From Paraspadella gotoi (lineage: Eukaryota; Animalia; Chaetognatha), in the NCBI GenBank assembly GCA_051294375.1, contig CM119264.1, positions 19,475,590 through 19,539,589 on the forward strand: DNA of 64,000 nt, in the 5' to 3' direction. The translations under genes and the position numbers were made by a program. The notes below the pieces were generated by a model. That model did no database searches, was not told where the DNA came from, and worked only from the letters and a program-made list of their open reading frames with translations. The number at the start of each line of letters is the position of its first letter. Within the stretch, counting starts at the first letter, position 1. Below, piece by piece: positions 1 to 64,000 of this stretch.

Positions 1-377
1 TCTCTTCTTATCTCGACGAAGGATGGAAGGAAAGCGTCATTCCAACGCAGCAGCCGAAACCCGAAAGCGAAATAACGAGCCGCTCGGAACCGACTTTGTG
101 TCGCTTCAATGACCCCACAGACCTTCCAGCCCGGCCGCGATTCCATTAAACTATTAGGCTGTACCAAAAAGCTACAATTTTTGCTAACGACTACATCAAG
201 AAAATTACATATATGTATGTTCCTGAAGACAAGATTTACATTGTGAGAAAAACTCACTGACTGACTGACATTGTTTTCATATATCTTTTATTAATAATAT
301 TATTCTTAACAGAGAAAAAAAAACTGTTGACATTTGGAACGCCTACCGAGACCCCCATTCCCCTCTTTCGATCTCAC

Positions 378-572
378 CTGATGACGTTGCCGCACTTGTA
401 AATGCCGGCGTCGTCATAGTCCACGTTCTTAATCTGCAGGACGTAATGATGCAGCCCCTGGCGCCAAAAGTTGAACTTTGACCTGTCGACGGTCCTGTCG
501 AAGGCGTCGTCGCCCAACGAGATGAACTTTTCGAAGAGGATCCCCGACAGCTTGATCCACACCGGAGGTCGC
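378..572 (-). CDS. Internal exon of an immunoglobulin-superfamily protein (C-F strands of an Ig domain)
   Basis: Bounded by ttccAG acceptor and GTGAG donor; translates RPPVWIKLSG...HYVLQIKNVDYDDAGIYKCGNVI with Ig hallmarks W(C strand), LxIxxVxxxDaGxYxC. Next exon is probably at 158 (tacAG, giving ..SLIV* with stop at 146-148) or at 150 (open to the window edge). Upstream exons are unresolved. Confidence 0.85.
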
Positions 573-1906
573 CTGGAAACGTTTGAGAGGGGATGGAACG
601 ATCAGTGTGGAAAGAGTCAGGTTTTGTCCGATGGGCTGTGGCAATGTGGTATGAAGGTATGTATCGATATTTGGCTCGGTTTTTTTAGTAAATCCAGATA
701 CCACAACCATACGACAGGTCTTCGCAAACTACTATTTTGTTGCATAATAACTTTTTCTCTTTTCAGTATAAGTTTCAGTTTATAACTGGAATTGACTTGG
801 ATGACGAATTGCGTCGAAATGGCGAAGGCGATGGGCTGATGGGGAGACCCAAGGCGTTGGGTTTAAAGAGTATAAAGAAAGAATAATAAATGAGGTTAAA
901 AGGTGATGAAATGGGGGATAAAAGGAAGATATATAACTTTAAGGAAGTAGAGCGCTAAAAAAATTAGGAGAAAAAAAGAATCGTATGATAAAGAAAGGAG
1001 GAAAAAAGAAAAATGACAAAGTGAGGGGAATGAGTTAATTGGTAGAATTATCACAGAGTAAAGTGAATTATAAATTGTAAACTAATGAACACCCACCATT
1101 CGATGAAAAATCGATGCGATATCGTCTTCAACTCTTCAGCAGAATTTTACAAAAACAGACGGTCTCTCAATGCAACGTGAACATCAACATTTTTTTTTCG
1201 TTTTGATTTTTATTTGTATTTACTATTTTTTGAAATTTTTTTAAACATACTTATGTTTTCCTTAGGTCTTCACGCTTCACGTTAAAAAAGTAATTTCTCT
1301 TTTAGTTTCGCGTCGACGACTTTATTTCATAATGAGAAAACATTATCGCGTCTTATATTACTCTCCATTTTTGCAGTATAAGAGTTTGATACGAGATTGA
1401 TTGAGAATAATGACGAAAATCCCAGAAAAAAAGATCAAGTTGAAAGAAAATCTTCGCGTTTTTTCGTCGTCTTTTCTCTTTTTTTTTCCACCTCCCTTTT
1501 TTCCTTTCTCAAAGTTTCAAGAAAAAGAATCAGATATTATCTTTTGAGAAAAAGATATTTTCACGACCTAAATTTTTTAAAATATTGTTTACGAAGCATG
1601 AATTTAAAGACGAATAAACTTCTCTAACTCCATATTACAATTTTTCATTGACTCTCTCTTTCCTCAACCCTGACGCCTAATTCCTTTTCGCTCTCCTGGC
1701 GGCCGTTTTTGCAGTCTGTTAGATTTCCCACCAGATTTGGTTTTAACCAGTGGTTTTACCATGAGACTTGTTCCGAGCGTTCCAAATGTTGACCTTTCTC
1801 TCTTTCTTTTCATTTTCATCTTAAGGTTAAACGTGATTTTTGATCGTTCTTCATTTTGTTTCTCTTCTGTCTTCAACTAGTTTCTCTCACTCCAAATCTC
1901 TCTCCT

Positions 1907-1951
<45 letters not shown>

Positions 1952-3069
1952 CTCTTCTCTCTCTCTCTCTCTCTCTGTACTACTTTCGTATACCTCTTTT
2001 TACTAATTTGTTTCTGTCTCCATATGTTTTTCCCTTTCTTTTTTCCCTGATTAGAGTCATTTATCAGAAAGGATTTTGCGAAAAGCCAAAAAAGGGAGTT
2101 TTTTTTGTTCGGGGGAGAGGAGCGAGACTTTACTCAACTAAAAGCACGATCTCTCTCTTTGCATAACCCAAACATAGAGAATCCGGGCGTATTTTCGTCT
2201 TCCTCGTCCTCGGAAGAAGATGGAGAAGACGACCTTAGTAAAGACAAAGACGACGCTGACTCAGACGACGATGAAGACAGTCAAGAAGGGAAGATGCCAC
2301 GGTATGCGACAGTTACAGAAAAACAGCTAAAATGACCCTAATTAAAATGAGGTCAATGGTAATAAACAATAATAAACAATAGACAAACAATAAACAAACA
2401 ATAAACAGTAAATGTTGGACTCAAATTCTTGAATGATCAACAATAAACGGTGGCAAAGGCAAGGGAAGTCCTGAAAAAAAAAAACGAAGGAATTCAAAAA
2501 ACTGTTTTTCCGTCGTCGTAAAACCAGAATCAATGCGTTGTGGTTACTAATCCGAGCTCTGCGAAACCAAAGGTTGTCTTTGGTTTCTTATGGGAACAAA
2601 TATTTGCGGTTTCGTATCTTCTAATGGAAAAATTTCTATGGTATGGAAGCCTTTTTTATCTGTGGCTAAAAATTCCATCTCACCCTGATTAAAAAAATTA
2701 ATCTAAGATATAAAAAATCTTTTGAATCAATTTTGTAGCAATTTTTCGTAGAAATAACATGCATGAAAAAAGAATGGCATGTTTAAATGTCTGTTACTCT
2801 AACGACTACTATGTATGATAAATCAGCAATTTACATCGGCAATTGAATAGAATTGTTGTCATCTATTAAAAGCTAGTGAAAGACTTGGAAAAAAGTTTTT
2901 TATATTTTTTTTTTAGAATAACGGGATTTTCAATTTAAAATTCCTTGCAATGCGTTGTTCTTTTTTCTGCAAGTTTTTTTTCGATTCTCATGGATGACTT
3001 GATCGACGCGAGATTTCCTTCTCCTTTGGCGCGTCGACAGAAACGAATCGTCGCCAGGGGAACGAGTGT

Positions 3070-3136
<67 letters not shown>

Positions 3137-4438
3137 CTTTTCCTAACGTTAATTTTTAACGAAACGGAATACTCTCTCGTACTCGATTTAAGGATTTTTC
3201 CTTTTTTCCTTTTTTTGCTTTTTTTCCTGGAGAATCATCAGAGTTGACTCTTTCGCTAACACTTTTTTATTTAATATAATTTTTAATGTACTATGTTATT
3301 TATATAGTATAATGGTTTGGAAAACAAGTAATAAAATTATATTTTATGTTGAAATATTATCAAAACTAGGTACTTAAACATGGGGATGAAAATAAAATTT
3401 ACCTCTTTTATTCAACTCCTTGTTTGGTTTGGGATCAAAGCCAAACTTGTAGTTGGGAATTTCTCGGATTTGGTTTTCTCGGTTCGCTCGTTGTTTCCCG
3501 TTTAAATGAAACCAAATTTTTTTTTGGAACGTATTCAGATGGGAAGGAAATAAACAGCTCCCCCGCCAAAATATTCACGACAGGATTTCGTCTTCACCGT
3601 GAATTCCTTTTCGTGTGAATTCGGACCGGAAGAAGCGACAGAAGGCGACGCCAACACAGCGCAGCTTTAAACCTTTTAAAAGCAACTACACAGCGAAAAA
3701 TCAGAAAGCTGCAGCGGATTAACTTTAGGATTCATCTCTACGCTTATTTAAAAAAGGAAATTTAGAGTAGGTAACGTTTACTGCGAACACAGAACAACTC
3801 TTTGGCATCCCAACTTTCAGTGGGGCCCGGATTCCCGTCGGCGGCGGCGGCGGCAGCGATGGCGGCGCCAGTCGCGGCGGAGATGGCGACGGCGGTTGCG
3901 GCGGCGGACAGGATGAAATTTTATGCGAGGAGATTGGAAAAAAATTTTAGGAGGTCATAACGTAAACAGATTCTCCGCCATAACGCGGGTTTCCTGCGGC
4001 ATCGGACGAACTCGAAAGGAAGAAGGTGAATGAAAGGAGGAAAGGAAAGGAGAAGCGATGTAACAGTGGAGACTGGAGCAATTCGGACTGGAGCAATTCG
4101 GATCCATTTCGCTTTCCTTTTTTTACTTTTTTTTTTGTCTACTCCATAATTTTGGTTCATGAAGAAGCTTAATTTGAGAAAATAAATATTTAAAGATTTG
4201 CTCCCTTTATGTTTTTTTATTGGATTAGCTCGTGGTAAATTCATATGCTAAAGGTTTCCAATTTATGTTTTATGGCGATTCTACAGAGGAATATTTTTTT
4301 CGTTAATGAAGCAACGGGAGGGAATAGGGAAAATAGGATGGAAAGTAAATTAAGGGTAAGTGGAAGATAATAAATGGTAGTTTAAGGGAAGGTTAGTGCA
4401 TGCAAGTTAGGTCACTCGAAGTCGTGAAAAAGCTCTCT

Positions 4439-4523
<85 letters not shown>

Positions 4524-4692
4524 CTCTCCTTTCTCTCTCTCCACAAGTTTCCTCTGACGCGCGTTTTTGAAATGTTTTGGAAAACCATGTGATTTCATTT
4601 CTTCAAATTCAATTCCGACCTCCGCCACCCATGGTTATTAATTTAAGAAACATATAAGGGAGAGGGAGTACGAGGGGGAGAGCGAGAGCGAG

Positions 4693-4741
<49 letters not shown>

Positions 4742-5232
4742 AAGAAAGAGAGAGATGGAGAGAGAGCAAAACAATTTAAAATGCAAGACGTATTGCAAAT
4801 TAATATCGCTTTGTCTCTAAACTCTACGGCGTGGAAATTCCCTCGCTGCCAGGAATGACAATCCCAACGCATTGGCATTAAATTTCTCGGAATTGCTCGT
4901 CACGGTGGAATTCGAAGAGACAGGCGGAGAGGAAAAACGATGACCTTAATCCAATTTGCATCGAATTCCAGAAACTTTTGGGGGAAAGAAAAACTGGGAG
5001 AAAAACGCTCGGTTTGCGACGGATTGAGGACGGCGGAAAAAAAAGGAATAAATTTTGAGGGAAAACAATTTTTATTCTGGTTGTCTTTGGTTTCGTCACC
5101 GGCGGTTTTTGTGAAACGTTTTCTCGATTCACTCAACGGTATATCTTAAAAATTGTGAAATTTTATTTGAAATTTTTATATTTCTTAAATAGTTTTTTTT
5201 TAATTTTATTTTGTCTTTATTATAAACAAGAC

Positions 5233-5361
5233 TGAGAGAGTTTATATTGATATTGATATTGTAGAAGTGATGGAGGCCTTAAACCACCAAAGCCTGTCCA
5301 AAGTCAGATAGCTTATTTATTAAATGAATGGATAATTGTTATATTGGTTATACCAATTTCA
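5233..5361 (+). mobile_element. Family E short LTR-like repeat (TG...CA), solo copy
   Basis: Shares gtgatggaggccttaaaccaccaaagcctgtccaaagtcag...taccaatttca with copies at 36686, 37016, 38824 and 56755; starts TGAGAGAG, ends TTTCA, with ATTAAA ~40 nt before the end. Strand inferred. Confidence 0.55.
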
Positions 5362-5595
5362 TAAATTAATAAATTCAACGCTAATGAAAAATTATTTTGT
5401 TTTGTTTTTCATTGTTTTTTAAAAAGTGGATTTCAAAAAACTCATATTTTATCAGATTCTCGTGTCAAGAAGCTGAAAACATCAAGGATTTAGTTTTTAA
5501 TTAGTATTTCCATCTTTTTATAGATTTTTATAGAGAGAGGTGACAATCGTAATGAAAATTCAAAAAAATGTTTCCTGGATCTCTTTTCATTATTG

Positions 5596-6173
5596 TGAAG
5601 AGACAGTAATTATTGTTATATGTTAGTGATAGAACCGTTCAATATAAGCAGTCCCTGAGCTTCGGTTAAGCGCCCCGTCCCTCTTAACTGCTAAGCGACC
5701 ACCGGGCTAGAACCCCAGATCTTTGGGTTGGGAGGCGAATGATTTGCCTCCGGCACCAATGGCCGCTGATGAATGGTTGGTAGATTTTAGTCCACCATAC
5801 ATCCCCCCTGCCGTAGGGAGAAGTCTTTTACGTCTCTTCAGTGAATTGTTGTTTGTTGGTGGAAAGTTCGTCACCATGTTGAAGCATGTCGCCTGAAAGT
5901 GTCGTTGTTGCTGTTGTGTTCGGAAGTCGGGCTCACCAATGAAGAGACAGTAATTATTGTTATATGTTAGTGACAGAACCGTTCCATATAAGCAGTCCCT
6001 GAACTTCGGATCAGGCTGTAACACCATGTTACAGGCAGGTTAAGCGCCCCGTCCCTCTTAACTGCTAGGCGACCACCGGGCTAGAACCCCGGACATTTGG
6101 GTTGGGAGGCGAATGACTTGCCTCTGGCACCAATGGCCGCTGATGAACGGTTGGTGGATTTTAGTCCACCATA
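5596..6173 (-). mobile_element. Family A TRIM (miniature non-autonomous LTR retrotransposon) with tRNA-like module in the LTRs, full-length copy A1
   Basis: Direct repeats 5596-5801 (30-bp internal deletion) and 5940-6173 (outer two bases missing). On the minus strand: LTR..CA-T-TGGTGAGCCCGAC (PBS, 5926-5938), internal region, GGGGGGA (PPT, 5802-5808), TGTATGG. Flanked by ATTG (5592-5595, 6174-6177), a candidate 4-bp TSD. No retrotransposon coding sequence. Confidence 0.85.
6068..6140 (-). ncRNA. tRNA-derived module inside the family A LTR (not a functional tRNA)
   Basis: 73 nt: acceptor stem GCGGCCA/TGGTCGC, degenerate box A (TGGTGCC.GAGG), anticodon-like loop CT-CCC-AA, box-B-like GGTTCTAGCCC in a CCGGG/CCCGG stem. 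The anticodon stem is unpaired. Equivalent modules at 5694-5766, 48267-48339 and in the 21888-22545 copy. Confidence 0.7.
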
Positions 6174-6336
6174 ATTGCTTATTTTAAAAAAGAACTAAAA
6201 AATTGAAAACTGACTGTTTGTAAAAAAAATATGATATGTAGAGAATAAAATCTGAAGCATCAGGGTTGAGCCCTAGTTCCTAGTTATGAAATTGCTTTAG
6301 TTTTTTTTTCAGCATTTTTTTTTTATGCGGGCATTT

Positions 6337-6472
<136 letters not shown>

Positions 6473-7217
6473 GCTCTCAAAATTTGATTTTTCAATTTTC
6501 CCCTAATTTAATTTAATTTTTATTTTGTCCAACTCTTGGAAATAAAAAAAAAAAATCCTCGCTTCAAGGTTAATTTTTTTCATTTTTTCCGATATATCTG
6601 TTTATCGATAGACTCGGGTTGTGAGAAAAGGAGGGAAGACGAGTAAATAAAAGGGGGATGAGAGGAAGAGAAATGAGAGAAAGAAGAAGTCACGGATGAA
6701 AGAAGAGAGGAAAGATAGAGAGCAGAGAGAGGAAAGAGAAACGGGTTATGAATACAGACTCGCGCTCGGCAAAAGGTTGTTGAGCATGACAAATAAAAAA
6801 AAGAAAAAGACACGACACGAACTGGGATGAGGGTGCATTCTCTCGTTGTTTGTCGTAAGTTGCCTGTACATAATACGGAGTTAAAGCAGGAAATCTGGTT
6901 TTTTGACTGCTCTGGAATTCGGACTTGTCAACTCGTTCTTTTCACTTCAGACCCGGGCTTCCAAAACTGGATTCAGCCTCAGAGTAACACGAGCCATGAA
7001 ATCGCGCGAGGGCTTTTTTGAAAGGAAGAAATGGGACGAGATTTGGTAAGAAAGAGAAAAAGAAAGAAAAAGAGCGAGAGGGAGGAATTAGGAATGCAAG
7101 GGGAGAGGGAATGACTAGGAGAGAAACGGGAATGAGATGGGAGGAGGAAGAGACGGGGGGGGGGGCAGAAAAAAGAAGAGGGAAAGAAGAAAAAGGGAAG
7201 AGAAATATAGGGAAAGG

Positions 7218-7300
<83 letters not shown>

Positions 7301-7594
7301 TGTGGATAAATGTAGCGAGGGAATTGTGAACGGAATGCCGCGTTTATTCACGAAATGGCTTCGCGTGCGACTACCATGAATTTTCCCTCGTCCCCCCACA
7401 TTCCCACCCTTACAAAAATTACAAAATTTATAGAAAATTCGATATGACATATCCTTATTATGTGGAAAATTCATTGAAAGTTATGACATGGTAAAAATAA
7501 TTTTAAAATACCTGAGCCAGTATTTTCCTAATCACTCTGTCACCTCAAGTCGTAAATAAATTAAGAGCTGCGAAACTTGCGGAGGAAAAGAAAA

Positions 7595-8135
7595 ATACGA
7601 GTCAGAACTAAAAGTGAAGAACGAACAACATTATACTAATGAACATTTATGTATAAAAAAATTTATAATAAATTTTACAATTTACGCAGTAGGCCATATT
7701 TATACTAGTACTAATCCAATAAATGAAAAAATTTCAAAATAGTTTTTTATAAGATTTTTTTGCAGATTTGGATTCGTCATGAAAAGTTGATATAAAGAAA
7801 TATAACTCTTTTTTAAAAAATATTTCATTAAGTTGATCATTAAGCTGAAAACTAAAATTTTATTTATTAAATATAGTTTTTTAATTTTTAACCCACTTAA
7901 TGAAATAATTTTTAAAAATGATTTATATTTTCTTTTATCAACTTTTGACGAGAAATTCAAATCTGCAATTAATATTAGAAAAGCCTATTTTGAAATTTTT
8001 TGATTTTATAAGGATAGTACTAGATATAAATATAGCCTACTGCAAAAATTGAAGAACATAAAATTAATTTTTTTTACAAATTAATGTTCACTGATGGTAT
8101 GTTGTTCATAATTGACATTTAGAATTTTCGTATGT
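7595..8135. mobile_element. ~540-bp imperfect palindrome (foldback/MITE-like element)
   Basis: Arms align as reverse complements along their length, e.g. gcagtaggccatatttatactagtactaatcc (7686) vs ggatagtactagatataaatatagcctactgc (8012-8043) and tgcagatttg..aaaagttgata vs tatcaactttt..caaatctgca; centre ~7862. Confidence 0.8.
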
Positions 8136-8403
8136 AACTTTCACTACGCTCTGACAGAACTGGAAAGAAATTTGAAAAAAAAATATGACTTGAATGGAAA
8201 CGCCCGTCACTACTTCCGAATCAAAGTCAGATTAAAAAAAATGAATCGGGAAGTTTGTGAAGCAAATTTCGTTCGCTTTTTGTGACCAAACTTTTAACTT
8301 GTCCTTCATACGAAATCCGGTTGTCTTCGATTCGAGGCAGTCTTTTTCTATCTTTCTCGCTCCCGCTCTCTCTCTCTCTGTCTCTGTCTCTCTCTCTTTT
8401 TTA

Positions 8404-8405
8404 TT

Positions 8406-8493
<88 letters not shown>

Positions 8494-8500
8494 TTTTTCT
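8404..8500. repeat. (TTTC)n microsatellite
   Basis: Tetranucleotide run; similar tract at 35323-35474. Confidence 0.95.
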
Positions 8501-9002
8501 TTCTTTCTCTCTTTTCATACCATTGGCGTTCAATGTTTTCCAGCAGAAAGGGAAGAAGAAAAAAAAGAGAGAGAAAGAAAAAAATAAAAAAGAAAGAAGC
8601 CTTTTATTTTCGACTTTTTTTCTGCTTCAAAGAAAACTGGCGCGGTTTTGCGCCGTTGGCTGCCAACGTCGGTGCTATCTTCCTTGGCTACTTTCTATCC
8701 CTTCCTTTCATCCTTTCCTTTTAACATATCTTGTTTTAATTTTTCCTTCTTTTTTCTATCTTTTTTTTTTTACCACTTTTTTAATTTTCTTTCTTTGCAT
8801 TTTGTATTTTGCATTTTTTCATTTTTGCATTATTCCTATATTTCCAATTTTGATTCTGTATTATCTTCTTTTTCTTTTCCTCCATCTTTCCTTTTTCTTG
8901 ATTTTCTTCATTCTTTCATTTGTTTTGTTTTTCATTAGTTACCCCATTTCAACCTGTTTTTCCTTCCCTTCCTACCTTCTATACTTATTTCTCTCCTATC
9001 TT

Positions 9003-9426
9003 TCTTTGGCTGTCTGTACAGTACAAGCGGAGCAACTCTATAGGTCACTTTTCGGTGAGTCTGTCGGTAGGTCGCTCGGTCGTTCCGTCGGTCCATCGGT
9101 CGGTCGCTATGTCTGTCTGTTGTTCTGTCCCACTTACATTAAAAATGCATATAATTTGCTTATAGTTGGTTGCTCATTTGTTACGACAGAAAAAACTTCA
9201 AATCTAAGGGACTGCTAGCGCTGCCCTCAGAAAATCCTAAAAATAGAAGGAATAAAAGATGGAATTTTGATTCAATGCATGTCATAAATACATTTTACAC
9301 ATGCTAAGAAGTTTTTGCAGTCATGTATTCATGTCATGTCATGTCACGTCATGTCATGTCACGAAAAATATATATGATAAGGCAGTCACTTCGGCGCAAC
9401 ACATTTGAATTACCGTCCTTGTTTTT
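9003..9426 (+). mobile_element. Family F HINE/DINE-1-like non-autonomous Helentron element
   Basis: gcggagcaactctataggtcacttttcgg followed by a GTCG/GTCY microsatellite, internal (CATGT)n, end cttgtttt; homologous over its length to 29632-29992, with a reverse 5' fragment at ~39100-39150. Confidence 0.7.
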
Positions 9427-9643
9427 CATCTGGATCTATCGTTTTTTTATTTCTTCCTTTCCACCGCGAGTCCGTTTCTTCCAGTTTTATTATCGTAACA
9501 AAAATCAAAGAAGAATTACAAAGCGCCGGATTCGGAGGAAAAAAAGCAACCGAACATTTTAAAGACTGTATAAATAAAGTGTACATGAATCTTAAATAAA
9601 AAATCAGAATCCAAATGTAATAAAATTATACGCTGCTCAAAGA

Positions 9644-9732
<89 letters not shown>

Positions 9733-12700
9733 AAAGAGAGGGAAAAAAATATAAAAAAATAAAGAGAAAGGTTGTGAAGCCGAGAAAAACGGGGGAATCC
9801 CCTTGACAAATGGACTCGGGAGTCGAGGAAATTCTAAACCCTGGCGGGATTTTATTCGTATTATGTTGCCATTTACATTCAAATCTGAGCCCGGGGGGTA
9901 AAGGGGTGGAGATAAACTGAGGTTGTTGCTAAGACATCGTCCGATTTATCGCCGTCGTTTCGTCGTGGTAGACGGCTACGGCAGCGAGTGAATTCGTACC
10001 ACCCAGCCTCGAGCACGTTCCTTGAAAGTGCTTCTAATTAACACCATCATCATCATTATCATATAAATACTAGGCAAACGCTTTACTGACATTGTTATTT
10101 TTGTCGTCGTCGTCGTTGTCATCACCGTCGTCATAGCCTTCTTCGTCTTCGTCATTGTTATAAGCGTCTATTTCATTAGTAAAAAAATATGTAAAAACGA
10201 AATTTAATTATGTTGCCCCACAACGCTCATTTCCTGATGTGAAACGCATACACAAACAGCTTTTAATGATGCCTGACCTCTCGTCAAAATATTAATAATA
10301 TTTACTAAGTACTACATATGATAGTTACGTCACGTTGACTTCGGGTCATGTGTTCGCATTTTCACGTGATGGCATGAGTATGAAACACGGGCACGTTGAG
10401 CAATGAGCATCTCATGGCACACATCATTTCAATCAAGCTCTTCACCAATCCAAAATCACTATCAGGACTCTTCTATCCAAACAGGCTATTGTCTCAAACC
10501 CTAATGACCCCGCAATTGAGTATCTCAACCCTAATCACCTGGGAGAGAAGCAGTTGAAGGCGACGTCTGTTCCTCTCGGGGCCAAACTTTGCCTTTTTTC
10601 GATTCCGACGACGACGACGAAGAAGAAAACCTTGGAAAGAAAAACGAAGAGAAAAAACGAAACTCAATAGAGTGACTTCGGCACAAAACGTCGTCAGACA
10701 AAAAATATTTACTGTGAAACTTAACCATTGAAAAAAATAAGAAGGTAGACGATTGTATTTGTAATTTGTAATTTCTGGCGCCGGAAAAAAAAATAATCAC
10801 TACTAAATTTAAAACTGTAATAAAAACATGAAATCTTTTCAAAATATTTGAAGCATTTTTTATTCAATATTAGGTCCATAACAAATACTAGTAAGTCTCG
10901 TTCCTCGCCTCGATCTCCGAAAGTAAAAAGGATCGTTTTTCCTCAATCCACGATCTATCATTAAGCTAAAAAACATCTCCGGTTCTTTCTTTCCTCTTTG
11001 TTTTTCTCCGCCGCTCAGAAATCCCGATCCCTCAGCTCCGTTTCTTGGCTTCGAATTAATTTTTCCTAATGAAAGAGAAAGAGAGAGAAAAAATGAAAAT
11101 AAAAGCGCGACCGAACGTTTTAATAAAACAGCGAACCCGAACAAAAAAAAAAATTCCAAACAATAGGAAAATCCCCTCCTCTCTTTGCCCCTTCTAAAAC
11201 TTTTTAAAGAAAGAAAAAAGAGAAAATGGTTGGCGTTTCTCTCTCGTCTTAGGCCTCTATTCTCAAATCCCCTCCCATTGACGCTTTTCAGTTTAAGTCC
11301 CACCCAAATCCCGTTTCCCTTTTTTTTTTTATTTTTGTCAAGGAGGAAAGAAAGAAAAAGTGTTTTGAAGCATTTTTTCCCGCGATTTCTCTGCCGTCGC
11401 CTTGCGATGTTAAAGCGTTACTGAAAATGTTATCTTGGCATATTTTTTTATTCGAAGGGTAAAATTCTTTTGTTATGACCTAAAACTTTCATCTTTTTTT
11501 TTGTATACAGCATGCCCTCCGACAAGCGACGAGCCGCTTTGGGGTTTAAAGACCGCTGTTATGTGCACTTACTTGGAAGAATGTTATTGGATGTGACGAC
11601 ATCGCATCACTAAAACTAGGAGGGGTTACCAAGGGACCAACAAATAAAATTATAAAGCTGAAATTTGCCTCAGACGGTATACTTAAAAAATATAATTGTT
11701 TTAATTTATGATCATCTGTCTTCAAAAAGGACCCAAAGTTATTTTCAAAAAAGGACCCATTTTGAACTATCAGTCATACTTTTTAAATGAATCAGCCAGC
11801 GGCAAACCATAATCCTTTGGGTTAGGAACTGACATGCTTCTTCCAGTATAGAAATTGTAGCTAATGCTTCCATAAGTGAAGATATTAGTGGAAGTAGCCT
11901 TAATATTAAAAAAAGAATTTAATAAAAAAAATTAATATGTATATTAAAATTATAAATTATTAAATTATTAATATATATTAATTTATATTAATTAAAATTA
12001 ATATAAACAAGTTCGAATAAAAAGAAATTACTGCCATCAATAGATAGCCAATTGTCTGTTTAGAATAAAAGTCCTAAATTGTCAAACATAACTATATTCT
12101 AAAAATACCCTTTTGTAAGATTTTTATTAAAAAAATGCAAGACATCCATTTTTAAAGTCTTCATTTCATGAAGAATTCACTTTTTTTTATCAAGTATAAA
12201 GTATCAAGTCTAACGTATACAGTTCATAACGCTTTCCTTCATGTATCATTATTGCCATTAAAGATATGAAAAAAATTACCATAATTTTTCAGTTTTTCTG
12301 CATTTTTTTAAAGGTTGGCAGCATTTCCTGTAATTTTTTTATAATGAGGATTATTATGAAAAATATGGTCATGAATAAGGAGCATTTTCTATCCTACTCG
12401 CTACTACTAAGCTAGATCACAAACTTTAAATTTTATGTTCTGGGTAAGCTTGGTCCAATGTTTCAGTATTAAGCTTTACAAACCTTATTGCACTAGTACT
12501 ATATATACTGGGTAAAAGGTAGTTTGCATATTTCATAAAATTTATTCTTTTTCGGTTGAAATAATATAATTTTCAATCAAGTAGTTTAAAATTATGTTCA
12601 GTATGTATCCCTATCAGAACATACTATTCTACATGGTAGTCTTATCCATATTATTAAAAAAAATCATATATAATTTTGGTCCCCCCTCAAAAAAAATTAT

Positions 12701-15700
12701 CCATTCCCACCCCTCTCTGTTCGGCCTCTTAGATATTATGATTTTTCATTATTGACTTTCTAACAGGAATGATGTGTGATATCTATTAGTAAACTAGGAC
12801 AGATTGTAGATTGTAGTCTAACCTTGTGTTGTATAGATGCTCCCTCTATTTCCAGAAGACAACACTGACCTCCCCCTTCCAAAATGAGTTAATAAATATA
12901 ATATGCAATTTTTTTTAAAAAAAAGTAATATATATATAATTTTAAAAAATAGATCAAATAGTAAAACATTCATAAAATAAAAAAAAATAAGATAGTGAAA
13001 TAAGTAATTTTGCAAATTTTAATAAGAAAAACGATACTAGTATACTGACGAAAACTACTGAATCAATTTGAAAGCTGCCGACTATAATCGCCCCGATGAT
13101 GACAATTGCGACGACTACGACGACGACGACGACAACGAAGACGACAACGCCAGGATGGTTCTTTCATATCCTCACCTCGAGCGCGACGACGACGAGAACG
13201 ACGGCGGCGGCGGCGCTCCTCATATTTATGTTTGTTGTTATCATCTTTTGCTCATTTGTTTGTGGGAGAAATTTCAAAGGCGGCGTTCTCCTCCGCCGAC
13301 GGCGTCATGGCGACGATGGATCCCCTCTTTGGCGTCGGCAGGAAAGAGGCTGGGGGGTGTGAAAGAGAGGCGGTGGCGAGGGAAGATCTGAAAACCACGA
13401 AGGGCGAGAATTTGTAGCCGAAGAAGCGCCGTCGCACTTGCTGCAGCGCGACCGAGCACCTGCTGCAGAACGGAGTTGCACTTGCTGCAGAGTGGCAGGG
13501 TAATTTTTCGGGAATTCTAAAGCGTATAAAAGATCTTGGCAAATACAGTCTCTGTTAACGCGTCCGAGTTTGGGATGTTCGCGGCGGCGAAACGAAGCCA
13601 ACGTCGGGCGAAGGAATTCCACGAAAGGTCGAACTCTGACGAGGGATGTTGCACGACTTCGGGGAAGAGATCGAGTGGAGAGAGGGTTTGATCGGCGCGG
13701 CGGCGAGGAAAACGAAAAAACGGGAAACGTTTTTCAGCGACGCGAAACAAGGAAATTTAGAGCGTAAGAGGGAAATAGAAAGGTTTTTTATGCTCGGAGA
13801 TTGAGTAGGGTTTTTGGCTTTTTTTTATGCTTGAGGATTAAGGGTTTTTTATGTGACCGGGGTTTTTCTTTTCTGTTTGTTCCAACGAAATTGGCGGATA
13901 AATCCTTTCCACGCCAGATGGTATTACGTAGGTTTTACGTCACTGTTACGTCGATGGTCAAAAACACGTACGTCCGATTCCGTTAAGGATTTTATGTCCT
14001 GCGGCAATTGGTAATTCGCTTTCTTTCTTATCTCTATTCTCCAAATTGACTGTTTTTAGTTTTGTTTTTGTAGTCAAGCAAATTGTATATGAGGGAGTTT
14101 TTGTCTGCAAAAAAAAAATATTTACATTAATGAAAAAGAAATGTCAGTTTTCGATCCTATAATTTTTTTTATTTTATCAAGGATAAGCGATAACTTTTTT
14201 AATGTTTAAACATTCATATACATGGTAATAGATTATTTTCACTTTAACTTTAGTGACAGTAGGTCTACAAAACTGAATAGATTTCAGCAGCGAGTCCTTT
14301 CTTGATTGCACCCCGACCAAGCTAAGCTTAGCCTTCCTCGAACCCTCACAACTGAGTCCTTCTCGGCTTCGATGACGGAGTTCCTTCACGGACGAGCGAG
14401 AAAGACGATGCAAAAATTCTGCTGCGTCAAAGGAAGCGGAAGTCGCGGGGATTTTACGCCTCTGATCCGAGATGCGACGTGAGACGAAAGTAGATTGTCG
14501 AGACTCGGGAGGAAGGAGTTGGAGGCGAAACACGACGACGACCAAAACGCTTTGCGATTCGCAATAATTCTCATCGAGCTTCCTAGTAAAATTTCGACGA
14601 TCGACAGAAGAGTGAATAGACAATTAGACAATTAGACAATTAGACAATTAGACATTAGACAATGGACATTCAATGTACTACTTTGCTCCAACTGTAATAT
14701 AGAAAAATATAGTAGACTAAGTTGAGAAAATAAATGAATATGATGTAGAAGACGAAAATAGAGAAATAAATAAATAAAAAGTACGTAGGGGCTTGGACTA
14801 TATATCTTCAAGAGGATATTTGTGATACGAAAAAAGAGATAAATACATACTAATACAAAAATAGGCAAAATTTTGCGACGATTGGCGCGGATTATAAATT
14901 AATAATTAAATAAATAAATACTGAATAAAACATCGGCGCCGGTGTTTTGGAGTAGTGCCGATGACGGCTCGAACGGTGACGGCGGCATTCGCGTCGGCGT
15001 CGGCGATTTAAACGTTTTTTTCCGCTGAAGCGTCTACGCCCATTTCTCCTCCATCCGGCCGCGGAGTCGGGAGTCGGAGCCTCGTTTTTTATCTTTTGTT
15101 TCCGCGTTTCGCCGCCGCCACTGTAGATGGCAGCGCGATTCGTTTATTGTCGCCGTCTTTAGTCGTCTGTTTTTTTTCTTCTTCCTTTTTAAAAGTTTTA
15201 AAAAACGGAATATTCAATGCATACGTGAGTGGGTTGTGTTTCTCCCAATTATTTTTTATTCGTCGTAATTAACTATGAGTCTGACTTCAGTTTCAAGAAA
15301 TTTTAGCGCAATCAATATATTTCGTGGTGAAATAAAACGCGAGAGCACAATCGATGTAAAAATCCGGATTCTATGAGTTTTTGTAAATCACTTTTATTTT
15401 ATTCTATTTCTTATTCTATGTCTTGATCAAAAAAATTTAATCATATATCATATATCAAAACAAAAATAATATTGTTTTGATTTATAAAATATTTTTTGCA
15501 AATTCTAAAATATTATTAGTTCCGCAGTAACAGTTCAGTTTAAGCCCTTGAAAGTGATTTACATGTATTGGCGCAGCCACTAGTTTTTTTTCTCTTGCTT
15601 TTGGATACTTTTCATCCAATAAGTGAACAAATAAAGCGTTTAAATACTATCTGGCGCGTTAAAAGGTCAAACGGCGAAGAATATCTTTTTATTGTCCAGA

Positions 15701-17209
15701 TGTCATGCGATGGGCTGAAAAAAAACCAAAACAGACAAAAAAGGGTGAAAAAATAAGAAAGAAAACCACAAAAAATGGATATGGATTAGAAAAAAGAAAA
15801 AAAGCGTATCGTTGGAAGGTGGAAACCCAATCATTTTTTTTCGCTCGATGAAAAATTCACGACACGAGAGAAAGAGAAAGAGGGAGGGAAAGAAGGGGAG
15901 AGAATGAGGGAGAGAGAGAGCAGGAGAAAAAAAGGAAAGAGTTAGAGATAGTGATGGGGAAGGAATGAAGCGTATCATGGTATAGAGGGGAGAAAGGCGA
16001 GGCAAAAAAAGAATAAAAAAACAAAGAAATAACAATGAAAGATAGGTCGGTAAGTGAGGGGGCAGAAGAATAAGAGAAAACGAGGAGGAGAGGGCGTGGC
16101 GCTTGTGCTGAGAATGTGGAATCGTTTCCACTCAAATTGCCAAAAACAGTTTGGAACGCTTTTTTTTATCGACTTTTTAATCTTTGTAACCCCTGCAAAA
16201 TATCAGAGAACGTGCGAGAAGAACTAATTCGTGATAAGAGTGCATGAACTCAAATTAAAAAGTTAAAAAAGATAAATTACACATTTTTAAGCAAATTTGT
16301 TTTAATTTGTAAAAATGTTTAGGTTTTCATTTCATATCAAACATGATTAAAAAAACAGATATTTCAAATAATAATTTCGTGCGATTCTACCTTTAGCGAA
16401 GCGTGATCGGCCGTCCCGAGACTTCGCGCCGTTTGTTCCAGATAACAACCCGTTTTCTCATCTATTTTTCCGACACCTCATGTTTATTTGCTTCGCGTTT
16501 TTGAATTTATAATATTTAAGGGGAATGAGGAGGATGAAAAAAAAAACCGGACCATTAAGATGCAAAAAGGTTTTCCTCAAAACCTCTGCCTCCAAGGGAA
16601 AAGAAGAAAAAAAAAGAAAAAACTCAATTACCTCACCTAAAATAGGAATTAAGAGGAGAGACTCTGAATGTCGGACGAACGTCTGGTCGGGACCCGCCCA
16701 CTCTCTTTTTAATTACGAGGCCCCGGAATCCGTATCAGTGGCGCAGCTGTCTGTCTGTCATTGGCGAGGACGAAGCTCTATCATTGGTGCGGCCTTTATC
16801 AAAACGGTGAGGAACATGTACGCAAACTGAATGTATGTATTTTGTATGGGAATTGCTTGGATAAATTCAATTCAACCTATCTCAAATTGCGTGGAGAGTG
16901 AATCTTAAAAGCAGCCTTTATCAACGCCCTTTCATGGCATGCCATCGACCGGCGCGTTAAATCTTTATCATAAATGTCGACAAAGCGAATATCGGCTTTA
17001 AAATCCCAATAATCTCTTTAACAGCAAAAGATAAAGCTTCCTCTTTGAGAAAAGCGATCGACTAGCATTGGCCTCGAAAAGTCTCTATCATTGCCTGAGA
17101 CCATTTGGTGGGGATAAATCAGGATCTCACCTCCAGCAGAGGATTTTCAGTCTTCACCGATTAAGCGAGTGACCCGTCGATAGAGCTCAGGAGAATCGAG
17201 CGTCCGTTG

Positions 17210-17277
<68 letters not shown>

Positions 17278-17846
17278 TCCGAGCCAAATTAAAAAGGTTT
17301 TTAAATTCATTGCACAAGAAAAAAAAACTTTAAAAAGAATGAGAGGAGAAAAAGAACTCCCGAGCCAAGGTTTCGTTTTTGTTCGAATACTCGATACTTA
17401 ATTTCAACTCTGCAAAAAAGTATCGCGCAAGTTCGGAGAGGAAACGTCGAGAGGGCAAGGTCAGCGCCCGGCTCTCGATCCCGTTAATTATATTCTCTCT
17501 CGGCGCAAGTCAATGGTGGGCGTAATCTCTTTTACATTTTTTTTTCATTATTTTTTTTTGCAAATCTGACGAGAGGAAGAAAAAAATATGAGAAAAGGGT
17601 TGAGTCAAAAAGTTTTTCCGGTCGCCGTCATCGTCGCTTAGTTACGCATTTGTTCTCGCTTCTCATATGCTTTTCAATCATTTTTTTGAAAATAAAGCCT
17701 TTTTTGACGTTGTGCTGTCTCGTTTTTCCCTGAACTTAACACATTTGGCTGGTTATATTATGAATATAAAATGTATTTCTGTGTCTGTCTTTTTCTGTCT
17801 GTCTGTCTGTTGTCCGTCTCTTCACTTCTCTCTCTCTCTTCTCTCT

Positions 17847-17900
<54 letters not shown>

Positions 17901-18120
17901 TCTCTAGTTTCCTTCCATCCCCTGATCGAGTGTCCGATATCTCTAATTCAATTTCAACGAAACCCCTTATACCGTTTACATATCCATCGCTTATATTTAC
18001 TGATCCGTTGCTCCCCTTTTAACTGATTCTCTTATCCCCATTTTCCTTCCCTAACTTGACCAGCTATAGGCCGACCGTTTCCGCTTTCTGTATGCATTTT
18101 TAACTCAAGTGAATAGGAAT

Positions 18121-18191
<71 letters not shown>

Positions 18192-18289
18192 CTCTCTATC
18201 TCTCTCTCTTCTCTTTCTTCATTCACTAATTCACTCACAGACTATTTTTTCTTCCGTTCTTTCTCTATTTTTCTCTTTGCACTTAGGTT

Positions 18290-18375
<86 letters not shown>

Positions 18376-18828
18376 CCCTCCCCCATCCCTCCCTCCTTCC
18401 CTCTATCGACCTTTTTCTCTCCTTCTCCCTTGTCTCAACGGATGCATAATTTCCTTCTAGGTAGATTCCGATCATTGACTTTTTGGTTTATCATCCTCCC
18501 GCGTCTCTAAACCCCTTTTCCTCGGTTTATCATTGAATTCCTACCCAAACATGAGCTCGGCCTGGCGGTCATTCCGTAAGAGCGGCAAATTGACCGAGCA
18601 GTGATTTAATGCCATTGGCGCTGGATAAGACTGCATTAATATTGAGATTTTGAACAAGGGTTTCTTTTGTTCTTAGTACCTGATTGTTCTTGATCCATTT
18701 CATATAACCTCTTACATAATTTTTTTTTGGTTATTCCTTTCAATGCGCGTAAGATCGTAAGTTTACTAGCACCACTGATTTTTAAGCCGAAGCTGAAATG
18801 GAAGAATTTTCTCGAACCACTTACCAAT

Positions 18829-19077
18829 TTCTCCTTGCCCCACGACAGGCCGCGTGACAACCCCGAAGAAACATTGTATCCCAATCCCCCTCGCCTCACG
18901 AATCTCCCACTTTCGCCCCCGGGACATATCCCTTGGTCTCCAGCCGAGCCTAAAGTTCCAGACCAGAACCGCCGTTATATTCGCGCCACTGGACTCTCGT
19001 TGCTGAGCGGGTTGGTGTCTTTGGCAGTCCCATGGCAGGGGCAAGCAGTTTTGGGGTGTCTCAAAATCTCCTCAACA
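18829..19077 (-). other. GC-rich structured island, candidate solo LTR-like element (family G)
   Basis: Inverted cttgcccc...ggggcaag arms; minus strand starts TGTTG and has box-A-like TGGCGCGAA. Single copy, no PBS/TSD seen. Confidence 0.3.
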
Positions 19078-19531
19078 TCTACGATGATACGTACGAACCA
19101 CACAAGAGTAGATTTTGCCATCCTTTGCTTCATACAAAGAGAGTGGTAACAAAATTGTTTTCGTCTTGATACTAAATTACAAGAATACTTTTGTGAATTC
19201 GCTAAGATATACGAAGAATAAATAAAGCGTAAAGTGAAAGGGAAAATCAATTAGTGGGTTGGTTTGAGGAGGGGAGAAAAGCGAGAGAGTCGGCCGCGAC
19301 TTGGTGACGATAGGATGTCTGGGTCAAATTGATCAATTCTCATTGAGTCCTGAGAGGCTGTGTACTACACAATGTGTAGTGGGTAAATCTTTTGAGATCT
19401 CATCTGCTCAAAACTGTGAGGTTAAAAGACAAGGAATTGAAAATTAAATTTAAAAAATCTCACGCCATCTTAAAAACATTGTAAAATGTAATAAACGAGT
19501 TCCAGTTAGGAAGAATTGAGGGTTAAAGTTT

Positions 19532-20682
19532 AACAAGCTTGAGCGAACAATGTCGGATCTGCCCACGATCATTAGCGGTAATTAATTAATTAATAAATAC
19601 AAACTAATAAACTAAAATAATAATTTAATTAATAAATTAATTAATTTGATTTGAAATGTTTGTTTTTAGATCTTTTCGTCATTGACCATGACAGAAGCAA
19701 CGACGATGATGATGGCGACGACGATGATGGCAACGACGACAATAATGCCGATAACAACTTACTTTATTGATTGATTAATTGATTAAATAATTAATTAATT
19801 TATAAATAAATTGATTGATTGAATAATTAATTAAAGATAACTAAATAAATTAATTCATTGAATAATTAATTGATTGATTAATGAATAATGACTGATTAAT
19901 TAATTATTAACCAATTAATTGATTAATTAACTGATTAATTAATTAATTAATTAATACATTTTGCATTTACATTTAATATAAAAGGAAAAAGAAGCATAAT
20001 CAATTTTTTCCATTTAAACTCATTTCCACTGAAAGATATTTTGTTACCTTGCGTTGGGTCACTCTTTTTTAGTCATTTAGGTTGACCTTACCTAACCTTA
20101 TCTTTTCACCGTTCTAGTCGCTTTCTTGTGGCTTTCTTTCGGCCTATTCCATCAGAATCATTTTTAAAGATAAGATCGGCCGTCTGGAACCGTAGTTTTT
20201 ACAGATCCAAGGATTTATTACAAACATTTTTTCGACTTTTCATTGATTTGACATGGATTTATCTCTACAAAAATACAAATAATTCACAATTTATTCTACA
20301 TTTTTTGACGTTTTCTTTACGCTTTGAGATTTAGTAAAATACTACGAAATCCTTGCTCATTGTCAATATCTGTTCATTTTCTACACAGACGATTCTATCA
20401 AAACTTGATTTCCAGCTTATTCACACATTTTCCTACCCACACACAAAATTTCATTCCAATCCATCCCTCCAATCACGAGCAATTGGAGTTTTTTGCTAAG
20501 GTGGGACGAACGGACAGACGTACGGACCGACGGACATCGTTTTTTTTTTTGCATAATTTATGATAATTCGATGTTCTGACATAATATAAGTGAATGCCCG
20601 ACAAGATTGAGGGAGCGGACTGACGGACCGACAAAGTGAATTATAGAGTTGGGATCTGCTGATGAGCAGATCCGACTAAAAA
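19532..20682 (-). mobile_element. Family D HINE/DINE-1-like non-autonomous Helentron element
   Basis: Subterminal inverted repeat gtcggatctgc/gcagatccgac, terminal hairpin gatctgct-gatg-agcagatc, GTCY-type microsatellite (gacggacagacg), (TTAA)-rich core, T-rich ends; homologous to 55079-55922 and 60073-60617. Confidence 0.8.
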
Positions 20683-21887
20683 CGTTTCATATTCAAGGAT
20701 ACAAGGTGAAATTTAAAAATGTCTCTCAATTACATTTTTCTAATTCACTAATAAAAAAATTCATAAAAAATATCAGGATTGACTTTTTCCTTTGACCTGC
20801 AACTCTTCAGATAGGTTTTTTTTATTTTATAATTATATTATATTATATTATAATTTAAACTGATCTAAAATGGCGAAGAATTCATCAAATGTTTAAAGTG
20901 AGTATATTTTCGAAATCGCCAGGAGCTCAGCTTTTTGAATCTGTATTGGAGCTTATCCATTCGGGCTTATTTTTAAGTTGATTTCAATGACCTTTTTTCT
21001 TCACCAATTATTTAAAACAAATTATAATTACGCTTCTATTATATTTTTTGAGAAATTTTTAACATATTTTTTTGAATACGTCTTTTTATTGAGAGATTTT
21101 TCTACTATAATCGGGTGGGAACAAAAAAATCGGAATACGATTTTGTTCTTTATTCCTAACCAAATGTTCAATACTTCAACGACAACATCTCTTTAGAAAA
21201 CCGATATGAAAAAGAATTTGAACAAAACATAAGGAAAGTAAATGAAAGATATCTTTTACACTTAGTACGAGTACGGCGCAGATTTTGGGAGAGTTAACGC
21301 TTGTGGCGTTTGTGGCGTTTGTGGCGCGTCCCTCGTAATCTCGTCCCTTATGTCCAGAGGTAGTTAGTAAAATCACAGGGAGAGAAAAAAGTTGGGAAGA
21401 AAAGAAGAAAGAAAGAAAGAACGAAAGAAAGAAAGAAAGTACGAAATGAATAAATAAATAAATATAAATAAATAAATAAATAATAATAAATAAATAATAA
21501 TAAATAAATAGTAATAAATAAATAATAATAAATAAATAATAAGAGAAAGAAAGAAAGATCGAAGAAAAAATAAGTGAAAGGGAGAGAGAGTTAAATTGAG
21601 ACAGAACAGAAGAGAGAAAATAAAAAAGGGCGTTGGCGTCATGGAGTCTTGTTTAGGAGTCGTTGAGCTGGAAAACGCGAAACCGGTCGCAGAGGGAATC
21701 GCCGGAGGGCGCTGTGTCTCGTGGAGATTAGAAGTAAATTGAATTAACTATCGAAACAATACGAACGATTATTATTGAGATGTGTCAAAAATGTTCAAAA
21801 AATAAAATTTTGAATAATAAAGAATTTGGTTACGTTTCTTATTTATTAAGACTTAGGTTAAGGTTTTATTTATCGGATTATAACACA

Positions 21888-22545
21888 TGAAGAGACAGTT
21901 ATTATTGTTATGTGTTAGTGACAGAACCGTTCAATATAAGCAGTCCCTGAGCTTCGGATCAGGCTGTAAGACCATGTTACAGACGGGTTAAGCGCCCCGT
22001 CCCTCTTAACTGCAAGGCGGCCACGGGGCTAGAATCCCGGACCTTTGGGTTGGGAGGCGAATGACTTGCCTCCGGCACCAATGGCCACTGATGAATGGTT
22101 GGTGGATTTTAGTCCTACATACATGCCCCCCTCCCGTAGGGAGAAGTCTGTTGCACTCTTAGTGATTGTTGTTTGGTGGAAATGTACGTCAAAGTTTAGG
22201 CATGTGCCTGATTGTGTTGTTGGCGGAACGTGGCATCACCAGGTTTGACCGGGCTGCGCCTTGCAAAGTAGTGTACTTGCTTGTTGTGTCGGAAGTCGGG
22301 CTACCAATGAAGAGACAGTGATTATTGTTACGTGTTTACTAGAACAGAACGTTAATATAATCAGTCCTGAGCTTCGGATCAGGCTGTAAGACCATGTTAC
22401 AGGACGCGGGTTAAGCGCCCGTCCCTCTTAACTGCTAGGGCGGCCACGGGCTGAACGAGCGTAAGCATTGGTCGGGGGCGAATGACTTGCCTCCGGCACC
22501 AATGGACGCTGATGAAAGGGTTGGTGGATTTTAGTCCACCATACA
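21888..22545 (-). mobile_element. Family A TRIM, full-length copy A2
   Basis: LTRs 21888-22123 and 22308-22545 (TG...ACA on +); PBS and PPT positioned as in A1; right LTR is indel-rich; no TSD seen. Confidence 0.85.
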
Positions 22546-23428
22546 CCTTATATTACATATCTTTTATTAGTTCAATAGGATTTCTAATATTTTCCTGATT
22601 AATTTAAGTTTTTAAGCAATTAACCATGTAATATTAATAAGATGTATAAAACTCTTCTTACAAAAACCAACATAACTTTAAATTTATCTTCAAAAAATCG
22701 AGTAGAAAATATGAAACTATTGTAGCTATTAAATAATCTAAACCAGTTTTATACGTTATTTTATTTGGCTCATAGCTCATACGCTTTATCAGAGCTCAAC
22801 CTATTGTAGCAGTTTCTAAGTAGATTTTATGCATTTTATCAATGGCAAGAACCGTGATGCCATTCTGTTTATTTATCGCATCAAAGGGCGAGACAATGAC
22901 GCTATTCAATTTGCCACGTGAGTGGAAAGTGCAATCTCGACGTCGACGACGACGATGACGCTTGGCCTTTAAAGCGATGGGGCGCCCTTTTGAGATTCCG
23001 GTTTAAAAAAAATGCGGGTGGGCAACAAATTTCAGGCCGTTAAAATTATATCGTATAAATAAATTCGGGGATGCTTTTAAAAGCCCCCGGTCGATGCTCT
23101 ATCTCCTTCCTACGCGGCGTTCGTCGCTTTAAAAAATGGGTTAATCCGACGCGCCGTTAAAAAGTTGAGGGGATTCCTTTCTCGCCACATGTAGAAGGTG
23201 ACTCAAAATGTTTATGGTGTCAAGACGAAGCTTCGAAGGGAATGGAGCTTAGACGCTGGCGGGACTATCCGAGTAACAAGGACGCATTTAAACTAAGTGA
23301 CATGAAACGCGTGGAGATTCAACTGGGGAAAGATAGAGAAAGACGATTCGCGATCTGGTTGGGGACGTAAAAGATAGGAAAGTGAAAGATAGGGATTCGT
23401 GGTGAAGGAGTTAGAAGAGAAGAAGGAG

Positions 23429-23565
<137 letters not shown>

Positions 23566-26172
23566 TAGAGAGAAAGAGAGATTACGTTTAGGGAATTGGG
23601 AGAAAACGAGGGGTTTTTTTCGTGAAAAAAAGTTTTGTTGTTCGATCTGAGGAAGAAAAGCGCGAAGAAGCAAAAAAAGGAGAATTCCTCGCGGGAAAAG
23701 CCACTCAAAGGCATCGAAGAGGTGAATGCCATCAGAGGAGGAGAAAGAAAATTGCGAAAGGAATTTTTTAGAATTAGTGGCAGGCTTAATTTCTCTTTAA
23801 TACCTTTCTATCTTGATTGATTCACCTCCTCGTGAAAGGGTTGGAATTTCTCCCGCTCCTTATTTGTCACTTTTTTCCTTTTGTTATCCTTCCTTTTGAT
23901 GTGTTACTGTTTCTTTCGTTGTTTTATTATCATTTCGTTTTATTATCGTTTTGTTATCATTTCTTTTCTTTCGTAAGTGTCTATTTCTATTTTTATCTAT
24001 AAATGACTGTATAATACAGTGTATATTATAGCCTAATAAAAAAGAAAGTTCGTAATATATACTGTATATCAGTAAAAATTTGTTTGTTTGTTGAAATTGC
24101 CTCGTATTTTTGTGTAAATTTTTGCCGGTACAATCATTTCATGATTTTCTTTAGGGAAGTCGAACGTTTTTTGATCAAAACTAATGTATATTTAAATTAA
24201 CTTTATCCTATTTTATGAAGTTCAAAACTCTATTAAAATTCTCGAATGTCAGTTACAGAAAATGTGTCGAGCTTTTTTCTCTATTTTGATTGAAAAAGCG
24301 ACAGAGAGAAAGGGGGAAGGGAGAAGCAATGAAACGATGAGCAAATGAAAAGATGAAATTACGTCTTTTCATTTCCGCAAAAGATCATTTTCCGGACCAG
24401 CGGTGGCGACAACGACGACGACGACGACGACAACGCTGAGGAGAAGATGACGAAAAAACGACGACTGCGGCGACGACAAATAGGGCGAGAAAGACGACAA
24501 CAACAACACCTTCAAGATCAATCTTTCTCAAATTCACTTTTTTTTCTTCTTCCTCCTTTAGTTTCTCAAAAAAAAAGGCGTTTTTTTACTAAGTCTTTAT
24601 CATCTTAATGAAATTTCGACGGCGTGGAACTAGACGGCCGATATTCAATGAAGAGCGTCTTAGTCTGAAGGGCACACTTGAATTACAGGGCCATTTAAAT
24701 TATAACTTTTAAGTAATCAACATTTAACATTCAATGTTTAACATTTAACATGGTGAATGAGCAAACAAATAATAATCTAGGGATGATATCGTTTCATGTT
24801 TTGGCTGTATCCTTAAACAGCCTTGTGTAAGGTGGCTAATGACACATGACACATGACCGCAATAACGTTTGGGAAGTTGGTAACACAGGCGGTAATATAC
24901 GTTGGACCATGGGTTTGGGTTTACGTTTAGAGCCCGCCCGGAGCAGATCAGCGACGGCGTTGAGACACCCAGCGCCCTAGGCGTACCCGAAAAGCTCTTT
25001 CAAACTCAACACTGCTATAATGAAAAAAATGGTCTTTTTTATCTCTCAAATCTTTAACCACATTTAAAGCAACTATAATTTAAATCCACTGGTGTCATTA
25101 GTAATTTTTTTAACTATGAAATACATCGAATTTTTTTGTGAACGCAATTAAAGCGAAAAATATCAGGTACCGACCTATGTTTTATATTAATTAAAAAACA
25201 CTAAATAAAAGAGGAAGCTACGCTATTGCGCGTAATTAAATGAAATCTAGGATTCTGTGGCAAACCCCGCAAAACCCTTTGAACCGTAACTCGTTAATTA
25301 ACATTATACTTATACATTAGACAGTCGTTCTGCACCTTACATATTTACAACAATTAATCTTCATCGCAGTAATTTTTAAAGGGGTGTCCGACTGGGAACG
25401 AAAGAAGCCAGCCGGCTTCACCCAAGCCACGCTTTGGAGAAACCCGAAACCCCGTCGAGGGAAATGGGTGAGGAATCGGAGAGGAATTCATTTATTTCGC
25501 TAACGCAAAATCGCATTAGGCGGAAGGCGATAGTTAGACGTCGAGTATAACAACTTTTTTTCCCTAAAAGCAAAGCTTGATAATATTCTTGATCATAACC
25601 GAGTTAAACCTAGTTTTGGAAAAACGTCAGCCTCTAAACAAAAAAAACATTCAGCGCTTTGTCGAAGTTTTCGTCGCTTTGTTCATGTTGAACAATAGAA
25701 AAACTTGGCCTTTGATATATAACGGCGAATTTTCCAGAGCAGACGACGACGACGTTTCTGATGTTAATGTATAAAAGAGTCGATGATATAATTACTGTCG
25801 TGAGGCTGAAATATTTTAAACTTTAGATTTCGTAATGATAACAAAGTGAGAAAAAGAAAAAAGTAAAATAAAGAGAGAGAAATATGGATAAAATAAAAAA
25901 GAGAGAGAGAGAAAGAGAAGAGAGAAGATGTTCAGACGATTTAGATAAGACAGAGAGAGACGAGACGAGAGAGAGAAGAGAAAAAGAGGAGAGTAGTGAT
26001 GCAAAGAAACAAAGAGAGAGAGAGAGAGAGAGAAAGAGAGACACCGAGAGCAGAGGAGAGAGAGAGAGAAAGAGAGAAGAGAGAGAGTGATGCAAAGAAA
26101 ACAATAAGAGGAGAGAGAGGAGAAGATGAGTAGAGGAAGGAGCAGAGAGAAGAGGAGGAAAGAAAGAGAGAG

Positions 26173-26214
<42 letters not shown>

Positions 26215-26695
26215 GGAAAATAAAAGCGTAGAAGGCGAGGTAGAAATCCGTACTTGGAGAGACGCCGACTAATCCGAATCACAAACGAACAAGAAAAAGT
26301 CGTAAAAGAAAAATCTACGCGGATGAAAAAAAGGCACATCTCGTGCAGAAAAAAGGAAACGAACCTAAAAAAAAGGGGAAAAAAAAGGGAGGAAAATATA
26401 AAACGCGACTCGCGAATCCAAGAGAAGAGCGAGCGCGACGAACCTGGATATGGAATGCCGGAAGTTGAGGAGGAGGAGGAGGAAGAGGAGGCCGAGGAGG
26501 AGGAAGAAGAGTAGTAAGAGGAGGAGGAAGAGAATAGAAAAAGAGGAGGAAAAGTCGGAGGGAAAGGAGAGGAAAAAGTGTGAGGGTCATGGAGTAGGAA
26601 AGGAAAGACAAGACTTTAAGTTGGACTACGAAAACTGAAAAACTTTAATTTTAAACCAAACCTTGATGCACTAAGATTGTAATATAAATATACCA

Positions 26696-27815
26696 TGGCG
26701 CGGTTACTTTTATGCAATTTTTAGTACATTAATTCAGAAATTAAAATTAAAAAAAATACATCAAAATAATTTACGATTTTGTCTTTTGAACAAACTGTAT
26801 TTCATCTATATGCGATAAAAAGTGTAATAGTGCAAATCGAAATAAAAAATTAAGTCTTTCTTTATTTATTATTTTTATAATTTTTTTATTTATATATATA
26901 TTTTTCATTATTTTTATATATTTTTTTAGTTAAAAATATATCATTAAAAAGCCTTGCCTTTGACCTGTCTCATATTAAATGATTACTTTATTAAGTAAGC
27001 AAGGGCAGATTCAGGAATGAATCTTAATTCATTTCCTAAAAAAAGAGCGGAATTGAAAAGAAAATTAAGATGTACAATTGTACATGTTTCAGAATACTTT
27101 TTTGAGATTATGAGGCATTAGTAAAAGTCCTGGTTATCGGGGTGATCTTATCCGTTCCAAATATATATGTATTTATATTTATTTTTATTAATAATTCCAA
27201 ATTCTGTGTATCTGGTTATTGTACAATCATATCAAGAGCTTAAAACATTTTATAAAAACTATATTCTCATCCCGACTTCTTAAGGAACATTCCTCACTCT
27301 AATCTGATTAAAAATATTAGCACAGAGATAATATATCACATATAACGTTTAAGGGTTGCTTCAATATCTGAGAAAAAAACAGCTATTGAAAAACTTTAAG
27401 TTAAGGCAACAGCCGGGTTGCCTGTGATGGCCATTGGGATGGGGCATCTCACTTTTGGATTTGGGGGCTTCCGACCCTCAGTGACGCCTCCAGTCACTTG
27501 CGCGGTTACCCTAGGACGGTCTGGCTTTGCCAACGCAGAGGGAAGTCGTTAGGACTGTGGATGGAACACTACGCCTGGGATGGTGACTTCCCCCTCTGAG
27601 CAAATGGATTTGGCTGAAGGATGGTGGACGTGAGGCGGTGTGAATATACCGCCACAAAGTCACCTTATCTTTGGAGCAGCCATAGTCTTACATTTTTTTC
27701 TTACATAGGAATAATACAGCTCGTTCAAATGATAAAAACCTGAATTATTTTTCTATGATAGTTTTGACTTACAATTTTATGATTAAAGTATCGAAAACTG
27801 AAAGTTACCGCGCCA
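26696..27815. mobile_element. Non-autonomous DNA transposon with imperfect TIRs, hosting family C insert
   Basis: tggcgcggttactttt (26696) is the near reverse complement of gaaagttaccgcgcca (27800-27815); weaker similarity continues ~30 bp inward; AT-rich non-coding interior. Confidence 0.55.
27394..27690 (+). mobile_element. Family C structured element, possible distant relative of family B
   Basis: ctttaag ~30 nt upstream of box-A-like TGGCCATTGG, aggacgg motif and ccttatc near the 3' end as in family B; several hairpins (ggcggtgtgaatataccgcc; cagagggaagtc...gacttccccctctg). Confidence 0.4.
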
Positions 27816-28216
27816 GTTGTTGTTGTTTTTTTTTTTTGGTGCTATATATTTTCATTACATAGGAAAAGTGCAGTTTTAACAAATAAATATTTTATCTTTC
27901 CATACGACACCATATTGAGAAGATATTTAGATTAAAATCGGTTTCATCAATGTTTTAGAAATAACAAGTGACATAGGAAAGACACCTAGAAAAACTTCAA
28001 CATAAACATAAGATTAATATGATATTCTATCGTGGATAATAGATTCCGTAGAAAATTGAGGATGTATAAGCCTGGTGAATATTAATTCAATTTTATAAAT
28101 TTTTTTAAAGAGGAAAAAAGGGGAAAAATTAAAGGCGCGTGAAAATCCATAGGGAGTGGAAGGTGAGGAGGCAGGGAGGAATGACTGAAAGAATTAGAGT
28201 GTGGGGGAGAGAGGAG

Positions 28217-28250
<34 letters not shown>

Positions 28251-28270
28251 AGAGAAGAAGAGAAGAGAGA

Positions 28271-28305
<35 letters not shown>

Positions 28306-29631
28306 GAGAAGAGAGAGGGAGAGAGAGAGAAGAGAGAGCGACGTTTCTAAACCGAAGACCTGCGATTATTTTGGGGAACGGAAAGTGAACAATAAGCATA
28401 AATGCGCATCTTTTAATTTCAAGAAGGCTTTACATAACATAACATAACATAACTTGCTCCTGAAAAGAAAACCGCCTTGAAAGAATGAATCCCTTCAAGA
28501 TCATGTACAAAAATAGCGCGGAGCAATACACCTCCTTTCTCGGGTTAAAACGTTTTCCATCAAATGTTGTATCGAAGAAGACTATAAAAAGATATTCTCC
28601 CCGTGGAAAAATTAAATCGCGAGGCGGAAAAAAAACACGTTGAGACTACTCGAGGCAATTGCTCTCTCGTAATTCAGAAGGAAACGTATTTTTAAAATTT
28701 GTCATAGATTAAGAAGGAAAACTTTGTCTTAAATAATATAGTCAAATCAATCTGTATTCAATATGAAAAAAAAAATTGTTCGCCGTTTTGTAAATGCCAA
28801 CTGCTAAAAAAAGTCTCAACGCCAAGAAGTAATCACTTATATTCCCACTCCTACATTTTCCTCTCATCTTGCCACTCCTCTACCCTACACCTATTTCTAT
28901 TCCTCTTCATATTCCACCATCACCACTCCGAAGCCCTCTATCTCTTCTTCCCTAGACCCACCCTCGGTCTGGCGCCGATTTTTGCCACAGCAGGTGGCTA
29001 ATGTATCGTGTTTAAGTTTAACGTCGTCGCTTTGAAAAAAAAAGAGCGAAATTAGAAGAAAAAAAAATTGTGGTTGAAGCGAAGAGGATTTCCTGGGAAG
29101 GCGGCGAAAGTGGGTGAAAAGTTGTGACTGCGTGCGACGTTCAAGGCGAAACCGGGGATTGATTGTAAATCGCTTTATTGTAAATCTTTTTTCATTTTTT
29201 TTCTATGCTTTTTAGAGGAATATTCAGTTGTTTTATTATTAAAAAATGGTGAGTTTTTGGATTTCTATAAATATAACCTAACAACTTCGTCGTTTTTTTT
29301 ATCTTTAAAATCAAAAACTTCTAAAAAAAAAGTGAGGTTTAGGGTTTTTACTGGTGATAGAAAAATGATTTATTTCGGCATTAAAGTTTTTAAGAACGTA
29401 GTAGAATAAAAAACAGTGATGGTAAAAGGTTGTCAAACAAGAAACCCGTCAAGAAGGACGAATAAAAGATAGATTTACTTAAAAGCTAAGGAAACAAGGA
29501 CGAAAAGGAAGAAATAAAAAACGAGAAAGAAAGAAAAATTAAAGGAAGGAAAGAAAAAAAGAAATAAAGAATAAAGAAAGAAAGAAAGAAAAATAATCTT
29601 TAAAATTTAAAAATATGTATATGTGTAAAAG

Positions 29632-29992
29632 TTTCGCGGCGAGTACTCGCGGAGCAACTTTTTAAGTCACTTTTCGGTCGGTCCGTCGGTCGGTCGGTAT
29701 GTCTGTCTGTCGGTCTGTCCCTCTTAGGTTAAAAATGCATAAAATTTGCCTATAGTTGGTTGCTCATTTTTAAGACAGAAAAACCTCTAATCAAAGGAAT
29801 AGCTAGCGCCTCCTTCAGGAATTCCTAAAACTATAAAGAATAAAAGACGTAATTTTGATGCAGTGCATGTCATAAATATAGGGGCAAAAAGTCATGTCAT
29901 GTCATGTCATATCATATCATGTGATCAAAGGGAAATACACGTGAAAATAAAGTCACTGCGACGCAACACATTGTAATTACCGTTCTTGTTTA
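29632..29992 (+). mobile_element. Family F HINE/DINE-1-like element
   Basis: Homologous to 9003-9426; 5' hairpin cgcggcgagtactcgcgg, (GTCG/GTCT)n, (CATGT)n, end cttgttt. Confidence 0.7.
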
Positions 29993-31667
29993 ATTGGCAC
30001 CAGCATTTATTAAATATTGTATGACTATTTCTTTAAACATCTTAACTTAACAAAGTTAAAAGATAAACANNNNNNNNNNTCTTGTTTAATTGGCAACAGC
30101 ATTTATTAAATGTTGTATGACTATTTCTTTAAAAAATAGTTAAAAGATAAACAGGAAAACAAGTCGTTTTTTATTCCGCGTAGAAAGAAAAGAAATAAAA
30201 GTGAGAAAGCCAGCGAAGTGTCGGCCGAGAGAGAGAGAGGTATTAAAAAAGAAAGAATCGCCGGCTCAAACGGTGGAACCCCCACCCGCCTCCGTTGCCC
30301 TCTATGCACGTATTTTTCTTGTTATCTGAGAGAAACCTTACCAACGGCCGGCTTAAGCAGAGATGAGGAAGGCAGAAAGAATCGGAGGAGAGGAGAGAGA
30401 GGAGGAGAGAGGAGATGGGTAGAGAGACGGAGAGAGAAGACGAGAGAGAGAAGAGGAGAGAGGTAAGGAAGGAGATAAGATGGCATCATTTTGCGGTGAC
30501 AGGCGAAGGCAGGCGACGAGAATCTTAATTAACTCACAGGCAAAAAAAGGAAAGAGGGAGTGGTCCGGGCAGGGAGACGAAGGGAAATATTGTTCCAGCG
30601 GTCAGGAGAAACGACGATTAGAGTCGGAACGGAGGAGGGGGGGGGGAAACGGATGATAGGTCATGACTAGGAACCGATTTTCTGCCCAACTCACTCCTTA
30701 AGGAACGACGAATTATTGAAAGAAAAAGTTATAAAAAAAGAATTTATGAGATCCATTCTTTTTTTTTGCTCGTGTTTTTTTTTTTCATTATATTTTTTCC
30801 TTCTTGTTCTTCTTCTTGTTAGTTTTTCATCTTGAACCTTTTCTCTTATGTTTTTTCTAAATTGGTTTTGTTTAAACTATTTACTTAAAACTTTTATCTC
30901 AGTTAAACTAGTTTCAATTCGTGTTTTTTCTCCCATATATATATATTTTTTATTCTTTTCCTTTCTTTCTTTTTATCTTTTCTCTTTAACTTTGTACTTT
31001 TTTCCTCTCTTTCTTTTTTCTTCCATGGTTTCAGACGTGGCGCCAGAACGTCCCGCCGTCACGCGGCACGATTCCTCCTTTGGGAATTTTCCTTTGCTTA
31101 ACCCCTCGCCACATTTGGACCTCCTACTACCCAATTTCCTTCGCTGGAAAATCGGAACACGGAAATTTGAGGCCTCTTCAATCCACATTTGTCACGTAAT
31201 GATGAGTCGAATTAATACCCATTTTAATATATTTTGAAAAGTTTTAGATAGACAAATTGTCATTACTTGGTCTATTAAAGTTCCAGAAATAGGGTCACTC
31301 CTGACTATTAATGAAATATACATTTAAATCCCCATATAATCCCGCGTAAATTTTTTTTCAAAAACCGAACTTGTAAGATAGAATTTAACTTTGAAGCCTT
31401 TAAAACCTTCCTCTTTCAAGCTGGCTTTCTGTCCAGCTCCACTCCGTTCATCACCCTCTTCTTCCCAGCTCTTCCAGCCTCTTTGAAATTGCTCTCTTCC
31501 TCTGAGCCAAAAAAAAACCTCCGGACGAATTAAATATTTAAAATCCCAACGTTCGTCATTTGTCATAAAAGGAAGAAGATTTAATTCGAAAAAACTTTTT
31601 TGCGGTCAAAGAATAATAGCGTGAACCATTTGCAATCGAACCCTGAAAAAAATTTATCATTTTCTAA

Positions 31668-32556
31668 TTTTTTTTTTCTCGGAAAGCTAAGAAATGACCC
31701 ACAAAATGAGGCGCCGTTTTCGAGAATCGTAACAGACGTGCATTTTTTGGAGAAAGGACTTGGCGTTTGTTTTCGTCGAAACAAAAAGCGTTCTTCTCAC
31801 TCAGTGAAAAATTGGCAATTGACATAATTGAATGCGACATAACAAGAGAAGCAAGCTGCCCTGGCGCATTTCACTTTCTGCCGAGAATCGATATAATTTT
31901 TCGTAGTTGCCAAAGGTTATTCGAGCCGTTTTTTTTTAAGATTTACTTAAACATATAAATGAGAGATAACCAAAAAATTTAGATATTATTTACGATTCTG
32001 ATGATCTTATAAACAACTTACGAATACTATTTGAATGACCAATTAAAATGGACATCTTTATGGTCTCCCTTATTTTTTTAATATTAATATGGTTTTTACA
32101 ATTATTTTCTATTCTGTTTTTTTAAGCAACAAATACTTTTTTATTCTTATGTATTTTTCAAACATGTTCATCATCCTCATCTTTCGCTTTAACTGACAAA
32201 CATACCTGCGATAATGTCAAGGTTTTAATTTTTCGACACGTATTTACTGCAGAATCCTGGAATGGCAGGGGACGACGCAATAAAGAAATAGATTGGTTTC
32301 TTCGTAGAATTTCTTTTAATATCCGAAGAGTGTATAATTTAATAATTTATCGGTAGACATTGTGAGAATCTGACTCCCCTCAAGAAAAAACGGGGGATTT
32401 GTGACAAAAAATAAGAGACTAAACACATAGTATTGGTTCGGAAGCTTTCCACAATCCGTCTTTGGACATGTCTTCTTTTCAGAAAGGCGACTCTTCTCTC
32501 TCTCTCATCTCTCCTCTCTCCTCTCTCCTCTCGTCTCTCTCTCTCTTCTCTCATCG

Positions 32557-32589
<33 letters not shown>

Positions 32590-35321
32590 CATTTTCTATT
32601 TCTATCTCTTTCCTTCCCTCTCATGCTTTTTTCCTCTTAACATAGAAACCAATTTTGTCCCCCTTTTCTTCACATTCTCTCCTAATTGAATTTGCAGCCA
32701 TAAGCGTCTCAGTCTGGGATGAATTATAATGAGCCTCTTTTCTTGGGCAGGGGGGATATGGTGACTCCAGGTGGTATGGGTAAGTTGTGGGCGGGGTGTT
32801 GGCAAATGATGGTCTAATATTTCTTCGAACTCACGTAATTGACTTGTATCGTTTTATTTTGTCGCAAACTTGCGATTTAAAAACAGAAAATTTTTTGGTT
32901 CTTCTCTCAAGAAAAGACTAAGACATGTATAGTTTAAAATTTTGACGGATAGATGGGTTAAATTTTAAAACCAAGATACAATTCAAATAAACTTGTTTTA
33001 CAATAAAAATACGAAATATTTCGTATGATTAATTTTAAAAAAATATAAATTCGGTGAAGAATGGTGCACTTCTTTTTTTTTTTTAAATGGTACGAGACTG
33101 TTTTTGTTCACTTACGGGAAATTTAAAATCTGACAATTTTCATGTATTAAAATTTAAACTTTCCTCCCCCAGGCGATTTTTTTGATTCGAATTCGGTTCA
33201 ATATCGGACAATACACCCGACGGTAATATTAAAAGCAAAATTTTTAATTTCCTTAATTTCCTTAATAACGGAAAAATTCGACATGTAATCGCCGTCGGTG
33301 ATATGAACGATGGCGGCTCGCTCTCGTTTTCCCCGATTCCTCGTCTTTTCTCACCCTTTCCGCGTTTTAAGAAAGAGTTTCTCCGCTGAATGTGATGACG
33401 GATCGATTTTCTTGCTAACGAAATTCTCCTCTCCTCTCCCGTTTTCTTTTTTTCCCTTCTTTGTTTCTTCTTCTTTTCCGTCTTACGGGCGAACGAGCGC
33501 TCGTTTGATCTTTTTTTCTTACCAATAGCTTTTATTTTTTGTTTTTTTTCTTTCTTTTTTCTCTTTCTGTATGGGCTTTTTTTTTTTTCATTTTGCCTTT
33601 CTTNNNNNNNNNNNNNNNNNNNNNNNNNATTTTTTTTTTCTCGGAAAAGCTAAAGAAAATGACCACAAAATGGAGCGCCGTTTCGAGAATGTAAAGACGT
33701 GCATTTTTGGAGAAAGGACTTGGCGTTGTTTTCGTCGAAACAAAAAGCGTTCTCTCTCACTCAGTGAGAAAATTGCATTGACATAATTGACTGCGACATT
33801 AACAAGAGAGCAGCTGCCCTGGCGCAACTTTCACTTTTCTGCCGAGAATGATTAATTTTTCGTAGTTGCCAAAGGTTATCGGAGCCGTTTTTTTTTTTTA
33901 AGATTTACTTATAACATTATAAATGAAGAGATACCAAAATTTAGATATTTTTACGATTCTGATGATCTTACAATTACGAATACTATTTGAATGACCAATT
34001 AATGGACATCTTTATGGTCTCCCTTATTTTTTTAATATTAATATGCGTTTTTACAATTATTTCTTATTCTGTTTTTTAACAACAAATACTTTTTATTCTT
34101 TATTATTTTTCAAACATGTCATCATCCTCATCTTCGTCGCTTTAACTGACAAACATACTGCGATAGATGTCAAGGGTTAAGTTTTTCGACACGGGAATGG
34201 CAGGACGACGCAATAAAGAAAATATGATGGTTTCTTCGTAGAATTTCTTTTTAATACGAAGAGTGTATAATTTATAATTTATACGGTTAGACAATTGTGA
34301 GAATCTGACTCATTCAGAAAAAAAGGGGATTGTGACAAAATAAGAGACTAAACACATAGTATTGGTCGGAAGCTTTCCACAATCCGTCTTTGAGACATGT
34401 CTTCTTTTCAGAAAGGCGACTCGTTCTCTCTCTCTCTCTCTCTCTCTNNNNNNNNNNNNNNNNNNNNNNNNNNNNNNNNNNNNNNNNNNNNNNNNNNNNN
34501 NNNNNNNNNNNNNNNNNNNNNNNNNNNNNNNNNNNNNNNNNNNNNNNNNNNNNNNNNNNNNNNNNNNNNNNNNNNNNNNNNNNNNNNNNNNNNNNNNNNN
34601 NNNNNNNNTCTCTCTCTCTCTCATTTTCTATTTCTATCTCTTTTCCTCCCTCTCATCTTTTTTCCTCTTACTAGAACCCAATTTGTCCTTCTTCAAACAT
34701 TCTCTAATTTGAATTTGGCAGCCATAAGCGTCCTCAGTCTGGGAATGAGATTAAATGAGCCTCTTTCTTGGGGCAGGGGGGATATGGTGACTCCAAGGTG
34801 GGTAGGGTAAGTTGTGGGCGGGGGTGTGGCAAATGATGGCTCCTAATATTTTCTTCGAACTCACTAATGACTGTATCGGTTTTTATTATGTCGCAAACGC
34901 GATTTAAACAGAAACTTTTTGGTTCTTCTCTCAAGAAAAGACTAAGACATGTATAGTTTTAAAATTTGACCATAGATAGGGTTAAATTTTAAAACCAAGA
35001 TACAATTCAAATAAACTTGTTTTACAAATAAAAATAACGAAATAATTTTTCGTATGATTAAATTTTAAAAAAATAAATAAATCGGTNNNNNNNNNNTCCT
35101 CGTCTTTTCCCGCGTTTTAGAGAAAGAGTTTCTCCGCTGAATGTGATGACGACGATTTCTTGCTAACGAATTCTCCTCTCCCTCTCCCTTTTTTCTTTTT
35201 TCTTCTTTTTTCTTCTTTTCGTCTTACGCCCGCTCGTTTGATCTTTTTTTCTTACCAATATGCTTTTATTTTGTTTTTCTTTCTTTTTTCTCTTTCTGTA
35301 TGGCTTTTTTTTTCATTTTGC

Positions 35322-35330
<9 letters not shown>
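31668..35330. repeat. ~1.9-kb tandem duplication (31668-33603 and 33629-35330), probably an assembly artefact
   Basis: Copies are separated by an N gap; the second contains more gaps and differs mainly by 1-bp indels. Confidence 0.8.
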
Positions 35331-35416
<86 letters not shown>

Positions 35417-36685
35417 TATTTCTTTCTTTCTTTCTTTCTTTCTTTCTTTTTTTCTTTCTTTCTTTCTTTCTTTCTTGTGTTTCTGTCTTGCTTTCTTTTT
35501 ACTAAATTTTTTTTACGTTAAACCATTGGGATTCGTCTGCGTCAGCGTCAGCGTTACTCATTTTCAGTTTAATTCTATCTCAGACCATAATTTCAGCTAT
35601 GAGTGTAACATTTGGACGTCAGCGATCAAACGCGATTTGATCTTTCAGATTATATGATCGAAGTCAATGAGCAGCAAAGTTAAGCTATAGGAAATTGGGA
35701 GAATGAGACGGTGAAGTGTTGATAATGAAGAGATAATAATGATTAAAAAGATGCATCTCCAGACATTTANNNNNNNNNNNNNNNNNNNNNNNNNNNNNNN
35801 NNNNNNNNNNNNNNNNNNNNNNNNNNNNNNNNNNNNNNNNNNNNNNNNNNNNNNNNNNNNNNNNNNNNNNNNNNNNNNNNNNNNNNNNNNNNNNNNNNNN
35901 NNNNNNNNNNNNNNNNNNGAGAGAGAGAGAGAGAGAGAGAGAGATAGGACAAAGGTTCAAGTTCTTGTTTAACACTGGCACATCAATGGATTTTTTTTGT
36001 TCCAAGGCGCGAAACAATTGAACCCTTCCTGAACCCCATTTGTTCCGTTTAACGCAGGAATTTTCGAAGGAACAAATTCCATTTTTGGCCCCATTTTCGT
36101 TCGGAGTTTAAACGGGGAAGGAAGAAAACAAACCGTAAGCACGAAAGAATAAAAAAAACCTTTTTTTTTTCAAAAAAGGTCGCGTTAAATATTTCTTTTT
36201 TCTCTCTATTTTTCTGGATAAGATTGACATTTTTTTAGCTCTCATAACCCGAGAAAGGTCAGTCGATCAGCACCCTCTTCATTACCATCGTCGTCGTATT
36301 CGTCTCAGCGATCGTCGCTGTTCATCGTCATCGTCGTCGTCGTCGTCGTCATTCGAACCTTCAACTGCAAATTCCTCGCGAACTGATCTGCAAATTCAAA
36401 TTCTCTTCATGCGCACATCAAATGCGCACCGGAACACAATGGCTCTCGCTTTTTTCTCTCTGAGCTTTAAATAAAACCAGTTCACTCACACGTGTCGTCG
36501 AAATCAATTTAATGATAATTAAGTTAAAACCTAAATCAGCTTTTTGTGATGTCGAAATTTCAGTTCGACTCATTTAGCGCATATTATGTTTTTATTATCA
36601 TAGGGGACGCTGGCATTTAAAAAGTATAGAGTTTTTATAACTTGTAACATACATATTTCTATACTCTTTATTCATTCTCTCTACT

Positions 36686-37175
36686 TGAGAGAGTCTTGTT
36701 TGAAAGCTTGCAGGGAACCTGCATGTCATTATCTTGTAATTAGTGATTGGAGCTTAAACCACCAAAGCCTGTCCAAAGTCAGGGCAAGATAGCTTATTTA
36801 TTTAAATGAATGGATTAATTTTTATATTGAGTGGTACCAATTTCATAAAATTTCAGCTCCTGGTAATTTGATGCTAGTGCGGAGTACAATAAAGTATTCC
36901 CCGATTCTATACTTAAGGAGGTGCGTCTTTTTCATACAATTGAAACATTCTTTGAAATATTTATCCACTTCATTGATAGGGAAGCCAGGTAACTCTGGGA
37001 GTGAATAAACGGGACTGTGAGAGAGTCTTGATTGAAAGCTTGCAGGGACCTGCTATGTCATTATCTTGTAAGAGTGATGGAGGCCTTAAACCACCAAAGC
37101 CTGTCCAAAGTCAGGGGCAAGATAGCTTATTTATTAAATGAATGGATAATTTTTATATTGGTTGTACCAATTTCA
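36686..37175 (+). mobile_element. Two family E LTR-like repeats (36686-36845, 37016-37175) around a 170-bp spacer
   Basis: ~160-bp TG...CA direct repeats; purine-rich aaacgggac precedes the second; no clear PBS or TSD. Confidence 0.55.
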
Positions 37176-38823
37176 TCTGATATTTCTCATAAGCAAGTAC
37201 AGTCCCGTTTTGAATTTATCAATCTTCCTATTTTTGGTTTGACTCCCAACTTTTTAGTACAGATTTTTTATAGTAACTGTCATATTACTCCTGTCTTGTT
37301 GTCTTTCCTTATTAGCCTTGTAGTAATAATCGACTTTTTTTCGTACTTTCCTTGCGATTTGACATTTGGTTTCTTAGTTGGCCTTTGTGTAAACTTAGTA
37401 TCCTCGTGGTAGGCCTCTTTGATCATGTTCTCAACCCCTTAAGCCATCGTTCTTCACGAGCACTTCAATCGTCTTCTTGCATTCAGGCGATCTCGCTTCC
37501 CGGCCAATGACCACGCCTTTCTTCCGGACGATCCCAGTGACGGGCGACCCATCTCCCAGCTCCGTCCCCCGGCCTGTTTGACAACCTCCCCCCTGTCTCC
37601 TCTTCGTCCTCGACATCATCCATCAAAATTAACTCGTTTTTTCTTCACATTCGACCATCATCCTGACGGGGGGGGATAGGGGGCGGGGCCTTGGGCTCAA
37701 CTCTCAATCTCATTGTTACTTTTAACTGCATGAGCGGGGACTCGGGAGGGTATTGCTAAAGATAAATTTTTTGACAGAAGAAAAAATGACGAAAATATTT
37801 GCGACATGATGATTTCTGTTCCTTACTTTACCTAAATTTTCAGAACTCCAATTTTAACTAAAGTTGAAATATTTAGAAACGAAACAGGAGGTATAATAAT
37901 GAGGGAATTGGGATTGAGATTGAGCTATGTAAATAGTAACAAAACATTTTTAAAGAAAACCTAACTGCTATTTTTGGAGAAGACTAGGTAAAAAAAAAAA
38001 GACAACGAATGGCGCAAGGCCAAGGGTCGGAGAAAAATAATTAGCATAAAAGGCGACGGTGAAAAATTACAAAAATAGTAAGAACAGTAAATTGACGGAG
38101 AATAATAGAGAGTAATAGAGTTGTAAGTTAAGAAATTTAATAGATGCCTTCGAATGGAAATGCAGCTTTCTACAATAACTTTGCCTAATGCCTAAAGATC
38201 GCAGTAAACTTTAGGAATGGAGTCGTACAGGCAACGTAATACGTAGTAAAAGGCTGAGAATAAAAAGCATCAAGCTTACACGAAAGAGCCTCTCGTTCCT
38301 GTGGGCATTGTTTCGACTTTCCAGCAACCAGAAGAGAGAACGCTAATTTCTTAAACCGTTTGCACGACTCTCCGTGGAGATTACAAAAACGACGAAAACA
38401 CCAGCTCCTGGAGAAGAAGGAAAAATCTCAAATGGGAAAACAGGGAAAGCGATAAGAGGGCCACAATAAAAAAACAAAACCAAAAGGAAAAAAAAAACCA
38501 CTAAAAAAAAACATCGCTCCTTCATGGATAAAACCGGAGGACAAGCAGCGCGTTGTTTCCTTCAGGGCGAACTAAACCGAAAATAAACAACACCGCCGAC
38601 AACAACGACGACGTCGAAAACGACCGCCGGCGACGACGAAACAATCCAACGATTCGAAAAAAAGGGATAGCAATTAGCAATCCTAAAGTGTTATACGACA
38701 GTTTCTTGATCGCAACTCTAGATATTTACCTATAAAACACATATTTAAATAAAATAATAATATTTATTTATTTTTTTTATTTATTATTATTTTTTTTTAT
38801 TTATTACTTTTTTAAAATTTATG

Positions 38824-38870
38824 TATTTATTAAATAATGGATAATTTTTATATTGGTTGCACCAATTTCA
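38824..38870 (+). mobile_element. Family E 3' fragment
   Basis: tatttattaaat..tggataatttttatattggttgcaccaatttca matches the family E end. Confidence 0.55.
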
Positions 38871-39432
38871 TAATATGCGTAATAATTAAAATAGCTTTAA
38901 AAAGAGTTATAAAGCAGTTTCTGTTCACTTTCAATATTATTCATTTATGTATTCATTTATTAAATATTTTATATTACATCACCTGCCTGTCAGATATTAA
39001 TCAAAATAATATTTTTTATCCCAGTTATAGAATATTTAAAATAGCATTAAAGGAAAAAGTCGATGATAGGATGGATCAATAATAAGATAACAGTTAAACA
39101 AACTAACCGACGGGCAAAAAAAGTTACCTATGGAGCTGCTCCACGACCAATACCGAAGCTTTTAATAAGCGAAGAAAAAAGGAAAAAAAGGGAAAAAATG
39201 GGCAATAAAGATTAGAGAAGGAAGCAAAAGAAAGTTTTGGGTGAGTCGATGTCAAAAATGGGTCAGATAAAAAGAAAAGAAATAAATTCATGCAAAAACA
39301 AAAGGAAAAAAAGAATTTTTAATAGATCGAAAATCAAATGCGAAATATTTTTTTTTTTCAATATCAAGAGCGAATCAAAATTTCGATATGATGTACGTCT
39401 AGTGGAAAGGAAGAAAGGAAGAAACAAAAAAG

Positions 39433-39700
39433 TGTGGATAAGGCGCTAAGCGCGCTGAAGTATGCAACTTCTTTAACCCACGGAACGGGTCCTAGGCTGT
39501 GAACCAGGCTTGAGGGTTTTCCAGACCCCCGGGTTTTCCAGGCTCCCAAGGCTGATCACGGCCGTCCTCCCGCTCTCGCGCAGGGTAGTTACCTAATGCA
39601 ATGGTCATTAGCTGATGGTATTCGTCAATGAGCCACCGGGTGACGACAGAAAGTGTCATGCTCTTATAGGCGGGGTGAACGTGTTGCAATGCCGACAACA
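39433..39700 (-). mobile_element. Family B LTR-like element with partial tRNA-like module (B1)
   Basis: Homologous to 57950-58210; minus strand: CCTATAAGAG, then CACCCGG-TGGCTCATTGA (box A-like), ending GCGCCTTATCCACA. Confidence 0.65.
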
Positions 39701-40026
39701 AATACTGTTAAAAAACTGTAGAAACGGTCAACAATTGTTATTTATTAGGAGGTTCATGTTTGACTGAAATTCTCATTACTTGCATCCCAACATAAATTTC
39801 GCGTTCCTAGAAAAGGTCACCTTTTGTCTATAGACTCGACCGTTTGATATAATAAACTCTGTGTTTTAGACCCTTTTAACAGACAAAAAATACATTAAAA
39901 AAAACATAAGTAATACGAATGAGGAAAAAGATCATAATTGGACCTTTTTGACTGAGATAGCGACGCAGCTGCCAACCGATCAGTCCTATCTCTAGTTCCT
40001 GCCGCGTTATCTCTCTCTGGAGAATG

Positions 40027-40112
<86 letters not shown>

Positions 40113-40968
40113 CATTCCTTTTCATTTGTGATCATTTTCTTCTTTTACTCAATGCATACTCCGTCCCTCACTCTCTCTTTGGCAAAATAATATATAGGAA
40201 AAACAAAACAATTTATGATGGTTCTTCAAAGTGGATGTCTGAGTTGGTCAATGACCAATGGTCATGTCTTTAGGCGCGGAAAGTAAGACAGAAAGTTCAA
40301 AAGAAACAGAGAGAGTCACGAATTTTGACCGAGAGAAGAGATAGGCGCAAACATATCAAAAGGAGAAAATAGTTAAGAAGGCACGAATTGCGCCCACGAT
40401 TATGATTCTGTTCCCACTTAATCTTGTTTGATGTTGGTTCTTCGCCTTGAGACGTTTTGGTCAAGACAACCTCTGACGACGACGACGACGACGACAACCA
40501 TCACCACAAATACAATTACGGCAGCGGCGAAGAATAATTTTCTCTCAATGTAGTGAGTTTGTACATACCATAGAAAAAAAATAAGAAATGATAAACAGAG
40601 GAATTTTGTTGGACTCCAATTCTTGAAGGATCCTTGGAACTGACAACTTTCTAATTTGTAATCATCATTGTTTCAATAAGTTCGTTAAGTCTGATTTCAT
40701 ACGGTAAATCTTTCTCAGCTTTGTGTAAATTAAAATTTTTCATAAATATTTCAATTTTACGTTATTTTTACGTGTTTTTTAGGTGTTTTTAGGTGTTTTT
40801 AGGTGTTTCTAATTTCAGTATAAGGAAGAAACTTGGAAATGAATATCTGCGACTTTCTTCTTTTACTGAAATCGGAAATTAGAAAGTAAAAACAGTAAAA
40901 TGAAAGGTACGAAAAAGGTGAAATCAAATGCTAAAAGAGTAGATAAAAGGAAAGAGAGAGAGAAAGAG

Positions 40969-41009
<41 letters not shown>

Positions 41010-42039
41010 ATTGGTGAAAAGAAAAGGCTAAAAAGCGAATTAGGAGAAAATTCCCTCGTTTGATCGCCTAGTAACCAGGGAACAAGCGATTGAACACGAG
41101 GCCATTGCAGGGTTTTTCAAGTGATTGGGGTGAAGGATGGTCCGCGATCAGCGGCGATTGGAGCATTAAGCGGCTTGCAGGGTTTTCATGTGATTCGGGT
41201 GAATGAACGTTGGTTTCGGTCTGAGCAGTCATCGCTTGATCCGGAATTCGGTTATTTTCAAGAGAAAAAAAAAGAGAGAGAGCTTTCCAGTGATTTTGAC
41301 AAAGGTGACTGAAAATTCTATCTAATAGATCGACTTTAATAAGAAAGACTCGTCGTCTTATGATTTAATGTTTTGACCAGAGATTATATCCTCTGAGCAC
41401 TTACAAAAGGGAAAGGGAGCGTGTAGTTTTGAGGAGGGAATAGATTGGCTTGGAGGAGTTAATTATAATTATATACAGCGGAAAATATGATTAACTGGCG
41501 GTAGGTGAATGATTCGACCTGAATCAGAGTGATCTGATTCTGTGGCAGATAAAAAAACACTCGTGGTCGATGATTGGATTGTGGATCTGCGGGAAGAAAT
41601 GAATGAGATCGACGGGCGTGACAAGAGTCGTTTTTAACCACGTGATGGACCTCAACTCGACGACGACGATGACGACGACGATAACGACGACGTCGACTTC
41701 AACGATCACCATTTTAAGGAGAAGACGAGGAAGACGACGATGATAAGAAAGAAGTCGATGACCGTAATTTCGAGCTGAAGATTCTTCGGGTTAAAGTGAA
41801 GCCGCAAAGATCAAAATGACTTATTCAGGAGAAATAGACGACTGCATTTAAGCGAGACGGCGCGTGTCACATTCTCGTGTTTTTGGTCTTAGATCTGGTA
41901 GACAAAGAGAAAGTTTTTTTTCTAAATCTGAAAAAATTGAGTGAAAAATTATAGCGCTTCTGGCTACAGGACTGAATCATCGTTTAGCTGCAACCTCCCT
42001 GACCTCTCAGTAAAAGATACAAAAAACGAGGTTGGCTGG

Positions 42040-42103
<64 letters not shown>

Positions 42104-43358
42104 TGATTCACCTTCTCACTTCCCTCTCCCATCATCTCTTCCAAGGGTTCGATTTAATCGCGAGCGTCAAGCCCGTAACCCTGGCCGCGCGACGAGGAAC
42201 GCCGTAAAATTATCAAAGGCATCAAGGACGTTTTCTACAGGGACTGAGTCGCTGTCTCTCACACTTTCGCCTAGAGTACAAGTTCATGAATGCAAATAGC
42301 GATTTAGTTTTCTCGCGAAACGAAGTTGCCTCAAACAGAAAGTGGCCTCGAAACTTGGGCCTTTTTTACTTCCTTCTTGTAGATTATTTAACTTATGGAA
42401 CAGGAGTAAAAAACCAGAGAGAGAGAGAGAGAGAGAGATGATTCTTCTTTAAGAAGAATATTCAAGATTTAACGTCTTAACGAAACTATCGAAAAGCTGT
42501 CTTTGAGAGATGCGTCGCCGCACACAAAGAGTGTCGAAAATGCTCGTTTATTGCTCAGTCAAACACTAAGAAACAAATACTGAAAATAAAAAACCCTCTA
42601 GCGAAAAAAATGAAACCGGGAGCTTTTGAAAGCGAACGTTGATAAATGAAGTCTCGTCTCCAGCAGAAAGGAGGAGAAAAACCTTTTTTTTCCCCTTCTT
42701 CTCATTCCTACTTCCTCCTCCATTTCTTGCCTTCTTTTGACGTATCGCTATGTTTTCTATCCATCTTCTTGCTTCTTCCTTACCATTTTTTCCTTATTAT
42801 TTGCTACTATCCCCCTTTCCTTCCTTCCCTCTCCGTTCTTTCTTTTCCTACTTTCTAACGTCCTTCCACCTCCCTCTCTCCGAGTTCCCTCCTCTATAGA
42901 ATTGCAGAATTCAACACGAAAAATCCCCGAGTACGCGTCGTTGGCCGCTGTCTCTCGTGAAAAAAAAATCTTTCTTATGTTTGTGATAAAATTCTCACAA
43001 TAAAAACACGACTCCGAAAAGAACGCAACCAGCCAGTCCGAGGTTTACCTACTGGAAATTTCGAGTATTGCATTTCAGAGATTTCTGTGACAATACCGAA
43101 GTACACTCTTTCTGTACGACAAACTTAATAATAAATAAAAAGTGTAGTAATATAAATTAATGGCGAATTATTATCGGATTTCGCTTTTCAAATGTTAAAA
43201 TCTTCGTAAAAACCTTGTACCAATAAATAAAGAAAAGAAACGCCCGACAGTTGGAGTTTGTTGATCTCTGTCTTCAGTCTTCCATAAAACCTCATCAAAA
43301 AAGAAATTTGAAAATAAAAAAATGAGAAGCAAAAGGAAGCGCATGTAAAGTATCGCCT

Positions 43359-43522
43359 TGAGGAGACAGTAATTGTTATGAGTTATTGACAGAATCGTTC
43401 AATATAATTAGTCCCTGAGCTTCGGAACAGGCTGTAAAACCGTGTTACAGGAGGGTTCAGCACCCCGTCCCTCTTAACTGCTAGGCGACCACCGGGATAG
43501 AAACCCGGACCTTTGGGTTGGG
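43359..43522 (-). mobile_element. Family A LTR fragment A3, truncated at a MITE
   Basis: Matches the first ~165 bp (on +) of the family A LTR. Confidence 0.8.
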
Positions 43523-43855
43523 GCTTTATTTTCCCAGAACGCCCCATTTTAGATTAAATTCGGAATTAGGTTAATTTTTTTAATTAAAGATTAGGTTAAA
43601 GGTAAGGGTTAGAGATTAGGTTAGGGATTAAGTTAGTGATTAAGGGTAAGGACTTGGTTTGTGATTAAGGTGAGTGATATGGGTTAGATCTAGAGTATAG
43701 GATTAAAGGTGAGGGTTAGAAATTAGGTAAAAGGGTTAGTGATTAGGGTTAAGGATTGGTTAATAAGCTTAAGAATATACTTAAGTTAAATATTAAAGTT
43801 AATATTAAATTCTGGAATAAACGAACTGCAATGGGCACTCTAGGAAAAGAGAGCC
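43522..43855. mobile_element. MITE-like element with degenerate TTAGG/TTAGGG interior
   Basis: ggctttattttcccagaacgccccatt vs aatgggcactctaggaaaagagagcc (imperfect ~27-bp TIR); interior 43590-43762 is a degenerate telomere-like array. Confidence 0.6.
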
Positions 43856-44265
43856 TTTATTTCATATCTGAATTAACTCGCATCATCGCATCTGTCTGGT
43901 CTTGTCTTATCAAGTTCATTACTTAGCCGCAGTTTGACTTTTCCTAACTATAAAACGTTATCGTGCTGACAATTTCAGCATGTCAATCCCTGTCATATGT
44001 GAAAGGTGGTTTTTTTAAAAGAAAAGAAAAAAATCACCATAATGAAAATATACCACAACAATCAGGATAAAAACAACAATAAGTGACTATAACGATGCAA
44101 CAGCAAAAAGCTTCGCCAAATTCGACGACGACGACGACGACGACGACCCCTCGACCTTGACGTCCGCCGCGTCGCCGCGTAGATCACAATTATCGTCGCC
44201 GCCGAGCGTCGCTTTTCGATTCCCCGTGAAACCCGGCGTGGGGGACTCACTGCAAAAAGCCAAGC

Positions 44266-44620
44266 GATCACGTGATCGTTGACGCGAAATCACGAGAAGG
44301 CGAATGTAAAACATCAATTTTAAGCGAAAGCGTCAAAAATTTTTTAACATTAACAATCTCGAAAAAGATTACAATTTTTTGTAAATGTTTTTTTATTTTA
44401 CTGACACCACTAAATACATATACGATATATAATGTAAATCTCAGGCAGCAAGTGACGCTCTCTTGACGCGTCCATTTGGTGTGAATGAAGATGGCGCGCG
44501 TTGAAGCGAAATCTCAGCCACCATACTAATTGGTTGAGCGAGGGTTACCTTTTTCTTTAGCTACGCGTCGTCTTCACGTGACATAACAATGTCACGTGAT
44601 ATCCTGGGGTCACGTGGAAG
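44266..44620. promoter_or_regulatory. Candidate promoter/enhancer: E-box cluster with YY1-like and CCAAT motifs
   Basis: Four TCACGTG sites (44268, 44574, 44592, 44610), AAGATGGCG at ~44488, ATTGG at ~44529, in a CpG-rich island. Motif inference only. Confidence 0.45.
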
Positions 44621-45257
44621 CCGTGAGGCTCCCGAACAACGACGACTTTTCGCAGGCTAATCGCCTCTTTATCCTAACGACCATCGCCCGGGGAGAGGCA
44701 GCGAATTGACTGAGGAGAACGGGGAAATCGGGGTTAGTAAGGGACAAATATTAACGGTTCTAATAGGATTAATCAGAGAAAGATATAACCAAAAAATTAA
44801 ATAAAATGTATCAAAGTTTTGCTCAATCTTTAAAATAATTATCTAAGCTACCTTTTGAGATTTAATATATACATCTAAGTACGTAGATAAAATCAAAAGC
44901 TTACACGACAATCTTTTCGATAAAAGAGCAAAAAAAAAAAAGGATGAAGTTGAACTGAAGAGGATTCTTCCCGGAGGTCTCAAGGAAATGATAGACGCGA
45001 AAGGACGTTGGAAACGATGGAAGTGGCAGGAGTATCTTATGTCAGCTGAGGGCATTCGGGTATCAAGTAGTTCAAGAATGGAAAAAACTAAACGAAACTA
45101 ACAGGTATGTACGTTCAGATTAAGGAGGATGAAAAAATGGAATCAATCCGATAGCAGAAGTTATATTAACCAATAAAATAATAGATTTTCTTAATATACT
45201 ATATATCGTCCTATAGTTAACATTTGTTCTTTTAAAATAAAATAGAATTTTACAAAG

Positions 45258-45361
45258 TTGTATTGTATGTATTGTATTGTATGTATTGTATTGTATGTAT
45301 TGTATTGTATGTATTGTATTGTATGTATTGTATGTATTGTATGTATTGTATTGTATTGTAT
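45258..45361. repeat. (ATTGT/ATGT)n compound microsatellite
   Basis: Direct reading. Confidence 0.9.
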
Positions 45362-45917
45362 TTACAAAAAAATTGAGCATTTGAGAAAGACTGCAAGATA
45401 GCCCAACACTCATGAAAGAATTATTGGGCTACGCTCTGCTGATTGGCCTCAGGGTGGAAAAAACGCTTTCGCTGAACGAGTACGGGAAAGAGAGAGTGGA
45501 AGTAAAGGTCAGGCAAGCAGAGAGGAATAGGAAAAAAAATTAAGGGGCTAAAAAAACCGGAATAGAGGTCCTGGGGAAAAAGCGAAGCATAGTAGTAAAG
45601 AAGCGAAGCTATTAAAGGCGACAGAAGAACAAGAAAACAAAAAAAAAAAAGAGACGGAGTTTTTGAGCCGTGGCGAGGCGGGGCGAGGAGAAACAGTTTA
45701 TCCAGGCGCTAAGAGAAGAGCCTCTTGGTGGGGGGGGCGTTAAAGGCCATGTAAGCGCCGAAATCGGAAGTGACGATCGCGTTGAGACTTTGAAATCGGA
45801 AGTGGGAGGCAGGAGGGAGGACGAGAAGTAGGGACGGAAGCTGTAACTTAGATCGGGGGGATGACGAGGGACAAAGGAGGTGACGGGTCGTGAACAACTT
45901 TTGTTGCGACGATCTGG

Positions 45918-45952
<35 letters not shown>

Positions 45953-45957
45953 GAGAA

Positions 45958-46011
<54 letters not shown>

Positions 46012-48138
46012 TTATTTGGATATTTGTTTATTTGGTTGTACCAATTGTATATAAACACGACAGAGTTAGATTGATATACAGGTGAAAACTGGTTTTACAA
46101 ATGAATTTTTATCGTGTCACGAGTTTTCTCAAAGGTAGTAAAATTTCTTGGTGCAAGCTAAACTGCGAAAAGAAAACTTCAGAAAGAAAACCTTTGGGGT
46201 GAGAGGCTGACGTACTCAGACCGACCCCCGAGCCTTCCAGGATATCATTTATCTTGTGAGACTGATTGACCTTGACGTCAGAGAAGGAAAAGTCAGATTT
46301 AGAGAAATTATGCAAATAAGATTATCCTTGGAAAACGTTTTAATAGAAAGAGGAAAATATTCGGACCCTCCAAAGATGGCAGAGAGTTTGCATGTGATAA
46401 CGTAAATGAGAGTAATTTTTGTAAATTGTTTTAAAAATTATTTGACCGATTGAATTGCTCTCTTTTAGTATTATTTGCCCGTTTAAAAAAAGACGATATC
46501 TGAGATTCGACATAGATTCGTACTGTGCTCCAACACGCCCTATTTATCCGAATATCCGAATTCTCAGACCTCTTACCGAAAATTTCGTCGCGTCGTGTGG
46601 TGTCAAAAAAGGATAAGGGGTGGCGTCTGGCGGAATCAAAATGGAGAAGAATGAGACAGATGCTCTCTCGACCGTGATGGTCATCCAGAGCAGATGCTAG
46701 CAGATGCTCGATCTTCTCGAGACAGGTGCAACTCAGGGTATGACGTCTCATAAAAGCGAAAGCTTTAGCGAGAAAAGTGTCAAAGATGTTTTTTTTTGGG
46801 ACTAAGACTACAAAATATTGTTCTTAGTTGCTAGTTCTTAGTATCAATGTTTTCATTCGAAAGAATAATGCCGCATTTTTCCAACTTCGTAGTTTGCGTA
46901 ATGTGCCTGAGTCAAACATATTATCTTTCGTCGTTCGTAAGTAACGAACAACGTTAATCGCATCAAGATTCTTAAACGATCGTTCCCCTCTGTACTTCAC
47001 CGAAAAAAGTTTTAAAAAGAAACGCATAAACGCCTCAAATTTTTTTCAAAACTCCCTCATTTAAAACAGAAAAAAAAACTTGTAGAAAAACGGTTTTTTC
47101 CTTCGTCGGCGGCGTTAAAAAAAGGTTGTTAAGCCGTAACTCGGAGGCCCATGACCCGCCATCAGGCTGAGTCCATAAAAGCGAAGGAAAAACAAATACG
47201 AGAAGCGAATTCGAGGCGAACGCGTTTCGTCGCTAGAGATGAAAACAAACGCTCGCCCCTCGCGCTCCATCCGGTACGAGACGGAGAGAGTTGGTGGGAT
47301 TTAGAATTGGGGGACTGGGGACTGGGTAGCGTGATCGGTTTGGAAGAAAAAAGCGGTGGAGACTGGAGATTTGAAAAAAAGAGGGAGATGTAGTTGGTCC
47401 ACTTTCAAACGCAATGGAGCGAGTAATGCTCCGCGTAATGCTCGATCCATTCGTGGATGGTGACAGGGCACCGAGCTGGGGGATCGGACCGGGGAAGGAG
47501 ACTCTCGGCGTCCCTATCTTTCTCTCGCCATGATTCCAACATCGACCTCGATTTGTTCTATATTCTTCAAGAAGGAAAAAACTAACTGGAAAGCTCCAAA
47601 GAATAAAGTATGTTTTGAAACAGTAATTTTTTTTCCCGATTTAGAGCATTTTTTTAGAGAATGGGAAAGGGGAGCGCTCATGGGAAATTCGTCAACCCCC
47701 CCCCCCTGTTATCCCTTCTTTTTGCAGAGCGACGGGCCCGAAAGTAGGTTGCACCGTGTTTCGCGAGTGTGAATGAATAATTCAAAACTGAATACTTGCC
47801 CCGTTGATATCGTTAGAAGTCGGAAGGACGTTTTACGGGCGCCATCGATTTCATCGTTATCGCCGTCGTTGTCGTTATTTTCGACGTCGTTATCGTCGTC
47901 GTACACTTCTAACAAAAACAAGAACCGCGCCACTTTATTACTTTAAATATCAGACACTCTATAAAGACATTTTTAAAATTTATATAAGAAAAATAATGTT
48001 TAAATTTTATTACAATTGGTCAAGTGGTTTAGAAGATATGATTTTTTAAACTTGAGTATTCCAAAATCAATCGGAAAAATCGAGTTTCATTTAAAAGCTT
48101 TAGAATCATTAACCTTGTCTTTCATTATATGTTTCAAT

Positions 48139-48592
48139 TGAAGAGACAGTCATTATTGATAAGAGTTAATGACAGAACCGTTCAATATAAGCAGTCCCTG
48201 AGCTTCGGATCAGGCTGTAACACCATGTTACAGGCGGGTTAAGCGCCCCGTCCCTCTTAACTGCGAGGCGGCCACCGGGCTAGAACCCCAGACCTTTGGG
48301 TTGGGAGGCGAATGACTTGCCTCCGGCACTAATGGACGCTGATGAACGGTTGGTGGATTTTAGTCCTCCATACATCCCCCCTCCCATAGGGAGAAGTCTA
48401 TTGCGTCTCTGTTGTTGTTGGTGGAAACTGCGTCACCAAGTTGAGGCAAGTCGCCTGATGTGTTGTTGGCGGAAAGTGCATCGCCAGGTTGAGGCATGTC
48501 GCATGTTCGGAAGTCGGGCTCACCAATGAAGAGACAGTAATTATTGATAAGTGTTAATGACAGAACCGTTCAATATAAGCAGTCCCTGAGCT
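48139..48592 (-). mobile_element. Family A TRIM copy A4 (complete 3' LTR, internal region, 66 bp of 5' LTR)
   Basis: LTR 48139-48374, PPT GGGAGGGGGGA on minus immediately adjacent, PBS 48513-48525, partial LTR 48527-48592. Confidence 0.85.
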
Positions 48593-49348
48593 GATGAAGG
48601 CCTGAAGAACAACGCCGTCTTCGTAGTTGTCGTTCCCACAATTTCTTTTCAAATTCGTCACTTAAAAACCGAACTCTTAATTCATGACGCGTTGGTTTTC
48701 TTTTTTTATCTTATTTTTTAACTAAGAATCCAAGACTTTTCTCATAATAGTAAGTAGCTATTCTATTTTTCATCCGTCACATTCGTAAGGAATCGTTGTC
48801 TTCATCATTTTCTACTTCTGCCGTCTTCTTCATCGACGTCGTCGTTATTGTTATCCTCGTCCTTATCTTCTTGCGTAACGAATGTTGTTGTGGAACGGCA
48901 TTTGGTGACAAAGGATCCTAAATGTGAGGAAGACGGAATACGAGAGAGATAGCGAGTTAGTAGCAACCAGTTTTTTCCAGATATTTTCTATTTACATTTT
49001 CGAGGATATATGTATGTATTTTTTATGTATTATATCTATATGTATTTTCTAAATATACTTGACTGTTAACTTTCAATTCAAAAGTAAAGGTTTCGCGCGT
49101 ATTACATTACTCAATTTTCTCCCCGAGTCTCCCCCACACTCTCTCCCTCAACCCGCGACTTAATAATCAGGGTTAACTTGGCGCGTGAGCACGGGAGAGG
49201 GAGAATGCAAAGTCATTCCCTGAAAGGTCTCCTCTCCCCTCGCCCTTTCTCTGAAACGTCGCTCAACCGTCCTCGCTCACCCGGAAACTTACCCTCTTAG
49301 CACACCATGCCTCGCCCGTTTAGTCGAATCACCTTAACTCAGTAGAGA

Positions 49349-49418
<70 letters not shown>

Positions 49419-49695
49419 TTTTCTTTCTCTTTCTTTTTCTCTCTAACTCTTTCTCTCTATCAATATCTCTACCATTTGTTTTCATTTTCGGATTTGATCT
49501 GTAGAGGCCAGCAGTATACAAAAGGCCAAAACCAAAAGACTAACGTTGAAATCGAAGTGTATTAAAATTTGTAACTTAACTAATCTAAAATAAAAGCTTA
49601 TCGAACAACGAAGGAAGGCAAACCAACTTTAATTCACTAAAGCGGGGTTATCGTATTAGCATCCGTAGCAAAGGTTTCGCAAGTAATTCGCTGAG

Positions 49696-51529
49696 ATGTG
49701 GCGACCGTCGGCGAACGGAGCGGGAGTCGTCGAGTATCGGGGAGAACAATTTTTAGAAAAAAACAAAAGACGTTCGCGGGAAAGCGAAACGAATGGCGCC
49801 GGAACGGAGAGAAGAAGACTGGCGAACGTCGTCGTCGGCGACTATAATAAAGGCAACATCAATAACAATCAGGGCGAAACTCGAGCGGACGAAAAGAAAG
49901 TGGAGATGCCGATCCTCGGACTGGCGGGTCTCTTGTGCTGTGCCATCGCTATCATCTTGTCTGCCGTCCTTTCTGGGTAAGAGACAGTTTACGTTGCACA
50001 GAGAAGAGCAGTCAATCTTTTTTTCTAAATTTGTATCGCTCTTTTTCAAATGAAATTTACTATAAGAATTTTTTTTAAAAATTGTATTGCCCAAATAAGT
50101 TTATAACACACCATTTCAGAATTTACTTATTAATTATATTTTCAAAAATGTTGCGTCAGATTTTGGTATCACTACACTTGGATATTGACGTCGATGTCGC
50201 TTATCGTGACCGTCGTCTCTATGACTCGGCAAGACAAATCCAGAATGCGCGCTCTCATCAAGTAAATAGCATCAATTTACACTTGGAGTATGTCGTCTGA
50301 ACTACGTTTTCCTATTTAATTATTTTCCTCTTATTCTTAACCAATAATCGTCCCTCCACCTAAACGCCTTGCTCTCCCTCCTATCAACATCCCATTCAAC
50401 CCTCTACATCACCTATAAGCGCGCTATCGCTCGTCCTCGGTCTGGTGAGTATACTTTGGTGCAGCGTAGAAATAGGAACCTGCATGCATTTCTGCGCCTG
50501 CCAGTTTTGGAGCGACAAAAAGATGATGTTCTACATGATGTTGAGGAAAGAGTTGCGTCACAACGGGAATACGGATTACGGCTCCTGTTGCTTCCCCATA
50601 TTTCCGCCCATTCCCGTCAAAGACAAGCGTGAGTTTAAGATGTTTTCTCAGTTATTACTGATATTGATTGGCACTTTGATTTGTTTTATTTCAATAAGAA
50701 TTTTATTTCATTTGGTACAACGTGGTGATTCAGTAAATGAATTTTAAGTGGGAAAAGAAAATTATAATCTTTTAAGATTGTCAGGTAAAGAATGAAGTCA
50801 TGCTTTAAATAATCAATAAGAATATATCTTCGAAATGTTAAGCATAATAAGATAAGACGCGGAGCCATGTCCCCCCCATAAAAAAATAATGAAAATCGCT
50901 AGTTTTTTATAGGTTTTTCTATAAACATATTCGTTACTTATCCATTTAATATTTCAGATACAAAAAATCTGACCGAATGCTATTCGAATCCCGTCACCTT
51001 GACACACTATGCAATATACGAAGGTGTGAGCGTGAAGAGTTGCGGGGACCTGTACGACATTCCGGACATTTGCAGCACAAGAGAATGGTTCGCTAAGAGA
51101 GACGAGTGGGCGCTCACAGGTAAATCGAGTTTAGTAAAAGCTTTGAGAGATGAATTTTGATAGATGCGTGAGAAATCGATTTCCAGAGACCATAATCGAT
51201 CAAAAAAACAAACAAAAAAATGACGGAACGTCAGCATTGGGGACTAAAATATAAAATATGTACTGAGTACATTGTACTCCATGTGTAACTATATTTTACA
51301 AGTTGTATGCTAAATAAACGTTACTTGCCAAAGGTTTAGCCTTGACTTTTGTTTGATCTTTCCTTCCGTGATGTGTTTACAAAGTTCACGCCTCATGGTC
51401 TCTCACTTTCTCCTCGCATCCAATAACGCCCCATTAACCCTCGCAGACAAATGGGCGTGGAAAGGAGCATCGCCTCTCTTCAGCGGAGGCGGCGGAAAAA
51501 AAGGCGGCGTCGGAAAAAAGAAAAACTAG
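49696..51529 (+). CDS. Uncharacterised multi-pass membrane protein (3 predicted TM helices followed by a Cys-rich domain), 5 exons
   Basis: Exons 49696-49976, 50160-50261, 50420-50628, 50958-51119, 51447-51529 are all GT-AG and phase-consistent with no stops. Hydrophobic segments ILGLAGLLCCAIAIILSAVLSG, YTWILTSMSLIVTVVSM, ALSLVLGLVSILWCSVEIG; ends GKKKN*. Start codon and last exon are less certain. Confidence 0.75.
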
Positions 51530-51707
51530 AACAAAACTTAGAGCACATTGTGATGTAAAGAAATTGATACCAGTTTAATAACATGATTTTAGAAGGAGTG
51601 TACTTATCATGGAACGCAAAATAATAATAAAGACGAAATCTCCTCAATACTCATGGCTAAATTAGATTTCCTAATAAACTATATATTACTATATTATATT
51701 ATATTAC

Positions 51708-51792
51708 TGAGAAGACAGTAATAATTGTTATGAGTTAGTGACAGAATCGTTGATTATAAGCAGTCCCTGAGCTTCGGATCAGACTGTAACAC
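51708..51792 (-). mobile_element. Family A LTR fragment A5
   Basis: 85-bp match to the same LTR end as the other copies. Confidence 0.75.
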
Positions 51793-53091
51793 AGACTGTT
51801 TTGAAGGTTGAAATATTTTCTGCTCTTGTCTAAGAAAGTGGTAAAGCTGGTGAGCAAACCAATCAGTAAAAAGAGAATATAGTGAAAGCTCGGCTACAAT
51901 TTCTTAAAAATTAAAGACGACGACTCAAAAAATAAATGAAACTAAAAACACAACTGAAGATTCGCAAAATCAGCGAAATGAAGTTTTTTTCTTTTCTATA
52001 TATCTTAGATTCAGAGACGGACGTGATGAGGGGCGAGAAATTTGATTCCCGCTCCATGGATCGAAATCTAAAACGCGAGAGGCTGTATATGAAAAATAAA
52101 TTAGCATAGAATCACTGTAATCAATTATGCAAGACGAGTTATATTAAAAAGTGAGGTTCCGTCATATTGTGACGAGGATAATTTGCGTAGTTAAAATTGT
52201 AGCTTGATGAAATCTAGAAAAAAAACTTGTTGCACAACGAAATTTCTCCTGTAAAAATTGTCAAAATTAAAAAAAAGATGTGAGATTAAAAAAATTTTAA
52301 GGAATAAAGATCGTAAAGGTCACAATAATCCTCGTTCTCGTAAAAGCTTTATCAAACAAGAATAAATTATCGAAACGTTCTTGACCTTATATAATTTTAA
52401 GTGCAGCTGTGTGCAAGCCCAAAACATGACACAACACAACACAAGTTTTCTTAATTTTTTATGAATAGTTAGCATAGAAATGCTTGGCATTTGTTTCCAT
52501 CTGTTTCCAGAAATGACATTTTTTCTTGCTTAAAATTCTACTTTTTTCTCGACCTTCGGGTCCTTTTTACTTCCATTTGGCCCTCCACTCCCCAGTTCAA
52601 GTTCCTTCCGAAAAGTGCTTCCGCTCGCCCGGAAAAAGTAATAATTATAATTATTAGTATTATTTCGACTTTCTCCCGCCATTAATTTATGCTCCTAACC
52701 AACAAAACTTTTATGCAAAATTCAACAATCATCTATTTTTCTGTGTTTAAACTTTTTTTTGTTCTTCCTGTGCTTCTCATCGATCGAAAAATGTGTGGGC
52801 GATTGTTTTTTTCTTTTCCTCTCGTGGATTTTTTTCTTCAGCTCCATCTACTGTAGATCTCTGGCTTCATCCTTTTTCATTGCAATGTTATCTTCGCTTA
52901 TTTTCTCAAACATTTTTATATCTTCTCCCCGATTTAGATTCATATACATATTTTTTTATTTTATAGAAATTTAAATACTATTTGTTAGTTAATCTTTTGC
53001 TGAATTGTTTATTTTAAATGCTGCGTAATGCGTAACGATTTTTAATACGCTGCTTTCATCCTTCCACCTCCGCGAGATCGTGATGAAGGAA

Positions 53092-53181
<90 letters not shown>

Positions 53182-53199
53182 CATCTCCAGAAAATTCGT

Positions 53200-53274
<75 letters not shown>

Positions 53275-53833
53275 GAAACATCTCCAGAAAATTCGTGAGA
53301 TAAAATTTCTCGTCGACTCAGCGAAAAAAAATTGTTTTCTCTAATCTGAGTATTAGATTGATCCGCATATTTTATTATTTGCGTTCAAAAATTTATTTTT
53401 AACTAAAAAAAAAAAAACAAAAAAAAAAAACCAGACTTTAAATGCGGCTGCTTATATTATAAATTCAGAAGAGACGAGGGAAATGAGAGAAATCGGCTCC
53501 TTTTGTCGAATTCCGGTGGAATGAATTTAAAGTCGAATTTCCAGAACCGTCAGGTTTTGGTAGAGAGTGCAATTAAGGGCGGAAATGAATGTGGCTGCTC
53601 TAGTCGATTATCGTGTCGGAGGTGGAAGTGGGAAGATAGAGAATCAAATGAATGAATGAATGAATGAATGAATGAATGTATAAACATTTTAATTAGTCAA
53701 ATCATCGAATTTTAAACTATAGGCTCGAGTTAGTGTTTGATTTGTTTAATCCCAAAATAAAAATTATAATATTGCCAGGTTATGTGATGCCTTTGGGGAT
53801 CTCAAGAAAGGGTTGAGGAATTTTCTACATTTC

Positions 53834-53939
<106 letters not shown>

Positions 53940-54245
53940 GACTTTTTTCGAATTATTCGATCGCCATTCTTGAGGATTTAGTTCGCGAGCAGAATCATCG
54001 CGAGATCGAGCACGAGGGGGAGGGGGAAGGAGCGCGGCTGCGGTTGCGAAGAGATCGAGAGGCGCTTCGAAGGCGAAAGCGAGGGAGATGTGAGAAGTCA
54101 AGAGAAATTAAAAGGAAAGTGTGTGCAAAAAATGAATTGAATGTATAAATAATTTTTATATAATTTTTTTCAGGAAAAAGCAAATTCATTGAGTTTCCCA
54201 AGGATCATTGTAAACATAAACTGTAATTATGTTATCATGTTTAAC

Positions 54246-54297
<52 letters not shown>

Positions 54298-54363
54298 GTG
54301 GGTTTTCGCATAGTCTGCCTCATCGGATCACGTCAGCTGGATAATTTTTGGTTATATTCATAG

Positions 54364-54636
54364 GTTTTCTGGAGAAACATCAAAAGAGGCTACGATTCCC
54401 AACCAAGAAGGTAAAAACGAATGGTGAGCGTTTAGATTTTTTTTATCTATCTAATTATTTTCTTAATGGATAAACGTCGCAAAAAAGAACAAAAAGGCAA
54501 TTAAAAACAAACCAAAACCTTGTATTTTAATTTTCTTTACATACGCCATTTTTGTTAAAAAACTTAATTTTTTTTCGGAAAACTTTTATTGCCCAGGACA
54601 TTACACTTTGCTGCTGCTCCGATACAGCCTCAACAG
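54364..54636 (+). other. Two candidate upstream exons (54364-54410, 54597-54636) of the titin-like gene; 5' UTR or alternative N-terminus
   Basis: tAG|...AAG|GTAAAA and ccAG|...CAG|GTAAAA boundaries; reading frame ambiguous. Confidence 0.4.
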
Positions 54637-55078
54637 GTAAAAGCACTTGTCAATATGGTTAAGTACTTAGCAATAAAGATGCGTCATGTCGGTCCATATT
54701 TAGTACTTTTTTACTCTCGCAATTGTACCGGGTAGTGAATCAAAACTTGGAATAGATTTCAATGGCAAAAAATTATTGAACTTCATTTTATAATACATCA
54801 AAATAATCACTGATGTTTTCTCACTCTGATAGAGGTTTTATTTTTTTCATACACGGTACCGAGAAGAATGCAACGTTGGTTGAATTTTCTTAAAACCACT
54901 CCTAAAATATGTTAACATTCCCTAGTAGTATGTTATATAATTAAGAAGGTTATCAAGAATAGGAAACTAGTATTCTTGGTCGGGAAACCGTGCACTAAAG
55001 CCCAGTCGATTAGAGCCATATATCGCATTGCATTAATAGTTAGAACAAGGTCTGGTTAAGTACGTATCTTCAATTCAA

Positions 55079-55922
55079 TTTTTAGTCGGATCTGCTGATA
55101 ATAATAATAATAATAATAATTCACTTTGTCGGTCCGTCGGTCCGCCCCCTCAATATTGTTGGGCACACACTAATATCATATCAGAACATCGAATTATGAT
55201 AAATTATGCAAAAAAAATTATGTCCGTCTGACTGTCTGTCTGTCTGTCTGTCCTTCCGTCCGTCCGTCCGTCAGTCCGTACCACTTTAGCAAAAAACACC
55301 AATTACTCGTGATTGGATGGATGGATTTGAATAAAATTTTGTGTGTGAGTAGGGAAGTGTGTGATTGAGTTGGATATGAAGTTTCGATGGAATCGTCCGA
55401 GTGGAAATGAGTTTAAATGGAAAAAACAAAAAAATATATTTCATTATTTGAACACCTATTGCTCATGAGTGGATGGGGCGATTGACCTTGAATTTTGTAT
55501 GTGGGTAAAAAAGTGTGTGATTAAGCTGGAAATCAAGTTTCGATGGAATCGTCTGAGTAAAAATGAGTTTAATTGAAAAAAACAAAAAACCTGTTTCACT
55601 AATATTAATTTAAATGTAAATGCAGGATGTATTAATTAATCAAATAATCAATCAATTAGTCAATTAATTAATCCATAATTAATTAATAAGTCAATCGTTA
55701 TCGGCATTATTCTCATCGTCATTGCTTTTGTCGTGGTTAGTGACGAAAAGACCTAAAAACAAACATTTGGGATCAAATTAATTAATTAATTGCCTAATTA
55801 AATAATTAATTAATTTATTGCCTAATTAATAAATAAATTCACTTGAATAATATAATTATTAATTAATTAATTACCGATAATGATCGTGAGCAGATCAGAC
55901 ATTGTTTGCTCAAACTTGTTTT
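55079..55922 (+). mobile_element. Family D HINE/DINE-1-like element
   Basis: ttttagtcggatctgc start, (GTCT/GTCC)n, internal ~160-bp duplication, gcagatcagacattgtttgctcaaacttgttt end. Confidence 0.8.
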
Positions 55923-56754
55923 ATTTATATTTATACGTCATAAAGTAAAAAAAAGAATAAGTGATACGGATTTTATAAGTTTTGAATCCCTACCCAGTAC
56001 ATTGTACATAGTTGAAAAGTTTCAATGGTTTTAGTTTTGTAATTTAAATTTATTACGGAAAGTACAAACTTTTTTGTCGGAGTCAAAAATATATATAATA
56101 AATAAATTAAAGAATTAAAGTCAATTGATGATTCTACGAAAAAGAATATTCTCAAAACCAATTTCACGGATTTCAAATGGGAGTGAAATCAAAAGATCAA
56201 TTACAGTTGGTAAATCCTTAGTTATAGCGAGTTCAGATTTTGCACCCTGGTAAAAAAGTCGCTGATGTTTCTTCTTTTTCAACTCCAATACTTCAGCTTG
56301 CCTAGTTTTTTAGTGATGCCATGGTGTAATTTTAAAAAAGGGAATAGTTGAATTTGAAGAGAACCTTGGTGTGAAAAGATATATTTCTATAAAAAAAAAA
56401 GGAAAAAAAAAATAGACATAGGAGTGTCTGGGCAATCAAATTGTCAAGAAGGTTTTCACAACTTCAATGAAAATTTTTTTTCATTTTATAGTTATAAAAA
56501 TTTTAATATTAAAAAAGTTAAGAAAAGAGCAATCATCTGGCAAAAGATAAACGAATAAACGAATAAACGAATTATTTTCCAAGCTTGTTAGACATTAAAC
56601 TAATATATGTAAAGAAATTTAAAATATTTGGCCCAATTTTTTTCACGATGAGTTTAAAATTAAAGTCTCAAATGGGAGAAGGAAAAAGTTCCAAAAAATC
56701 GTTTGCAAGACAACTATGGTGTACGTAATGTATTCTCAATTTGTTATATATATT

Positions 56755-56879
56755 TGTTATGTTATTATCTTGGAAGAGTGATGGAGGCCTTAAACCACCA
56801 AAGCCTGTCCAAAGTCAGGGACAAGATAGCTTATTTATTAAATGGATGGATAATTTTTATATTGGTTGTACCAATTTCA
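56755..56879 (+). mobile_element. Family E LTR-like repeat
   Basis: Near-identical to 37060-37175. Confidence 0.6.
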
Positions 56880-57077
56880 TAGGAACGTTGGGGAATTTTT
56901 TAACTCATGAAAAGATCAAATATCAGTCATAGTCAGTCAGTTAAGAGTAATAACAACTCGTTTCATTTCACTCTTATTTGAAATCCGTGTATATTCAACA
57001 TGAAAAAATTCGCAATCTGTAAACGCCTTCATTTCCTAGATTGCATCGCGAAAATGAGTGGTATATAGCGTACAGTC

Positions 57078-60000
57078 ATGACGTCGGCTTCCCCCAAGGG
57101 GGAAATGACAAGTGCAACAGCCCCCGGACTAAAGTTCGGCGTGGTAAGACATGGACCAATGAACCTATGAAGATAACTAAAATCACAATTCTTTTTTTTT
57201 CTCTATGTCCTATTTGCTTTTTCTCACAGGCCCCCATGAATGCCGCTCATGGGGTCGTTGCCACCATCAAAACCGGAACTGATGCTCACCATGGGGTCCC
57301 CCAGCCCCTGGAGGCTCAGATTGTGAATATTTCTTCCCTCTCGTTTGATGTGCCGCTTGAAAATGCATGTGTTAATGAAGGATCAAAGTAAGTAAAGCGT
57401 GACGTAAGAATCGTGATTTTAATTTTACGTTACATGTAAAGATACAAATCTAGTTTTTTGTTTTGTTTTGTTCTATCAGACATACTCTGCAATGCCGCGT
57501 TCGTGTAAACCATAAAATGCCAAAAATTGAATGGTATAAGGATGGTCTCATTATTAATAACCCTGACTACAAAATAAACCAATCTCCTGATGGAACGTGT
57601 TCTCTTACGATTGAAGAAACTATGATCGACGACTCTGCCAAGTCAGTCAAATTGTAGTTATCCTGGGGCCCTACTATATTTTAACCGTTTAAAAAATTAT
57701 CCATATATATTCTTATCAGGTACACCTGTCGAGCAACTTTTGCTCCGGGTGGCGAGGCCGAAACCTCCGCAATGTTAGTGGTCAGCGGTGAGTACTTTCT
57801 TTGTACGAATACGTTATTTCTCAATTTATTTTCGTGATGTCATTTTCTCACTATCTTTTCAGATCCACGTAATCCTGCCACAATTATTTCGCCAATGATT
57901 AAAGAAAATAAGTCTGCCAATGCACAGGTAAGAAATCGTGAGTTAACATTGTGGATAAGGCGCTGAGTGGGCTGAAGAGTGCTATCCGCAACTTCTTTAA
58001 CCCCTCTAGCAGCCATGGAACGAGTCCTGGGCTTGGAACCAGGCTTGAGGGTTTTCTAGGCCCCCAAGGCGGTTTACGGCCGTCCTTACGCTTCCCTCAG
58101 TTTAAGGACCCGGTTGGGAATGAACCCGGTACCTAGTGGACTTGAGCTGATGGCTTTACTCAATGAGCCACCGGGTCACAAATGATGGTGTCATGCTTAA
58201 AGGCGGGGATTTCAATTTTTTATATTTACAGACTACCGAAATGACAAATGACAATATTCAAATGAAAGAAACGGCTTCCACAGCCTCTGAAATGAAGGAA
58301 GAAGATTCCCCGAATTCTAAGTCAGTTTCACTAAAGAAAAGCGACCAAGCGACTTCAAAAAAGGTTAGCCTTCTCAGTTCTCATTTCTGATACGGTTCCC
58401 GAAGAGTTTTGACTTGAAGTTTGTGAAGGGGGGCGTGGCCACTGGGTTCTCCTGTGAGAAGGGTAATTTTTATGGAGCCTCTTTTCTTGCTTATTTTTAG
58501 GTGGTTCTATTGGACAATGGAACCACGTTGCAGACTTCCATATCTTCTTCCAATTTTGAGTCAACGTCTTCATCTAACGTGATGAACGGACCAATTTCCC
58601 TTGCAGGTAGGACTTCATCGCGGTCACGTCAATCTGCATATCATTGGTCTTACTCATTTTTTTATCTTATCTGTATCGTTGCGTCCACAATCGCACCCAT
58701 TTCTTTTCGTTAGGCCCAATGCCGCAACATGGTATACCTGCCGAGCACTTGCTTCCAAATTTCGAAAACATGGCATCAGCGATGCAGAAAACCGCGATGT
58801 CAATGCAGTCTCAGTTGCAAGCCCAAGTACAAGCTCAAATGCAGTCACAGATGAACGCGATGCAGAGCAACGTTTCATCATCTTCACCGCAGGCTCGTCC
58901 CGAAAAGGACTTCCCGTAAAACGGGAAATATTTGTTAGATTGTTTTAGCCGACAGTTAAATAAATTTTTAATGAAAGTGCCAAAATTACTTGCTTCACTA
59001 TTTTATCTTTTTAAATTTTATAATATTAGTTTTAAAATTGTCATATTTTTATAATATTTTTGTTAATATTTTTTAAATTTTCTGTTTGTTTTTTTTCTGT
59101 TCTATTTTTTATTTCTGGGATGGGGATGTTAGTGTGTTGCCTTCTGGAAATAGAGGGAGCATCTGTACAACACAAGATTAAAATACTTTCTTGCAATGTC
59201 ATTAATGAGATTATTAATGAGATCTTAAAAAATCTAGGAGGCTGATGTCACAGGTAATACAAATTTACTAGTAAATAAAAACGAAGAAATTTTTTTAGGT
59301 TTTACATTAGAGACCAATTTTTCACATGATTTCGTATTTTTAATTTTTTTAATTCTATTTTCAATGGAGGTGTTGCTCAAATGAGGACATCGACATTGTC
59401 GACCCGACGATGTCCTTATTCGAATCCCACATGTATTAAAAACAAAATATTATAAAATGTGGACCAAGTCATGTTAAAAGAAACATCCTAATTCGTTCGT
59501 CAATAAATTTAATCTTCCAGATGATGTCGTCCGCTTCTTCGCAAAAGATTATTGAAAAGACACAAAATCAATTCGCCGGCCAAATGAATATGGCGCCGAA
59601 AGCCATTACGCAGCAATCTGTTATTAACAAAGAATTGACACAAAAACTTCGACTTGCCACGCCAGTCCCAAATGGTTCGTAGAAACATATAGAGCATGCC
59701 CGTAAAAAATAAAAAATAAAAATATATTTATGAAATTAGTACAACCGAGACAAAAACAGTATTACAATAAAAACAATATTTAACAGTTATGAGGATCACT
59801 TTAAGCTACACAGTAGTTAACAATACAAATAAATACTTTTCTGAAAATAATTCTTTCCCAGGATCATCCATCAACATAATGTTTTAAATTGTTTCTAATT
59901 TTAGCGGAAGTTGTGGCTCCCGATTTCGTGAAGAAAATAGAAAATAGCGAGGCTTCCGTCGGTTCATCCGTCACTTTCGAAGCCGAAGTCAGTGGATCAC

Positions 60001-63000
60001 CACAGCCTACTATTACCTGGTGAGGTGGTCGGTGGGATGAGGAACGGTCACTAGAAGATAATATAGATAAACTGGATATGAAGTTTCGATGGAATCGTCC
60101 GAGTGGAAATGATTTTAAATGGAAAAAACAAAAAAAATCTATTTCATTATTTGAATACCAATTGCTCATGAGTGGATGGGGCGATTGACCTGAAATTTTG
60201 TATGTGGGTAGGAAAGTGTGTGATTAAGTTGTAAATCAAGTTTTGATGGAATGAGTTTAAAGGAAAAAACAAAAAACCTGTTCCCTAATTTATTATGCTT
60301 CTTTTTCTTTTTATAGTAAATGTAAATACAAGATGTACTAATTAATCAAATAATTTTTCAGTTAATTAATCAATTAGTCAATTAATTAATCAATAATTAA
60401 TTAATCAATCAATCAAGTCAATCGTTATCGGCATTATTCTCATCGTCGTCATTGCTTTTGACGTTTTTAGTGACAAAAAGACCTAAAAACAAACATTTCG
60501 GATCAAATTAATTAATTGATTGGCTAAATAATTAATTAACTTGAATTATTAATTATTAATTAATTAATTACAGATAATGAACGTGGGCAGATCCGACATT
60601 GTTTGCTCAAACTTGTTAATTGTATTTTCTGAACTTTTTTTTCGTAATAAATACTAAAATACTATCTAGTAAAAAAGTATATCACATAATTCATTTATTA
60701 AAAAAAAATATTTAAAATATGGGTAAAACATTCTCAATATTTTGTATGCTCTTCTTTGGCATTGATTACTGCCTACATTCATCTAGGCATGCTCTCATAC
60801 AGCAAATTGAGGTATAACAGTAAAATATTTTTCTACATCTTATTGTCTACTTATCCTTTTAAGCCCTGATATTTATGTTGCGCATCTTTCCCTCTTTTCT
60901 GATAGCTAAAATAGCACTTTTTTGAACCCAAAACAGGTGCAAGGCCTTTAGCATTACCAAATTACCAAAAATAAAAGAAAATTAAATATGATTTTTTTTC
61001 AACATTTTTCATTTGAAATAACAATATTTTTTTGCCTGTAACTTCTAAACGATTTGACCTACAAAAAATAAAAGGAAGTTACTGAAAGGAAATTCAATAT
61101 AGATTTGAAATATTTTGATTTTTTTTAAATCAAACACGTTTTCGAGTAGATATCCTTTATTAGAAATGTGATATATTTTTTCCTAGATAGTAACTACAAA
61201 CATGTAAGGAACATACAAACAGAAAAGGAGACAAATCAAGACGTGACTCAAAAGACAGTTTCATCGTTTATCACGTCTTGACTTATATCTAGAATTTAAG
61301 CGATGAATGATGAGACGAAGATCGGAGGGATGGAAAAAAGCCAAAAACAATTATTTTTTAAAAATATCAAATAAAATAATAAAACCATTCCAGGCTAAAA
61401 GAGAATCGCCCAATCGACGACTCACCAACTCGAAAAATATCGTGCGATACACAACGGTGCAAACTCACCATCCCTCTGGTTACTGAGAACGACAAGGGAA
61501 GGTTCATGTGTAAAGCTACAAACATTGGGGGTAAGTTAAAACGGGCGAAAAGAAGGGAGATGTGAATAAGTTGCTGAGGTTTTAGACAATTTATATCTCG
61601 ATGAACATCTTTTGTGCTAACTACCGATTTTTAGTTATTAGCGTAAAAATTTTAAACAGAAATATTCTATTATTTTAAAATCAGTTTAGAAATGAAATGA
61701 AGCAGAAACATGTCTGTTTTACAATAAAATAAAATCGTTGTCAAAACTAAACTCAAACTGTCTCTAATCGTCCCAAACAACGAAAAGAAAGGATTTATAT
61801 CTCAAAATCAGTTTAGAAAAATTCGGGAAAAAAAATTTTACTTTTTCTAATATTTTAAAGCCTTTATATATATTTCTAAACTTTATTATCAAGGCGAAGC
61901 CGTCTCCTCGGCAGTTCTTAACGTGGTCGCGTCTCAAAGCGGATTGGAGGAAGCTCCTAAAGGTATGAATATGAGAAAGAGAAAAGAAAAGAAAAAGAAA
62001 TCAAATAAAAAACATGAGAAAAAAAGAAAAAGAAAAATACGATATAACAAAAAACCGTCCATTGACGACAACCCTTGTCCTGCCAGTTATGGAAGTTCCT
62101 CCCGCCCATCTAAAATCAACGGCTGGGGAGCCCATCGTAATCTCCTGCCGATTCGCGGGATTCCCACCTTTCGAAATCACTTGGCTCAAGAATAACGTTC
62201 TCATTAACGACTCACCGACAGAGAAGGTTTTATTTGAATACTTATTACTTGGTTTTGTTTTGAACTTATGTGATTTTTAAATTTAAAATTGGTTCGCGAA
62301 TATGCTCGTCACAATACAATTTGATTATAAACCTACTGTATTTTTAAGTTGATAACGTTATTATTTATACTAAGTTTGGTTTATTTTGTATGTCTAATTA
62401 CTTATTGTTTTTATTGAAAGATCACCATCGAACTGAACTTCACCTCGCTCGAATTACCGGCGCCGAAACCGGCGGACACCGGGATCTACACTTGCGTCTT
62501 AAAGAACGCTCGTGGGCAGGCGATGACGAGTACTAACGTCTCCGTTACTCCGCCCACGGGCGTGGAGCAGGTCGGGAGGCGGTGGTGACGGGAAGATGAA
62601 TTATTGTCTACTTATCCTTTTTTTGCCCTGATGATGCGCTGAATGAGTCATTAAATGATTGAACTTTAGTGCCTTGTGCCTTTGTGACTTTCACGAACAA
62701 ACTCTTCCAGACCCCGCCGGTGTTGACGAAAGCTTTGAAAAATCTCGTCGTCACTGAAGGACTAAAAGCGAAACTCGACGCGACGATTGTTGGGGTGCCG
62801 GAGCCGGAGTGCATTTGGTATCACGGAGGTAATAATAATAATTGTAATTATAATTATCGTGGACGGGTAAAGAAGTGTTACAGGCAATGGGCTTAAATAT
62901 GCATGGCTCCGATTCCCGAGTTGAAAATTATCGAATTTTACTTATTACGTTTTACCGGAAGCGAACTTCTCAACTAAAATTTTTACAAAACGTCTTGCCC

Positions 63001-63834
63001 TAGGAATTCCTGTGAAAGAGTCCAAAGACATCAAACTGCTTTTCGAGGGCGACGATTGCACTCTGTTGATCAAAGAATGTTATCTTGAAGATGCAGGGTC
63101 ATACACACTCAGAGCGGTCAATCCACTAGGTGTCGTGGAAGAAACTGCCACTCTCACAGTCGAACGTAGGATTTGAAGTTTTTTGTTTTATTTTTTTTTG
63201 TCTTTGTTTTTTATTTTTTTAATTTTCTGGGCTGTGGGGAAATTGGATTAAACAAAGGACCACTAATCTCTTAACTAAAGAGATGTCGCTTTCGCAGAGC
63301 TCTCTATTAAACAAATGATTTGGAGTCTTTTACCAAAAAAACAAAAATGAAAAAAAAAAAAAAAACTGGAGAAAACTTCAAAATTAGAAAGGGGCTATCA
63401 CTAAGAGAAAAAAATATATGTTGAAAACATACAATAATAATTAAATAAAGGAAATACAAATTTGAACTTTTAAAAATAAAAACTCACAAACTTTAAATAA
63501 ACAACAAACTGTAGACGAAGTCACAGAATAATAAATATATATTCATGTTTTCGCTTTAAAATGATAATACATGTGTAATTGTGTGTACATTGGGGCGAAT
63601 TACAACGCCACATTTGCTTATACGTATTGTCCTCCAGCGTTAAGCACGACGAGCGAACTCAGCGATTCCCAGATGTCGCTGTGTCCACCGCGATTTACGA
63701 CGCCATTGGACGACGACGTGGAGGCGGTAGCGGGATCGTCTCTCCGCCTCGACATCGTCGTCGAGGGCGATCCGCTGCCGGAAGTAAGGTGGTCAAAAGA
63801 TGGAGTCTTGCTCAAGAATGGCAACAACCTCAAG
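57078..63834 (+). CDS. Titin/kettin/sallimus-like multi-Ig (I-set) muscle-type protein, 5' part, continues beyond the window
   Basis: 18 phase-consistent GT-AG exons: 57078-57143, 57230-57387, 57480-57641, 57720-57787, 57863-57927, 58232-58363, 58501-58606, 58714-58915, 59238-59253, 59521-59674, 59905-60019, 61394-61530, 61894-61962, 62087-62226, 62421-62570, 62711-62828, 63004-63165, 63638-63834. Four complete I-set domains and a partial fifth (PKIEWYKDG..CSLTIEETMIDDSAKYTCRA; APDFVKKIEN..GSPQPTITW..DKGRFMCKATNIGG; DTGIYTCVLKNARG; GVPEPECIWY..EDAGSYTLRAVNPLG; GDPLPEVRWSKDG), no signal peptide, S/Q/M-rich linker after Ig1. Exact orthology not determinable by eye. Confidence 0.92.
57950..58210 (-). 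mobile_element. Family B LTR-like element (B2) inside intron 5 of the titin-like gene
   Basis: Homologous to 39433-39700 with the same terminus (minus ...CCTTATCCACA); contains the tRNA-like module 58106-58177. Confidence 0.7.
58106..58177 (-). ncRNA. tRNA-derived module inside family B element (not a functional tRNA)
   Basis: GACCCGG TG GCTC ATTGAGTA AAGC C ATCAG CTCAAGT CCACT AGGTA CCGGG TTCATT CCCAA CCGGGTC C: perfect 7-bp acceptor stem, box A-like TGGCTCATTG, box B-like GGTTCATTCC; anticodon stem unpaired. Confidence 0.75.
60073..60617 (+). mobile_element. Family D HINE-like element, 5'-truncated, intronic
   Basis: Matches 55372-55920; ends gcagatccgacattgtttgctcaaacttgtt. Confidence 0.8.
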
Positions 63835-64000
63835 GTGAGAAGGAGAAAAAGTATGATTAGGAGGAGAAAACCGATGAAACCTCTTCCCTCTTCATGAAAC
63901 ACATTATGTCTTTGTCCTATGGTCCTATCCACCTTTTTTCGACACTTCGAATCTTACCATTGAAACATTTGACACTTGGTCTTTGACCTTTTACATCCCT

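What the first reader, a model, noticed from the sequence alone, without database searches (positions are those of the whole stretch)
5596..6173. Miniature LTR retrotransposon (TRIM) whose LTRs carry an internal tRNA-like Pol III module
Seen: 236-bp TG..CA direct repeats around a 140-185-bp non-coding core, PBS TGGTGAGCCCGAC one base after the LTR, G-rich PPT abutting the other LTR, candidate 4-bp TSD ATTG, and five copies in 64 kb (5596, 21888, 43359, 48139, 51708). About 35 nt into the LTR (minus strand) lies a 73-nt tRNA-shaped segment with a paired acceptor stem, box A/B-like motifs and TCGCCTCCCA resembling tRNA-Gly(CCC). Known: the PBS matches the tRNA-Trp PBS TGGTGACCCCGAC at 12/13; plant Cassandra TRIMs carry 5S in their LTRs, and as I recall tRNA-bearing TRIMs with 4-bp TSDs in animals were recently named Helenus. 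Inference: a SINE/LTR hybrid, transcribed by Pol III and mobilised by a Gypsy-type partner; probably a new family or host lineage for this rare class.
Basis: partly seen in the sequence, partly recalled or inferred. Interest (0 to 1): 0.85.

Follow-up and report, generated by a model that had tools for sequence, protein, structure and literature searches.

The report
Helenus-type mini-retrotransposon with tRNA-derived LTRs
This is a real, abundant, gene-less miniature LTR retrotransposon of an animal whose terminal repeats carry a decayed tRNA copy that likely serves as its promoter; it fits the Helenus class described in 2024, so it is a new family of a known kind.

Summary
The element is real: 578 bp on the minus strand, two LTRs (234 and 204 bp), a 140-bp non-coding core, a primer-binding site matching tRNA-Trp at 12/13, a short polypurine tract and a 4-bp target duplication (ATTG). 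Corrections: the LTR runs TA..CA in element sense, not TG..CA; only 2 of the 5 loci are complete. The tRNA-like module fails standard tRNA finders but beats chance: the LTR copies rank 2-5 in the window with a tRNA covariance model (best 18.4 bits, E 0.01) and keep 21 of 24 conserved tRNA positions (0 of 5000 shuffles). Box B is good; box A lacks A14 except in a minor variant. The isotype (Gly) is unresolved. It meets the published definition of Helenus (Kojima 2024); no sequence homology to the published families was seen. Pol III transcription and the Gypsy partner are inferred, not shown; the host lineage was not identified. Unexplained: a four-way-junction domain behind the module, where two published Trp-primed Helenus appear to carry a hammerhead. 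The scan has found Helenus-type elements before on other DNA (27 notes, at least 11 genomes).

The parts
5592..5595 (.). Target-site duplication ATTG, left copy
5596..5799 (-). 3' LTR, 204 bp, with a 30-bp deletion inside the second structured domain
   Evidence: 193 of 204 aligned bases identical to the 5' LTR
5693..5766 (-). tRNA-derived module in the 3' LTR
   Evidence: tRNA model 15.4 bits, E 0.065; ARAGORN at relaxed threshold 87, 0 of 500 shuffles
5800..5939 (-). Non-coding core, 140 bp
   Evidence: no Pfam match in the three overlapping reading frames tested
5802..5809 (-). Polypurine tract AGGGGGGA (11 purines in the copy at 48139), followed by TG and then the LTR; the TG is absent at the integrated end, as a 2-base trimming by integrase would give (inferred)
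5926..5938 (-). Primer-binding site, 12 of 13 to the tRNA-Trp PBS; one T between it and the LTR
   Evidence: (Fig. S2 of PMC10886601: tRNA-Trp, Gypsy-32_NVi, Helenus-2_SyJa)
5940..6173 (-). 5' LTR, 234 bp, TA..CA in element sense
   Evidence: (loose ends at 5940 and 6173)
5990..6066 (-). Second structured domain: predicted four-way junction (closing stem and three hairpins); no known RNA family; function unexplained
   Evidence: fold z -2.2 and -2.3 in two copies; not tRNA-like in sequence; no Rfam hit
6068..6140 (-). tRNA-derived module in the 5' LTR (LTR positions 34-106): 7-bp acceptor stem, T-arm, broken D and anticodon stems
   Evidence: 18.4 bits, E 0.01; 21 of 24 conserved positions; ARAGORN relaxed
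6079..6087 (-). Box B-like GTTCTAGCC (one mismatch, position 57)
   Evidence: consensus recalled; GGTTC conserved in Helenus
6121..6132 (-). Box A-like segment; C in place of A14 in all window copies, A14 present in a minor variant
   Evidence: variant at 6126 and 48325 in 3-13% of summed depth in 4 of 4 runs
6152..6171 (-). Terminal 7-bp hairpin at the LTR start (U3); positions 6151-6144 are predicted to pair with 5985-5978 and enclose both domains
6174..6177 (.). Target-site duplication ATTG, right copy
21888..22543 (-). Second complete copy, 186-bp core, flanks CACA/CACC
43359..43522 (-). LTR fragment
48139..48592 (-). Copy with a whole 3' LTR, 154-bp core, exact PBS and a truncated 5' LTR
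51708..51792 (-). LTR fragment (U5 end)

Best explanation
It is a non-autonomous miniature LTR retrotransposon (TRIM) of the Helenus/TRIMp3 kind, whose LTR carries a decayed tRNA gene that likely acts as an internal RNA polymerase III promoter and which is likely copied by the enzymes of a Gypsy element. Shown: LTRs, PBS, polypurine tract, 4-bp duplication, many dispersed copies, tRNA derivation of LTR positions 34-106, and no T4 run on the sense strand. Inferred: Pol III starts near LTR position 34, reads through the rest of the LTR, the PBS, the core and the second LTR, and stops at the first T-run in the flank (28, 81 and 43 bases past the three copies). A tRNA-Trp-like primer starts reverse transcription, the 200-base repeat allows strand transfer, and integrase trims two bases from each end, which leaves CA at one end and TA at the other. 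A CsRn1-type Gypsy (tRNA-Trp PBS, 4-bp duplication) is the likeliest helper. The module is not a working tRNA.
For: Anatomy. Sharp, shared ends in 4 runs from 3 studies and 21,062 contigs laid from one run. LTR depth about four times core depth, as solo LTRs would give (not a copy number). 4 of 11 pair-specific variants are shared by the two LTRs of one element, although such pairs are 3 of 28. tRNA derivation: LTR modules rank 2-5 of 9 matches over 128 kb, beside a SINE head at 18.8 bits, next background 8.2 bits; 21 of 24 conserved positions, 0 of 5000 shuffles, and the five modules are the top five of the window; ARAGORN score reached by 0, 2, 5 and 9 of 500 shuffles; alignment to real tRNAs beats 300 of 300 shuffles in 3 copies. 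A minor variant has the canonical A14. Published definition, animal 4-bp duplications and the same PBS offset. CsRn1 features.
Against: Standard ARAGORN and Rfam RF00005 do not detect the module. E-values from my model are rough, the copies are one family and so one test, and 1 of the 32 training tRNAs was found with a pattern taken from the module. The majority box A lacks A14 and the TRGCY motif of most Helenus, so most copies may be weak promoters. Lack of T4 runs is not beyond chance (p 0.16-0.28). Only two complete copies could be checked for duplications (4/4 and 3/4). The PBS has a fixed mismatch to the published tRNA-Trp and the host tRNA was not seen. No autonomous partner was found in the window (240 of 274 selected frames scanned). 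LTRs of one element (93-95% identical) are barely closer than LTRs of different elements (92-93%).
Confidence: 0.72

Rival explanations
1. An ordinary TRIM whose tRNA-derived segment is a dead passenger (an old SINE or tRNA insertion); transcription is by Pol II from the LTR or from host read-through, and the segment is kept only as RNA structure or by hitch-hiking.
For: Degenerate majority box A; scores below all standard thresholds; the middle of the module refolds into a non-cloverleaf hairpin.
Against: Only 33 bases lie upstream of the module in the LTR, little room for a Pol II promoter (direct reading); no variant listed inside box B, and an A14 variant exists (tables show the top 40 rows only).
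Confidence: 0.18
2. A Pol III-driven TRIM whose second LTR domain is a functional processing RNA, such as an unrecognised self-cleaving ribozyme; the element would then replicate like an LTR retrozyme, from cut-to-cut monomers or circles.
For: Predicted four-way junction directly behind the module, z about -2.2. By eye, the two tRNA-Trp-primed Helenus of gall wasps carry a full type III hammerhead at the same place in the LTR. Two common non-CpG variants in the acceptor stem keep pairing on the sense strand only.
Against: No Rfam ribozyme hit; no hammerhead core or twister loop in the sense-strand LTRs, and only loose, inconsistent HDV-like descriptor hits; no compensatory double change in 3 LTRs; stem conservation is not significant once the AT-rich tail is left out (p 0.30); one LTR of the main copy lacks 30 bp of the domain.
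Confidence: 0.07
3. Not tRNA-derived at all: a GC-rich, self-complementary LTR that resembles a tRNA by chance.
For: No standard tRNA finder calls it; the LTR is rich in hairpins.
Against: Four tests against shuffles or window background agree, two of them using sequence only; the equally structured second domain fails the sequence and model tests.
Confidence: 0.03

Closest known systems
Animal Helenus (TRIMp3), Kojima 2024, PMC10886601 (read: main text parts 1-5 of 6, passages of the figure legends; supplement parts 1 and 5-11 of 11, parts 2-4 only searched)
   Same: Short non-coding two-LTR element, sense-strand tRNA-derived LTR segment with GGTTC, PBS to a tRNA 3' end, polypurine tract, 4-bp duplication, solo LTRs; length 578-656 bp within the 311-1263 range. 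TA..CA ends also occur in five wasp families.
   Different: Module far more decayed (no TRGCY, no A14 in most copies); it lies at the LTR's 5' end with about 130 bases behind it and no T-run, whereas most published animal LTRs put it late, often followed by a T-run (by eye). No exact hit for five 9-11-base words of this element in the supplement and no homology by eye outside the generic tRNA part.
Helenus-2_SyJa and Helenus-2_SyUm (Synergus gall wasps; Data S1 and Fig. S2 of PMC10886601)
   Same: tRNA-Trp PBS with the same one-T offset; long LTR (277 bp) with a structured domain behind the tRNA part.
   Different: Their downstream domain reads as a type III hammerhead (by eye); ours matches no known ribozyme. 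No sequence homology seen.
Cassandra and Ajax TRIMs (as described in PMC10886601)
   Same: Small-RNA-derived Pol III promoter inside the LTR of a TRIM.
   Different: They carry 5S rRNA sequence; Rfam found no 5S match here. Ajax makes 5-bp duplications.
CsRn1-clade Gypsy elements (PwRn1, AgCR; PMC2582038, passages read)
   Same: tRNA-Trp PBS and 4-bp duplications; plausible helper.
   Different: Autonomous and coding; no such element was found here, so the link is inferred.
Plant LTR retrozymes (PMC7761336, passages read)
   Same: Non-coding LTR elements with PBS, PPT and a structured LTR RNA, moved by Gypsy enzymes.
   Different: Defined by a hammerhead in the LTR, which is absent here; tRNA-Met primer.

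Membership tests
TRIM | Two direct terminal repeats, total under 1 kb | tested here: met
   578 and 656 bp, LTRs 234/204 and 234/236 bp
TRIM | No protein-coding capacity | tested here: met
   Longest stop-to-stop frame over the element 110 aa; no Pfam match in three frames tested
TRIM | PBS next to the 5' LTR and polypurine tract next to the 3' LTR | tested here: met
TRIM | Target-site duplication of 4-6 bp | tested here: met
   ATTG/ATTG and CACA/CACC in the 2 complete copies; genome-wide test not possible
Helenus | tRNA-derived sequence in the LTR, sense orientation | tested here: met
   below standard thresholds
Helenus | Box B with GGTTC | tested here: met
   Present in 3 of 4 clean modules, one has GATTC
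Helenus | Box A with TRGCY and YGG (most families, not all) | tested here: inconclusive
   T8, R9, G10, R15, G18, G19 present; TRGCY and A14 absent in window copies; A14 in a minor variant
Helenus (animal) | 4-bp duplication and PBS to a tRNA 3' end shared with Gypsy elements | tested here: met
   12 of 13 to tRNA-Trp; host tRNA not seen
Helenus (published lineages) | Sequence homology to a published family | tested here: not met
   Word search of the supplement and reading of the animal consensus sequences; no alignment was run; the class is defined by structure, not homology
TRIMp3 | Working Pol III promoter | not testable with these tools
   Needs 5' end mapping or Pol III ChIP; also unvalidated for published Helenus
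Cassandra / Ajax | 5S rRNA-derived LTR segment | tested here: not met
   No 5S Rfam match
LTR retrozyme | Hammerhead ribozyme in the LTR | tested here: not met
   No Rfam hit; no core on the sense strand of the LTR; the antisense CUGAUGA has no GAAA partner in place
Functional tRNA gene | Intact cloverleaf | tested here: not met
   Anticodon stem 3 of 5 pairs, D stem broken

The most novel reading that the evidence does not exclude
The LTR is a two-module RNA: a tRNA-derived Pol III promoter followed by a four-way-junction domain that is an unrecognised self-cleaving or processing RNA. With the hammerhead seen at the same place in two Trp-primed wasp Helenus, this would define animal LTR retrozymes driven by Pol III, a hybrid of Helenus and retrozyme, here with a new catalytic fold.
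Probability: 0.07. Interest if true: 0.8.

Novelty: new member of a known kind. Interest (0 to 1): 0.42.

Why it matters
Helenus is defined from sequence alone and its Pol III transcription has not been shown. This family is abundant, has no internal T4 run, and has natural A14/C14 box A variants, so it is a convenient test of the TRIMp3 model. It also shows that members can be too decayed for tRNA finders, so the class is probably undercounted. If the second LTR domain is catalytic, it would link Helenus to retrozymes.

Tried and rejected
No whole genome is held, so no genome-wide duplication count, host tRNA check or partner search. Metagenome scan with a 20-base LTR word: 5 hits, all GC-rich bacterial-type DNA with nothing beyond the word. 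Viral scans with a PBS word (5 hits, chance, no RT motif) and an LTR word (0 hits). Expression: no RNA holder listed; the one run guessed as RNA is contigs and shows nothing about transcription. A second tRNA in the downstream domain: relaxed ARAGORN calls it, but sequence similarity is at chance level (100 and 142 of 300 shuffles) and the model misses it. Known ribozymes in the LTR: rejected. The weak Rfam sR38 snoRNA hit (17.6 bits against a cut-off of 50) is taken as chance. Structure under selection: p 0.049 and 0.005 with the AT-rich tail, 0.30 without; CpG variants in stems split 3 to 3 between strands. My first tRNA model had the structure shifted by one column and was not used; the corrected one paired 98.5% of cells. 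Literature: 'Helenus' with 'hammerhead' gave only the Kojima paper, where the word appears in a reference title, and a sugar beet paper seen as a listing only; 'twister ribozyme, retrotransposon, type P5' gave 0 papers. Repbase and Dfam could not be searched.

Full report
Observation. The window is animal DNA: about 36% G+C, many GA microsatellites and intron-split exons of a titin-like I-set gene. No whole genome is held. At 5596-6173 there are two direct repeats, 5596-5799 (204 bp) and 5940-6173 (234 bp), around a 140-bp core. On the minus strand the right repeat is followed by one T and TGGTGAGCCCGAC, and the left repeat is preceded by a purine run and TG. ATTG flanks the element on both sides. 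Four more loci exist: a complete copy (21888-22543, flanks CACA/CACC), a copy with a truncated second LTR (48139-48592) and two fragments (43359, 51708).

Termini. The duplication fits only a right end at 6173. When contigs of four runs were laid on a copy whose LTR continues into the core, they left the element after ...CATA in 89, 45, 81 and 19 contigs, against 5 and 7 two bases later in the two runs where that row was listed. In element sense the LTR therefore reads TA..CA. The TG between the purine tract and the LTR is what a two-base trimming by integrase would remove (inference from the general LTR mechanism). TA..CA ends are known in plants (PMC9804982, passages) and begin five wasp Helenus consensus LTRs, so this is a correction and not a novelty.

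Abundance. Nine runs of one organism, from three studies, hold the stretch. In the best run 21,062 contigs laid on the region, with sharp ends at 5940 and 6173. Summed depth over the LTR was 3.3-5.1 million against 0.9-1.0 million over the best-covered part of the core and 119-248 in unique flank. The tool warns that this is no copy number; I take it only as 'very abundant, with an excess of solo LTRs'. LTRs differ by 5-8% both within and between elements, which suggests an older burst. Four of 11 variants private to a pair of LTRs are shared by the two LTRs of one element, while such pairs are 3 of 28, modest support for LTR-type copying.

The tRNA-like module. Standard ARAGORN and Rfam do not call it. 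At relaxed thresholds ARAGORN calls tRNA-Gly(CCC) at LTR positions 34-106 in 4 of 4 LTRs tested; their scores were reached by 0, 2, 5 and 9 of 500 shuffles. A covariance model from 32 real tRNAs gave 9 matches in the window: a SINE head (18.8 bits), then the four LTR modules (18.4, 16.4, 15.4, 11.8), then background at 8.2 or less. In one ungapped register the module keeps 21 of 24 conserved tRNA positions (list recalled); 0 of 5000 shuffled LTRs reached 21 at any offset, and the five modules were the top five of the window. Global alignment to real tRNAs beat 300 of 300 shuffles in three copies, also without the one tRNA found with a module-derived pattern; the best matches were Arg and Asp, so the isotype is open. 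The copies are one family and count as one test. The anticodon and D stems are broken, so it is not a working tRNA. Box B has one mismatch. Box A lacks A14 in all window copies, but a variant with A14 makes up 12%, 3%, 10% and 4.5% of summed depth in the four runs (the same variant).

Primer and helper. The PBS matches the tRNA-Trp site shown for Gypsy-32_NVi and Helenus-2_SyJa at 12 of 13, with the same one-T offset. The mismatch is present in both intact window copies, which may mean that the host primer differs; it could not be seen. CsRn1-clade Gypsy elements have a tRNA-Trp PBS and 4-bp duplications and are the likeliest helpers. None was found: 240 of 274 selected reading frames gave no retroelement Pfam match.

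Mechanism. The sense strand has no T4 run in 3 of 3 copies, and the first one lies 28-81 bases into the flank. Pol III could thus start near LTR position 34 and read the whole element, giving an RNA with a 200-base repeat for strand transfer. The absence of T4 is not beyond chance (p 0.16-0.28). Only 33 bases lie upstream of the module, which argues against a Pol II promoter. All of this is inferred; no expression evidence was available.

The second domain. The LTR folds better than shuffles (z -2.7). Behind the module, positions 108-184 form a predicted four-way junction (z -2.2 and -2.3), and an 8-bp helix encloses both domains. It is not tRNA-like in sequence and matches no Rfam family or ribozyme motif. 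Evidence for selection on the structure is weak: no double compensatory change in 3 LTRs; common non-CpG variants fall in 3 of 118 paired and 10 of 116 unpaired positions (p 0.049), but the contrast is lost without the AT-rich tail (p 0.30; the variant tables show only their top 40 rows). While reading Kojima's Data S1 I saw that the two tRNA-Trp-primed families, Helenus-2_SyJa and Helenus-2_SyUm, have what reads by eye as a complete type III hammerhead just behind their tRNA part. The paper does not mention it, and a 2020 review says animal retrozymes lack LTRs, PBS and PPT while hinting at insect elements with type III hammerheads.

Comparison. Helenus is defined as a TRIM with a tRNA-derived LTR segment; animal members make 4-bp duplications and are thought to use Gypsy enzymes. 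This element meets each testable point. It shows no homology to the published families by word search or by eye; fungal parts 2-4 of the supplement were only searched, and Repbase and Dfam were not available. The host could not be placed, so a new host lineage is possible but unshown. The scan holds 27 earlier notes on such elements in at least 11 other genomes and none on this sequence.

Verdict. Real, correctly recognised, a new family of a known kind. Interest 0.42; the retrozyme-like reading has about 7% probability and would deserve 0.8.

Noticed in passing
window 37018-37176 (also 36686-36846, 56755-56880, 5233-5363, fragment 38824-38871): A second dispersed repeat of about 160 bp carries a type-P5 twister-like motif on the plus strand (37073-37115; Rfam RF02684 25.8 bits, E 0.0009 on a 181-base stretch, cut-off 37.6). 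Its tail is as deeply covered as the TRIM and ends sharply at 5363-5365. Its ends (TGAGAGAG...TTTCATA) resemble the TRIM's plus-strand ends (TGAAGAG...CCATA), but no target duplication or PBS was seen.
   Followed up: partly
PMC10886601 Data S1, Helenus-2_SyJa-LTR and Helenus-2_SyUm-LTR (outside the window): Both published gall-wasp LTRs read by eye as tRNA-like part plus a complete type III hammerhead (GUC site, 7-bp stem I, CUGAUGA, 4-bp stem II, GAAA, long loop-loop pairing); not remarked on in the paper. They would be animal LTR retrozymes with PBS and PPT. Not computed.
   Followed up: partly
window 57950-58208 (minus) and 39433-39675 (plus): Two diverged copies (66% identical) of a tRNA-headed SINE-like repeat; head at 58103-58177 scored 18.8 bits with the tRNA model.
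   Followed up: partly
window 59880-63894 (plus) and 377-601 (minus): Exons with Ig I-set domains, best solved-structure match titin; shows that the host is an animal.
   Followed up: partly
window 19530-20682, 55079-55932, 60068-60627: Another interspersed repeat family with an internal AT-rich (AATT-type) tandem tract, present in both orientations.
   Followed up: no
window 31667-33603 and 33629-35328: A local tandem duplication of about 2 kb at 81-87% identity, next to assembly gaps.
   Followed up: no
window 36998-37017 and 37196-37210: A perfect 12-bp inverted repeat (AAACGGGACTGT) brackets the twister-bearing copy at 37018, seen by eye.
   Followed up: no
element flanks in runs X1, X2, X3, X9: Majority letters just outside the LTR begin ATAT in 4 of 4 runs, a weak hint of an ATAT target preference (agreement only 0.41-0.46 in an AT-rich genome).
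   Followed up: no
TRIM variants: Many variants sit at CpG sites on both strands, which suggests that the host methylates CpG in repeats.
   Followed up: partly
L090:84-154: A tRNA-Gly(GCC) that looks eukaryotic in type (my recalled impression) in a contig filed under a bacterial MAG; possible contamination.
   Followed up: no

Follow-up and report, generated by a model that had tools for sequence, protein, structure and literature searches.

A tRNA-bearing repeat family of the chaetognath Paraspadella gotoi with a predicted type-P5 twister fold in its putative LTR

Helenus elements (TRIMp3; Kojima 2024) are tRNA-bearing TRIMs of 311–1263 bp that occur as several families per genome and also as solo LTRs (PMC10886601). 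No ribozyme is described for them (PMC10886601), and according to the available portion of that paper the bivalve, brachiopod and nemertean Helenus LTRs have their tRNA part close to the 3' end, with a T run after it. LTR retrozymes of plants are a second class of non-coding LTR element. The accessible text of three reports (PMC4918200; PMC7761336; PMC9695139) describes a ribozyme in each LTR, a PBS, a PPT, a 4-bp TSD and many solo LTRs, the ribozymes being type III hammerheads and the PBS corresponding to tRNA-Met. Animal retrozymes are stated in the available parts of PMC7761336, PMC7229834 and bioRxiv 10.64898/2026.07.22.740005 to lack LTR, PBS and PPT.

The twisters so far associated with retroelements are those of non-LTR Perere-3/RTE elements, where they lie at the 5' end (PMC8501958, in its accessible part). 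Dimer-type ribozymes have been described among the hammerheads of Penelope-like elements and amphibian retrozymes, which in the available text of PMC6765202 and PMC7761336 combine a stem too short in cis with a palindromic centre and occur in paired elements. In a literature search that excluded Repbase and had most subscription papers outside its reach, we found no account of a twister in an LTR, a twister retrozyme or a natural dimer-type twister. The accessible parts of PMC10085705, PMC8782182, PMC5680766 and bioRxiv 10.1101/2022.07.19.500677 likewise mention none of the three.

Here we describe three repeat families, A, B and C, in a window of 64,000 nucleotides (the whole stretch of DNA analyzed) from the chaetognath Paraspadella gotoi. 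The best reading of family B, by analogy with these systems, is a Helenus-type LTR that may also work like a plant LTR retrozyme, with a twister in place of the hammerhead. Family B is classed neither as a retrozyme, as it has no hammerhead, nor as Helenus, as no pair of LTRs is seen.

Extent, ends and tRNA-like module of family B

Family B is represented in the 64-kb window by two copies, both on the minus strand, and no third copy was found there. B2 (39433..39700) is full length at 268 bp, decayed, and has the ends TGTTG...CCACA. B1 (57950..58208) is 5'-truncated by about 25 nt, with the 3' end CCACA at 57950. The two copies share 66% identity over 279 columns (E 2e-20). The original prediction of two copies, at 39433 and 57950, with an internal tRNA-like part, a common upstream block with a TATA-like hexamer and a CCACA end lacking a poly(A) tail is borne out. 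It placed the far end of the second copy at 58210; B1 ends at 58208 and lacks about 25 nt at the 5' side. The conserved leader is also present, but at about 57 nt before the tRNA-like module it is longer than the predicted 35 nt or so.

These ends are seen in many further copies, which were sampled through contigs of public sequencing runs aligned to B1 at 80% likeness (4249, 2056, 1877 and 379 contigs in four runs from three studies). Loose contig ends occur at both 57950 and 58208 in all four runs. At 57950, the CCACA end, they share nothing with one another (74, 45, 49 and 19 contigs; agreement 0.38–0.43). Past 58208 they share about 25 further letters ending in ACA in each of the four runs (49, 56, 53 and 16 contigs; agreement 0.63–0.68). 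B2 contains this 25-nt stretch, and contigs aligned to B2 show the same extension. Because other copies extend past 58208 by a stretch that B2 also has, the element is about 268 bp long and B1 is truncated at its 5' end. The family B unit thus runs from TGT to ACA over about 268 bp; its leader takes up about 57 nt ahead of the tRNA-like module, and a tail is lacking. The TG...CA ends of Helenus are found in B2 and in the loose ends of other copies. At least two subfamilies are apparent from further loose ends at 58008, 58096 and 58100, and they diverge over the 3' half of the tRNA-like module and downstream of the twister. In run X1, which may be the source of the window, the depth summed over B1 exceeds that of the flanks by a factor of about 700 to 13,000, a ratio that is not a copy number. 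Scans for family B patterns returned nothing in viral contigs or prokaryote genomes, and the one metagenome match is a chance match to unrelated G+C-rich DNA.

B1 lies antisense within an intron (57928..58231, plus strand) of a multi-Ig (I-set) titin/unc-89-like gene, with Pfam I-set matches on the flanking exons. This gene occupies 57480-63900 on the plus strand and has introns of about 75 nt; its Ig exons match arthropod proteins with titin/unc-89-like names at 31–55% identity. Without B1 the host intron would measure 45 nt, and the neighboring introns measure 78 and 75 nt. The 5' end of B1 was perhaps lost by a later deletion. Run X9, guessed to be RNA, covers the exons around the B1 intron but not the two neighboring introns; its 379 B-like contigs cannot show independent transcription, strand or ends. 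A 267-aa relative of the multi-Ig gene shows 93% identity (P0004), and a weak V-set/I-set Ig exon at 377-601 on the minus strand is part of another gene.

The tRNA-like module of B1 (58107..58177, minus strand) consists of a box A (58159-58170), a box B (58117-58126) and a 7-bp acceptor-like stem. The boxes read TGGCT and GGTTC, box A lacking the YGG, and they lie within the putative LTR as the boxes of Helenus do. The module is weak: ARAGORN called no tRNA gene for family B, the Rfam tRNA score of B1 is 14.6 bits against a cut-off of 29, and folding gave a z of -2.76 for B1 and -0.05 for B2, which has lost most of the 3' half. The predicted tRNA part stands in B1, below the tRNA cut-offs, and is degraded in B2. 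It is likely an RNA polymerase III promoter rather than a called tRNA gene. The B1 leader (58178..58208, minus strand) carries a G+C block (58202-58208) and the TATA-like hexamer (58196-58201, about -24 to -19 relative to the module), is shared with B2 and may contribute to the promoter. No T4 occurs on the transcribed strand in A or B, an absence with a chance expectation of 0.25–0.69 and so of little weight.

A tRNA-derived SINE would have its tRNA part as a 5' head and an A-rich or repeat tail. In family B a shared leader precedes the module, and the repeat ends sharply at CCACA against unrelated flanks. The conserved leader and the TG...CA ends confirm that the tRNA part is internal rather than a SINE-like head.

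Family A and the LTR status of family B

Family A, with five loci on the minus strand, shows directly what is not seen for family B. The element at 21888..22545 has an LTR-internal-LTR structure with a PBS (22295-22306), a PPT (22124-22135) and the twister fold in both LTRs; its flanks, CACA and CCTT, form no TSD. The element at 5596..6173 also has paired LTRs, with a PBS at 5926-5938 and a PPT at 5802-5812. It is flanked by a 4-bp TSD (ATTG/ATTG), lacks 2 nt at one end, and has a deletion in the twister fold of the LTR at 5596. At 48139..48592, one full LTR and an internal part (PBS 48513-48525, PPT 48375-48385) are joined to a 5'-truncated second LTR. A 5'-truncated single LTR with the twister fold (43359..43522) and a 5'-truncated LTR fragment (51708..51792) complete the set. 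Paired LTRs are thus found at three of five loci and a 4-bp TSD at one of the two complete copies. The PBS begins one base after the LTR and matches 13 of 14 letters of the tRNA-Trp-primed Gypsy-32_NVi and Helenus-2_SyJa, the PPT directly precedes the second LTR, and the internal parts measure 134–180 nt. Family A qualifies as a complete Helenus-type TRIM that also carries a twister fold in its LTRs.

Families A and B have the tRNA-like module and the twister in the same order and at equal spacing, and are collinear although their sequences are only marginally alike; the alignment score was reached by 0–11 of 300 shuffles for B1 and by 72–216 of 300 for B2. Both resemble Helenus in the tRNA-like boxes within a short LTR, the TGT...CA ends, the several families per genome and the putative solo LTRs, and A alone also in its PBS, which is like that of the tRNA-Trp-primed wasp families, and in its one 4-bp TSD. 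They differ from it in the twister fold and, compared with the bivalve, brachiopod and nemertean LTRs, in having the tRNA part in the 5' half, followed by the twister and without a T4. The proposed radiation of such elements is not new in itself, as Helenus has already been described with several families per genome.

That the B copies are solo LTRs of a tRNA-bearing TRIM, as had been proposed, agrees with their TG...CA ends and internal tRNA part. However, no PBS, PPT or second LTR adjoins either B1 or B2 (neither of the two loci is paired), a 4-bp TSD is absent at the old copy B2 (flanks AAAG and AATA), and B1 has lost one end. No PBS consensus appears at the CCACA loose ends in any of the four runs, although contigs can miss collapsed copies. 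A head-to-tail B joint, from 58179 to 57983, occurs in three runs as one joint among the 15 of 93 that were listed, and from the B2 side a joint from 39662 to 39478 occurs in one run as one among 11 listed; the intervening letters are missing from both. Since young internal regions are collapsed into few and short contigs, pairs may exist even though the contigs show none. Among the joints listed no empty site was found at B1 or at B2, where the left flank, itself a repeat, was left out, and thus polymorphism yields no TSD. From the layout and the likeness to family A, we infer that the B copies are solo LTRs. That family B is an LTR at all is probable.

We considered two other origins for family B. 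It could be a non-LTR unit, either SINE-like or a non-LTR retrozyme, with a tRNA promoter and a ribozyme, inserted by a LINE or Penelope element and with LTR-looking ends by coincidence. That no PBS, PPT, pair or TSD is seen for B would agree with this, as would family C, which shares the twister and has no visible PBS, and the promoter-plus-hammerhead SINE-like repeats of Schistosoma in the accessible part of PMC6765202. Additionally, all seven truncated copies of A, B and C are cut short at the 5' end with the 3' end retained, a pattern that would also fit target-primed insertion. However, PBS-primed DNA synthesis that stopped early would give the same 5'-truncated copies ending at the LTR 3' end. 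The fixed leader of about 57 nt before the tRNA module, the absence of a tail, the sharp TGT and ACA ends in many copies, and the same layout in A accompanied by a PBS and PPT also speak against a non-LTR origin, which we consider quite unlikely.

Alternatively, family B could be a solo LTR derived from a long gypsy-type element that codes for proteins. Head-to-tail joints would then be rare in contigs, as they are, because the LTRs would lie kilobases apart, and the G+C block and TATA-like hexamer of the leader could serve polymerase II. However, no coding internal region is seen, the internal parts of the parallel family A are short, and Helenus elements span only 311–1263 bp (PMC10886601). 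This origin appears very unlikely. We somewhat favor the reading in which family B is a solo LTR from a small non-autonomous LTR retroelement of the same build as A, whose RNA is predicted from the modelled fold to cleave itself and circularize.

A predicted type-P5 twister fold in three families

The original prediction noted a GGACGG..TAA.CCGCC motif after the tRNA part in A and in a B copy; it is preserved in A and in the copy at 57950, but has decayed in the copy at 39433. This motif is very probably the core of a type-P5 twister-ribozyme fold, which the first reading overlooked. The layout common to A, B and C consists of P5, AAG, P2', GA, T1, a 6-nt palindrome, UAA, P2, T2, P3, P4 and an 8-nt L4. 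In B1 the fold occupies 58021..58098 on the minus strand, with P5, P2', L1/T1 (58083-58087), a loopless palindromic P1 (58077-58082), T2, a P3 hairpin (58044-58068) and P4/L4 (58026-58043), and the predicted cut lies between 58076 and 58075. The fold of B2 (39481-39581) shows three departures. B1 has an A at the position of the catalytic G (58087), where the G form accounts for 94–96% of the aligned depth in all four runs. The U-AA site and the catalytic G occur in five A and C sites and in that same share of the B depth, but not in B1 or B2 themselves. Contig depth within family B is highest around box A and over P4/L4 of the twister.

Family C is A+T-rich and carries its twister fold on the plus strand. 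Its copies lie at 36686-37176 (in tandem, at 332-bp spacing), 56755-56880, 5248-5363 and 38824-38876. The fold at 37073..37115 has the same spacing as in the other families, and further examples lie at 56777-56819, 36742-36783 and about 5257-5338. The type-P5 fold of C is loopless, with a one-pair P3; all copies share a 3' end, and no tRNA module or PBS is seen. Family C is possibly a twister-bearing non-LTR retrozyme or a Penelope-type end repeat. Further dispersed repeats lie at 20374-20682, 55079-55575, 60068-60252, and 9083-9290 with 29673-29878, and a locally duplicated block lies near N gaps at 31678-35188. Neither our descriptor of the layout nor the model R1 (both below) finds a twister fold in these repeats or in the block.

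The Rfam Twister-P5 model scores B1 at 15.2 bits (E 0.8) and C at 25.8 and 22.7 bits, against a cut-off of 37.6, placing zero letters in the P1 loop of both, and does not match family A. Our descriptor, which was written after the sequences had been inspected, found five sites without a miss (three in A, two in C) and B1 with one miss, compared with 0 and 3 such matches, respectively, in 60 locally shuffled windows. With three misses allowed it recovered B2 and one chance site composed of A+T only. Three less circular checks were added. Across nine copies 90.3% of 154 cells are paired, compared with 21–55% when partners were slid; this count includes two decayed C rows, and in C the register is shifted at P3 and at one P4 pair. 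Changes on both sides are found in 11 of 18 pairs, including T1 and T2, although with only three families few independent changes lie behind this covariation. T1 is GGA/UCC in B, CGG/CCG in A and UGG/CCA in C, and T2 is GC/GC or AC/GU; the paired cells amount to 85% in T1, 100% in T2 and 91% in P4.

The model R1 was derived from three A and two C copies, with B left out; it scores B1 at 30.6 bits (E 2.9e-8) and B2 at 10.9 bits (E 0.25), both above every non-family match. R1 matches none of seven viral twister loci and is thus specific to the loopless form. The 18-mer of the B1 P4/L4 occurs in six viral contigs, four of which are Twister-P5 representatives at 49.6–53.2 bits, above the cut-off. 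Three of these four share the P1 base of B, and have a full hairpin where B has none. In its L4, B matches Rfam-grade viral twisters letter for letter, as it does Sma-1-119, the latter as given in the accessible part of its source. The viral contigs L003, L004, L006 and L007 (about 363-456) each carry a canonical Twister-P5 with a P4/L4 letter-identical to B. Two L4 words returned no matches in the available text of the Helenus consensus file (supplement of PMC10886601), where line breaks can hide matches. Minimum-energy folding missed the twister module (z of 0.22 for B1 and -1.71 for B2), as expected for a pseudoknotted fold. A four-way junction, a second tRNA-like fold, and hammerhead, HDV-like, hairpin and twister-sister ribozymes were also considered, and none has an Rfam match at the module.

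Compared with described type-P5 twisters (Rfam RF02684; PMC5408937 and PMC8501958 in their available parts), the fold shares the U-AA site, the GA with the catalytic G, a 3-bp T1, a 2-bp T2, the position of P3, and P4/L4. It differs at three points. P1 has 3 bp and is a loopless 6-nt palindrome in all three families, where twisters have a stem with a loop. The 5' strand of P2, at 3 nt, is one nucleotide short and forms two pairs and a mismatch or three pairs with a bulge, so that none of the families has the four-bp P2 of solved twisters; in the accessible part of PMC5408937, changes in P2 length are suggested to disturb the active site. Family A also has an A-U at the near-invariant G-C pair that closes L4. 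The short P2 is common to all three families, which points to a kept variant rather than decay.

These departures and the Rfam scores below the cut-off would also suit a fold that does not cut. Family B would then be an ordinary Helenus-type solo LTR with a linear LTR cycle, its twister-like fold being a relic or a signal for dimerization or packaging. Both B1 and B2 are damaged in the twister core, and the palindromes, which form intermolecular pairs at -8.3 to -10.7 kcal/mol, would also suit a dimer signal. However, all three families retain the UAA of the cleavage site, the GA with the catalytic G and, through compensatory changes, both pseudoknots, and the catalytic G is present in most of the B depth. 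A non-cutting fold is therefore unlikely in our view, and we regard active cleavage as rather likely.

Proposed cycle

The inner pairs of the loopless P1 cannot form in cis, yet they are kept in three different palindromes. This suggests cleavage as a dimer. Dimer-type hammerheads provide a precedent with their short stem and palindromic centre, although they belong to another ribozyme class and another type of element. However, P1 is dispensable in tested twisters, according to the available text on them, so that a dimer would not be required, and a monomer that closes P1 by a single pair around a loop of 4 nt may be possible. We put the need for a dimer at a little under an even chance.

By analogy, family B would most likely work in the manner of an LTR retrozyme that carries its own tRNA-type promoter. 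Polymerase III transcription would begin at the tRNA-like boxes, about 100 nt ahead of the twister. Where a copy has two LTRs, the RNA would run through both of them and be cut at each twister to release a unit-length RNA; the cut-to-cut distances in the paired A copies are 374 nt and, for 21888..22545, 423 nt. The palindromic P1, having no loop, would pair across the two LTRs of a single transcript, so that cutting would occur mainly in two-LTR transcripts. Once a host ligase had closed the RNA into a circle, reverse transcription from the PBS by a gypsy-type enzyme would yield DNAs of solo-LTR, unit or greater length for integration.

The circle cycle proposed for plant retrozymes, as set out in the available portions of those papers, fits the layout of A. 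In the accessible part of PMC4918200, solo-LTR cDNAs arise from a circular template, and in that of PMC9695139 the retrozymes of Nicotiana benthamiana occupy hundreds of loci, of which nine are full-length. Such a cycle yields solo LTRs directly and would explain the many B solos and few pairs. Families A and B differ from the plant elements in several respects: they are found in an animal, their fold is a twister with a tRNA-like module upstream, Rfam finds no hammerhead in either, and the PBS of A is of the tRNA-Trp type, accompanied by a PPT, with neither seen in B.

Taken together, these observations suggest a wider but tentative picture, which we hold to be possible rather than probable. 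Families A and B would be animal LTR retrozymes with a tRNA-derived polymerase III promoter, in which a twister in each LTR replaces the terminator and sets the RNA ends. A dimer-type twister would cut only when two LTR copies meet, so that two-LTR transcripts would make circles while thousands of solo copies would be harmless to host RNAs, and this minimal twister would have spread through at least three repeat families.

Such elements would join tRNA-bearing TRIMs, for which the way the RNA ends are set is an open question, with LTR retrozymes, described from plants with hammerheads. If this is true, a short natural twister variant with a loopless P1 and a short P2 falls under the Rfam cut-off, so that similar copies would be missed in other genomes. 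Twister ribozymes would then have a role in LTR retroelements, and retrozymes with a PBS and PPT would exist in animals.
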